DNA of 61,586 nucleotides, filler included, from Dimargaris cristalligena (GCA_003614675.1; 2 parts of 2 records of this genome joined end to end with filler, not necessarily neighbours in it), one strand, 5' to 3'; counted from the first letter of the whole stretch, positions 1 to 61,586 are shown. Notes: a model not told the origin generated them from the sequence alone. Numbers and translations: made by a program.

Positions 1-692
1 TGTATATAGATAATTTAATGGCCAACGGTATGGATTTCTTGGTGGAACTGAAGGCTCAAATAGATAAACAAGCGGCGACTCCAACCTCTTCCTAGAGATT
101 TCCTACCTTTTTATAAACCCCCCAATAAACCTAACCGCACTGCAATTTAGTAATGATGAATCTTCACCGATTTTGATATGGTGGATTTGACCTGTATACA
201 AGCCATGGGTGTAGCAACGGGAATCAATATACCTTCACTACCAGTAGTAACCTTAAGTAAGTGAGAGCTGACACTGCCAACTTTGCTTAGCCTTACCCAT
301 CATGTGTTTCCAGGAAAGTGGTTGGGTTTCTAGAATGTAGTCACATTATTTAAATATATATTCGTTGAGGCGGGGGTTGAGTTGATGGGGCTCTTTGGCC
401 AATGTGGTGAGTATAGCCTCGGGCCAAGACCGCATAGAGTATTTCGGTAGTTTGCGCTCGTGACAACCAAAGAAAGGATAGGAGGGAGTGGCGGCGGGAC
501 AATTCGGCCAATTCATTTATATATAGTATCTCCCACCCCGCCTATTATCTCCTCCACCTTAACATTTACTGTCATTCATACATGCCCCTTTCTCTTTTCC
601 AACCGGTCCTTGAACCCTTCCTACATTCAACCCCCTTGAGCTTTTCAACCTTATCCATCTATCTTATTCTTCCCTAGTCGAACCCCCCGAAC

Positions 693-1381
693 ATGTCTGC
701 CCCCAGTACCCTACCCCTCGCTGTGGATGCCGAGACGCCTCTGTCCCGACCCGAACTAGACGTTCTGCGCCGTCAATTCGACCGGGAAAGCCCCAATGTT
801 ACCGTCCAGACCAAATTCAACTACGCCTGGGGATTGGTCAAGAGCAACTACCGCAAAGACCAGGAGAAGGGCATCACCCTGTTGCTCGAAGTGCACCAAG
901 AGGCCCCTAACCGGCAGCGGGAATGCTTATATTACATTGCCCTAGGCTTTTACAAGCTCGGAAACTACGCCGAGGCCCGGCGCTTTAACCAGGCCCTGCT
1001 GGCCTACGAACCGAAGAACGAGCAGGCATTGTCCCTTGGCGAGCTTATTGACAAGAAAGTATCCAAAGGTCAGTCAGTCAGTCAGTAGTGGTCATGTTAC
1101 CAACCACCATATCATGTATATAGCCCGGGCATTATTGGCACCCACTGGCTCCCCTATATTACATATACATGTATATCTCCCCATAGTAGCCGTTGTCTAA
1201 CTCTAATATCCAATTTCACATATCCCCATATCCTCTCTAACCTAACTATGTTATACATTCCTCCTCTTCAATTACTCGCTGGACCTATGTGCGGTGGCTA
1301 GATGGTATACTCGGCCTGGCCCTCCTTGGGGCATCGGTGGCCGTCGGTGCCATTCTGGTGGGCTTTCTCCGCCGCAAGTAA
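693..1381 (+). CDS. FIS1: Mitochondrial fission protein Fis1 (exons 693-1068, 1302-1381)
   Basis: TPR-like Fis1 motifs [13 protein letters not shown] and [18 protein letters not shown] phase-1 intron (GTCAGT at 1069, CTAG ending 1301) joins an exon encoding the tail anchor [26 protein letters not shown]. Confidence 0.95.
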
Positions 1382-1597
1382 GCTATGCTGACACCAAACC
1401 ACTTCAAACCACTTACCCTTGATTTACCAACCAACCAACCATTTGAGTAAAGCCAATTCCAAATATTGAGTGAAATCCACTACGTCTTTCTTTTTGTAAT
1501 AAAACCGTGTATGATGTATTGACGTTAACTAAGTAATAATTCCGAGCCACATATACATTCCAAGAATAAATGTCCGTATGGGGGTTAAATCTCGAAT

Positions 1598-2134
1598 TTA
1601 AACGGCTTTGGCGGGAGGGGAAACCTGTATGAACATTCGTCAAAAGAAATAGCAAGAAAAGGTTAGATTAAATCGTTAGATAAAGGTGGCACTAAAAAAG
1701 CTCATGGAGGACCGCTAATGAGTATCCTTTAACCAGGTCAGCCGCCCGTCGTATCGATCAGAGTGGGAGTGGGGTAAAAGGGGAGAGAGAGACGGGAAGG
1801 GTGTGATTTTTTTAGAAATCATACTTACCAGAATAACACCGTCGCCACGCACAAACAACATATCGACCTTCCGGCTAGTAGTACGCACGATCTCTTCTTG
1901 GGTCTCGGGATTCAAATCCACATGGGTGACGTTCTCTTCCACATCCCCCAGGACCATGTTCAAGTGCTGGTCAAAGGCATGCAGCTTGCCTCGCAATTCG
2001 CGATCGCCGCGGAGTTTCACATAGATGTTCTCGTCGAGACTGAGTCGGACCAAATCCAAGGGTTCTTCGACTGACGATTGCACTGGAGGGTTCGTGGTAG
2101 CGGCAGGGGCGGCGGGGGAAGCAGCGGTCGACAT
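1598..2134 (-). CDS. LSM3: U6 snRNA-associated Sm-like protein LSm3 (exons 2134-1829, 1624-1598)
   Basis: [54 protein letters not shown] is the LSm3 Sm1/Sm2 signature. GTAAGT donor at 1828, CTAAC branch near 1665 and CAG acceptor give the usual end VSPPAKAV*. Confidence 0.95.
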
Positions 2135-3064
2135 GGTGTATATAGTTTTATATAGATATAAGTAGAAGGGTAAGTGGGTCTGTCCTAATAAATTAAATCT
2201 GAATAAGGATTGTTGGGGAAATATGGAGTATAGAATGCCAAAGGGAATGGAAACAGCCTAGGAAGCACCAAACGTGGAAGAGATGTTGGGGTAGCAAGAG
2301 AGAGCGAGGGTGTGTATGTGTATGTGTATGCCTGTACGCGGCGAACCAATGCGAATCCTGTGGGACACAGAATCCATTGCGGTTGCCCAGCGGGTTTCCC
2401 TTGGCGAAAAATAGTAACCCTTTCAAAAGACGACAATTTTTCTCGCTGTCCATAACGATACTTATCAGCAATTCCAATGGTTTCTTCTAATAAAGTGCTT
2501 GCGTCTTCTTGTTTCGAGATGCTGGACAGTAGCCTTATTTCGTTCGCCCTAAACCTTTTTCCGTAGTCCTCCCTTTATCGGGATAGTTGGCCGCCCCTAC
2601 AAAGGAGGCTTTCGGCTGCCACGCATCTACATACCCTTATATTTATAACCAAGACAGCCGAACTTCCCCGACACCCGACGATATATAGTGCTTTTATTGT
2701 ATCGTAATCGATTCCCCATGCTAGTATTGGCACGTCTGGGTCATGGTCCCCGTCGTCAAGGTAAGTACTGTGTAAGAACATGGTTTATACATGTACTGCC
2801 CATAAGGAAGGGCCTAATCCTGTCGCTGGGAATACTGAACCTGCTTCCTAGTGTAATTCAGGCGCATAAATCTCTAAATGTTGCCACAAACCTATATCGA
2901 CGAATTGAAAGGTATGTGATTCCACTAACACTCCCCTTAATTTCCGCGCTATTTACCCTACACTTCGGCACCCAGGCCTATTCACATCTTTAAGCCAAAT
3001 AGGTGATTACTGCCGTTATAAAGAATCATTTCCCCGGCGCTTCACCACCCCCACCAATACGAAC

Positions 3065-4429
3065 ATGGCCCACCAGAGGAGGGCCTACCACCATCACTCC
3101 ATAACACCTGCCGCTGAATTACTGGTCATGGATTTTGATGGAACTCTTACCGGCTCCGATACCATCGCCGTTCTAGCCGATCTGGCCATTAACCAGGCCC
3201 AATCCCGAACCGACCGCCAAGCCAACTGGGAACTTATAGTCCAGGCCTACGTCGCAGACTACAGCCAGTTTCAGGCCCGATGGGATGTCACCGCCCCTAC
3301 CACCAACCCACCGTCCCGCCGCACCATGGTCGACCTCCAACGGTACTTTGTGGAACTCGACCATGTAGAGTCTCGGTCGATTGAACGAATCAACCAGCTG
3401 CGGTTTTTCCGGGGTCTGACCCAACGCACGCTTCTGGAATACGGTCATCGGTCCGTTCCGATGCAACCACAGTGTCTGACAGCCATTCGGAATTGGCTTC
3501 AACCAACCACCGGGACCGGGATCGTCGGAGGTCGGGCGACGGTAGGTGCGGCTATCCCAAACGGACCAGATGGCCAGACCGGGATGGCCCCATTTGCTCC
3601 CCAATCTTCCGTTCGAAGGAGTGATTTTCCAGTAGAGGAACCAACACTACCGCCCTCCGCGACCCCCGCTAAACGCTACCGCGACTGGGCCATTTTATCA
3701 GTCAACTGGTCCTGCGATTTCATCTTAGGTTCTCTGCTACCTATGTTGGATTTGGCCCTCCCTTCGACCTCGCCGACCCCAACGCCCCCGTCTCGCTCTC
3801 CACCCCCATCCTCGACAACATCCCAGGAACTGACCCCCGCCCTCTATCCCCCTCTGCTTAGTAGGATCCATAGTAACAACCTAGCCTACAGTGAAGAGCC
3901 CATCAGCTGTTCCCCGTTTCCTTCTTCGGCCACAGCAACTGGTACTATAAATGCACCTCTTCGTACCGGTCTCCATAAACTCAGCCGCCTGCGCCAAATT
4001 ATCGACAGTTATCACTTGGACCCGGACCCAATCGGACCACCTCCCTTGATCGATCAATCGCTGGAAGGCGGAGAGGCAACGCTAATTAGTTCACCAACTG
4101 GTGGTGAAAGACTGAATATTAGCACAATATACGTAGGCGACTCTATCAACGACTTGCCCTGTCTACTGGAGGCCGATATAGGCATTTTGATTGGACATAA
4201 TGCAACCGTTACTCAGTGGTGTGCCGATCTAGGCATCGTAATCCACGACGGATTACCCCAACGAGTGCAGGTTGTACCGCACACCCAGCGTGCACGGCGA
4301 ACCCGTTCCCGGGAAAGACACTCTACTCTCCGCCATCAGAACTGCGGTCTGCCTGACTCATCAGCTGGCTGGAGTCCTATTTACCGGATTACGCACTGGG
4401 AACAATTTGCAGCCTGGTACACTCATTGA
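3065..4429 (+). CDS. HAD-superfamily hydrolase, Cto1/UPF0655-like, with Pro/Ser-rich insertions
   Basis: HAD motif I DFDGTLT, motif II region ILSVNWS, motif III Lys in TGLHKL and motif IV YVGDSINDLPCLLEADIGI. Single 454-aa ORF. Confidence 0.8.
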   Translation: MAHQRRAYHHHSITPAAELLVMDFDGTLTGSDTIAVLADLAINQAQSRTDRQANWELIVQAYVADYSQFQARWDVTAPTTNPPSRRTMVDLQRYFVELDHVESRSIERINQLRFFRGLTQRTLLEYGHRSVPMQPQCLTAIRNWLQPTTGTGIVGGRATVGAAIPNGPDGQTGMAPFAPQSSVRRSDFPVEEPTLPPSATPAKRYRDWAILSVNWSCDFILGSLLPMLDLALPSTSPTPTPPSRSPPPSSTTSQELTPALYPPLLSRIHSNNLAYSEEPISCSPFPSSATATGTINAPLRTGLHKLSRLRQIIDSYHLDPDPIGPPPLIDQSLEGGEATLISSPTGGERLNISTIYVGDSINDLPCLLEADIGILIGHNATVTQWCADLGIVIHDGLPQRVQVVPHTQRARRTRSRERHSTLRHQNCGLPDSSAGWSPIYRITHWEQFAAWYTH

Positions 4430-4899
4430 TCAGTCCAACGACTCTCGCTCGCATTCAACAATGATTAAAGTAACATGGGTTAGGACTACTATTCGGAATG
4501 ATATATATTTCAATGGGAGAGTGGCTGAGCCAACGCTGAAAGTAAAGCAAGCCATCAGTAGATATTGCTAAATGACCATGCCCACTACCACAATCACGCA
4601 AGCGTCATATATATGTATATATTGTAATGAGATATACCTAAGTGTGAATAAAAGGGAATGGTGAGATGTGATTGAGGAGACAAATCTAGAAGGACCCTGG
4701 CCAATATGCTGACAAGGACCAAAGCAAGTAGTCGATTACATGGTTAAAATGAGTGAGTAATAATAATTAAGCAATGTACTAAATAGCTGCTAAATAAGTA
4801 AACGGCTATTGTAATACGGTGGTATGTGCGTGGGTGTGGGTGTGTGGGGTAGGGTAAGACTGGGTAAAGGCATCGATTCATAGAGTCCCCCCAACTCGA

Positions 4900-7221
4900 T
4901 TATTTCCAAATCTCACTACGCAGACGCTGTAGTTCAGCGGCAACATCCCGTTCACCGGTCGGAGTAGCCGCTCCATTTGAGCCCGCCGTAGCCGGCGCGG
5001 CCCCCGTTCCCGTAGTTCCCGTAGCGGATTTCTTATCGAGCAGGGATTGGAAAAAATTAGCCACGATTTCGCGCTGGGCGGGCTGGGTTCCATCGGTGTT
5101 CATGGTAGCCATCGTTGGTGAGGCCGCTCGTCCCGTGGCGGAAGCGGAGTGGGTAATGCCGGCTAGGGTGAGATTACCACCATGGTGGCCACCGGTAGCC
5201 GAGTTAGAGCGTAGGAGACTGGCTAAGCCGGCCGCGGCCGCCGCTGATGATGACGATGCTGATGATGTCGCAGTCGAGGAGCCTATTGCCGATGACGAGT
5301 CCCGGATTTTAGTCATGCGCGCGAGTTTAGAGGCAATATCTTCACTAGATCCCGAAGCAGAGGCCGATGGCGCCGTTGTCGTTGTCGTTGCTGTCGCGGT
5401 CGCCGCCGCGAAAAGTGGGGGCTCAGACCCCAGACCACTTCCACCGGTGAGACTAAGCCCATTGGTGTGGGGAAGGGTCGGGGACTTGACGTGGGGCACA
5501 CCGAACTGGCCGCCATCATCACCCACGGTAGACAACGTATTGGTAGCATGGGCCGTTTTATCGCTCAGTGTCTGCTGGATATTCCGGTAGTGATATTCTA
5601 GGAATACTTGGTCGTCCTCCGCTTCCACTGAGGTGGAGACCGTGAAGCCCGAATCAGCGGTGGTGGGGTCGGGAATGACCTCGGCGAAGATACGCAGAGC
5701 ACTATCGGTCTGGCCCTGGATACCGCCATCGACATTCATGTCCGTCTCCGAAAGCGGGTTTCCGGTACTGCTGGACAACTCCTTGCCCGCCCGGCGGAGC
5801 TGAATATCCCGGTCCCAGCCATCGGCCATGGCCTGGCAATCGTAGCCTTCACGCAGGATTTGGATTTTGGCCCAGGAGTCCCACCCGGTCGGGACAAGCG
5901 CCCGGTCCCGCTCAACTACATCCGCGCGGTAGGGAAATGCGAATAATTTATGAGTACGATGGGGAAATAGCGCATTGGCGGCGGAGTTGCCTTGTGCCCC
6001 ATCTGCCGAGTCCGAGGCCGTGCCATCACCCCCCTCATCACCGTCGGCATGGTTATTTTCGGAGTCGGCGGCAGTCGTAAGCGATGCCACTGACGTGGGG
6101 TGGGTCAGCCGGTGTACGAGGTAGCGGTACACTTGGGTGAAGGTATCGGGCTGGCGCAGGGAGGTGTAGAATAGAGACGCGCCGTACTTGAGGCAAATGG
6201 TGCGCATGGTTTGCTGGACAAAGTCGAAATGATCCTCCTTATAGTCCTGTTCCCGTTCCAAGTTAGCCACGGCGTCGGCCTTGCAGCATACCACCACGAT
6301 CGGGATACCCAGATTCTCACTCAACGAGCCGGGGCCCAGGGGCAGCAGTACTGAATGGGCGTTATTGCTGCTGGCAGTCGTGGTGATGGGTGGCCGGGAG
6401 GGGGCATCACCAAGGGGGGTATGGGGTGTACTCGCCGAATTGGCTGCTATGGGCGTGGGTTCCGCATATTCCTGGGTGAAACGTTCCAAGCGTTCGCAGC
6501 ATTCCTCCAGAACCACCTTACCCTTGGTCCAACCGGACCCTCCTCCCCCTTTAGCAGTACTGGTGTGGCCCGGCGAAGCGGCCTTGATGCGCTCCACTAT
6601 ATTCTCTAGTACCAGAATCCATTTCTGGAGCTGGTCGATAAAGGTCCAGGGCCGGGTCCAGTCGAGCACAATCACAACGGCCGTTTTGGTCACCGTCTCG
6701 ACATTCAGGGCGTATTGGAGCAGCGCCTGGTAAGTGGCGTGGTCATCGGCCAACTGGTACACTCCCAACCGGGCTACGTCGTCCTGCTCGTCGTCCTTGA
6801 CATCAATGTACGAATAGCCCAAGGCCAGGTCGTTCGTGTGGGCAAGGCGACCATTCCCCGACGCATCGGTATTCCCGAGGTCGCCATCAGTGGAAGTTGA
6901 GGTAGCGGTAGTGGAGGTGGCCGTAGTAGCGGTAGTGGCAGTCGTAGCGGTCGAAATGGATGTAGTAGTGGTGGTTCCAGTGGATTTAGTGGTTCCGTCG
7001 CCGCCAGGCCCTAAGGCGGGATTGGGCTGGGCAAAGGCGTGGGCGGAGGCCAAGCGGAGTTGGTGGATGAAGGCGGATTTGCCACTATGGGGATCCCCGA
7101 GCACCAAGACGTGGGGATGTAGGGAGAGTTTAGACGACCCGACGCTACTTAAGATGTCCGACCACAGGTTGGTCGCAGGGGCGTCCGCCGGGGCGGTTTG
7201 GGCATCGGCAACGGCGGCCAT
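4900..7221 (-). CDS. Cytoplasmic dynein light intermediate chain (DLIC family)
   Basis: NLWSDILSSV, P-loop-like VLGDPHSGKS, LDWTRPW, NLGIPIVVVCCKAD, FDFVQQTMRTICLKYGASLFYTS, VPTGWDSWAKIQILREG and C-terminal VANFFQSLLDKK are all DLIC hallmarks. Confidence 0.93.
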   Translation of the reverse strand: MAAVADAQTAPADAPATNLWSDILSSVGSSKLSLHPHVLVLGDPHSGKSAFIHQLRLASAHAFAQPNPALGPGGDGTTKSTGTTTTTSISTATTATTATTATSTTATSTSTDGDLGNTDASGNGRLAHTNDLALGYSYIDVKDDEQDDVARLGVYQLADDHATYQALLQYALNVETVTKTAVVIVLDWTRPWTFIDQLQKWILVLENIVERIKAASPGHTSTAKGGGGSGWTKGKVVLEECCERLERFTQEYAEPTPIAANSASTPHTPLGDAPSRPPITTTASSNNAHSVLLPLGPGSLSENLGIPIVVVCCKADAVANLEREQDYKEDHFDFVQQTMRTICLKYGASLFYTSLRQPDTFTQVYRYLVHRLTHPTSVASLTTAADSENNHADGDEGGDGTASDSADGAQGNSAANALFPHRTHKLFAFPYRADVVERDRALVPTGWDSWAKIQILREGYDCQAMADGWDRDIQLRRAGKELSSSTGNPLSETDMNVDGGIQGQTDSALRIFAEVIPDPTTADSGFTVSTSVEAEDDQVFLEYHYRNIQQTLSDKTAHATNTLSTVGDDGGQFGVPHVKSPTLPHTNGLSLTGGSGLGSEPPLFAAATATATTTTTAPSASASGSSEDIASKLARMTKIRDSSSAIGSSTATSSASSSSAAAAAGLASLLRSNSATGGHHGGNLTLAGITHSASATGRAASPTMATMNTDGTQPAQREIVANFFQSLLDKKSATGTTGTGAAPATAGSNGAATPTGERDVAAELQRLRSEIWK

Positions 7222-7892
7222 GGTTGCGAAATATATATAGATACAGTAATATAGAAGGAAGTGGCTGATGAGAGAGATGTAGATAGGGGGAAGTGGAAAT
7301 TACCCAGAGTATAAAGTGAGAGGTGAATGCGGTAAAGACAGGCGATATTTCGGATGAGGTCAAGGGTGGTAGGAGGAACTATAAACTCCGAGTCTAAGGG
7401 AGGAGAGAAGGGGAGTGGCGAGGTAGAGCATAGGGAATTCAGAGATGCGAGCTGAGCCGGCCACAACGGGAGGGCTGAAAAAGAGGGCGTAGGAGATACT
7501 GCATAATTCCACCAATATTGGGAGTTGGCCCAAGTGATCATCCAGCAGGGGTCGCTGGCTATATTCTTCACATAAAAGCTGGTCACCACACAATGCATGA
7601 CCCTTTAAGTTCAAGGACCACCGCCAACGATCAGCTCGTAGGCCATTTGATTTGAACTCCCTAATATATCATAATTAGAGTTGACCCACATTAAATACCT
7701 ATCGAATATATGTTCTTTTCCCCCACAATTATACACTAATGCGGGGATTCAGCCGATACTTCGCAGGTACCAGTAAATCCAACATGGGCCGAGATGGAAC
7801 CGCTAATAAAAAGGACTATTTTTTTAATAACTAGTTCACTATTTCCAAACATATAATCGATTATACTCCACGACAAACTCTATTAACGACAC

Positions 7893-9405
7893 TTAACCAG
7901 CACTTAATGACGCCTCCGCCACGGTCGCCACCTTCGAACCCAAGGATTTCTCCAGCGGGTCCGTATACAAACGCAGGGCCATGAATCGGGCATCGACATA
8001 GAGAAACGAGTTCCGATGTTGCCTATGGAACCATTGCACCACATGCTCAAAAAACTGGGGTTCAGCCGCCCATCTTGCATAAATCATATTATACGCCATG
8101 GTCGTTTCAATATGGGCTCGGGAATACCCAACCGTCGTCAAGAGTGATACGAGGAACCCGGAGAGTTCGACGGATAGGTTGAGTTGATGGAGTCGAATAA
8201 TGAGCAAGTCGGCGGCTTGGACACGGCCGTGGGCGACGAGAACGGTCAAAATAACGTGAATGAGCGTTTGCCCGAACCCCACACACATGCCAGACCACGG
8301 CCCTGGTGCTGCAGTTGATCCAGTTCCGATTCCAGCGGCGGGTGGTGGTAGTGGGGCTCGAGTTGAACCCCGATCGCCCTGAAACAACGACCCCGGTGGC
8401 CGCATCACTTCCTTTAGAAATAGGCGTTCCCAGTGGGTCTCCACCCCCTTCTCCAACATCACCCCACAAACGGACTCCGTATCGGCCGCAGGACCGAACA
8501 GTTGGGTTAAAACCCGGGCCAGTAGCCCCACGTTTCCTATTTTGGCTAGATATAAAATTGGAAACGCCCGGACCCACTGACTAGGGTTCAGTTGAAACAG
8601 GTCGACGGCTTTCAGGGACTGCAGCAAGGTGAAGAGCTTGGCCGAGTCCGAGCGATAGGCCTTCTGGAGGTCGACGTTGGTTAAGAGTCGCTGCAATAGA
8701 TCGGATTCGGGGGCGAAGCTGAGATCAGTATAGCGAAGCGATACTATCTGACAAGCCATGATCCCGCTAACTTCAAACCGAAGTAGGTCTACAAGGGCTC
8801 TGGTGGGGTCCGGACCTTCAAGCGCTCGGCCTACTCGGGCGATGACCTAAATAGGCGTAACACAGAAGTTGGAAAAGGCTTACGGTTAATATTATTATAC
8901 GAGATACATATAATACCTCGATTACCAGTCAATAATTAACCGTTATGGTGAAATGGATGCCCCAAGTCGCTTGGATTGACTAAGGATCCATTTGCGATAA
9001 TAAGGTGTGACAGAACGGGAGGGGGGTAGCCGGGCCCATGTCTACAAGAAAAATAAATACACCGACATCACACGAAACATGTCCGCTACATGGGTTGTTG
9101 CTGGCGACTAATGTTTATAATACACATACCAATTTTTTTAGTCGTTTCGCATAGGGCCGGAGCAATGGTCCCTTTCCCAGACCCTTTTCGAGTTGATGGA
9201 TATCTCCGCCCGACAGATTATCCATAATATTGATCAGTAACTCCGTCGGCATATCACGAACGTTTCTTCGGGGAGACTGGAATGTTGAAGGAGTCGGGGG
9301 CATGTCCTTCTTGGGTGGCTCATCATAGGCAAACGAAGCCAAATTAAACACAATACCACCTGCCACAGTGGCCAAGACCCACCACCGAATGCTAACCGAC
9401 ACCAT
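7893..9405 (-). CDS. Putative secreted protein with F-box-like motif and degenerate ankyrin-like helices (exons 9405-9130, 8846-7893; about 409 aa)
   Basis: The GTATGT donor at 9129 and TTAG acceptor at 8847 are both phase 0 and join the 9405 ORF to the 7893-8759 ORF frame. Hydrophobic N-terminus WWVLATVAGGIVFNLASFA, then RDMPTELLINIMDNLSGGDIHQL. TATAAATA upstream at 9674-9681. Domain calls are by eye. Confidence 0.6.
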
Positions 9406-10550
9406 TATTGCGAAAGCTATGCTAGATTTTTTTACCGAAAATTATGGAGAATGCCTGGGATGGGGATAAGGAGAGGGGCGGTAGCTTGTTTGTGGCTAAG
9501 GTCAATTCTAATGCGCCTTTGAAGGAAAAGAAGAAGATCTGACCGCAAACCGAACGGGGGGTAATGAGTGATATAGACTAGTAACTTTCGAATGATGAGG
9601 TCTAAAGATGATTCGCAAAAATTGTAGACTCAAAATAGTAGTCTCCTCACAAATGAAGCAGGAACTGAGTCGGTATTTATACTTATACGCGTTTGGGGAT
9701 CCTTAGGCCCGGAGCATTGTGTCCATTGGGCCTCTTTATCAAAATATAAATTCAAGATTAAGTCCTATTGGGGTTGGGAAACGAAAAGGGGGGCTAGCCA
9801 ACTTCACTTGACTCCTTAAAAGTGGAATCAAGTACAGGTGCGTAATAGGGAAGTAATGTGCGCCAGTCGACTGAAGTGACGGGTGGTACAGTGCTACCAT
9901 AAAAACATACATTGTATATACTGACTCTGTGTATTTCGGACAGCCCTTTCTCTCCACAAGTAGGGCATTTCCCAGCTCTTCATTCACAACAGGAAATAAT
10001 CGGAAAAATATATTATTTTCATGGCAGATTGAGTTTGAGTAATTACACCCTCCATAAGGAAAAATACACTCGCCCGTCAGACCCCAAACCAGTGGGTAGT
10101 GAAGTAATCAAACCTATTGCAAATTTAATAGGGACCTACCCGCCCAACTATCATCAGCTAGGCCAGTTGACGTAAAAAAAACTCATCAAATTCTTCATGC
10201 TGGGCCCTGTTTAAGAGCACGAAGGATGTGCGTGTAAGGGATAAATCGGCGCTGTATACCCCAATTGCCTAAACGAAAAGAGGGAAAATACGAGTTCTCC
10301 ACCCCCCGTTTCGGGCACCGGTTCTACAAGTCAGTGTGGATAAACGTGCACCAGTTATGGCCGCGGGTTACCGCGTGTCTACCTCCCCTTCCCTCATTGC
10401 CCATGGTACACCAGCTGCCAGCGACTGGAATATGTTGTGGGGCAAAATGGGGAACAGACGAGATGGCAGAGACAATACGATGCATTTGGGTTTCTTTCCG
10501 GAACCATTGGCCAGAGTAGCGGCGGGAATAGACAAGTCGCAGGGGTTTCC

Positions 10551-10694
10551 ATATGGCAGAAGTTCATCCAGGCTGTACAACGAAACATCCATTGGATGAG
10601 GTCAATACTACTAGTTAAAAGCTATTCTCACATATATTTACCCATACACGTATTATGTAAAACCCTATACAGCTGGGTTGAAGTTCACCCATAT
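10551..10694 (+). mobile_element. 144-bp TIR element (MITE-like), copy 1
   Basis: ATATGGCAGAAGTTCATCCAGGCTGTA...TATACAGCTGGGTTGAAGTTCACCCATAT, with about 30-bp imperfect terminal inverted repeats. Aligns without gaps to the copies at 21608, 31613 and 41884. Confidence 0.85.
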
Positions 10695-11251
10695 TGTAGC
10701 AAAAATAGGCTACTGAGCCCCTCAGTTCATACCACTAGCCCTTTACTGGATCAACGGCAAGATTACAAACCGGCCATTCATCTTCGCAATAGGCACTTTA
10801 TTCTACGATAATTAATGGAATGGTAATTCCAGAAATTCAATGCCTGAGGGTTTGGTTAAACAGATAGGGTATTCGACTAGCAAGAGCCCTCATTATTTTT
10901 AACAGCCATTTATGGAAGTGATGCCGATCCGCCCACAAGACCTGCGTAAGTCCTATAGATACTAGGCGGTGGGATCGAAATCTAAATGCTGAGAGCGTAT
11001 AGGTGAAAAGCCCCCCTTCCTCCTCCTCCCAGTCACAGACGACTAATACCAGTCAGACTTTATGGGATTATCCCCCCCGCAAAGTATTATACAAGGTACT
11101 TTTTTATTATTAAACATTGATTCACTTTTGTTCCATACATTCCCTCCATTTCGACCACCCCCCTCTCCTTTTGGCCCTAATTTGCCCACCCCTCCGGGAT
11201 TCGCTAACCACCACCTCCCCTGCCGCTTGCTCTAATTGCTCTCCCCCCCTC

Positions 11252-11858
11252 ATGACCGTGACCAGCGTACCGAATCCGTTTCCCGGCGAACTTGTGGTGC
11301 GCCGCATCGCCGGACCAGAGGAATTCCACCTATGCCTTCAAGTCCGCGTTCAAGTGTTTGTCACTGAACAGGGGTTCCCTCTGGCCATCGAGAATGACGC
11401 CATTGACCAAACCTGTCAACACATCATTGCCCTCTGGCGTCCGCGGGCCGAAGAAGAATGTCAACCAACTGAAGTAATGGTGTCGTCGTCGTCAGCAGCA
11501 GCAGCGTCTCCCGACAGGCCTGTTGATCAGGGTGTGGGGAGCGGCTTAAAGTCCGAGTGGGTACCAGTGGGAACCCTCCGCCTCTACGACTGTCCCGGGA
11601 ACTCCTCCCCCCCCCCGGGTGGGTAAAATCGGCCGGGTAGCGGTTCTCCAGAAATACCGGGGCTTGCGCATCGGTCAGCGACTTATGGAGGAGGCCCACC
11701 GGGTGGCCCAAACGTCATTGGGCATGCGGAAAATCAAGATACATTCCCAGTATGATAAGGCCGACTTTTACCTACGGATCGGTTATGATATGCCGGATCC
11801 GACCCAATTCATGGAGGAAGGGTACCCCCACGTCACCGTGGTGAAAAACCTTGGCTAA
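11252..11858 (+). CDS. GNAT acetyltransferase (ElaA/YjcF-like), interrupted by a 1-nt frameshift in a C10 run at 11607-11616
   Basis: The N-half has VRVQVFVTEQGFPLAIENDAID and PVGTLRL. The C-half, in the +1 frame, has GKIGRVAVLQKYRGLRIGQRLM, HSQYDKADFYLRIGY and FMEEGYPHVTVVK. Removing one C gives one continuous ORF. Confidence 0.85.
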
Positions 11859-13595
11859 CGATTTATTTTTTAAAAAATACATATTTGTTTACGTTCATTT
11901 CTCTAAAAAGGGATAAAGGTGGTCAATGACGATCCTGGGATGGATACGTTATTGTGCCAACGCCCCCACCCTCCCCCTTTTCTTGTCCAACCGAGGACAG
12001 CCTGGCTTTATTTAGTTGGCCTGGTGCACAATCTCCTGGGGCCATCTCCAAGTGTGCCACCAGGGCAAAGCGACGTTGTAAGTAAGGGGGGCGTCGGCCG
12101 GGATCTAGGTGGTGTGGGAATTCAGAGGCAGGGAGGTCCCTGATGTTGAATCATGTGAATGAGGCCAAGGAGAAAGTAGGGCACATGACATGTTCAGGCG
12201 ATTCCCGATAGAGTAATGCCAAGCGGTAGGACTGGGTACATCCTAATTAAACAACCTGGCACTGAGAATCACTCAATCTCAATGGAGGTGTGTCGTGCAA
12301 TCAGCGAAAAGACCCCTGGCCTACAGTGCCCCCATTGTATCAAACCAGCCCACTCTTTCAGAATGGGCTTTCAATAGAGCACACCACATCCATTTATACC
12401 CCTTTTTGCAGATAATATAGTTAATTTTGATGGACTGCCATAGTGGATGGCAGCACCCTGTGACTAGTTTTTGGCAAGCAGGTTGCTGCTCATGAGTACT
12501 GAATGGGAGGGAATTGGAAAGCACCAGCAATGAGCAGGAAAGACATGGTATGGTCTAGGTGGGAGTAGTCACCATCTCGTAACACTGCAGTCGTAGAACT
12601 TTGGGCCTGGGGGGGGGGCATGGCTTGACCTATTTAGCCACCCAATAAACGGACTGTGTGCCTTATCACAAGGATAAAGCAAGGGGCTATACTGTCCTCC
12701 CTGTCGGCATCGAACTCCTAGATATGTGTCAGATATAATCACCATCGCCTCCCTCCCTCGCGGCCAGCCAGTGATAATGTATGCATACATATGCACACAA
12801 ATGGGGCAATAAATCAGAGAACACAGATACATGTATTAGTATACGAAACTGGGGGGGAAAAGGTGCTTTTATTGTGAGGGTCAAGAGTGTGGGAAGGGAT
12901 TTGGTAACAGAGGTGGTCGGATGTAGCTGAACCGCCGGTTGGTTGGACGATCATAGGTGGATTATATGGAGGAAATCCGAATTCGGCTGGAAATACCTAA
13001 TATAATTAGTCCACCCAGCAGTTGCAGCAATGTATTAAAAATGACAAAATAAAATAGGGTATGTCAGCCTAATATAGAAACTATGGAATACGGCCAAGAT
13101 AAAGGTACAGACATATTATAAGGAGAAATACAAGTGTGGTGCAACCCACAGAAAAACAATGACTTGTGTTGTGTACGAAAGATAAAAGGGCGAGGAATAT
13201 AACGGAGGAAAATGGGACACGGCAGATGTGGCAGCCACTGAGTACCCTAAAATAGCCGGGTAGAGAAGCGGGTTCGGGGAGAAAGCAACGCCATCTGTAA
13301 GAACACCATCTACATCCACATATATACGAGAATCAGTGCCAAAAAATAGGATCGGGGACACCCGACGCCATGGATAAGGTAGAGAATTCAGTGATCGGTT
13401 AAATCTATAAATATGTATCTATAGTATTCCCTTACCCAGCTCATCTTCAGATACATACATGTGAAGAGGGATAGGTACACCGCTAGCTAGATTGACTAGG
13501 GGTAAACATAGAAACGGACAAAGATAGGAACTAACAAAGTAGACTATGACCCACCCGAAAAGTAAAAGGTATACACAGGGGTGCAGGGGCCTGGC

Positions 13596-13937
13596 CTACA
13601 AGCCAAACTGCAGGTGATCCATGGCCACTTCGACACCGCAGTTCAGGTGGCGGCTGCCGTTAGCCGGGAACGGTTGCTGGGGGGTCCGGCGCAGCGGGGC
13701 GTTTTCGCCGTTGGACTCACCACCGCCCGGTTGACGGGGGTGGTAGTGGAAGGCCGGGGAGGCTAAAGGCGCATAGCGGGTCGAGGAGGAAGTCGCGGGG
13801 TGAGCAGTATTAGGGGTAACAGCAGCCGTGGCGAAGCGAATAGGAGTGGAAAGTCGGGCGGAACCGGTTAAAGCAGCGTTGGCGACAGCGGCGTCCAGGT
13901 TAAAAAGGTGAGGGGCCCAGTCGGCGTTCCAAAGCAT
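13596..13937 (-). CDS. Hypothetical 113-aa protein (MLWNADW...EVAMDHLQFGL)
   Basis: ATG at 13937 with strong C/T-ending codon bias. TATAAATA at 14333-14340 is followed by a pyrimidine-rich leader, and there is an AATAAA-like signal near 12870. No recognisable domain. Confidence 0.55.
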   Translation of the reverse strand: MLWNADWAPHLFNLDAAVANAALTGSARLSTPIRFATAAVTPNTAHPATSSSTRYAPLASPAFHYHPRQPGGGESNGENAPLRRTPQQPFPANGSRHLNCGVEVAMDHLQFGL

Positions 13938-14332
13938 GACTCCCGTTGGTTGGACGGTCGGCGAGAGGGGTGAAGGGAGGGTAATATATACGGGAAATAA
14001 GAGAAGTGGGGCCGCGGGTGGCAAGGAAAGAGGGCTAGGATGAAATCGGACTAGACTAGAGGGTGGCGGAACCAGGCGATGGCTGTAAAAGAGGTAGTAG
14101 AGCTGGTAGAAGGGACCAGGTCAGTGCGCAGACTATATTACCCAAGGGGATATAGTCCTAGAGAGTATCGAAAGGAGGGAGAAAGGTGTAAGAGACAAAT
14201 AGAAACGAAAGGAAAGTAGAAGTTGCAACGCAGGTTAGGCTGAGCCCTATGAAAACAGGAATAACGATGAATGTTAAAAGCGCGTGCAAGGGGTGAAAGG
14301 GAGGTAACTAAGAGGAGGGGGGCGGATGACGG

Positions 14333-14340
14333 TATTTATA
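14333..14340 (-). promoter_or_regulatory. TATA box upstream of the 113-aa gene
   Basis: TATAAATA on the minus strand followed by a CT-rich tract typical of fungal core promoters. Confidence 0.45.
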
Positions 14341-17300
14341 GACATGGGAGCAGCCAGAGAATGTGCATAGAGGAGGTCGGCTCCCCTCCCTATTCCATTA
14401 GTAAGCCCTGTCTGTTATGTATGATGTATATTTCTGCCCCATTGAGTAGTAGAGTGGGGAGAGGGATTCGCGCCATCTTGCCTAGCTGCGAATGATAGAC
14501 AGCCGCATATAAGCGGAGGCGAAGGGGTCAGCCGATGGGCAAGAAGCCGAAAGGCTAAATAATCAGCACAATAATAATCTTGATAATAGTAAATTATACG
14601 TCAGGGTAGGCAAGAGATGAAGTAGCATATACTTCCTAAATGCGGGAAAATCCCCCCGCCGAGCCCCCCAGCTTCTTCTATTCACTGGGGGGACTGCCTT
14701 CTGTATATGCGCCTACTTGGAAATACAGAGACTACCTATTAGGTTGCACCGACCACCATATCGGGTCAATGGTAGTTGACTTCCTAGTTGGCTGTGTAAG
14801 GATTCGTCAACTCCCTTTCGCTTACTTTGGATTTATTTTGGCCCGTTGGCTTCAGTGCTTTCAAAGCTTCGCCGTTTACCACTAGAATTAGAGTTCGTAG
14901 CGGTGGTCCAAAAGATGGAACAGTTCATGACGTATGCGGTGGAGTGCCTTGGCCCGATTAGTGAACTTTGGTAAAGCAGAATGCCTAGAACTCGAAAGAG
15001 TGATGATGACACGTTTCCTTCCTGCGCATATACTCTGTCTGGCCCATTCAATGACTTACCCATGGCCCAATTATTGGGACTGCAATATATTCACTAAGCT
15101 GCCTTGTAGTTTTCCTATCCTTCTCTTCTCCTTCTCTCCCTCGGTTCTTTATTATATTAAGTCGCTTCATTATCTAAGCTGAGTACAGTCTAATGCCGAT
15201 TCAGCCGCCCACTCTCTCGCTGTCTGACTCGACAGTACGGTACGTGACATCGCTCCACCGCGCATACGCTTTTACTTTACTCCATCCTACTTCCCATGGG
15301 AGCGGTGGACTTGTGGAGAAGTGTAGTCTATATATACTATTATAGTCCTGGAGAAACGCTTAGGCTCGACCCAGTGCTGCAGGACCCTGTGGGAGATTGG
15401 TCAGCCTACCCCGCCACCTATCCGACCTCCGAGGTTTTGAATCCGTCAGTCTCCTTATACCCCTCTAAATCACCTACTAAATAGCTCCTCCCCCTTTCCC
15501 CACACCAGTCAGCAATGTGCCCTTTGAGTTGCTACTACACCCTAGAGACGAGGTAGTCGATAGATTCCCCCCCCCCCTCGAATCCTTTAGTTGGCCTAGG
15601 TGGGGTGGCCATCCAGTATTTTATATACGAACGTGCCGGATAGAGCGCTTTATTAGGCCGGCCCAAACGGCGAGCAAATCCCTGGCCAAACAGCATAAGC
15701 ATCCTTATGTGTATTTTTTGTTTGGGCTGTAGGCGGGTTTCGAAGGAGGCTACTTGGGATTTCTCACGCTTACGGGCTGCCTAACTAAGATCCACCGCCC
15801 CCGTGTAATGCCTGCTTTCGCACCGTATCCCACTATATTGTAATGATCGTTTATTCTACTCGCTTCACCTTATTATAGTAGGGTAGATTGGTCGATCCCT
15901 AAAAACGGCTATATTGTCGGTTTTATATTGAGCCCTCCGTGCCATCAGCGGTCTCGTGTAACGGTTGGTGCATATATAATGTAAATACGTGTAAATTATT
16001 TGAAGTTCACCCGTAACCCATGAATACGCCCAGCTTGCCTGGACGATGGGATAGATGTGCGTATACAGACCCGGTCCCGTTATGGGCACTATCGGCAGCC
16101 CGGACTCCCAATGCTACGCTTATAAGGTCCCAAAGTACACTCTTGGCCAACAGATCTCGTCCACTTTGGTCCCATTTACTAGGGATAATCTTCCTGTTTC
16201 CCTGAACCAGTTCGTTGGTCGTGGAATTAGGCTGACGTGATTGTACTTTGGCCCATTTAGGTTAGCTAATCAATGGCTCTACTGATATCATCGGACAGGG
16301 TCGGCTTCAACGCTTAATGAATAATGCATAGAACAAGGAGGCACCACCCCTTAGGAACGTAGTACTATGTCCCCCCGCTGCGCTTTCACAACAGTCAACT
16401 ATTGCATCCACACCCTTCGTCCCGGTATTTTAAATCCGCCTTTAAACAAGAAGCAAAACAGCAGCAGCCTAAGTTAACCAAGTACCACCTGTATTAGAAT
16501 CCAGCATTATCGACTATCGGCTGATAGCTTTGAATCACATTACTTGCATCTATACCAGCCCGGACCCCCTTTTCCAACAACCAAATTCGACACCAATCAC
16601 ATCACAGTGCTGACCTGTGCAATAATCTAGCTTTGCCATAGGCACGCCTCTTCCGACAGGTACACCAAAAGCCCCAGTCATGTAATATACATGGCGGTCA
16701 CACCCAAGCTGTCGATTAAGTATCGGTGAAAAATATATAGAATATGCAGCATCCATATCAAATCATACGCACATAATCATCCGTCAGTTATCAGTCAGCC
16801 GGTCGCTGGTGACACTGTAAAGGCCCTTGGGCGCCACAGATAAATGGCGCAACCCGTTTTTTTGCACCATCTGCTCATTCGGATGCAATTAAAGTAAATC
16901 GGAGTAAAGGTGTGCATTAATGAAGGTCCTGTTGATTGATAGGGACTTACGACCTCCCTTATATTGGCATCAATGGCTTGGCCAGATAATCTATGCTCGC
17001 ATTATCGCTCCCTTGTTAAGTTTATTCTATAATTTAAGTGCACCCGCCCACGCATATCTATCTATCTATCTATATATATTAACTATCTTATCCTTCCGTG
17101 TGCTTAGTCTATTGTAGAGCCCCACTGCCAAAGCAGCGTGGCCCCAAGTGTTACCATCAAGCAACTTAGTCCTAGGAATACTGAGAGGAGGGTGGATCCT
17201 GGTTGTTGGTTTCGCGACGAATAATGCTTGACAGGGTATAGTTAAAATACAGCAGTACGCGTAGGACGGGAGAGTGTTTTAGGTTGGGTAGACTGTGGAA

Positions 17301-18457
17301 AGGGCCCAAGGGTAACTTACCTACCGAACACCATGGAGAATAGCCATAGTAACTCACTTTGGTCGAATTTCCTTTTTTGAAATAGCCATTCGGTTCTAAA
17401 CAACCCTACTGATCTATTTATCTGGGATTCCCATAGTGTGTCCGACTGTTCACCTACGGTAATATCCCCTCTTCTGTGGTCGATATGATTGCCGCCATTC
17501 ACTCGTTCGTTTGACACCCATCAAGTTCCGATGACCTTTCGTTGTCGTGAAATGCCCCAATTGAACGAAATGGGGGATGGGTGTGTGATTTTGATGCCAA
17601 ATCAATGGGTGGTGGACGATTGGAAGGTTGGCCAAGTCGAGGTAGGGTGACTTTTTATTATTTTTCAAGTACCCACAGTAGTCATGCCTGGCAATGTACC
17701 ACTTGACACTCATTCGGCGGCGAGTGTGGCATAGTGGCCATGATCCAGTATTTTTGATGCAGGTGGTTGTAGTAGCGGGGTAAGTATATTTCGATGGGGC
17801 TTGGGTTGGGGGCTTGGGGGTAGAGGATGGTTCCCGTCGATTATTCTTTACATCCCTAACCGCCTTTATATTAAATTATTTTAAGTTTCGACTAACTATA
17901 TTTGGACCCAACATTATGTGCATCCTCGGTCAATCCTTTCGGGCAGGCGATGGTGAGGGTTGGTCAAAGGCCAGGAGGACACGGAATTGAAGCGGAAGCC
18001 GGTCGAGTAGAATGCCTGGTGAGGGGGGGGGGTGGCGGACCGGGCTGAAGAACCGTAAGCGGTTGTTTGGTCTTGAAACACCCACACTTAAACGATGGAG
18101 GAGAAAGATGGGGGGTGACCTGATCAGCACACGTTATTCACACTACAACGGGATATGGACGCATTGACGACCCTAACCACTGTCTATTGTCTTGGCTTTA
18201 TTTACGGCCCACAATGATGGTCGAATAAGAAGGCGGAATCCGGTAAATTGAATACGGGGTCGGGGAAAGTTTCCAAGACTGGTTAAATGGAAAGAAATAA
18301 GGGGGACGGGTTGGCTGTGGTGATTCGTTGACTCCCTCCTCCTCCTAATGCCATGGGTCGCCCTTCCCACTGTGCATCATTTGGGGGGTACCGGGTGTCC
18401 TGAAGGCCAGTAAATAGCCGCTTCCATCTCCCACCCTTTCCCCAGGCCCTCGGTGCC

Positions 18458-18465
18458 TATAAATA
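18458..18465 (+). promoter_or_regulatory. TATA box upstream of the 18929-21235 gene
   Basis: TATAAATA followed by a long pyrimidine-rich leader. Confidence 0.45.
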
Positions 18466-18928
18466 TAAATGCGTTTACGCCCCGTGTCGCTAAACTGCAG
18501 AATTCTCCTTACTACTTCCAGCTATAAGTTGCGTTATTATTCTTTTTGTTATTGACATCAATTTACATTACATCCCCTATTGAAAGACCCGTTGGAATTT
18601 CCCTGTGGTCACTTTAACTATTCATTCACTCATCTCGCTAGGCTCGTACGTATTTTGGCACGAATCCCACGATCTTCGCAACAGTTTGCCATTTTCACCG
18701 CAACCGTACTTCCGAAACGAGCTTCCCGTATTGCTCGGCCTTCGATTAATTATTATTAAAGTGCAGTGCCATTAACAGCGTCTCCAATATCCTAACCCCA
18801 ATACCCCATAAATCCGCTCCAGGGCCGTTTCCTCCTTCCTCTTTCCAGCATCCGATCTACCGTTCACTCATCGGTGTTCCTAATCGTATAAATCGCCGAT
18901 AGAGCAATCTCGAATATTTGTTTTTGCT

Positions 18929-21235
18929 ATGTCGTTCTGTGGCCCAGACGGACCGGACGGTCAGAAGAAGTCGTCACGGGTAAGTAACATATCTTAGTAA
19001 ACATTTCAGCCTTAACTCAGGCACTGCACGCTGCTCTATAATCGGTGTCCACAGATGCCACTGGCTGTCTACAGCGTAGTCATTTCACCCGTGGTACTGT
19101 TCAGGAAGAGATGGTGGAGGCAGCTGCTGTACCTTGTCGAAAAGGAGGAATGGCGTGGAGAGGTCTGGGGGGATGGTCCGGCTTGGTGGTGTTTACGATT
19201 GTTTACCCCTTCTGAGCCGGTCTGGTTCATAATATCGTTTGGGGGTACGGCCAAGGTTATGGGGGCCGTAAACATGGTGGGCAACGGCCTTGACCCATGG
19301 GTTCCCTTCAAGAACAGTTGGGGAAGGGAATGGCCCTGGTAGGCGAAGGCTTCACACGCACGCTGGGCTGCTGCCAATAACTGATGGTGACCCGGCAATA
19401 ACCCCCACCCCTGTACCTTAGTATACAGTCCCTATTCTTCCGACCCTTGCCACATTTTCCCCGGACTTCCCCAACCTTGGCCCACAGCATCCACCGCGTG
19501 ATTAGCAAGGAGGTCGTCAACGGAGTTGACAGGGGGGGGTGGTGAAGGAACTATTTTATCCGGCACATAATACATTAATCATTGGCCCACCTAACTACTG
19601 ATTTGAAATCGCAGTGTACAAACTAATGCATGACATTATATATATTTATATACACTTGGTTACCTTCCCACCCCCTTACCGTACACACCATATCCCCGTC
19701 TGTTACCTTGAATGATTGTCTACTGAACAATTAACGTGGTCGTCTGTTTTCATTCCAACTCTGACTTATGAAGAGTATTGACGATTTCAGTCCTAGCGAA
19801 TTGCAGGAGTTCTTTCAGAAGTATTATGGGTCGGATGCTCCATCTACCGCCCCGATGCAGAAAAGCCATACTGTGGGCTGTCGTTCTGGTAAGTAGGCCG
19901 GTTTTTGTTTATAATCAAACCAGTTTTTTTACATCTCTCGCTATTGTTGTCGAGTAGGAATGAAAAATTGTCGGAATTCCGCTTACCCAGGGTTACGTAT
20001 GACTGAAGTTCGTCCCCATCCCCATCCCTTCCTTCTTCTATCCCGCCTGTCGGACCGTCTTCATTATACATGCTGCAGGATTCTATTGGGATAAGAAAAA
20101 TTCATTTCAATAACCAGGAAGGATTTGGCCCATATCCTCTTGTGAACAAGCATGCTTGTTTCGCCAGCACTCCTTGGTTATTTAGTCAACTAACACCAGT
20201 CACCTTTTGGGTTTGTTGATACTTGATCACACACACGTACGCACACGCGCAGGGGCCAACCGAGGTGGCTCGATTGATATTACAAACTGGTATGATGACT
20301 TGCCAAGCGATAATAACCGCTTCCACTACCATTCCAGTGCTGGGGATTTGAGTTCCAAGGTGAGCAAAGAGTCCCTCAGTCCCCCATTCTCATCCGTCTA
20401 TACGTCGGGGCCCTTTAGAGATCGCTGGTTCACCGTAAAGGTACAGTCTGCGTCCCCCCGTTCCCGCGAATATTCGCCTTGGACCCAGCCTCAGGTCGAA
20501 GAAGTGGAAGAGGAGGAAGAAGAAGCAAAAGTCCCCTCTCCCCTTCCGGTACCTCGAGTCCATACCGAACGACCACCCAATACCTTCCATGGCCGCTTTT
20601 ACCAGAGCCGTGCCAATAATGGGTGGAGTTTGGGAAATAATAATTCGGCCTTTAATAACCCCCGAAGCTATCGCAACAATCATAGTAACATCACCAACGA
20701 TCCAACCGAAAACGGTGGCAATCGATTCAATACGGTCGATCCCGAGCCGTCTTCTCCTCCCATCGAAACATTCTATCCCTCTCCGACCTCTCCCAACACG
20801 AAGCACTGCCATTACAATTTCAGTGAAAATTACACCGAAAGCGACACTCCTGATGGTGGCTCCAGCGAACCACCCCCGTGCGTCCGACCCAGTTTCACCG
20901 AACCCTGGTCGCTCGCCAGTGGTTTGCCCCCGGGCCTTATGCTGGGCAATCAGCCAGGAAGTTTTTCGTTTAGCTACCGCACCGGCCCCGACGGTGAAAC
21001 ATACGTCGAGGGTGCTCGTCATACAGGTAACCACCACCACCACCCTCCGCATTCGGCTCCAGCGGTCCGACGCCAGGGCCCTATTTTATCACCCGAGGAA
21101 AGACAGGCCTCTGAGGCGGCTTTCCGTAATCCGTCCATCACCAACGAGGATCGAAGCTTGTTGAGTCGAGTGGCCGAGAATAGTAAGCATCTATTGCCAA
21201 AACGGGGCCGACGTGGCCGTGGCCGTGGTAAATAG
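18929..21235 (+). CDS. Hypothetical low-complexity protein (exons 18929-18979, 19774-19888, 20253-21235; about 382 aa)
   Basis: GTAAGT donors at 18980 (phase 0) and 19889 (phase 1), with acceptors AAG at 19773 and GCAG at 20252 (branch CTAAC near 20190), keep frame with the 342-aa ORF. The start could instead be the ATG at 19768. S/P/N/E-rich with a basic RG C-terminus. Confidence 0.55.
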
Positions 21236-21607
21236 TGGGGATATACCCAGTTTGAGCAAGAGTGAGTCGATTCCGATTTTGTACCCCGCCTTTAGTTTCA
21301 ACTTCATTTACAGTTACTCGTATCCGAACGGTGGTAAACTCAATGTCGTCGAGGTTAACCCCCTGTGCTAGCATATATCGATTAATCCCAGTCTTTAAGT
21401 TAGCCTGTAGTTATTGATAATCCTTTAACATATATTCCCGATTTTGTGATTTATTGCGATACCTATTGCCCTATAGGTGCCCGACCTTCCCTTAGTTTTC
21501 TCTCTCTATATTTGCCCATACGTGATTCAATCTGTGTCTTAGTAGTAAATGGTCGGTGTAACTCATAATATACCCTGGGCTGAATTGGTGGGTGGCCGTG
21601 AGATACA

Positions 21608-21751
21608 ATATGGGTGAAATTCAAGCCAGCTATATATAGTTTTACATGATTTGTGTATGGGATAGTATGCGGGAGTAACCATTTTAACCAGTAATGTTGG
21701 CCCCATCTAATGGATTTTTCGTTATACAGCTTGGATGAACTTCTCCCATAT
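21608..21751 (-). mobile_element. 144-bp TIR element, copy 2
   Basis: Reverse-orientation full copy ATATGGGTGAAATTCA...TGAACTTCTCCCATAT between two convergent genes. Confidence 0.85.
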
Positions 21752-21856
21752 CAAATCCACCTGAAATGTCAGCTGTGCAATTTATTGGGGTTAATCCAAC
21801 AGTAGTATCGTTTAAAAGAGGCCGAATGTAAAATTAGATAGTTGGGGAGGGAGGGG

Positions 21857-24000
21857 TCATTCGTCTCCGCCATTAAGTTCAGCAAGTTGGGCCTTCTTCA
21901 TTTCCAGTTCACCCACCAATCGACCTAGAATATCCTCGAATCGTTTCTATATACACAGTTCAATAGGGATGGTATGTGGGTGATCGATAGAGGAAAATAT
22001 AAAATAGGAATAATGAGTATAACCGAATAGCCAGCAAATTAAATAATCCTAAGCGCAGCAAAGCGGGGGCGCTCAGTATACACGTCGGGCTTACCTTGAT
22101 GATTAAATTAGGGGCGGACTCGATTTCAGTCCGTTTCCGACCAATGGTGGTTTCTAATTCCCTGATTTCATCAGTCAGAAGTTTCTTTTCGACCGCGGAG
22201 CCACCACCGCCGTTTTCAGGACCGGATTCGTCCGATTCTTCATCGTCGCTTTCTTCCTCTTCATCTTCGTCGTCTTCATCTTCCTCGCCCTCTTCTTCCT
22301 CCTCGTCCTCCTCCTCCTCTTCTTCTCCTTCTTCGCCTTCGCCTTCTTCATCTTCACCCCCACCCCCTTCGCCATCCCCGTCTTCATCTTCATCCATTTC
22401 TTCGAGTTGCCGGCTGAGTTCGGCAGCTAGGTCCGAATCGTAGTCGTCTTCATCATCGGGCGCCGTAATGGGGTCGGTATCCGGGGGTTCGCTGCTGCGG
22501 GCATCGACAAGACCCATGGCCATATCCGATTCACTCATGAGATAATCCCGGACCAAGCCGGAATGTCCGCCTCCTCCTCCTCCTCCCCCTATGCCCATGC
22601 CGAATCCCAGTCCGCCCCCCTCTTGGGGATTGAATACCAGGTCATCGTCCGATCCATCCAGCTCGTCAATATCTCGGATTTCGTACTGCACATTCTCCGC
22701 CTGGGCATCCAGTTCGAGCAGCCGTTCGAGTTCCCGGTCGAGATTATCGGGTTTCTGTTTGGTCTCACGTTTGCGGAACCGGCGTTTACGGGCGTTTTTC
22801 ATGGGAGGAGTGATGCCATCGTTCCAGCGATAGGAGTCACCCAGTTGGGCGAGACCGGCTTTGGGGTCGGCGGAGGATTGAGGGGGTCCGACTACTAGCA
22901 TCTGTGGTATCAAAATAGCGGTTGCAGGAGTGGGATATTATAGTGCTCAGAGCTGTTAGTTAACGTATAACCTTGTAAAAATATACAAGATGGGGCGGGA
23001 TAACCTAGGAGAAAAATGTTGGGATGGGGGGGGGGTTAAGAATCATATGCCATGGACATGGTCCCCCATTTGATTACATATTTTCCCTTCCCTTCCCATT
23101 TTCTCCCCCATCCCGATTCTAAATAGATTAAGTCGGGATGCTTTACCTGGGAAATATCGGCGATTTTGAAGAGTTGGCGGTTGTCGAACGTTTTTTGGGA
23201 CTCTATTATACAGGGTAAATCCACCAGCGTCGTGGGATACGCCGTCTGGTCGATGGTGAAGGAGCCTTTCCGGGGGTCTTTGAAGTCGAATTTTACTTTC
23301 TCGAGGTCGGCATTCTGGATATGTTTGCGGAGACGGGCGGCGGCGTGGTGGTCCGTGACGCGAAGGATCACCTGTTGTTCACTGGCGACGTGGGGTTCAA
23401 AATCGTCCCCGCCTTCTTCGTCAGCTAACGCAGCGAGGCGGGCGTGACTAAGACGGGATCGACTGCCCCGCATAGAGCCGCGGGCCCGGCCCCGGCCCCT
23501 GACTCGACCCCGACTACTGGTGGTACCAGTGGTGGAAGGAATAGCGCCCGCGCCCCCACCCCGACTTCCCCGGCCCCGTCCCCGGCCTCTGCCCCGACCT
23601 CGACCACGTCCTCGACCCCGGCGGGGTCTATCGCGGTCGTATTCTAATCCGGTGAGAGGTGGATGCATATATAATGTCATCATGTAAGGTGCCGTCATAT
23701 TAATAGAGTGGTATACCGCTGGGAGCATCGCGCACCAAGGGGGAGAGGGACACAAAAGCCCCAAACACCCCGCTTTCCGCCTGGCGACCACGTATGGGTT
23801 TACTTTCCTCACCCTCTTCAGCGTATAGGTCTTAAATGGGGGGGGGGGGCTAGTGGGCAAGACTGCCTGTACTTACCGGGGGTATAGAGATCCATGGACG
23901 ATGGGTTCGGTGTGAGGCGAATGGTGACTCGTTCGGCCTGGGACCCTCCCATTGGGTCTTGGGCGCCTCCTGAATAGGTAGGGTTATAATTGTGGTCCAT
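21857..24000 (-). CDS. TAF7: TFIID subunit TAF7 (exons 24000-23877, 23643-23147, 22901-22095, 21946-21857)
   Basis: TAFII55_N signature EQQVILRV..YPTTLVDLPCIIESQKTFDNRQLFKIADISQMLVV and DGITPPMKNARKRRFRK. Acidic linker, then C-terminal coiled coil NLIIKKRFEDIL. All three introns are GT-AG and phase-consistent; the first exon is the least certain. Confidence 0.92.
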
Positions 24001-25185
24001 GGGTTCAAAGTAAGGGACGCGCAATGGTGGAATTGGGTGCTGAATGGGGGGGGGGGCTGGTGTCTTGAGTAGAATGGTATAATATTAATGTAAAACAGAA
24101 TAATTGGGGTTCATGCATTAAACTGGGAGATGGCTGCGGATTGTGAGGTTGGAGTGGAAATGCCTTTAGTTGATTCTCCTCATTCCGAGTCCTCCTTGAC
24201 CTCTCTCCCCTGTGGGCCACAGCCAAAAAGAGAGTTTTCCCTGTTCTAACCCTTCAGGTACCCTACAACAGTTCCGCAATACAAGGCAGGGAGTGTCGGC
24301 GTGTAGGCATAGAAGAGTCCAGTGCAAGGTAATTTTAGGTCACCACAGTGACTGTGGCCTTACTTATTTACTTAGTTACCTGTCCGCCGGACATGGGGAC
24401 GGAAGAAGAGAGTGAGTATAAGATTCTCCATTGTCTCGCACTTGGGCGGGTGAAGAGGCTATTAATAAGGAGGAGCAGGATGGTCCTTTTTCGGTCTCGT
24501 CAATACATGGATATGGGTGCTGATCATTACTATGGCTTACGCTTCATGGCACCTTAAGCCAGGCCAAATGTCCCCCTGATTCTTTTAATCCCTTCTCACT
24601 CCTCTCCTTCTCCCCCATAGTCTCGGCAACCTCCCGCCGCGGCCTGCTTAGCCTATTCCCAATCGACCAACCCACAACGTGGGGCTTATATACCACCTAA
24701 AATGCACCACCTTGGCGGCCCAGGTACTGAACCTGAACCTTCCCCATCTCTTGCTCCCCTGCGTACCGAAGACACCCCCTCGCCTCCCGGAAACCACACC
24801 AGCTCACACATTCCCCAGCCCGGTTTCATTGCTTTGGCCCGTTCTCCGTACTTTTCAACTCCGACCTTTTCCCCTTTCTTCCAATAGTCTATTCATACTT
24901 ACTTATTTACATACCTGTGTTGGAAACCTTGTTGCAGGTGTCCCTTCTGAGTACTGCCTCGTCTAGCCAACCCTGTCCGTGTGTTTCAGTTTACCCCACT
25001 GGCGTCTCCATTGCTCCACCGACAAAGCTTGTCCGTATTTCGTTCCGGTCCCTGGTAAAGCTACTGGTGCGGCCGACTCCAATCCTCCTCCCCCCTCACA
25101 CACCACACCCATACTGCCCCCCGTTTATTCCGGGATTCCCTTATTTACTTGTGCCCTCAGCTCTTGCCCCGGACCGACCCTGCCA

Positions 25186-28100
25186 ATGTCCAGCGAATTC
25201 CTCTTCAATGCCAAAATTACCCGCGGCCTGAGCGACCGCCTCTACGAAAAGCGCAAGGCCAGTGCCTTTGAAATCGAGAAGTAAGTAGTATGGTTCAGTG
25301 TCCCTGGTATGTGCGCCGCCACCCAAGAGTCCCTCCTTTGGGTAGGCGGGTGGGAATGGTGAGCTAATAGAGCTGAGTCCCCCGGGACTTGGCTCAGCTC
25401 AACGGGCTACTTACTGTGGACTATCAGCTGGCTTTGTTGGTTTTCCCTTGGACTGTTGGAGCGACCATGGGCCAATAGTTTAGACCACTTCTTCCAGGAT
25501 ACTCGGACAATGGTGATAATGATGAAGATGGAGATGAAGGGTCAACCCCCAGGGTATCCTAGTTTACTTATTAAACCCCCTGATTTTCATTTATTGATTG
25601 GGACCATGCCACTGCCCACCCTCCTCTTATACGGGGTTTTTTGACACCGGTAGGCTTATCCGTGAGCAACTTGCCCAGAAGAATCAGGTTGGCGTGAAGA
25701 AAATCCTGAGCTGCCTCGTTAAGGAATTCGCCTATTCCCCGCAACCCTACACCCGCGGCGGCGGCTTAATCGCCCTGGCTACATCGGCCATCGCACTCGG
25801 AACGGTACGAATCTAAACATATCCATCGACGTGGTAACCTGTGTCACTCTGCTACCACCTATGTATCTTATGGTCAGCTTATGGCGGCCAGGTACTGTTC
25901 ATCCTCCCGCGATGTGGTGCTTGCCATCCTGCTGCTGCTTGGGTATTCACATTGCTTGATTATTCATCTTTTGCCGACCTATCCCTCCTCCAAACTCAGA
26001 ATGAGATTCGGTACTTTTTAGATGACATCGTGCCCCCGGTTCTGGCATGCTTCTCGGACCATGATACCCAGGTCAAGTACTACGCGTGTGAGGCCATGTA
26101 CAATATCGCCAAGGTGGCCAAAGGCGAAATCCTACGGTTTTTTAATGAAATCTTTGATGCTCTTAGCAAAGTAAGTGTTGGCCACTGTATACTACGAGTT
26201 GGTACAGCTAGTATTGATCCAGCACGCCTATCCCTAATTTCACTGTTTGCTGTTGTAAACCGATGGCGGCAGACCCATAAACGGGCCCTACTAAACCACT
26301 TTAGTGCTAACATTTACGCACTACTTACAAACATCCATACACCATCATATAGACCGCCGCAGATACAGACAAAACTGTCAAAAAAGGCACAGATCTGCTC
26401 GATAAGCTGATTATGGATATCGTTTCCGAAGAAGCTTCCACGTACGTGTCCATCGTCTCGGACATGGTGATGCCTACAACTAAAGGTAGCCAGCCTTCGC
26501 GCTCGGATACCGTGGAACGTATTGTGCAGCAACAGCAATCCGTTCTCGCCTTTTCTCTGGAGCGATTCATTCCCCTACTGACCGATCGGGTCAGCACCAT
26601 TAACCCCAATACACGGGTGTTCCTGATCAAGTGGCTCCGGGTTTTGGACTCTCTGCCTGACTTGGAATTGATCCACTATCTACCCAGGTTCCTGCGCGAA
26701 GTGTTTCTGTACCTAAGCGACCCGAATGAGGAGGTACGCACCATCACCGCGCTCCTGCTTACCGACTTTTTGGTGGAATTAAACCAAATCGCCCTAATTC
26801 GACCCCAACCAGACAAGCGCAATGCCCTGTTGCTTACCGCCACGAACGGGAGCGGATATACTGGTAAAGGGTCCGGAGCTCTTGATACCTTTGCGGTGAG
26901 TCCGAGGTCCCTATCTACGGTGGGCTCCCCGGCCTTGTCGGAAGCCCGGCCGTCCGGCATTACTAGCCCCCGACGCCCAGGACGTCAGCAGACATCAGTC
27001 GTTGATCAGGCCATCCCCCGGCTCTGTCTCGACCCCAATCAGCGTGGGGGCGTGGCTGCCACTGCGGAAGACCAGGCGTCCTTGGCCGAGGATTTGGCTG
27101 GTGCTATATCCGACCCACTGGTGCCCGGACCCGGCGAAACCGATGCCCGCATCGCCTGGGTGCCCCGCCAGACTGTCGAAGTGGACTTTGCCAGCCTGAT
27201 CCATATTATTAACGACCTGCTGAATTCATCCGACCATGATGTCCAGCACGCCGCCTTGCACTGGATCGCCAAATTCATTACCATGGTCCCGTCCGCCGTC
27301 GTCCCGTTCACCCCCAACCTTATCGAGCGGATCCTGCCATCGCTCTCCCACGAGAATGAAGCCATCAAGAAGGCGGCCGTCTACGCTAATGCCAAACTCT
27401 ACCACCTGATTCAGGATATACCCCTGGTAACCCCTCCCACACCGTCCCCGACTCCACTCTCCACCCCCGCCGCCCCACCCGCCGCTGAACCCCGCTCTCG
27501 TAAATCGCCCCCCGACAACGGTGACCCCCGGTCTCCCGTGAGTGATATCCATGAGCGGCCCATCTCTGGCGTGTCTTCCCCGCGACGCTCGGCCTCCGCG
27601 CTGTCCCAGAACTCTAATCGCTCGGCTTCCCAGTTAAGTCCCAAAGACCCCTCCTCACCGGCTCTGCCAGACCAACTCCCCCTCCCGCACCCAACGGGTA
27701 AAGCCTCCGCGGCCACATCCCCGCTGGCCTCCGTAGCCGTCGTCCCGGACGGGGAATCTGTTGGCGATCGGTCGCCCACGGCTAAATCGGACGGACCTGC
27801 TGCTCTTTCCACCGAAGCCACAGCTGGGGAACAGTCCAGCCCCACGGCCAAGTCCGATACCTCCATGCTCGCCACGGTTCCCCAGGATCCGTTTAATCTG
27901 GCCAGTACCGTCACGACCCTGATCGTCACCTACTCCAACGGGCAGGAAGAGACCCGCATTTCCTGCGTGGACTGGCTCCTCATGCTCCACCGTAAAGCTC
28001 CCCTCCGGATGGCCAAAGAGGAAACCCTAGTATCGAATGACGGGTCGTTCCCGGTGTTCCTTAAAATCATGTCGGATCCCTCCGAAGAAGTGGTCAAGAA

Positions 28101-29826
28101 GAACCTCCAACTCCTGGCCCAATTTTCGGCCTACCTGGATACGGAGTATTTCCAGCGGTTCATGGTGAAACTCCTCGAACTCTTTAGTACCGATCGCCAA
28201 CTCCTGGAAACCCGGGGCAGTCTCATCATCCGCCGGCTGTGCGTCAGCCTCAATGCCGAACTAATTTACCGCACCATTGCCGAAATCTTGGAAACCAACG
28301 AGGATCACGAGTTTGCCAGCATGATGGTACAGAACCTTAATACCATTTTGGTGACCTCTCCCGAACTAGCGGAACTTCGGCACCGCCTCAAATATTTGGA
28401 CACCAAAGACAGTCAGCTCCTGTTCGCCACCCTCTACCGGTCGTGGTGCCACAGTCCGGTGGCGACTTTTACCCTCTGCCTGCTCGCCCAGGCCTACGAA
28501 CACGCCGCGAATCTACTCCCGATTTTCGCCGAAATGGAAATGACCGTGGCCCTATTAGTGCAGGTGGACAAGCTGGTCCAACTCATCGAATCCCCCGTGT
28601 TCACTTATTTGCGGCTCCAACTCCTGGAACCGGACCGGTACCCTTACCTGTACAAGTGCCTGTACGGCATTCTCATGCTTCTACCCCAGAGTAGTGCGTT
28701 TAACACCCTGCGGAGTCGCCTCCATAGTGTGAGCGCCCTGAGCTACTTGCACACAGCCCGGTTTCATACCGAATTGGGAGGCGGTATAGGAGGTGGCGGG
28801 TCCCCGCTGGGTTCGGCCGTTAATTTATCCGCGAGTAGTGGTATATCGGGCATGGGTATGGGTGGAGGAGGAGCTGCAGTTGGCACAGGGGCCGGTGGGT
28901 TATCCGGTGGTTTGGGGGGAAGCGGTAGCGGTTCAGTCTCGGGGATTCCGACCGGCAGCGGGATCGGGGTTGGACCAGGTAAACGATCCAAAATGCTGTC
29001 CTCATCCCATCCACCCACCCTGGCCCAGGCCGCGAGTGCGGGCCATGCCTCGTCGAGCCCGGTGCCCGACCGCAACAATGATCCCATCAAATTTAATGAA
29101 CTATTGATCTATTTCCGGAACATGCAGCTCAAACACGCCAAGTTCTTCCAGTCCCAAGGTAAGGCCTCGCGGCTAATTAGGATCGCCGTCCTTCTTAATG
29201 TACCACATGTTTGGACCATTATTGAACCACAATGATAATACTTGGACTAGTCGCCGGAGCTGATACAGTTTCGGGTGCTTTATTATCAGGTTTATTATTA
29301 AGAAATAAGTATTTCGTGAGGTTAAGGCAAACTGCTAGGTGATCCTTATTTATAATTTGGTGTGTTTGATATCGCTGAACATTCTGAACTAACCCCTTTT
29401 CCACCCCTTTAAATTTACCATCTAGATTATCCGTTAGGTCGGGACCCCTCAGCCACGTCTTCATACCGGATGTCCGATGGCCCAGGTTCGACCAACCGTC
29501 CCCCACACGGACCCATCAGCGGCGGTATCTCCCGACCGCATTACTTATCCTCACTCACCGTTACCGGCCCGGACGATTACCATAACCAACCACTCCATCG
29601 CCGGTCCAGTGGGTCGCCGGGCCTCTATGGAACACGGGGTCGTTCGCCTTCCATCCTAGGGTCGGGTTCCAGCAGTGGTGGTGGCAATTATAATATTAAT
29701 AATAATAATACCAATTCCAACGCTAATCTTTCGGGGCAAACCACAGCGACCAGTAGTACCCGCACGACTCGGGGGCCTTTAGGGCCGGCTGTCAAGGCCA
29801 TTCGCCGGACCATTGGCAAACGTTGA
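25186..29826 (+). CDS. VAC14: PI(3,5)P2 regulatory scaffold Vac14 (exons 25186-25280, 25654-25804, 26000-26170, 26353-29158, 29426-29826)
   Basis: RGLSDRLYEKRKASAFEIEK, RGGGLIALA, Fab1-binding region VKYYACEAMYNIAKVAKGEIL, and Fig4-binding region LYRSWCHSPVATFTLCLLAQAY and DKLVQLIESPVFTYLRLQLLEP. Introns are phase-consistent. Confidence 0.96.
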
Positions 29827-30595
29827 AACTAGCTCGGATATCCTCTTGGACATTACCGGCAATTTTTATTAAACCATATGCGCCCCCCCCCCCTCTCTTC
29901 GCCTCTTCATTATGTTGAGCCTTGGCTTTATTGAGTTTTCATCATCCCCCCTCCCTATTGTCATCACTCACCCCTCCATCACCCCTTCCATTACATTACA
30001 TTTTTGGCATCCTTTACTTACCTTGCTTTACCCAATCCCCGATCATTTCAATCTATTCCATGGCAATTATTATAATTTATCAATTCCAACGAATATACCT
30101 CTATACGGGCTTGGATTAAGTGCTGTTGTTCAGGTGGTCTATGCGAATATCAATCAGGTCTTCAATCCAATATAATAGGCTACCGCGAAACCATGAGGAT
30201 ATATAGCGGTTTCAATAGCACTAGTTGTTTCTAGGTAGCGCACTAAAAATACCCGGAATAACTAGCTAAAATCGGGGCATTACACCATGGTGTTATTACT
30301 GAACCATGCGCATGTATTGAGTAAAACTGCCAAATAAACCCAATATTAGAGAGTGCCGTATTCAAACAATCCAGATTTACGTGCTTAGATGAATGACTTA
30401 TCCCTTACAAGAGAGCATTAGATCATAATATTTAATATATGTATATATATATATATATATGTACTGACGTCGAGTTCCGATGAGGTATCACAATTCAATT
30501 GTGGTCCCACACTGGTAATTGTAGATTAATCGGTCATTTTTGTAAGATCACTATTTGTTTTTCAGTGTGAGTCCATCAGCAACCCATAGTAGTCA

Positions 30596-30764
30596 ATATG
30601 GGAGAAGTTCAATCAAGCTATATAACGATTTGGATGAAAGTTCCAATTGATGTAGCGGGACTATTTTTTTATCGAAACGGGAAATAGGTAGATCGATGGG
30701 ACTTTTTTTAAAAATGTGGGAAAAATGATCCCCGACCCTGTGATCAATCATAAGACCTATAATA
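30596..30764 (+). mobile_element. TIR element copy 3 (diverged, contains insertions, runs into the gap)
   Basis: ATATGGGAGAAGTTCAATCAAGCTATATAACGA, then an insertion of about 8 nt and AAAGTTCCAATTGATG..GGACTA matching the consensus. The right end is lost at the N-run. Confidence 0.65.
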
Positions 30765-30864
30765 NNNNNNNNNNNNNNNNNNNNNNNNNNNNNNNNNNNN
30801 NNNNNNNNTTAATTAATTAANNNNNNNNNNNNNNNNNNNNNNNNNNNNNNNNNNNNNNNNNNNN
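30765..30864. other. Artificial gap linker: N44-TTAATTAATTAA-N44
   Basis: Exactly 100 nt. The central palindrome puts stop codons in all six frames, a known contig-joining spacer design. Confidence 0.95.
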
Positions 30865-31612
30865 AATGTCGTACTCGCCCATTTCCACCTGCTCTGTGCC
30901 CTATGAGTAGATACGCTGGTTGCAGGCTCAACGTTCTGACCGAAAGGTTGTTTAGTAATGTTAGAATTATTATGAGTATAGTGGTAAGAGATAATTTACT
31001 GCTGGAATGGTAAATTCGATGGTAAACGTAAGTGCCTTCAGATACAACTAAAATGATTTAAAGAAGAGAGAAAGAACCGCAAGGGGCAAGGCCAGATGCC
31101 CGCGGTTGGTTTTATTGAGTTGGAAATACCAGTAATGATGATAAAAAACGTTGTTCCGAGTATAGGATGATATAATCATAGATATAGTATAGTCCCGAGT
31201 ATAGGACAGACCAATCAGAATGATGGAATCGGTGGGGCGGGAGAAATGAATTTCTAACAAATACTCAGGTATTTGTATGGTTAGTGTCAATCTGATATAT
31301 ATATAGTGCTCCATAGTGTATGATTGGGGAAAGCTTGTATTATTTATTTTATCTGGTATAATCATTTCTGAACCTATCCATACTGTTACAAAAGAGGTGC
31401 TGTCACTGACCCCAATGGAGTATTATATATCGCCTCCGAAACTGTGGGTGGAAAATACCCCGCCAAACCAAAAACCAGTCAGATAGCAGAGGCCATCAAT
31501 GGCGAAGGGCCTTCACTGATGATCACGTGGACACTCCCTGGTTTCACAGTCAGGCTTATTTAAACCCACCAATAGTGTTTACATAATGGGGAGAGCGGCC
31601 TTGAGAATGAGC

Positions 31613-31756
31613 ATATGGGTGAAATTCAAACCAGCTGTATAAGGTTTTACATAATACGTGTATGGGCGAATATATGTGAGAATAGCTTTTAACCAGTAAT
31701 ATTGGTCTCATCCAATGGATTTTTCACTATACAGCCTGAATGAACTTCTCCCATAT
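31613..31756 (-). mobile_element. 144-bp TIR element, copy 4
   Basis: Full reverse copy with about 15 substitutions and no indels versus copy 1 (hand alignment). Confidence 0.85.
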
Positions 31757-32332
31757 GGATAACCCTGAGATTGGTCCCAACTGCATTGTCTGTTTCTATA
31801 ATAATGACATTTTGCTCCCAAATATTCTAATAAAATTAAAGTGTAAGACTGTTTTCGAATGTATACCTCTTAAAGTAATCACCTGTGTATAAAAAGGGAG
31901 GTATACACGAGGGTAAAGACAAAAATAATCAGGATTTCTTTGGTACATAATTATTGGTATGACCTTAGATATTTATGTGACATATTTAATAAGGTATTTA
32001 TTACTCATTAAAATCACCATGGCCCAATTTTCCTGATATCGCTCAGCCTCTCCGCGACAGACCGAGGCATCGCCATTTTCTCAATATTTCCAACCTCCAT
32101 TCCCAGCGATATCCAGACGTCTTCGACCTACATCCATCTTTAAGACCACTTTCTTAAGAGCTTTTAGTGCTGGTAAGATAAGAGATTGCATCCATGCAGT
32201 TATATATTATTTAGATTCGCTTGATATATAAAAAGTATTAAAAGATAGGGTAGAAAGTCCGGTTGATTAAAAATAATTGGTAAATAGGCGAGCTGCGCTG
32301 CCTAGAAATAAATTCAGTGCCTAATGGGTGCA

Positions 32333-33884
32333 CTAGGCGGGTAAAATAACTGAGTGAATATCTAGACTCGTTGATTTCTTTTCCGAGATGGATCCATCGG
32401 GAATGATAGTTGGGGAAGAGGTCGGAGAACTGTGGCATTGGTAAGCATACATGATCAATATGTATCATAGGTATTGCGTTAGTTTCAAGCAGGGTCTAGA
32501 CATTGACATTCAGAAGGATGGCTATCCGTATATTGCTACATAATAAACTATATCAAGTTATAATAAATTACCTCATGTCCTTCGATTCATAGTGCTGTGA
32601 GTCGGGTAGCTTGCTAACCGAAAGGCCTAGGGAAACGAAACCCAGCATGACAGCGGAAATAGTTATAATTCCTTGATACCGGTAATCCACGCCGGCCGCA
32701 TCGATATTCCAGGCAATGGTACCGCCGATGGCCTGCCAGGCAAGGAACGCCCCCGTCATCATGGACACCTCCGACGTGTCTGAAGTAAAGCAACCAATCA
32801 GCCAGAATGCGGTCATGTTCAGCCCGATATCGATGAAGCCCCACACGACAAAAATGGGCCACACGGCCCAGTAACGGCCTTCGCTCAGGTCCATGTAAGG
32901 CGATGGCTCGTCAGGCGGATAGTGCCATTGGACCTTGAGGGCGCCGATCCACGAACCCACCAAACACACCACTAGAATGAGGGTGGCCACGGCCCCGCGC
33001 CGCTTTACCGTCCAGGTCGGCTTATCCAAGAGATGCCCGTACACCAGACTGGCGACAATGGATGATAGACGGTAGAACATGAGGTTAGCGCCCCGGCTAC
33101 GGATGCTGAAGAGCGAACCGTTGTAACCGTTGAATTGGTAGGGGGCCTGCCATTGGGTGATAATCATGTACGGTGCGGCGAGTAACATGCGACGGTTGAG
33201 AAAAGCTCGGCCTAGCGCCATGAGTTCGGCCCGCCAGCCGGGGAAATGAACGTGTTGAACGTGGGTTTGGTCACTTCGCCGCACAGCCTCGGCCGGGACC
33301 AGCAGGACCGTCAGGGCCAGACCAATGACTGCCAATACGATGAAAACCACGTAGGTGGGCGCGGTAAGACCCCGGTTTTCCATTTGAAAGTTTAGGCCAA
33401 GGGCAATGGCCCCTGCGATTACCCCACTCAGCGAGTACATGACGTGGAAAAAGCCCAGGGACATGCCCTTGGAACCCTCCCCTGGGTAAGTCAGGCTAAA
33501 TAAACCCTGGGTCGTCCACATAATCACCGTGCCAAACCCGACCAACGCACCCGAAGCAATCACGAAACCGCTGTTCTGGATCTGCGTATAAGCCAGTAGG
33601 GAACCGGTGTAAAGGGCGAAAGGGACACCCGATATTACAGTTGATAAACGGGGGCCTAGGTAGTTGACAATACCGCCCGCGAAAAAGCCGAAAAAGGCCG
33701 CCGTGGCATTGACCGCTAGGTTAGAATACGAAGCAGCGGCAAAATTATCTTGACCGCCACCACCTATCGTGGTAATGGCGATGTACATGCCATAGGTGAA
33801 AAGGATAATAACCGAGAGGATAAAAATTTGGAAGTCGGCGTCGTGAATCTTGCGGCCAACACGGCCTGGGAGGGAGAGTGACAT
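32333..33884 (-). CDS. MFS transporter, UNC-93-like/DUF895 family (exons 33884-32572, 32429-32333)
   Basis: About 12 hydrophobic segments, with family-type motifs GMYIAITTIGGGG and FFGFFAGGIVNYLGPR. A GTAATT donor at 32571, branch ACTAAC and CCACAG acceptor add the tail SSPTSSPTIIPDGSISEKK...PA*. Confidence 0.85.
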
Positions 33885-35653
33885 GGTCGAAATACTGATA
33901 CCATAAGTATGTAGACACTAGGCAAAGAACAGTTGGTCCAGCGGAGTATGGGGGAGTGTGGTTGCGTTGGAATTGCGGGATAAAGAGAATTCTGACCCTG
34001 TAAAGAGTTTGAAACCAAAACAGTCCCTGAATGAATACTGCCGATATAAGACTCACAAAATAATCGGTTTCACCCGAGAACTACTACAAATTAAAACTAG
34101 AGGGAAATTAGCAATGCAGAAAAGGCCATTAGGGTGGCTACTAGTCAAGTTATAAGAACGGCGGATTTAATAACGGGGGTGAAAAAAAAAGAGAAGGAGA
34201 GTAAGAGATAACTGAATCCGCGGTTTTGGGTGGATAGTGAAAATGGGGATCCGGAGCCCACCAATAATACGCACCCCACTGCTTGGTTGAAGCCCATAGA
34301 AAACATAATATACATTTGCGTTGCAAGCGAGCCAGCACAACTAACTACCTTCTCCATTCGGGGGAGAGATATCGGATGTTTTCGTGAAGCGAAGAGGCCA
34401 ACTGGTCAGCGTGAATAGCCCAATGTGAAAAAAAAAGTAAGGAGGAAGGCATCCGATGATCGAGTGCGACAAGACAGGGGAAAAGTGGCGGGTTTTACAG
34501 GCAAGCTTAGTTATTGCCCATTTCATAAACTGAAGACCAAAGTACCGGCATTCTTAACCAGTAGTCACTCTCTCGTTAGATAGCACTTAACATATATGAG
34601 TGGCGACGGAATTGGTTGCACCAGTCCCCTCCTCCCTTGATTAGCCGGTATGAGAGTTTTATACCCGCTGGTGTAACTAATTGGCATGTGCTGGTCAGCC
34701 AGACCCCCGATTGGCCGGTTCAGAAGAGAAGCTAGAAATGAATTGCCGCCTTAAACAGACAACGAAATATGTTCAACCAAACAGCTAGTATACCTCCCTC
34801 TGTCTTATGCTATCATTGCACTTTCCATAATTCCAACCAATTTAATGACCGCTTTATTTAGCAATCCTTTGGTTCAACCGCTCCGAACCAGGTGGATATT
34901 TCCTAATTGGAGAATTCCCCGGTCAATAACGCCATACAGGGTGCCGGTATCCTGGTTAGTGCATATGCACTCAACGACAGCAATTAAGCAAGGGGCGGGA
35001 TGTGAAGTTCAAGACAGGCGTTCGGCCAGGCCCCTGGGGTTGTTTGGCTCGGTATCTGAAAGCCCTGCTTCAGGCTTATTAGACGCTGGTTTATGATTCA
35101 TTCATCTGGATCCAACTTGATCTCTCCATTAAATACACAGTAACAATGCGGGAGTATTATGAATGGATCCCAAGTTCCAATACCCGATTGATACACATAT
35201 GGATTTTTAGGCAGTGGGGGTAGGTGAGCCACAGGTAGGAGCTGGGGAGACCATAGGTATGAAGGGTGTAAGGGGTTCCTACTACCAGTGATGTTGGGAA
35301 TAAGGGGGGGGATTACAATGTGATACTAAACAATACTACTAATTAATACTGAACTGGCAATCTCAAAGAACCAGGGTTAGAATTGACTGCTACATTAATA
35401 GATCAGTAGTTTCGTTAGTATTTGTACTACACCATGAAGAGCAAAAGTTGCTGTTAGATTGCAATATCGGCAATATTGACCAGAGGTTTATCATGGTTTA
35501 ATTGGGGGCAATCCTTTATCTCGAAATGAGGTATTATAATAACAATGCAGCCAAGGTTATCATTCTTATATAAATTAAGTTAGAGTGTGGGTGGGTATGA
35601 GCTGATATTTGAATATTGTATATTCTTAGTTTGATATGGATAATAAAGCAAAC

Positions 35654-36788
35654 TGTTACCCAGGTTTACCACTCTTAGTCTGTCAACAGTCCTGAGGATA
35701 GGCTTCTAATGGTAGGTGGGGCTTAGACCCAGCCAAGTGGACTACTAGCATTAGGATGGGAGCACAGTACTATCTAATAAAGGATAAGTGCAGGTATATG
35801 TAAGGGATATGCAGTAAGTACACTTACTAGTTAGTACAAGGGGGTGAGTATATATAGAGTTTATTGGGATTGTTACCTGGGTTAACCACTCTTAGTCCAT
35901 CAAGAGTCCTGAGGATAGGCTTCTAATGGTAGGTGGGGCTTAGGCTCAGCCAAGCAGGCTACCAGTATTAGGGAGGGGTCAGTACTAACCAGTAAAGGAT
36001 GAGTGCAGGCTAATGCAAGGGACGTGCAGCAGGCACACTTACTGGCTAATACAATGGGTAAGCATATAAGGAGTTTATTAAGGTAAACATGGGGGTAAGA
36101 AAATAAGCTAAGGAACTGAACCGGTCCCAGAGGGGCCCAGTTATTTATACATGGGGACTGCTCATAGTGAGGGGTCCTTAAGAGCAATGAGATGACTAAA
36201 GAAGAGCTGAGGGTTGGGCCTCACCCAGGGGGCTTACATCCGGAAGACTCCACTAAGAAAGGGGTAACATTGGATCAGCTGGTGGAGTATTGCATAAGAA
36301 ACATTGGGACCTGGTCATAGTGGGTTATATAGTTGAGGGAGGAGTAATATGGCACTATAAGGTGATAGGATAGGACAGTCAGTGTTCCATATTTAGGAAG
36401 GATTAGGTGGGCCGATAGGGATAAATAGGGGTAGGAAATAAGCTAAGGAATTGAACCAGTCCATAATGGGGCCCAGTTATATATATGCAGGGACAGCTCC
36501 AAAGGGAGGTCCTAAGGGAAATGCTACTAAGACTAAGGTATAGATAGATATATAGGCCGACCAGATGGCTTCATATCTAGAAGACTCTTATGGGAACTGG
36601 AAGACTCTTTTAGATCATTAGTTGAGTGTTTTGTATAAAGTATTGGGGCCAGAAGGAGATGGGTTATATACTGAATGATGATCCCAGAGTACCGGGGGTA
36701 ACTATGGGAGGGTTAATATGGTGCTATAAGGCTTAATAAGGGCAGACAGTCATTAAGTCCAGATTAAGTCAGATTAGGAGGGCTGATA
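35654..36788 (-). mobile_element. Degenerate solo LTR (outer), split by an insertion; pieces 35654-35870 and 36423-36788
   Basis: The two pieces align in order to the inner copy and share its termini (TGTTACC ... GG(C/T)GATA). No PBS, PPT or coding sequence is adjacent, and no clear TSD was found. Confidence 0.7.
35871..36417 (-). mobile_element. Solo LTR (inner, 547 bp) flanked by a GGGAT 5-bp target-site duplication
   Basis: GGGAT occurs at 35866-35870 and 36418-36422. Termini are TG...TA (probably CA mutated to TA). On the minus strand TATAAATA (36142-36149) precedes AATAAA (36074-36079), the U3-R-U5 order of an LTR. Confidence 0.75.
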
Positions 36789-38281
36789 AATATCAATAAC
36801 ACATAAAGCAGCAAGTGGCATCAGAATCAGTCATTACTGTGGTAAAAGGCTTAACCATGATTAAATAAATCAGTGTTCAGTTTTAAAAAGATCGAAATAA
36901 AGAGGGCCCAGTCAATTATTATTATTTTTCCCCTTGGTGGGGGCTACAGGCAAACTATTGTATAGCACCCTACTGGTGGAACAAGTGGCGTCCCTGGGGT
37001 TGTATGGGGTAGGATTCTCCCCCATATAAGCTTCGGAGCCCAATGCTCTGGTAAAAGGGACCCTCCACCTAAGCAGTGGTAGTAGGACAGGCCAACCATA
37101 TGCCATCCAGAAGATGGCTAGATAATGGCTTTCGTCTGAATTTTCCTTTCATTTGCACAAGCATGGTGGGTTGGATTTCCAAGGTCGAACACCCTTCTAT
37201 AAAGGGATGGGTATACTGTTACAATGACCACCTCAATATATAATTTATATTATCATCACTCTATCTTGGGGCAGATTGGGTTGCTACCGCCCCCTGTATT
37301 ACGTTTGCTTTTTGTATTAGCTAGCTGGTGAAAATGGCAGGTCTGGGCCAATAGGGGGGGCAGTATTACCAGTATTACCAGGTGGAGGAAATTAGATAAG
37401 TACTGATATAATTATATTTAACCATAGAGAACTCAGGACGTCATGCAATTCTTTAATGTTCTTTACCCCAAAGTCCATTTGTAGGGCAGATTGGGCCAGT
37501 AATCATTCGCTACCTGCTCGACAGTGCCTTCTCACCTGGGAGGTCAAGTGATGGCCCCATTTCAAGGGGAGTGGTCTTCACCCTGCGGTTACCTGAAAAT
37601 CAATTATTGTTTGGCTGACCTATACCTCATTGTTTCGTGGCTGGCATTCCCGGTGTTTATTTCTATAGGTACGGTTACACCGAGGCGCGCGCTTTCACTC
37701 CGCTTCTCCCCTACCACGTAATATAATTGACCCGTAGTTATATCTGCGTTGCTGTCTTAAGCCTGCACACACGCTAAGCCATGTACAATAGTTCTGGGGC
37801 TACAGAACCCCATCATGATATTAATGTTCCAATTGTCAATTAAAGCCATCATTTCAAGCCCTTCCACGCCATTTTATTAATATATATATTCTACATAAAG
37901 TTTGAAGTGCTGTACCACCAATGCTATGAGAATATAAACCAACTTTGGTGTAGCTATAGTCGCATGAATGAATCGTTTCCCCGCCACCATGCCAGTTGGA
38001 AAAAAAAGGCGATAAACCCATTATTGGCGATTTTCATTATTAAGCAAGTGATTTGTGTAAACGAATAAATATCCAAAACGGCAGACAGGTTAACAGACTA
38101 CCACATGATCGCCGAATATAAAAGCCTGCCATGTCGCAGCTCTACAGGTGCATTATTAAATTTTAATTCAGTGACGTTGTCTACTTCTCACCCACCCACC
38201 CATTACTTCACCAGCACTGTATTTTCAATCACAGAGTTATTGCCCCTCGGTCCACCCACCACTTACCTGCCATCATTTACC

Positions 38282-39004
38282 ATGTTCGTAAACTCTTTAG
38301 GTCTGCTGATTTTGGTTAGCATCGCCTTAGTATCAGGTCAGCCTGTACCGATAGATGGCCTATACCCCGATGGAGATACCTACCAAGCTGATTCGAACGA
38401 CCTCGGATATTGTGCCCAATTATCCACCGACGCATCCGATATCCTCGCAACCACAAATGGCTATTTGCATTTCTGCGGGTGGGAAAGCCAGGCCCTTACC
38501 ACCCAGGATATTAACGGCTATTTCGCGTTGTCGGTGGGTCTGGGTTTGCTGGAGGAAGTACACACCATGAACTCGGAGAGAATTATTTCCTTGCCTCCCT
38601 TTACCGGTCCAGGCACCTACCCCCACCCCGACACGGGTTCGCCCCTAACCCCCGAATTTGCTTGTGAAACGCGCCAAATCTTCCTTCGCCAAATTTATGC
38701 CATGGAGAATTTCGAAAGTGGCTTATTCAAGCAAGATATCGAACCCATGTTAGAGAAGTACCATGACTTGGGTGCCCACCCCTTCGTGGCCCTGCCAACC
38801 GTATCCCCCACAATCCCCCGCTTCCTGGTCGTGATTCACCAAGACCCGACCTCCAGTCGGGTGGATATTAATTTTGTGTTCGATTATTTGAAGGATAACT
38901 GCCAAGACTTTCCGGGACATGTAGGTAGGGCCACAGCCTTCAACCAGCCCCAGTTTATTTTAGCGGACTCGATCGCCGGTATTACTCTCAACAGCTTAGT
39001 GTAG
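38282..39004 (+). CDS. Secreted protein of unknown function, paralog A (240 aa)
   Basis: Signal peptide MFVNSLGLLILVSIALVSG. TATAAAAG at 38117-38124 implies the ATG at 38282 rather than 38105. Intronless and aligns with 40870-41586. Confidence 0.8.
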   Translation: MFVNSLGLLILVSIALVSGQPVPIDGLYPDGDTYQADSNDLGYCAQLSTDASDILATTNGYLHFCGWESQALTTQDINGYFALSVGLGLLEEVHTMNSERIISLPPFTGPGTYPHPDTGSPLTPEFACETRQIFLRQIYAMENFESGLFKQDIEPMLEKYHDLGAHPFVALPTVSPTIPRFLVVIHQDPTSSRVDINFVFDYLKDNCQDFPGHVGRATAFNQPQFILADSIAGITLNSLV

Positions 39005-40869
39005 TGCTATAGTGACAGCAATAGATTTCCATACAGTTTTCCCTGTGGCCCTGATGTATTGACTAAAAGAAGTATCCAAATAAACAGTTCATCATTGGTT
39101 TTCCTTGGGCTACACTGCCTTAAATCGTGATATTGGGGATGGTGAGTCAGTTACCGATACCAACATAAAATACCGATGTATTCAGTTGCGTAGGTTTTCT
39201 TGTTAAGGAAGGCATTGTATAGTAACACTATATTGATACCCTGGAACATCTCGATTGATTGTCTGTTACTAAAACACACCGATATTAGCCAGTTGGCATT
39301 AGTGGCGACTCATAATACTGCCTATTACATAAATCCTAACAGTTCAGAGCAGGACTAGCGTAGCAATAAATTTATAGTCCCGCTATTATTATAAACTGGC
39401 TTCTTTTCTATACGCCTTATATAGACTGTTAAAACAAGGTCTTCCAAAATTGGGGATTTTTAGCTGGTTAACTATTGAACCTCTCATATTCTACATATAG
39501 TGCCATACAGGTTGCCGGGGCTGGCCACTAATGAATGGTTGAATAGTTAGCGTACGTTTTGCAGGGTGTGGCCGAACCAAGAGGCGAAATCGACGGAGCG
39601 AGGAAGGGGGGACTTCGCATAATGTTCAATAAGCCGCTGCTGCGGCTACCTACTCCCTCTCCCGCACTGGCCAATAGATGGAAAGAGTGAATGGCCTATG
39701 TGGGGGGTGAGGGGTGGTACACCCCCTAATTCTGTGAAGCCCTTCCTTCCCCTTTAACCAATCTATTGGACTTTAATAAAGACCAATGGGGGAGGTGGAG
39801 ATGGTGGGTGGTATATTTACCACCACATCGACTAAAATAGGGGATAAGCTCGGACGAGCGATACTACGAATAAATTGGTCGAGGAGATGGATGTTACTGG
39901 TTAACAATTAATCTCCCCCCCCCCTGGCACCCCCATTTGACACCGTATTTTAAACCCTCCACCTATATAGTCTTGCTGAACTTCACCCATAAATTTCTAG
40001 CGAAATACAGTCTAGCATGGTATTATGCTCACAGTGGAAAGTATAAGCTAGGTTACATTTGGCGTTCACGAGTGTGAGGTTTCCGGTATTTTCCACTGGT
40101 TTACAACCGAAATTTCCACCGGTGTATGCCTTTAATATTGTACGACCTTGCCTCCAGGTATTACTTTTTTGGCCGACCGCTGGCCAACCCCCCCCCCCGC
40201 CCAACATAAACAAACCAACGAAGATGTACATAGAACTCTCTAGCGATATCCAAGAATACCGGAATATCCCATGAGCGCATTACTAGGGCTAACCAAAGGA
40301 CGACACCCCGACTCACCGAGGTAGTCAATGTCGGTGCCCCAGGCCCATGCTCACTGGATGCCTGCTTCACCCCCTGTGCTGCCATAGAGGGTTTCCATTA
40401 TTAGCGAGTACTAGGAATGGCTTCATATTTTCTCCTCATTGGATTCTCGGGGGGAACCGGGGTTTTTTCCATCCGAAACTTTTGGGCCTTGAACCGGCCC
40501 AACTCTCGTCCCGTTTGCAGGAAGGATAATATGGTCCCGAAAATTATGACTGCTGATGCTAGAATAGTAAATCGGGGAACCGCCCATATATAAAGGAGTC
40601 GATCCGACTTACAGTATCCCTATATCCAGCCCTCCGATCAACCATTATACCTCACATCCCTTTCTATTTTATTTAAGCTGACCAGGACTATAATCTTAAG
40701 CCTCCTCCCCTCCCCGCGAACTTGTTATTTTTTGTTATATTAGCGTAGCCATCATTTGGACCATTCTGTAGAATATTCTATACCTATATCTATACTACCA
40801 CTTCCCCCTTTTTTCCGACTACCGTTGGTCACTTGGGTTATTATTTTTTAAAAAAAAACGGACGTCACC

Positions 40870-41586
40870 ATGTATATGAACAGTCTAGGCGCGCTTGCGT
40901 TGATTTGGGTCACATTGGCCACGGCCCTGCCTACTGGTTTAAATGACCAACAATCTAGCCCAACTGACTACGATTTAGGCGTTTCTGGTTTCACTAGCAA
41001 TGCCGGGGAGGATACATTGGATATGCAACAGATGCTCGATTCGTGTCGCCTGGAGAGTTTATCCGTCTCCACTACCGATATTCGCGCTTATTGCCAGGAG
41101 CTCATGGGCTGGATCCCCGAATCCATCATGGAGCAGGGAAATCTAATGACCAACATACCTCCCTCCTTCACCGTTCCAGGCACTACTACCACCACCATCC
41201 CCTCGGACCCTGGTGCCGCCGGCCTAACTCCGGAACAGGCCTGCCGAACGCGCCAGGTATTTTATTGGAAGGTTCACGGTATGTCCCAAGGGGGAGACCC
41301 TCTGCCGAAACAAGACCTCCAGCCCATCATGGATAACTATTCGAAAAATGGACCTCATTACTCCTCCTCCCCACCCATCATCACACCAACCGCCGCCCCT
41401 CGCTACTTGGTGGTGGTATATACCGATGCGATATCGCAACGGGTTGCTAATAGTGTCATTTTCGACTACTCTATCGAAGATTGTAAAGAATATGAAGCGC
41501 GTATTCGGGCGACTGACACTCTGACCAACCCCCAGTTTTATTATGTGGATAACTATGAGGGCAGAGAGCCCCAGACTATTAACTAG
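40870..41586 (+). CDS. Secreted protein of unknown function, paralog B (238 aa)
   Basis: Signal peptide MYMNSLGALALIWVTLATA and TATATAAA at 40587-40594. Shares LTPExACxTRQxF, KQDxxP, PRxLVV, FDYxxxxC and PQF with paralog A. Confidence 0.82.
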   Translation: MYMNSLGALALIWVTLATALPTGLNDQQSSPTDYDLGVSGFTSNAGEDTLDMQQMLDSCRLESLSVSTTDIRAYCQELMGWIPESIMEQGNLMTNIPPSFTVPGTTTTTIPSDPGAAGLTPEQACRTRQVFYWKVHGMSQGGDPLPKQDLQPIMDNYSKNGPHYSSSPPIITPTAAPRYLVVVYTDAISQRVANSVIFDYSIEDCKEYEARIRATDTLTNPQFYYVDNYEGREPQTIN

Positions 41587-41883
41587 CCTACTCCATTACA
41601 CGTTTACGACTGTGTTTATCTATTTCCGAGACCCCCTACCTAGGGCCTTGAGCGGGGCTATAAAATAGGTTAGACGTACAGTTGGCACTGTGACATTTCC
41701 TACTCAGTATGTCTATATATATATTATTATTATTTAAGCTTTTTTACCATAAAATAAACTGATTTTAACAATAAAAATACCTTTGGACCACCTTACAGTC
41801 CGTTTAACGACCCGAGTGTGACCTATATTTTTATATATAAAAAAAAACTGGGTGAGGGTGTGGTATCCACTTCCACGGGAAAC

Positions 41884-42027
41884 ATATGGGAGAAGTTCAT
41901 CCAAGCTGTATAACGAAAAATCCATTTGATGAGGCAGGTACTACTGGTTGAAAATAAACATCCCACCAATTTTCCCATACACATATCGGTTAAAACCTTA
42001 TACAACCAAGCTGAACTTCACCCATAT
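41884..42027 (+). mobile_element. 144-bp TIR element, copy 5
   Basis: Full copy with 34 substitutions and no indels versus copy 1 (hand count). Confidence 0.85.
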
Positions 42028-42318
42028 GCTGTAATGTAGATACAATGACCGTGGTAATTCGGGGGGCGAATGGGCTGACTAGGCCATTATGCTGCTCATG
42101 TGTCTGTTTAGCACCTTCGGCTGATCTATAATTGGAGAGCAGCTGCAGCTTGGCTCTAAAGCGCTTGAGGAGCCCTTAAAACTGAAAAGAAAATATATAA
42201 GTCCGAATGGATTCTTGATGCCACCCCCATCATAATCATCTGGTTTTTGCTACCATTTAATATATTGCTCATTTACCCGTTATACCCTCAATTATTGGCT
42301 GCTGCCCTAGTATTGAAA

Positions 42319-43106
42319 ATGCGTACGTCGTACTTTGCACTATTTTCGTATGATATCCCAACTATCTCCAGGATTGGCACTAAATACGCCGTGCCTCGAA
42401 TTTTTAACTTCTGGCCTATTATTATAGCCGAAGGAACACCCTTACTAACTACAGTACATTATTTTTGCTTCTGCGGTCAACTTCGCCTTGCCTACTAGAT
42501 TCTGGTGTTAGCCCGAGCTATAAAATCTACCGCCGCACCTTCTTTAGCACCAATAAATGCGTGAAGACCCGCAGTGGAGTCAAACAGTACGTCTACGGCA
42601 AATCCTGGATTCGACGCCAGAAGGCTCTCAAGCACTATCGTTCCGGCCAGGTTCTCTGGCGGGAGGTTCGGCCCTGGTTTTCCAGCACGGTCTACTTTGA
42701 AAGTCCCGTTTTTAGCCATACCCCAACTGGTGGCAATGGGGGTAGGGGTAGTAATAGTGGTAGTAGGAATAGCCTGGGAGTCCGCGTGAAACTGAATAAT
42801 ACCTCGGTATTCCGAACCTCGCGGTTCAAGTTCAGGTACGCGGGCGAGCAGTACACCTGGAAACCGCGACGCCTCCACATTGGCTACGATTATAAATGCG
42901 TACAACGTACCGGTGACCGGGATATGGTTGTAGCCGAGTTTGACTATCGTATATTGACCCTGACGATGGGCAAATTATACGTATATCCCCATGAACGCTG
43001 GCCACCGGGGCTCACGGAGTTGCTCATCATGACTATCATTCATATCGTCGAGGCTATGAAGCACCATTTCGATGACCGAAACCGAAACCGATTCCTGGAA
43101 GAGTAG
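42319..43106 (+). CDS. LURP-one/tubby-C-like (DUF6593-like) protein, paralog 1 (exons 42319-42322, 42499-43106)
   Basis: ATG-C micro-exon, GTACGT donor, TACTAAC branch at 42443-42449 and CTAG acceptor in phase 1. Motifs FKFRYAGEQYTWK, VVAEFDY and GKLYVYP, then a hydrophobic terminal helix. The fold call is by eye. Confidence 0.7.
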
Positions 43107-46100
43107 AAACTAATATACTCTAATCCAAAACCACCCGACTCTTGGCCGCATTAGTAAGGGTTGTTATGTAGCATAGTTTGTATTTCATATAATATCATTG
43201 TTTATTGCCCTATTAGCGTTTCGAGTTTGTGACCGTGCCAAGTGACGGTCGGAATGACTGATCACATGGAACTAAAGGGACAGTGTCTGATCAAGTGGGA
43301 AGATAATTCGAAATTTATTAGGTTCCCTTGGATTTTAATTGATGTCACTTGACTTTCCCTCTAATTTTATATTTCAAGAAATTAGTTTACGTTTTAGTAT
43401 TAAATAAATATATACCTTAACTCACCCATGGTCTGTGGTCGGTCAACCCCTCCCCAAGAAATAGCTGAAATATATTTAGGGCGTAAATAAACTTTAATCA
43501 GTCACTAGGCGTGAGACCCTTATTTTATCGCATTCACATGGATCAATATAGTGTACTATTTACTTGCAATATAACCAAACTAAGTGCCACTGAATATGAC
43601 CAATAAATTATTCTCAGCCCCCGAGGATGGTGATTTGGTTCAACCCGTTCGAACTACGCCAATCTAATTATAAATATATGGGTATACCATCCTCCTGTGA
43701 CAGTGTTTCGCCTTGTGTCTATTTCGATTCCACAGTAGTGGATAAAAGTGTAAGACCGCCACTCCCTTCAAACGTCCATACACCCATGGCCCCTTACCAA
43801 TATATCTAGTTTTGGGTTTGGATTTTACACTGGGCCATGGAGTATGGCGCGGCTTTAGGGTGAATCGGGTACAAGTGGGTAGACTGCCAGTTTGGCAGCT
43901 GCGGAGTGTATAAGGAAAAAACTCGGCTCCACTTTGGGGAGCGAGGATAGTCTCACTTGGGGAACAGGACAATCCACTGAAGGGGGGTTGGTTCTGCGGT
44001 CGGGAGTGTATGGTGTGATCCACACTTCCTTACCTAAAGCAGACCACGGGAGGTCCCCAACCAGCCAATATTCCCCAAACAAAACCTGACTTACACTCTG
44101 CTGTAATCTGATGTAATGTAAAAATAAATGTTGGGAGGGGAAGCGGTGCCAGAACCAGCCAACCAAGCGGTCATTGGGATTTTGGGTTTCGGTCCCAATC
44201 GACCGGAGATACTCACACTCGCAAAAACAGTAATGCCTTGTTTCCATCTACCCGTAGCCATGGTCGTGGAGAGACCTCAATTGAACCTTATGAAGGTATA
44301 GGATTTGGTATCCAGTGGATCGAACTATGTGCCCTATGGAGTGTGGGCCGGCCTCTATCCGGAGTCTAGTTTCAAGTGCCAAAGCGCTAAAACAATGTTC
44401 CAATAGGATTACTGAGTGACCCTACTGCACTTTGACACGGTTTCCACCATAGGAAAATACGAACACGACCTTAAGTGGTCAAAATGACTAATCAACTGGT
44501 GATAATTATTATTGAACATCAACAGTGCTATAGTTGGGCCACCATGCCCTTTTCGGATTCACCCCTCTCCCCTTTAAACATCACGAAAATTAGGTAGGGA
44601 TATCTGACGGATGGCCTCACGAACCAACGAGCGTCTCTATAGCAGCTATTTATGGCTATAGCTTACTAGAATAAGTTAAGGTTTTTTTTGTGGCGACTAT
44701 CACATCCTATGATCACTCTATAATCTCTATAATCCCTATGATCACCGCTACAGACTCCCATGACAGTTCAACCTATTTAGTTGAATTTCCCAGCCGGCAT
44801 TAAAAGGTCACTAATTGAGCCGCAGAAGATTGACTCGGATAGATTATAATGTTGGCCTATGAAATAATGAGGCCAAATATCTATTTTTTAAAAAATGCAA
44901 AAATGAAATGGAATGAGAGGGCGTTGGCGCTGGCTCTACGTTTGCCGACGCCCCTGCTTTCGAGGTACGAAGGGGGACCATTGGTCATTTACATGGACAT
45001 TCCATATTGAGTAACGGCGATTCGCCTTCCCTTCCCCAACCACCATGGAAAATTAAACCATGTTTAACTGAAGGCCGGGCGAACAATAAGGGGGGAGTTC
45101 TGTGGCATGTTGTTCCGATTCGCCGAATCAGGCCTATTGTAACTGCGCCTCGTTGACCTGACTGGCACTACTAAAGCGTGTGGCTACATTCTTCCCAGAC
45201 GCTGGTGCGATGGCTAGGTCTAAAATTTAGGCTGAGCCCCGGTTGGTAGTACTAATAAAGTTAGAAGGCAGGGGGAGAAAGGGAGAGAGAAAGAGCAGGG
45301 TATGGGGATATTAATAATAGAATTGAATGCCTCCGCTGGTATACAAGAGACATTGAGTCTTCCTCATAACTAAGCGGCGGATACCCCGCATTCCCCCGAC
45401 GATAGTAGATTGCATCCGCCGATTATGACGGTCCTTAACTAGAAGGCGGTGACGCTAATCCTGCAGTCGACTGAAACTTCGCGACTGGAGCTGTCAGCCG
45501 AATGAAGCCATTGTTTCGGTCATTAAAAAACCATACAGTATATCCACTATGTATACACTTTATACAACAGGAGACTCTACTGCCAGTGTTCTCCGCAATT
45601 TGGCTACCACAGTATACCCCCTCTCCCTCACAAATAATAATAAAAATCTCTCTAGCTTAGACAATAAAAAGTATCACCCTCTCTATTCGCGGATTAAGCC
45701 ATGGACTGTGGTCGGATTTTCCGGCGATGGTGATGATCGAAGCTCTAATTGACCTATAAGCCTGGTGTGGGGGTGGTGCCGATTCAAAAACTATTCGCTC
45801 TACAGCTCGGATTGACCAAGTGTCAGTGTGGCAGTCCAGCGAAACTCCACCGGGATTTTTTTGTGGATGTTTGGTCGTCACTCCTTGATTATAAAATAAT
45901 TTTCAATTTAAAGATACTGATGGTGTCCAAAGAGATGATGTAAAACCCCCGAGAGAAAAGAGGCATGGATCCCTGCCTCCGTTAAACAACGAGAAGAGGT
46001 GAAGCGTTGAAGAGGGGAATGATGGCTTGATCTAGGAATAAGGCGCAGGGTATAGGGTAGGGGGGGTTGACTGCACCAAACCTGAAGACTGGGGAGGGGG

Positions 46101-47508
46101 AGGTGGTGCCATTCGAAAAATTCTTGGTGTATCACTTGGGCATGGGACTGGGAAGTGGAACCATGTATTCGCGAACCATGAAGGAATCCGCAATTCAAAG
46201 TCCGCCTCCCTCCCGCAGTCAGTCGGGTAGATGGCTATTTCCTGGCATATTGGCGCTTAGCTTCGACAACCTACTCTTCAAAGACACGGAGACAAAGTCA
46301 CGATGTCTCGTCGCCAGGTCTACAAAGTATATAAATGGCTAGAAGAACTAAAATAAACCGGTGATCGTACATGAAGGGTAATCAAATGTCCAAACGGTCT
46401 ATTGCCACCACTTTGGGTGTGTGACCTATGTAGAGGGGACATCTTTGCACCAACAAGCTGCGCGCACCCCTTTCCTCCCCATCTCACCACCATTACCTAG
46501 TTTTCTCTCTATGTTTACTATTTAGGCTACATATATAGGCACGCCTAGATAAGTTTTACAATAGGGATTTCCTTATGACCCAGCTGAAACCCAGTCTGCT
46601 TTGGTCGGATTTGCCGGTTGGTGCATTTGAGCCAAACAGCGAAAGGGGAGATGATTTTCAACGGTAGTCTCTATACGAAAGAGGGGCGTCTAGTGCGTTT
46701 CGACGGATTGGATTACCACACAGCTCCCTTTCCTTTACCAATCAAGGCCGCGTCGGTGGTTGAAACTATAATCTCGCTCCCTCTCACACAGGCCCCACCC
46801 CCTTTCCCCTTCACGCTCGTCCTTCTCGCTAGAGCTCCCTAAATAGGAATGGTGTATTCTTATACACGGTCAATACGAAGGAGTGTGTGTATCTGCGCGA
46901 AAAATAGAAGGAAAAAAGAAGAGGAGGCCTAAAAGGCAGTGACGAAAGGCGTTACCTGAATTCCCTCTAAAAAGGCCCTTTTATATAGACCAATTAATAA
47001 TGAGACGGGCCATAGCCACTGTTGGCTCGTATATAAGAAGTCTGTGCCACGGCCTTCCCTGCAGGGTACTACTACTTTTACTTCACTCATTAACAACCCC
47101 TCTCCCCTTTTTCTTGGCATCTTTTTGTACCTGCGCCCCCCTTTCCTTTAACAATTTACCTCTATATAATTATTACCAGCGGCCTCTTTCGTCATCCCCA
47201 ACTAAGCGCCATTAACCAAACCGCTCCCGTCTTTCATTGTCTGGGTATTGTTGTGGCTTCCTTTTCGCTTGGGTGTTCATTGCCGCAATTCTCCCTCTCT
47301 CCCTCTCTCTATTCGTCGACCTTCCCCTTTTATCCTTCCCCCTCTCCATTGCTATATAAAACTCGGAGCAGGCCCGTGTGGTTTTTAAAATTACTCGCGC
47401 CAACCTTATAACCTATATTATTTCACTGCCCGGATTCCGTCGAATTTGAGTCCCTTGCTTCAATTTTAACTCCCCCCTTATACTCACTCTGTCCACACAA
47501 CCTACATC

Positions 47509-48372
47509 ATGACCGGTAAGTATATACCAGTCCCGTCAGACAAAATCACTATTTTCATATTGAATACCCCCCCTCATTCACACTCTAGACGTCTTTCGTA
47601 TATTCGAGGTCAACGACTACACTCCATCCGCACGTCTACTATCATCCCCCCTCCTTTAGTCAACTAATTGTATTGCTTATACAATTATATATTTTTATAT
47701 TGTTTTTGTTCATTCTCGCCACCCACAATAGACTGTATTGAATACAAAATCGCCAAGAAGTCGCTGAACAGCAACACTAAGCTGGTGACCAACTCGGCTA
47801 AACTAGTGGAATACACCGTCAAGTCCAACCACCTGGGGTCCGAAAAGGCCATCGTGGACACTCTTGCCAACGAAGTCGTGTGGGAGCGCGTAAGCAACCA
47901 ACTCGACGAGCGCAAGCGCAGCTACCTCTGCAGCAGCTCCTTTACCCGCATTGAACTCAAGCAACGCCAACATGCGCAACAAAAGGGGCGCTACCGTTTT
48001 TACTGGTGCGGCGAGGAATACATGTGGAAACACTACGGCTACACGAGCCACCATTTCAAGTGCGTCCACACCAACAGCGGTGAAGTTGTGGCCGATTTTC
48101 GTTACCTCACTTGGGCCGTTTTGGAAATGGGTCGCTTGAAGCTGTTCCCCAAGGATTATCTGCGTACCGCCGGGCTCAAGGAATTCATTATTTTCTCGTG
48201 CATTGACTTGCTGGAGGACTCGCTGTTGGCTAAGAAGGGTTCGTCGCCGCTGTTGTTGGCCGCTTCGGCCGACGCTAAAATATTGGGCGCGGCCGGCTAC
48301 CACCACCGCCATGCCGCCAGCGTCTCGTCCGACTTGGAAACGACGCCCTTCCTGGCGTCCATGAAGGCCTAA
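47509..48372 (+). CDS. LURP-one/tubby-C-like (DUF6593-like) protein, paralog 2 (exons 47509-47515, 47732-48372)
   Basis: ATG-ACC-G micro-exon, GTAAGT donor, CTAAT branch and ATAG acceptor in phase 1. Motifs YRFYWCGEEYMWK, VVADFRY, GRLKLFP and GLKEFIIFSCIDLLE. TATATAAA at 47353-47360. Confidence 0.75.
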
Positions 48373-50150
48373 TAGTAGTAGTAGAGGCTGGTGCAGTATA
48401 ATCGGAATGAGACAATGCTATATACTAAGCCTACTGCTATTATTATTTTACTCGTACCCGCAACGGGAAACGACGAGGAGGCCCCGGAACTGCCCCGATG
48501 AGGGTGGTGGCCTCTTTCTAGATGTATCATGGAACGTTCTTTGTTGCCAAAGCCCAGTATCTCTCTCCCTTTTCTCTGCTTTTTCATATCACGAATCGAC
48601 TTTCCTCTACCGTTGTTGTTACCGATTATATAGCCCCGACCTCTGTATTCTAAACCCACGCATATTATTTATATATACCCCATCTGTCTCTACTACCATT
48701 TCATCGTCATACTGGTATTACTATTACTATTACTATTATTATTATCTCTCTCTGACCCCTCTCTACTAGTCAGTTGTTTCTTTTGCTCTGCATCCGTTTA
48801 TTTTTAACCCTAGATAACCCCCCCCATATATATTAGTTATGATATTTGCACACACCCGCCCCCTGATGACTCCCCCCCCTATTAGCATATTATTTTACTC
48901 TGTACCCTCATGTACACATACAACCAATAAATATAACACAACCTCCCCCATTCTCCGTATATTATCATTGGATAGTGATAAGCCCGTATTTAATAAATAG
49001 ATTAAATCGGAGCAGTGTAATGTTTGCAGTGCTATAATAAGTAAGTCCTTAGCAAGTAGTAGTAGTGCCTCGAGCAAAGGCCCTGAAGGCGTAGAAGTGG
49101 CCAACAGAGTGGTAGTGGTGATTGGCCCACTAATCAGGATAGTATTATGTCATGACGCCCAATATATTTGGCCAAGTTTGGCAAGGAGGATTTGAAGGGT
49201 GATGACGATGCACACCCTCCTCCTCTTCGTTTTACAGTCATTGGTTTTCGATTGCGCCTTGGCCAAGCCTAGTGGCAATACATAATATAGGTGATACGAA
49301 ATGGCAGAGGAGGAACAGCAGCGGGTGCCTCTTATAAAAGGGCCAGCAGATACATTGCAGTTGTTGCCAATCTTTTCAGCCCATACGAAGGGGGGGGAGG
49401 CCATCGTAATAACACCGCCCGCCCAACCAAAGGATGAATGGCAAAGTAGAGGGCGGAGGCTTTCAGCCATTTCAATGGTAGGCAGGGAGGGGAAGGAGAA
49501 GAAGAGCCCCGCCACTTCTGCGCATCTGTCGCATCAGTCAGGCAGTGCACGCGCTACGCTAATGTGTATGTAAATACCGCTGAAGCAGAGAATAAAAGCA
49601 TTAATGCCGTTCGGTATAATTTTGCGCGCCTCCCCCCTCCCGCGTCATTCTCGGCGTATTTGCGGTATATACACTGAGGGCTAGAATGGGTGCCGAATAA
49701 AGAGATTTATACTAAAAGAAGGGAGAGTTTAACCTGTACCTCTCGTTAATGATTTAATAGATCGTTCTCCCGTTCCCTTTTGTTTTAGGCTGATAACCCT
49801 CTAGTAAAACAACCCGCTTTGACTGTGGACCCCATCACCAACATCCCTACATAAATCACACCTACGCTTTATATAATATAATCGGCCCATCCCTAGTAGT
49901 AGTAAATAGTATAGCAGGTGAGACTCTCTCTCTCTTCGCCCTCTTTCTTTTCTCCTCTCTTATTTTCTATCTATGCCAGACCTGCTTCCTATTCTTTCGA
50001 TCGTCTCCCCGTTTATTCAGCCAGCCTGAACTCCATTCTCCTTGCCACGGTGTGCTTCTCTCCCCTGGTGTGTATTTGTGAGTCTCAGTGAAAGACACCC
50101 CACCCCCGCCAACTTATTCCTACAGCTCCTTCCCACTAACAACGACAACG

Positions 50151-51485
50151 ATGGGTTCAAGCGAACCGTCCGACCACGCCGCGGCCGCCGACCAGGGGGA
50201 TTCGTCTTCTTCGACTCCCAAGGTGCCCAGTCACATGATGGGTGAATTCTACGGTTTCCTCAAGAACCTCGGTTCCTTCACCGGTGACTTGAGTGCCCTC
50301 ACCTGCCCATCCTTCTTATTGAGCGGCGATTCGGTCCTCGAGTACTGTACGCACTGGTGCGACCAACCGTCCCTCTTTTCGTCCATCAGCGACCCGGCCC
50401 TTGCCCCGGAAGCCCGCATGGTGGCCGTTTGCCGGTGGTTCATTTCCACCCTCTACGGCAGTTATTACGCCCGCGCCGCCGTGTCCAACGAAAAGAAGCC
50501 CTTTAATCCCATCCTGGGCGAACAACTCGTGGGTACTTGGGATGACCCCGAAACTAACACCCAAACCCGCTTGGTGTGCGAACAAGTCTCCCACCATCCC
50601 CCCGTGAGTGCCGTTTTTTTGGAAAATGCCGCCAAGGGCATTTTTCTCAATGCCCATACCGGCCAAAAATCTAAATTCACCGGCACGACCATCAAGGCCG
50701 TCCAAACCGGCTACGCCACCTTGCACCTGCGCCACACCGACGAAGTGTACACCATCACGTTCCCTGACCTCTATATCCGTTCGCTCATTACCGGTAAACC
50801 CTTCATGGAAATCGTCGGATCCACTTGGATTCGTTCCAACCGGGGTTACGTGGCGGTTTTCAAGTACATTGGCAAACCCTGGTTCGGCGGGGAATACCAT
50901 CGTTTCAAGGGAAGTATTTACCACGTACCCGCTAACCCCTCACCCCCATCTTCGTCCTCGTCTAAAAAGAACGCCGCGGCGAAATCCTCCCTGCAAAATC
51001 AGTCCGCCTCCGGTGATATCGTAGTCGACCCCATGGCCGTGGATAACGGCAAGGTCGCCAACGCCGAACGTCTGTATACCATCGAAGGTCGGTGGATGGC
51101 CCAGTCCACCCTCACGAACGTGAAAACCGGCGACACTTCCCCCTTATTCGACGCCACCTCCCACCGCCCCATCCCCATCAGTGTGGTCCCCATTACCGAA
51201 CAGGGTCCCCTCGAGTCCCGCCGGGTCTGGCAGCAGGTGGCCAAGGCCATCAATGAAGGGGATTTCGGAACCGCCTCTGCCCATAAATCCGAAATTGAAA
51301 ACCACCAGCGGCAACTCCGCAAGGAACGGAAAGACAAGGGGGAGGATTGGGTCCCCGAATACTTCCGCTTCGCTACCGACGAAAAATTGCCCCCCCAGTC
51401 GAGACTCTATTTGGACCCGACCACCCAGGCGGAAAACGGCCGTTGGATCTACAAGTCCGTCTGGGATGCTCTCACTATTTCGTAA
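50151..51485 (+). CDS. Oxysterol-binding protein, short Osh4/Kes1-type
   Basis: GDLSALTCPSFLLS, EKKPFNPILGE, the OSBP signature EQVSHHPP, ESRRVW and KSEIENHQRQLRK. First in-frame ATG at 50151. Confidence 0.93.
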   Translation: MGSSEPSDHAAAADQGDSSSSTPKVPSHMMGEFYGFLKNLGSFTGDLSALTCPSFLLSGDSVLEYCTHWCDQPSLFSSISDPALAPEARMVAVCRWFISTLYGSYYARAAVSNEKKPFNPILGEQLVGTWDDPETNTQTRLVCEQVSHHPPVSAVFLENAAKGIFLNAHTGQKSKFTGTTIKAVQTGYATLHLRHTDEVYTITFPDLYIRSLITGKPFMEIVGSTWIRSNRGYVAVFKYIGKPWFGGEYHRFKGSIYHVPANPSPPSSSSSKKNAAAKSSLQNQSASGDIVVDPMAVDNGKVANAERLYTIEGRWMAQSTLTNVKTGDTSPLFDATSHRPIPISVVPITEQGPLESRRVWQQVAKAINEGDFGTASAHKSEIENHQRQLRKERKDKGEDWVPEYFRFATDEKLPPQSRLYLDPTTQAENGRWIYKSVWDALTIS

Positions 51486-52292
51486 CTTAAATCTCCATCC
51501 CTACCCCACTCTACTCTACCCTGCGTTGTATCTATGAATGGTATGTATGTGGGATACAAATTGGTATACATCCCTCTACCATAGACTGTGTCACACACCC
51601 TTAGGCCTAGTTTCAATAAATTTTTGATGTTGTACAATGTATTGAAAAATAGGGGTACATCTCAGAGGATATTCACTGCAAATTTTTATATAAAAAAATA
51701 TATAGATATATAAGGCAAATAAATATATAAACCATTTATTTGTTCTGGCACTGCAGCTGCTGCTCGTATATGCCAAAGGTGGAATATATAAAAATGATCA
51801 ACGAAAACAAACTCAAACAATAAAACACCTTAACAGTTACAGGATTAACTGAAGAGTAATAAACATGCCTGGGATAATTAAACAGCCAGAGTCCCTTCAG
51901 GCTAATGCAAAATGAAGTGTAAATTAAAAGTAATTGCAATATGAGAGTGAGTTAGTGGGGGGGAGGGATAACGAAGCGATATAGAATGTAGAAACAGGTG
52001 CATAAGTACACAAACAAATATATATTGCCCCCGTCAAAGCAAAGCAGCCAAGGTTTTTTACACCAAAACGAGCCATGCCATTGGGGGGCCAAAATTACAA
52101 CCACTGAAGTAATCAAAGATAACAATATATATATATATATAGAAAAACAGTAGAATAAGAGAATTCAAACGTATTGTAAAAAAAAATATAGCAGAAGACC
52201 AAAAGCACCAAGTGGATTGTTCTGCTAATTGGATTGAATAGTAGGGAACGAGGAGGAGGGAGGGTTATGATATCAATGCGCCAACTGCCCGC

Positions 52293-55200
52293 CTACCGGT
52301 AAAACTTTCGGTTGATCAAAAACACGAGCAAGTTTACATTCACCCGCACCGCACCATCGAAAATAGAAATGACGGGCGTGTTATTGAACTGGTACTGCAG
52401 GAGGTCTTCCAGCCGGATTTCCATCTCACCCCCGGGCATCTTGATACCCAGCAGCGACACTTCAATCCCAAACACCCCGGCGACGTCCGACGAAATGACC
52501 AAGGTAATCTTATCGAATTGCCGGGGATTGTACCCGTCAATGGCCACAATCACTCCCTTCTGGTAGAGTTTTTCGGCGGTGTACTTGTACGAACCGAACT
52601 GGGGGACCTTGCCCGTCCGCTGGAGATCACGGAGGTGGAAGTACTGGCGCGTGAAAGGCAGAACCGTGCGCGCCTTGCGGTCTTTACTGTGGCTCAGCTG
52701 CTGAATGCAGCTGTGAATGTAGTCCAGATAGGTCTTCTTCTGGTCATCCAGGTACCCCGACTTCTCGGCCAGGTTGACCAGGGTCTGGCGGATCTTAAGC
52801 AACTCCTGGGTCCGCTGGACCCGCCGGCGGTGCTTGTTCCGAATATCAGTGGCGATGGAGTTAAGCATAGCCTGGTAGCCGTCGGCCTTCAGTACTTGGC
52901 CTTCACTCTCGAGCTTGGCCATATGAATCAGTGTCATTTTCTTGAGGGAGTTGAAGGTCAGAGCACTAAGGTCCAGCAGTCCCTTGAGCGAAGACGAGGC
53001 CCGCGACATACCGGAGTACATCGTCGAGTTGTCCATCGCAAACGAACCGCCTGAGGCTGCGTTGATTCCCCCCTTGACACCGTCGAACCCACTGGGACCG
53101 AAGCCTGAGATGCCGAACGACGGATGGGGACCACCCATTCCGCTGTGCTGGCCCGGCATTCCAGTAAAGTGCGAGGCCATGTTCCCCGAACGGTCGCCCG
53201 AAAAGCCGGATTGCTGCTGCTGCTTGCGAATCTCTTCCCGCTTGATAATGTCCCGGAAACGCCGCTCATCCCAATCGCTCACAGGCTTCTCCAGAATATC
53301 CAGTAGGCTACGCCCACTCTGTACCCGAATAATGTACAGGATGTACCGCTTAGTCTCCACAAATAGATGCTTGATGACCGACTCGTGGTCCTTGATATTG
53401 CTATCGGCAAACCGGTCGGTCAAGGCGAGGGAGATTTCATTGCCAGGGGTCGACTTGAACTCCGACCGGACGGCGGGGGCAGGACCAAGATCGTGCAGAA
53501 TGATTCGGAGGGGGTCTTCGGGCGAGGCGGCTAGGACCTCGATGTTATCCTCTAAGGCCTGGTGCATCGTGAACACCTCCTGGGGCGACATGTAGATCAC
53601 GGGCTTGTGGGTCTGGGTCAAATCGGAGAACTCGTCAATTTGGAAATAGGTATCGGGATCCATGACATTGGTGACGGCGTACGAATACTGGGCGAACCGT
53701 TCCGAAGTGTAGGCCACGTAGTTATTCAACGGTTGTAAGAACATGTTGTCGTCACTGAACAGTTTACCGACCGAGACCTGGTTAAGCATCTTCGCAATTT
53801 CGGCCAAATTTTTACGCTGCAGCGGGTTAATCACACTTTCGACCACATCGAATGAGTCGGGGGCCACGATAGCCGGGTTAATGTACCGGTAGTAAACGAG
53901 ATGACCCACCACTTTCATCACGGTATTCTCGCGCTCGTGGGGGAACTTTTCCATAAGTGCGTGTTGCAGTTCGCGGGCGATGTAACGGATACCGTAGGGC
54001 ATCTGGTCCAGGGACGACAGAATAGCCTCGATGAATTGGTCGGTAATGGTGCGGAGCTGTTGGAGGTGTTTAATCAGGGTGGTACGGGTTTCCATATCAT
54101 TGAGGGCCTCCTCCCGCGAAATGTCGTACGGACGCAGACTGCGCATACCCGTCCGGGACTCTTCCTCCCGGATCAGACCGCGGTAGATAACCAGAGGGTC
54201 GGATTCCAGATCTAAAGTGGGGTCCTCAATGACCTGCAGAACCAGGGGCTGCAGCAATTCACGCAAATACTTGCGCTCCTTCGCACCGCGGTTGTGATGG
54301 ACAGCAAGCTTGATGAATACTGGGTTGCCGCGTAGGAACTCGTGAATACCAGCAATGGAATCAATCTCTTGGTCAATGGCGGTCTTGAAGAGCTTAAGTA
54401 GGAGGTACTCTTCACGGGCGTTTTGGGCAAAACCAAACAGGGACAGGACCACGGTTTCCATGAATTTCTTATTCTTCTCGCCGAGGGGACTCTTATTGAG
54501 GGCGAATAAGAGCCGGGCTAGGTAGATGGACTGGGTTTGAAGCAAATAAAAGAGGTGCTGGTAACTCTCCAACCGGCGCCGGGAATCCTTATCGAGGTGG
54601 TAGAGCGAATTCCAGGTTCCGGTCGCTGAGCCGTTGATAAAAGGGGACAGAGAGCTATGATTACCCAGTCCACTGCTGCTGAAGGAAGAACCAAGCCCAC
54701 CCCCCGTCACGGACAAGTAACGGTGGTCATCCAGAAACTTGTAGCGGGAGGTCTTGATGAGCTCCTCAAGGGTAATGCGATTCTTGACCAGCAGTGCAAT
54801 CTTGATATCCAGGTCATTAAGCACATTCTCGGTCTGGTGGTTGTCCCGGATACGCCGAACGGCTTGCTGACGTAGCCGCTCCAGTTCAAGCTCCTCTTCG
54901 AAATCCTGGTCACTGTCGTCCAAAAGGTAGACGAAACTCCGCATAGTAGCAACGGGCGGGTTCTTCTCCAGAGTCAGGGTACGGTAGGCCTTACCGGCCC
55001 GCTTGGCCCGAAACATGCTTTGGATCTGAATGATAGTGGGGATGTGCTTTTCGAAATGTTCCATGCGCCGCTGCTGGTTAAGGTGGGAGAGGTACTTGCG
55101 GGTGCAGGACTGGATCTTCACCGCAGCGTCGTTCCGGCGGCGATGCATTTTGACTCGGGAGTGGAACCTCCGCCGGGCTAGCCAGCCCCGTACGAGGGCT

Positions 55201-57546
55201 TGGGCCTTGGTGACCTGCTCCACGGTTTGGATGGATTCGACGAGCATGGAAGAGAACAGGCGCCGGGCCAGCACACCGCGAGCGAGGGCTTGCAGTTGGG
55301 TAATACGGCGAACGTAATCTCGGTGTTCCGCCCGCAGACGACTGTAAATCTTCCTAGCTAGAAAACCCCGGGCAATGGCCTGACAGCGGATAATATCCTG
55401 CTCGTCCTTCTCCCGTTCCTGAGCCAGAATAACGACACCACGACGGGCCAGGTGCCCCCGGACCAGTGCCTGGGCCACCACAAGTCCTTCTAAAAAGCGA
55501 TGGAACCGGCGGCGCATCTCACCATACCGGCGACGTTCCAGCATACCACGCACACGGGCCTGGATCTGAATGATGGTGCAGTCGAGTCGGTGATGGTCCC
55601 GCCGAACACGGAACTCGCGGCGGGCCAGCATCCCGCGTACATGGGTTTGGATTAGGATAACTTTACGTTCCAAGTCGCGTTGGTCTTGGAGGACCCGATA
55701 TTCCCGGCGGGCTATGTTACCGCGGACGACAGCCTGGGCCCGAGTAATACCCCGGATGAACTGGTCGTGCTGGCGAATTCGGTCGCACTGACGACGGGCT
55801 AAAAAACCGCGAACGACGGCTTGGGCCTTGGTAACCTTGTCCGTATAGGCCTGGCGTTCTTGGTTACGCATGAGCTTGCATTTTCTGTCCAACAGAAGGT
55901 ACTCCGCCAGGCGGCGAGCCAAAAAGCCGCGCACGAGGGCCTGGGCCCTAATGACCTGGGGGAGATGGTCGGTGTAATGTTTTTGCAGCCGGGCGTCTTG
56001 GAGCTGCCGGCGGGCGATGTAGCCGCGGACCAGAGCCTGGATTTGGGTGACGCGGTTGACCAGCCGGGTATAGCTCTGGGCCTGCCGGCGGGCCGCGGCC
56101 TCTTGCTTAGCTAACTGGCGCCGGGCGTGGGCCTGGAACTGGATCACGATATCGATTTGTTTTTCCCATTGTAACTTGGCTTGGCCTTCTTCGGTAAGGG
56201 GCTGGTTGGCATCCGTGTGGCCGGTCATGGCAGTCGATAGGTTCTTAAATGCGGGCATGGAGTATCCAACGTTGGCGAGTTCCTGTTGTGTGATTGCCAG
56301 TTGCTCATCAGTAAACTGTAGATAACCAAAGAGGTTCTTGATGTGAGGGGCCAGATTTTGGCGGGCTAGGAAATGACTAGGGGTGGAGACAGGACATGGT
56401 ATGATGGTAAAGTATAAGGTCTAGTTAGTGGGTTGGGGATAGACATTGGGTGGGGTATACCTCTACAATGGACAACCTGCAGATGAGAGAAGTCAGGTGG
56501 AGTATCTACTACACCAGACAATCAGGCTATCTCCTCTCCATATTTAATACTCCACAAGCCAATTCCAATATCCCATGGTATGGGATTGATTCCGAAGTAT
56601 AATAATAATAATATAAGTGTCGATCCCATGGAGATCGGGTGTTATAGCCCCTATTAGAAAGACCATGAAGCTATGCAAACAGTGCTTCGGGGTAAAAAAA
56701 TAATTGGCGCCCTCTGTTGATTATCATAAAGCAGGATGTACTGATTCATCAATTTCCAGAATAGGGTTGGCAGATGGAGGCGTAGGAAGTCTAGGTTGGG
56801 GTAGACCCCCCATACATAGATAGATGGATAGGTACCAGCGAAAAAGGCTCGCCCTGAATGAAAAATAAATAAATATAGTAATGGCGGAAAGGGGAAATAT
56901 ATATAATTTACGCGGGTGGGGGGGGTATACAAAATCAGCAAGACTAAGAAAATTAAAAAAGGATGTGGTATGGTGACGAATAATCATAATAATAATAATA
57001 ATAATAATAAGATGACGGTGCTTACCTTAGGGCGTGTATGCAGTAAATAACCTTGGGGATATTCTTGCGTTCGTAAAGATCAACGACCTCAAAATGAAAG
57101 AGCTTCGGCAGCCCCACGTTGCGGATAGCGTTGATGGCGCATACAATGTTGTCGGAGTGACGAAACTGGATTTTGGGGGCGGAGAAAATGCGGGGGACCG
57201 AGTCGGGGTCAAAAGTCCGGGCTAGTTTGGCAAGGATAACGCCATCCCGTAGGCCTTCTTCGAGGACCTCGGCAGCGGGAATCTCCTCTTGAATGCAGGC
57301 CTCGATCCATTCCTTGGCTTCCCCAATGTGGCAAAGGTACTCGTAGGCCTGTAGCTTCCGGCGCTCTAGGTCACACCAGTTGCCGTTGCGCAGGTAGCGG
57401 GGACTGCCCTCTTGGCTTGTATGCCGCTGGAGGCGAAAGCGGCCCCGGAGACCGGTCACGTCGGGGGAATCAGGGGGCTGTAGGAGGTCGGTCGACTGGC
57501 CCGACGAGCCGGTCATTAGGGATAGTGTGTCAATGGCCTGTAACAT
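52293..57546 (-). CDS. IQG1: IQGAP (Iqg1/Rng2-like): CH domain, about 13 IQ motifs, GAP-related domain, RasGAP_C (exons 57546-57026, 56376-52293)
   Basis: AYEYLCHIGEAKEWIE..LRDGVILAKLA..DLYERKNIPKVIYCIHALS (CH domain), repeated QAxxRGxLARR, YYRYINPAIVAPD (GRD) and terminal NVNLLVFLINRKFY. Phase-2 GTAAGC..CTAG intron. Confidence 0.95.
56986..57010. repeat. (AAT)n microsatellite in the IQGAP intron
   Basis: About eight AAT units, read directly. Confidence 0.8.
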
Positions 57547-57555
57547 GGTAGAAGG

Positions 57556-57577
57556 GTGTGTGTGTGTGTGTGTGTGT
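57556..57577. repeat. (GT)n/(AC)n microsatellite just upstream of the IQGAP start codon
   Basis: About 11 GT units ending about 10 nt from the ATG at 57546. Confidence 0.8.
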
Positions 57578-59828
57578 TTACAGGGGCAGCCCAGCGGTAG
57601 GAGGGAGTTTTAAGTGGGCTGACCCGAGAAGAATGGCGGGCGGGGCGCTGGCGTGATAGAGGATGCCCCGAATAAGAATAAGAAGAATCTATATAAAAGA
57701 AGGAGGAGGCGGCTCAGACCAACAAGGTCAGGTTAGGCATACAAGTAAATAATGATAAAGAAATGTGTCTGTATGCGTCACCAGTAGATAAATAAAGTAG
57801 GCGTTGGAAGGTCAAACGCGGAGTTCAAAAAGCGGCAGGTCAGGAAGATCGGGCGAATGGAAAGAGGAATAGAGTAATAGGAGTGTCGCTAGGCCAGGGC
57901 CGGGTGATGGAGGCGTATTTCTCTCGATTTCTTTCTCGTTCACTCCTACTATGTATTCCCTGTTCTCTCCTACTATTTCGTTCTCGTTCTCTCCTACTAT
58001 GACTATTACTCGCTTAAGAAACCTGTCCTCGGCAGTTAAATCGAATTAAAGGTAAAATAGATATTCGGCCCAGCTAGGCAGGGTAGGCTGGAAAAGGGGC
58101 GTGGGGACTGATAGCCAGAGCGGGGCAGGAGGTGGGCGAAAGACCCACCTGGACAATCAAGCAGCAGGGGGCGCGTATATGCACTGGCGCAACTATACTT
58201 TTTACACCGGCGGATAACTCCGTTGGAAGCGTGGGCCAAGGGCAACTCTACCCAACAGGTGCGTGTGTGTGGTTGGGCTGGTGTTTAAGTGAAAGCAGAG
58301 CGGGCTGGTCAGCAGCACCTAGGCGTACGTAGTGAGTATCCCCGTCGGAGTTTTGAGTGGGGTACAGGTTATAGAGTAGTCGAAGGGACGAGGGTCGCTG
58401 GGAATCGCGAAATGAGGTAGGCAGACAATCACAGTAAGTGGTATAACCGGGGGTTGGGTAGAGAGAAAAGGAACCGGTGAACGCCTAAAAACAACACGCG
58501 TAATAAGGCAGCTTTCTGAGTTAAAGGCAACTGACGGCATAAAAAAGCGGAGTGGTTTGGGGGATTCTTCGCATTAGAACTTAAGCGTGAAACATAGGAA
58601 ACGGGCACATCCCGTTGAGACCAAACGTAAACAAAAGGCCGTCCTGGGATAGGTTCCTTTGCCTGGTTGTTGTGTTTTTTTTAGCACCTACCTAGGAGTC
58701 TCTCTCGCCTGCGAAGGTTTCAAAAGGAGTGTCTGCTGGCTTATGCTTACGGTTGCTCCACCTGGACTTGCCCCGTACGTCCTTTTGGGAAGGACAAGGG
58801 GCAATCAGTAGCTCTCCATCCCCCCATTCTTTTCGTTTGTTTACCTTTTTGGTGGGATGATTGGCGGACAGGCCTGGAAAAGCGGTCTCTCCCAGGACTG
58901 TGAACCTCCTCCTCTTCTACCCAACCACTCGTAAACCTAACAGAGTGGGCTTGCCAATAATCTACGAATAAGGCCAGTCCTATAGGTCTGGTGGCTATTA
59001 GGATTAGTAGTGGTCGCCAGCCTGGTTCAACGAAACCTACGGCTCTCAGACCTACACACCTGGCCTAGTAAACCGGCAACAGGCAATGTGGTTCGTCCGT
59101 AAGTCTTGCTGCCCACGTTCCCTCTTCGAAGAAGATGCCATCAAACAAGGCTTTCTATCGAACCCCTCTGCCATGCTTAATTGAGACCTCCGCCCCTGAG
59201 CGGCCTGGCTGATGTCATCTTCTCCTCAACGTGCTGCGGCGCAACCAACAAGCCCGTTCATGTGGGAATGTCAGCGACTCCATGGCCAATAATAGCCCTG
59301 GCGGAGTACATGTCTATTCAGTTCCAGGGGAGATTAAATGTGACCTACGCTAGTTGACCCAATTGCTAAAAGCTCTGGCTGCTTATTACAGGCCACTGAG
59401 GGAACTTAGCCCTCCCCCGCGTTGTGCTTTTAAAAATAGGAGATAGCAAACCTTCCAGTACCATCTATCTGCGCTCCTCAGATCGCACACTGCATCAGTA
59501 GTGTTTAGTCTTAATCAAGGATGATGGACTGAATTGACCTGGGTGGGATTGTATAGCCCGTAATGGTGATTGGAGCTGTGGGCCATTCAAAAATAGTGCC
59601 AAGGAGGCTGTTTAATTCGCTTACCAGGCGGACTAGTTTGGGCCACACCAGTCAGGATTAGTGCCAGTGCCAATAAACCGCCGGTTAAATCACCAACCTA
59701 CTCCGCGTTTTGCAAGGGCAGACATGACCCACAATCATCCTCTTGTATTTGATGGCGGAAGGTGTGGTATACCCCACCTATCGAAAATATCCAACGGGAT
59801 CTGCGGAGCTGACTAAACCCCCATGGTC

Positions 59829-59889
59829 ACCAGTATGGCCTCATCCAATGGATTTTTCATTATACAGCCTGAATGAACTTCTCCCATAT
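59829..59889 (-). mobile_element. TIR element copy 6 (left 60 bp only)
   Basis: CCTCATCCAATGGATTTTTCATTATACAGCCTGAATGAACTTCTCCCATAT is nearly identical to the end of copy 4. Similarity stops after about 60 nt. Confidence 0.8.
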
Positions 59890-60170
59890 GATCGATTAAT
59901 TAAAGCATTTTTTAAGTCAAGGGAATGCCTCACTAATCCCACATTAGGGCTGGCATGATATGTATGGACTTTTAGCCATCAATCATGAATCCCACTGGGA
60001 ACATCCCATCCCCAATAATACCCCCGCCCTAACCATAGGCCACTATTACCAAACCCCAACACGCGAAATGACCTGAAAGTTTTTATTATCTATATTTTCT
60101 TAAATACAACCATCTAATGGGCGGCCTTCCGCGAATTCAACCAGGGTCTCTCGAAACGACAAGCCACCCA

Positions 60171-61549
60171 TCATCGCGTCCGCTCGGGGATCCACCGCTC
60201 CACCTGCAGTTCGGTCATGCGATATTGATTCAACACGGAGGCCATATCGTCCATCGACATCGGGGACGAGTCCCGCAATGGCGGGATTGTAACGTAGCAT
60301 ATAATCACCTTCTTCTGGGCCTGCGAGCTAAGCCGGTTAGCCGTAATAATTTGCTCCCAGCTAAGTTGGCTGGATGAGGTTGAATGTGGCGAAGGATTGG
60401 CCGTGGACGAGGATGCTGGTAACGATGCTGGTGTTAATGTTGCTGTTGCTGTTGGTGCTAGAGCTGGTGCGGATGATAATGCGGTTGGTGAGGGGCTGGC
60501 GGATCGGACGGGAACGACCAGCACTGTGAACAGGGAATGTTGGTACGCCGGCCCCTGTTTGTAGAGTACATAGTCACAGGCGAATTTTAAGCCGGACCGA
60601 ATCACCCACCCCCGACTCCGATAATAATGATAGGCCGCATAGCGAACCAAAAAGGGATTGTCCGGATCTAGGGGATCGCCCTGATTCGCCCGCAGCAGGG
60701 TCCCCCAGAGAGCCGGGGTGGATACGAGGCTCCGGTCCAGCCGGTAGACCTGCAGGACCGCCAGGGCCCACTGGAGAAACAGTGTCTCCTCGCTCGTCAA
60801 ATGAACCACCTCCATAGCCCGGTGCAGTAGCTCCGGTCGGATCACGGGGGGCAAGTGCAAAGGGGGAGGCGGTCCGGAGCCCGACCCAGACCCGGACCCG
60901 GTCGGTCCGCTCGAGTAGTTGGAATCGCTATCGGTCGGGGAGGTATTGGCATCCCCACCTAGACGCATCCGCTTGCGGAGTTTCCGGGACCGGCGGCGTA
61001 GAAAGGTAATATCCTCGGGTGCTAGGTTTTTGACGGACAACCCGGGCGATAACTCTGCAGTAGCAATGCAAGATAGGGAATAGGTATTAGAGTGGTCGTA
61101 AGTTACTAAGTGGTCTCGTCCAGTTCGACATGTCAAGCATGGCCTTTATAAATGGGGCCCGGGGGAGGAGGGCATTCCACCTAATAAATAAATAAAAACA
61201 CCCCAAATAAAACGTCCCACCCGGTAACCTTGAGAAATTATACCGTACCTGCAGCGGACTTGGCTTCGGCCTCGATAAATGCGTACAACCGGGCCCGATT
61301 CAGTTCCCGACACCACCAGGTGGCTTCACTCCGGGACAGACTGCCTTTGCCGAAACACCCATTCGACCAGAGATAGGACGCGGCAAGGGGGTCGAAATCG
61401 GGGGCGATGGTCACGCTGACCGGTCCCCCGGCGGCATGCAACTGGGCCCGGAATTTAAGTGGAGTTGGAGTGGCGCGGATGAGAGTTAGTAGCCCCTGGG
61501 ATGGTAGTGGCCCCTTTTGGTTCTTTTTATGGCCCGTGGATCGTGACAT
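60171..61549 (-). CDS. SEN2: tRNA-splicing endonuclease subunit Sen2 (exons 61549-61249, 61054-60171)
   Basis: The N-terminal motif GCFGKGSLSRSEATW is Sen2-specific. Also LTSEETLFL, the catalytic region YHYYRSRGWVIRSGLKFACDYVLYKQGPAYQHS and terminal RWIPERTR. Phase-1 GTACGG..GCAG intron. Confidence 0.92.
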
Positions 61550-61586
61550 ACTCGGTTTAAGGATGAGGAGGAAATCTAAGGAATAG

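Follow-up and report, generated by a model that had tools for sequence, protein, structure and literature searches.

An orphan protein of the mycoparasite Dimargaris cristalligena with a signal-peptide-like leader before a probable divergent F-box: own-cell SCF adaptor or secreted effector?

F-box proteins select the substrates of SCF ubiquitin ligases, and a gene of Dimargaris cristalligena appears to place such a domain behind a hydrophobic leader. Does its product act in the cell that makes it, or in the cell of a host? The preliminary description of this locus proposed the second answer, a signal peptide followed by an F-box-like and an ankyrin-like region, forming an effector that hijacks host SCF ligases. 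The window analyzed here is the whole stretch of DNA of 61,586 nucleotides, and all strings and coordinates quoted in that description are present on its minus strand within 7893..9405. The suggested fungus-on-fungus setting agrees with the published biology of the organism. Dimargaritales are described as parasites of Mucoromycota and some Ascomycota that work through an appressorium and a haustorium, and D. cristalligena as a biotrophic haustorial mycoparasite (PMC9866270). Ahrendt et al. report that it can also be grown axenically when the medium is supplemented. We found no effector for Dimargaris in the literature searched, no literature joining Dimargaris with F-box proteins, and no paper on a secreted F-box effector of a mycoparasite among the matches listed.

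The coding sequence, bounded by 7893..9405, consists of two exons whose spliced translation has 409 amino acids (Table 1). The ATG of exon 1 is the first ATG past an upstream in-frame stop, and the exon product begins MVSVSIR-WWVLATVAGGIVFNLASFA-YDEPP... and continues to ...VRDMPTELLINIMDNLSGGDIHQL. The intron donor sits exactly where the open frame of exon 1 ends, and the AG of the acceptor belongs to the stop codon delimiting the open reading frame. GC content is 0.41 in the intron versus 0.49-0.55 in the exons, and the intron and flanks together span 0.39-0.41. The neighboring Vac14 gene has a candidate intron of 182 nt built on the same plan (GTAAGT...TAG).

Table 1. Features of the gene and its product; positions are counted from the first letter of the window.
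Feature	Position	Strand	Description or basis
Exon 1	9405..9130	minus	92 codons; ATG 9405..9403, A at -3, G at +4
Hydrophobic leader, residues 1-26	9328..9405	minus	read from the translation; Kyte-Doolittle hydrophobicity, flank charges, codon log-ratio
Pro-rich linker YDEPPKKDMPPTPSTFQSPRRNVR, residues 27-50	9256..9327	minus	no secondary structure in a low-confidence model
F-box-like motif DMPTELLINIMDNLSGGDIHQ, residues 51-71	9193..9255	minus	PF00646, ESM-Atlas, motif count
Intron	9129..8847	minus	phase 0, length 283 nt; GTATGT at the donor, TAG at the acceptor behind a tract rich in pyrimidines
Exon 2	8846..7896; stop TAA 7895..7893	minus	317 codons plus stop; all-helical C-terminal region (predicted helices)
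Segment FPILYLAKIGNVGLLARVL, residues 187-205	8508..8564	minus	present; without Ank match
Pro/Gly-rich linker, residues 241-275	8298..8402	minus	probably disordered; neither low-confidence model assigns secondary structure here
Segment ILTVLVAHGRVQAADLLI, residues 291-308	8199..8252	minus	overlaps the most hydrophobic 19-mer (279-297)

We scored codon usage as a log-ratio trained on five conserved genes from the window. Exon 1 scored +0.163 in frame and -0.57 and -0.51 off frame, and exon 2 scored +0.195 in frame versus about -0.55 off frame. The scores of the intron and both flanks were negative in every frame. Six held-out conserved open reading frames ranged from 0.03 to 0.48, while a control, the open but unassigned frame at 10344..10808, scored -0.289. 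The spliced product is identical to the NCBI entry RKP37758.1 ('hypothetical protein BJ085DRAFT_41390', Dimargaris cristalligena), which carries the UniRef name 'F-box domain-containing'. A second D. cristalligena annotation, KAJ1984568.1 (427 aa), contains the identical 409 residues and the identical junction; it differs in having Tyr at the stop codon of the window, followed by 17 extra codons that match the 3' flank of the window. An ab initio origin is probable for both gene models, because the word stem 'transcriptom' is absent from the main text of the D. cristalligena genome paper. The gene model is nevertheless credible, since the two annotations agree, codon usage is coding-like in the exons only, and the control frame is negative. 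In its coding signal and its anatomy, the two-exon gene is real-looking.

The first 26 residues carry the proposal of secretion. Cleaved signal peptides are built of n-, h-, and c-regions and have small residues at positions -3 and -1. Read by eye against these rules, the leader consists of an n-region MVSVSIR, an h-region WWVLATVAGGIVF of 13 residues that includes Gly-Gly, and a c-region NLASFA; the candidate site of cleavage is A26|Y27. This layout and the small residues at -3 and -1 (A-S-F-A|Y) fit a signal peptide. The N-terminal flank carries a net charge of +1 and the C-terminal flank one of -1, a combination that predicts a cytosolic N-terminus and translocation of the remainder. The summed membrane-insertion scale of the leader is +2.66, so a cleavable signal fits better than a stable anchor. 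Hydrophobicity of the leader is marginal, with a Kyte-Doolittle mean over 19 residues of 1.57-1.62, and the highest-scoring 19-mer in the whole sequence is an internal one (residues 279-297, 1.96). A mitochondrial presequence was also considered and was dismissed on visual inspection, as only one residue of the leader is basic.

Codon usage lends weak support to translation of the leader. Its 27 codons have a log-ratio of +0.34, compared with a mean of 0.204 for 185 held-out coding windows. Among 1173 off-frame windows free of stops, 10.7% score at least as high. By its anatomy, the leader is signal-peptide-like. The protein as a whole has only 3 Cys and two N-x-S sequons, one of which (N63-L-S) lies inside the putative F-box helix.

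The F-box evidence begins immediately behind the Pro-rich linker. The motif of the first F-box helix, L-P-x-E-[IL]-L-x-x-I-x-x-x-L, is present as MPTELLINIMDNL (residues 52-64). The pattern [LM]P.E[IL]L..I...L matches once in the 123,168 six-frame residues of the window, whereas 200 residue shuffles give an expectation of 0.03 for the loose pattern and 0.0 for the strict one; the pattern was picked after its match had been seen. With that reservation, the motif noticed in the preliminary description goes beyond chance. In the Pfam search of exon 1, PF00646 was the sole family reported, with E=0.22 and 12 bits, under the cut-off of 20.5, and the match covers profile positions 3-23 of 43. PF12937 (F-box-like) gave no match in this search, and the whole protein of 409 residues matched 0 Pfam families. 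Profile positions 24-43, which correspond to helices 2-3 with the conserved Trp region of this domain of roughly 45 residues, are unmatched. Canonical F-boxes carry a conserved Trp; the sequence after the motif, EKGLGKGPLLRPYAKRLKKL, is Gly-rich (GLGKGP-rich) and has no Trp. A full F-box would reach about residue 100 and would thus cross the intron.

Embedding-based neighbors point to the same domain. All seven clusters listed as ESM-Atlas feature neighbors of residues 40-115 are F-box by name or annotation, with a top score of 0.89, and the whole protein has as its best feature neighbor an F-box cluster of Ascomycota, with a score of 0.90. These scores are at the level of a lead; according to the tool itself, 4-10% of shuffled proteins reach 0.9. 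The 10 structure neighbors listed for the Atlas model of residues 40-115 have TM values of 0.49-0.57, which mean little for such short stretches, and 8 of them are clusters with F-box families. An AF2 single-sequence model places helices at residues 54-62, 66-76, and 83-101, although its pLDDT of 40.7 is too low to trust. Taken together, a real but divergent F-box that falls below the Pfam threshold is probably present.

The C-terminal region gave a different picture from the one first drawn. The preliminary description had read two segments of exon 2, FPILYLAKIGNVGLLARVL and ILTVLVAHGRVQAADLLI, as degenerate ankyrin helix pairs, and both do recall the helix-turn-helix consensus of ankyrin repeats by eye. 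However, searches of exon 2, of the protein as a whole, and of four sub-segments gave no Pfam Ank family at E<=10. The alignment of the two segments with each other has a score of 15, which 905 of 1000 shuffles reach. Internal repetition, which in ankyrin proteins comes in tandem units of about 33 residues, is not apparent in residues 93-409 either, as the best off-diagonal score of 37 compares with 28.75 +/- 5.2 in shuffled sequences and is reached by 7 of 100 shuffles. Ankyrin clusters appear among the ESM neighbors at ranks 15-29 only, with lead-level scores of 0.83-0.85. The ankyrin assignment thus finds no support in these comparisons. Exon 2 matched 0 Pfam families of any kind and lacks a recognizable module such as WD40, LRR, or Kelch. 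The AF2 single-sequence models contain helices only, at a pLDDT of 40.7 for the whole protein and 40.9 for exon 2, with no residue at or above 70. The region is best described as helical, on the basis of these low-confidence predictions, and without a recognized fold.

Searches for relatives returned the gene itself. A phmmer run that covered all 1.84 billion cluster representatives had RKP37758.1 as its only match at E<=0.001. Two word-index searches, one queried with exon 2 and the other with residues 40-115 (the latter at E<=10), likewise found only the protein itself. The second member of its cluster is KAJ1984568.1, which is the same gene, and no expansion into a paralogue family of the SSGP-71 kind was detected among the 1.84 billion representatives. 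The sequence search of the PDB with the whole protein gave two chance-level matches only (SpaP, E=0.067; ChlI, E=0.7), the search with exon 1 gave none at E<=10, and neither contained an F-box chain. Judged by these searches, the gene is an orphan confined to D. cristalligena, without a detectable paralogue or orthologue among deposited sequences. Sequenced relatives of Dimargaris are few; assemblies of other Dimargaritales (Dispira, Tieghemiomyces, and D. xerosporica) come from Reynolds et al. (2023). The genus has been noted for rapid evolution of its rRNA sequences (PMC6784888).

The ESM neighbors of the protein also include Nucleocytoviricota clusters (0.89), and D. cristalligena is the one non-zoosporic fungus with a capsid-protein match (PMC13533422). 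A giant-virus origin of the gene was considered and rejected as unlikely, because the neighbors in the window are housekeeping genes (DLIC, LSM, TAF7, and Vac14) and the codon usage is host-like.

Published secretome data put the leader in perspective. Chang et al. (2022) predicted 815 of 7456 D. cristalligena proteins (10.9%) to be secreted (PMC9391592). None of the 11 supplements of that paper contains the locus number '41390', and its tables give orthogroup counts without protein ids. Table S6 lists two predicted-secreted PF12937 orthogroups (OG0000176 and OG0000338) as indicators of Mortierellomycotina, with RhoGAP, Hsp70, AAA, and Sir2 groups beside them, and an Ank_2 group for Zoopagomycotina (PMC9391592). 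The F-box-like groups in the secretome of Mortierellomycotina imply that an F-box protein may carry a signal-like N-terminus without being exported. Signal-like N-termini on intracellular domains are common in secretome pipelines and are not tied to parasitism. The earlier argument that an F-box on a secreted protein is useful only in another cell is weakened by these orthogroups. Nor is the idea of a fungal effector class of this kind entirely new, as Rhizophagus clarus NLS_30765, which has an F-box-like domain (2.8e-07), was proposed to interfere with host SCF signaling (PMC4746824), a precedent at the level of a candidate.

If translation started at M35 or M52, which would turn the leader into 5' UTR, or if the two exons were never spliced together, the proposed architecture would be an artefact of the gene model. 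We consider this highly unlikely. It would fit the probable ab initio origin of the model, an intron that is longer than the candidate intron in Vac14, and an acceptor AG that merely belongs to the stop codon bounding an open frame. Against it, the leader and the F-box motif share one uninterrupted exon, M1 is the first ATG and has a good context, and the codon score of the leader lies above the mean of coding windows. In addition, the open frame runs exactly up to a consensus donor, the acceptor lies behind a pyrimidine tract, GC content and coding signal fall within the intron, and two annotation efforts agree. A helical protein specific to this lineage, whether secreted or bound to a membrane, in which MPTELLINIMDNL only mimics the first F-box helix and whose role would have nothing to do with SCF ligases, is easier to entertain but still rather unlikely. 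The sub-threshold profile score with its unmatched second half, the lack of a PF12937 match in exon 1 and of any family for the whole protein, and the GLGKGP-rich stretch in place of the conserved Trp would all be expected of such a mimic, as would a PDB search without a relative at E<=10 and ESM scores in the range that shuffled proteins reach. Yet every nearest named ESM cluster for residues 40-115 is an F-box cluster, the motif occurs once where 0.03 matches are expected, and UniRef labels the protein as F-box domain-containing.

Delivery into the host is the other reading to be weighed. The leader would be cleaved, residues 27-409 would be secreted from the haustorium into the cytoplasm of a Mucorales host, and the F-box would bind host Skp1 and target host proteins. 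The n/h/c anatomy of the leader, the -3/-1 rule, and flank charges that favor translocation agree with this, as do the probable F-box and the lifestyle of a biotrophic parasite of fungi that forms an appressorium and a haustorium, in which about a tenth of the proteins are predicted to be secreted. SSGP-71 (PMC4617103) and NLS_30765 (PMC4746824) offer precedents. Several other features of the gene and of its setting also bear on delivery. Orphan status and fast evolution are frequent among effectors. Skp1 is highly conserved among fungi, and a parasite F-box would need little adaptation; because Skp1 is nearly identical in parasite and host, the adaptor would plug straight into the host SCF. 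On the other side, the gene is a singleton without family expansion, its product has few Cys, a sequon lies within the F-box helix, and the internal 19-mer, being above the leader in hydrophobicity, might halt transfer through the translocon. Mortierellomycotina, which are mainly saprotrophic, have comparable F-box-like groups among their predicted-secreted proteins. Moreover, Pfam counts give 7-43 F-box proteins per fungal genome, and with tens of them, by our estimate, one false signal-like N-terminus is about what chance would produce. Host delivery is therefore possible but on the unlikely side, and the fuller claim, a first fungus-on-fungus F-box effector that combines a signal peptide, an F-box adaptor, haustorial delivery into Mucorales, and hijacking of the host SCF, is slightly more doubtful still. 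In sum, the first proposal keeps its signal-peptide-like leader before a probable divergent F-box and loses its ankyrin domain; the effector interpretation is plausible, though less novel than first stated.

We tentatively favor, as the best single explanation, an SCF adaptor that acts in the fungus's own cell, either membrane-tethered or cytosolic. The protein is most likely a substrate-selecting SCF subunit, with Skp1 binding, topology, and site of action all read from its predicted architecture. A short hydrophobic leader is followed by a linker rich in Pro and then by a divergent F-box, through which the protein would attach to Skp1-Cul1. The helices of the C-terminal region would hold the substrate and recruit the target for ubiquitination. 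The leader might serve as an uncleaved membrane tether that keeps the ligase at the surface of an organelle, or it may be a signal-like N-terminus by chance.

The single copy of the gene, without a paralogue in the searched representatives, argues for this own-cell role; the validated secreted F-box effectors that we know of form expanded families. Mortierellomycotina are not known as parasites, and their predicted-secreted F-box-like orthogroups argue in the same direction. So do the hydrophobicity of the leader, which is no greater than that of the internal helix, and the N63 sequon, which would risk glycosylation of the F-box helix in the ER. Endogenous F-box proteins associated with organelles provide a precedent, for example Mdm30 of yeast, which is described as an adaptor acting at the surface of mitochondria (PMC3578726). 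Several observations weigh against an own-cell role. The anatomy of the leader is that of a textbook signal peptide, and its insertion-scale sum suits a cleavable signal over an anchor. A tether that faces the cytosol from the ER is disfavored by the flank charges, which predict a translocated C-terminal part and fit export. Haustoria inside host hyphae are the expected site of delivered effectors. Finally, an SCF adaptor in either place has to be reconciled with an F-box score that lies under the Pfam cut-off and covers half of the profile only.

Either outcome would be of use. If host delivery is true, an SCF adaptor supplied by the parasite would be an economical trick between fungi that share their ubiquitin machinery, and it would give a handle on the host targets. 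If the protein is an ordinary tethered adaptor or its signal peptide is mis-called, the gene is a useful warning on computational secretomes, in which domains of intracellular proteins, F-box, RhoGAP, and Hsp70 among them, turn up routinely (PMC9391592).

Among the closest known systems are the canonical F-box proteins (PF00646/PF12937; Skp2, Cdc4, and Mdm30). They share with the D. cristalligena protein an N-terminal helix of the form [LM]-P-x-E-L-L-x-x-I-x-x-x-L and a protein-binding region at the C-terminus, and the ESM neighbors of the protein are F-box clusters. The D. cristalligena protein differs from them in its Pfam score below the cut-off, the unmatched second half of the domain, and the leader in front. 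Its C-terminal region, unlike theirs, lacks WD40, LRR, and Kelch repeats, and it has no relatives.

The Hessian-fly SSGP-71 effectors are secreted and form a large expanded family. Their order of parts is the same as here, with a leader, then an F-box, then a repeat or helical region for target binding. These F-box-LRR proteins are reported to bind host Skp proteins and were proposed to mimic host F-box proteins (PMC4617103); for the D. cristalligena protein, mimicry and host Skp binding are a proposal only. Where SSGP-71 has many members, a detectable F-box with LRRs, and a demonstrated Skp interaction, the fungal gene is a singleton with a sub-threshold F-box and without LRR. The parasite is an insect in one case and a fungus in the other, and the host of D. 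cristalligena is itself a fungus. NLS_30765 and the orthogroups OG0000176 and OG0000338 resemble the present protein in that they are fungal, predicted by pipeline to be secreted, and endowed with an F-box-like domain (PMC4746824, PMC9391592). They reach Pfam significance and form orthogroups, are not detectable homologues of it, and are candidates themselves. Legionella AnkB likewise represents an F-box adaptor supplied by a pathogen that exploits the SCF of its host. It is bacterial, however, is described as injected through the Dot/Icm type IV system and not by way of the ER, and has bona fide ankyrin repeats.

The possibility of a viral origin was considered for the F-box-like target gene, which encodes the 409-residue protein P0003 (RKP37758.1; window positions 7893..9405). 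A Nucleocytoviricota cluster ranked second (score 0.89) among the ESM feature neighbours of the whole protein, and D. cristalligena alone among non-zoosporic fungi has been described as having a hit to a giant-virus capsid protein (2026 paper, PMC13533422). However, a viral origin is disfavoured because the neighbouring genes are housekeeping genes and because of the codon usage of the gene itself.

The two D. cristalligena annotations differ at the C-terminal end of this gene. The segment concerned is 7839..7895 on the minus strand. The stop codon TAA in the window is replaced by Tyr in P0004, the 427-residue product of the second annotation, and the 17 further codons of P0004 past this Tyr agree with the 3′ flank of the window. 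The C-terminus of P0004 is therefore longer by 18 residues. Either isolates are polymorphic at this stop codon, or the discrepancy comes from sequencing. The immediate downstream neighbour encodes a dynein light intermediate chain, both ends of which carry long low-complexity inserts rich in Thr, Ala, and Ser.

The GC content is 0.355 across the 2 kb at 30001..32000, whereas it is 0.43-0.57 in the rest of the window. This stretch is flanked by Vac14 and an MFS transporter gene, and 29000..32600 yielded no tandem repeats. Another lower-GC region (0.43-0.47) spans 34000..49000. Its ORFs starting at 38069, 40852, 42408, and 47668 (232-311 residues) matched no Pfam family at E<=0.001; the codon log-ratio of ORF 38069..39001 was coding-like (+0.221).

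Neighbouring genes and a candidate intron
Feature	Position	Strand	Description
Dynein light intermediate chain	4903..7299	minus	PF05783, E=4.7e-67
TAF7 (TAFII55_N)	21963..23872	minus	split over two ORFs
Vac14 (Fab1-binding and Fig4-binding regions)	25838..29232	plus	divided between two overlapping ORFs
Candidate Vac14 intron	26171..26352	plus	182 nt, phase 0, GTAAGT...TAG

All 33 frame-compatible GT..AG pairs in TAF7 lacked a GTATGT or GTAAGT-type donor under the filter applied. Thus, either the TAF7 intron donor is less canonical or the gene model is more complex. The candidate Vac14 intron resembles that of the target gene in that the acceptor AG belongs to the stop codon bounding the downstream ORF.
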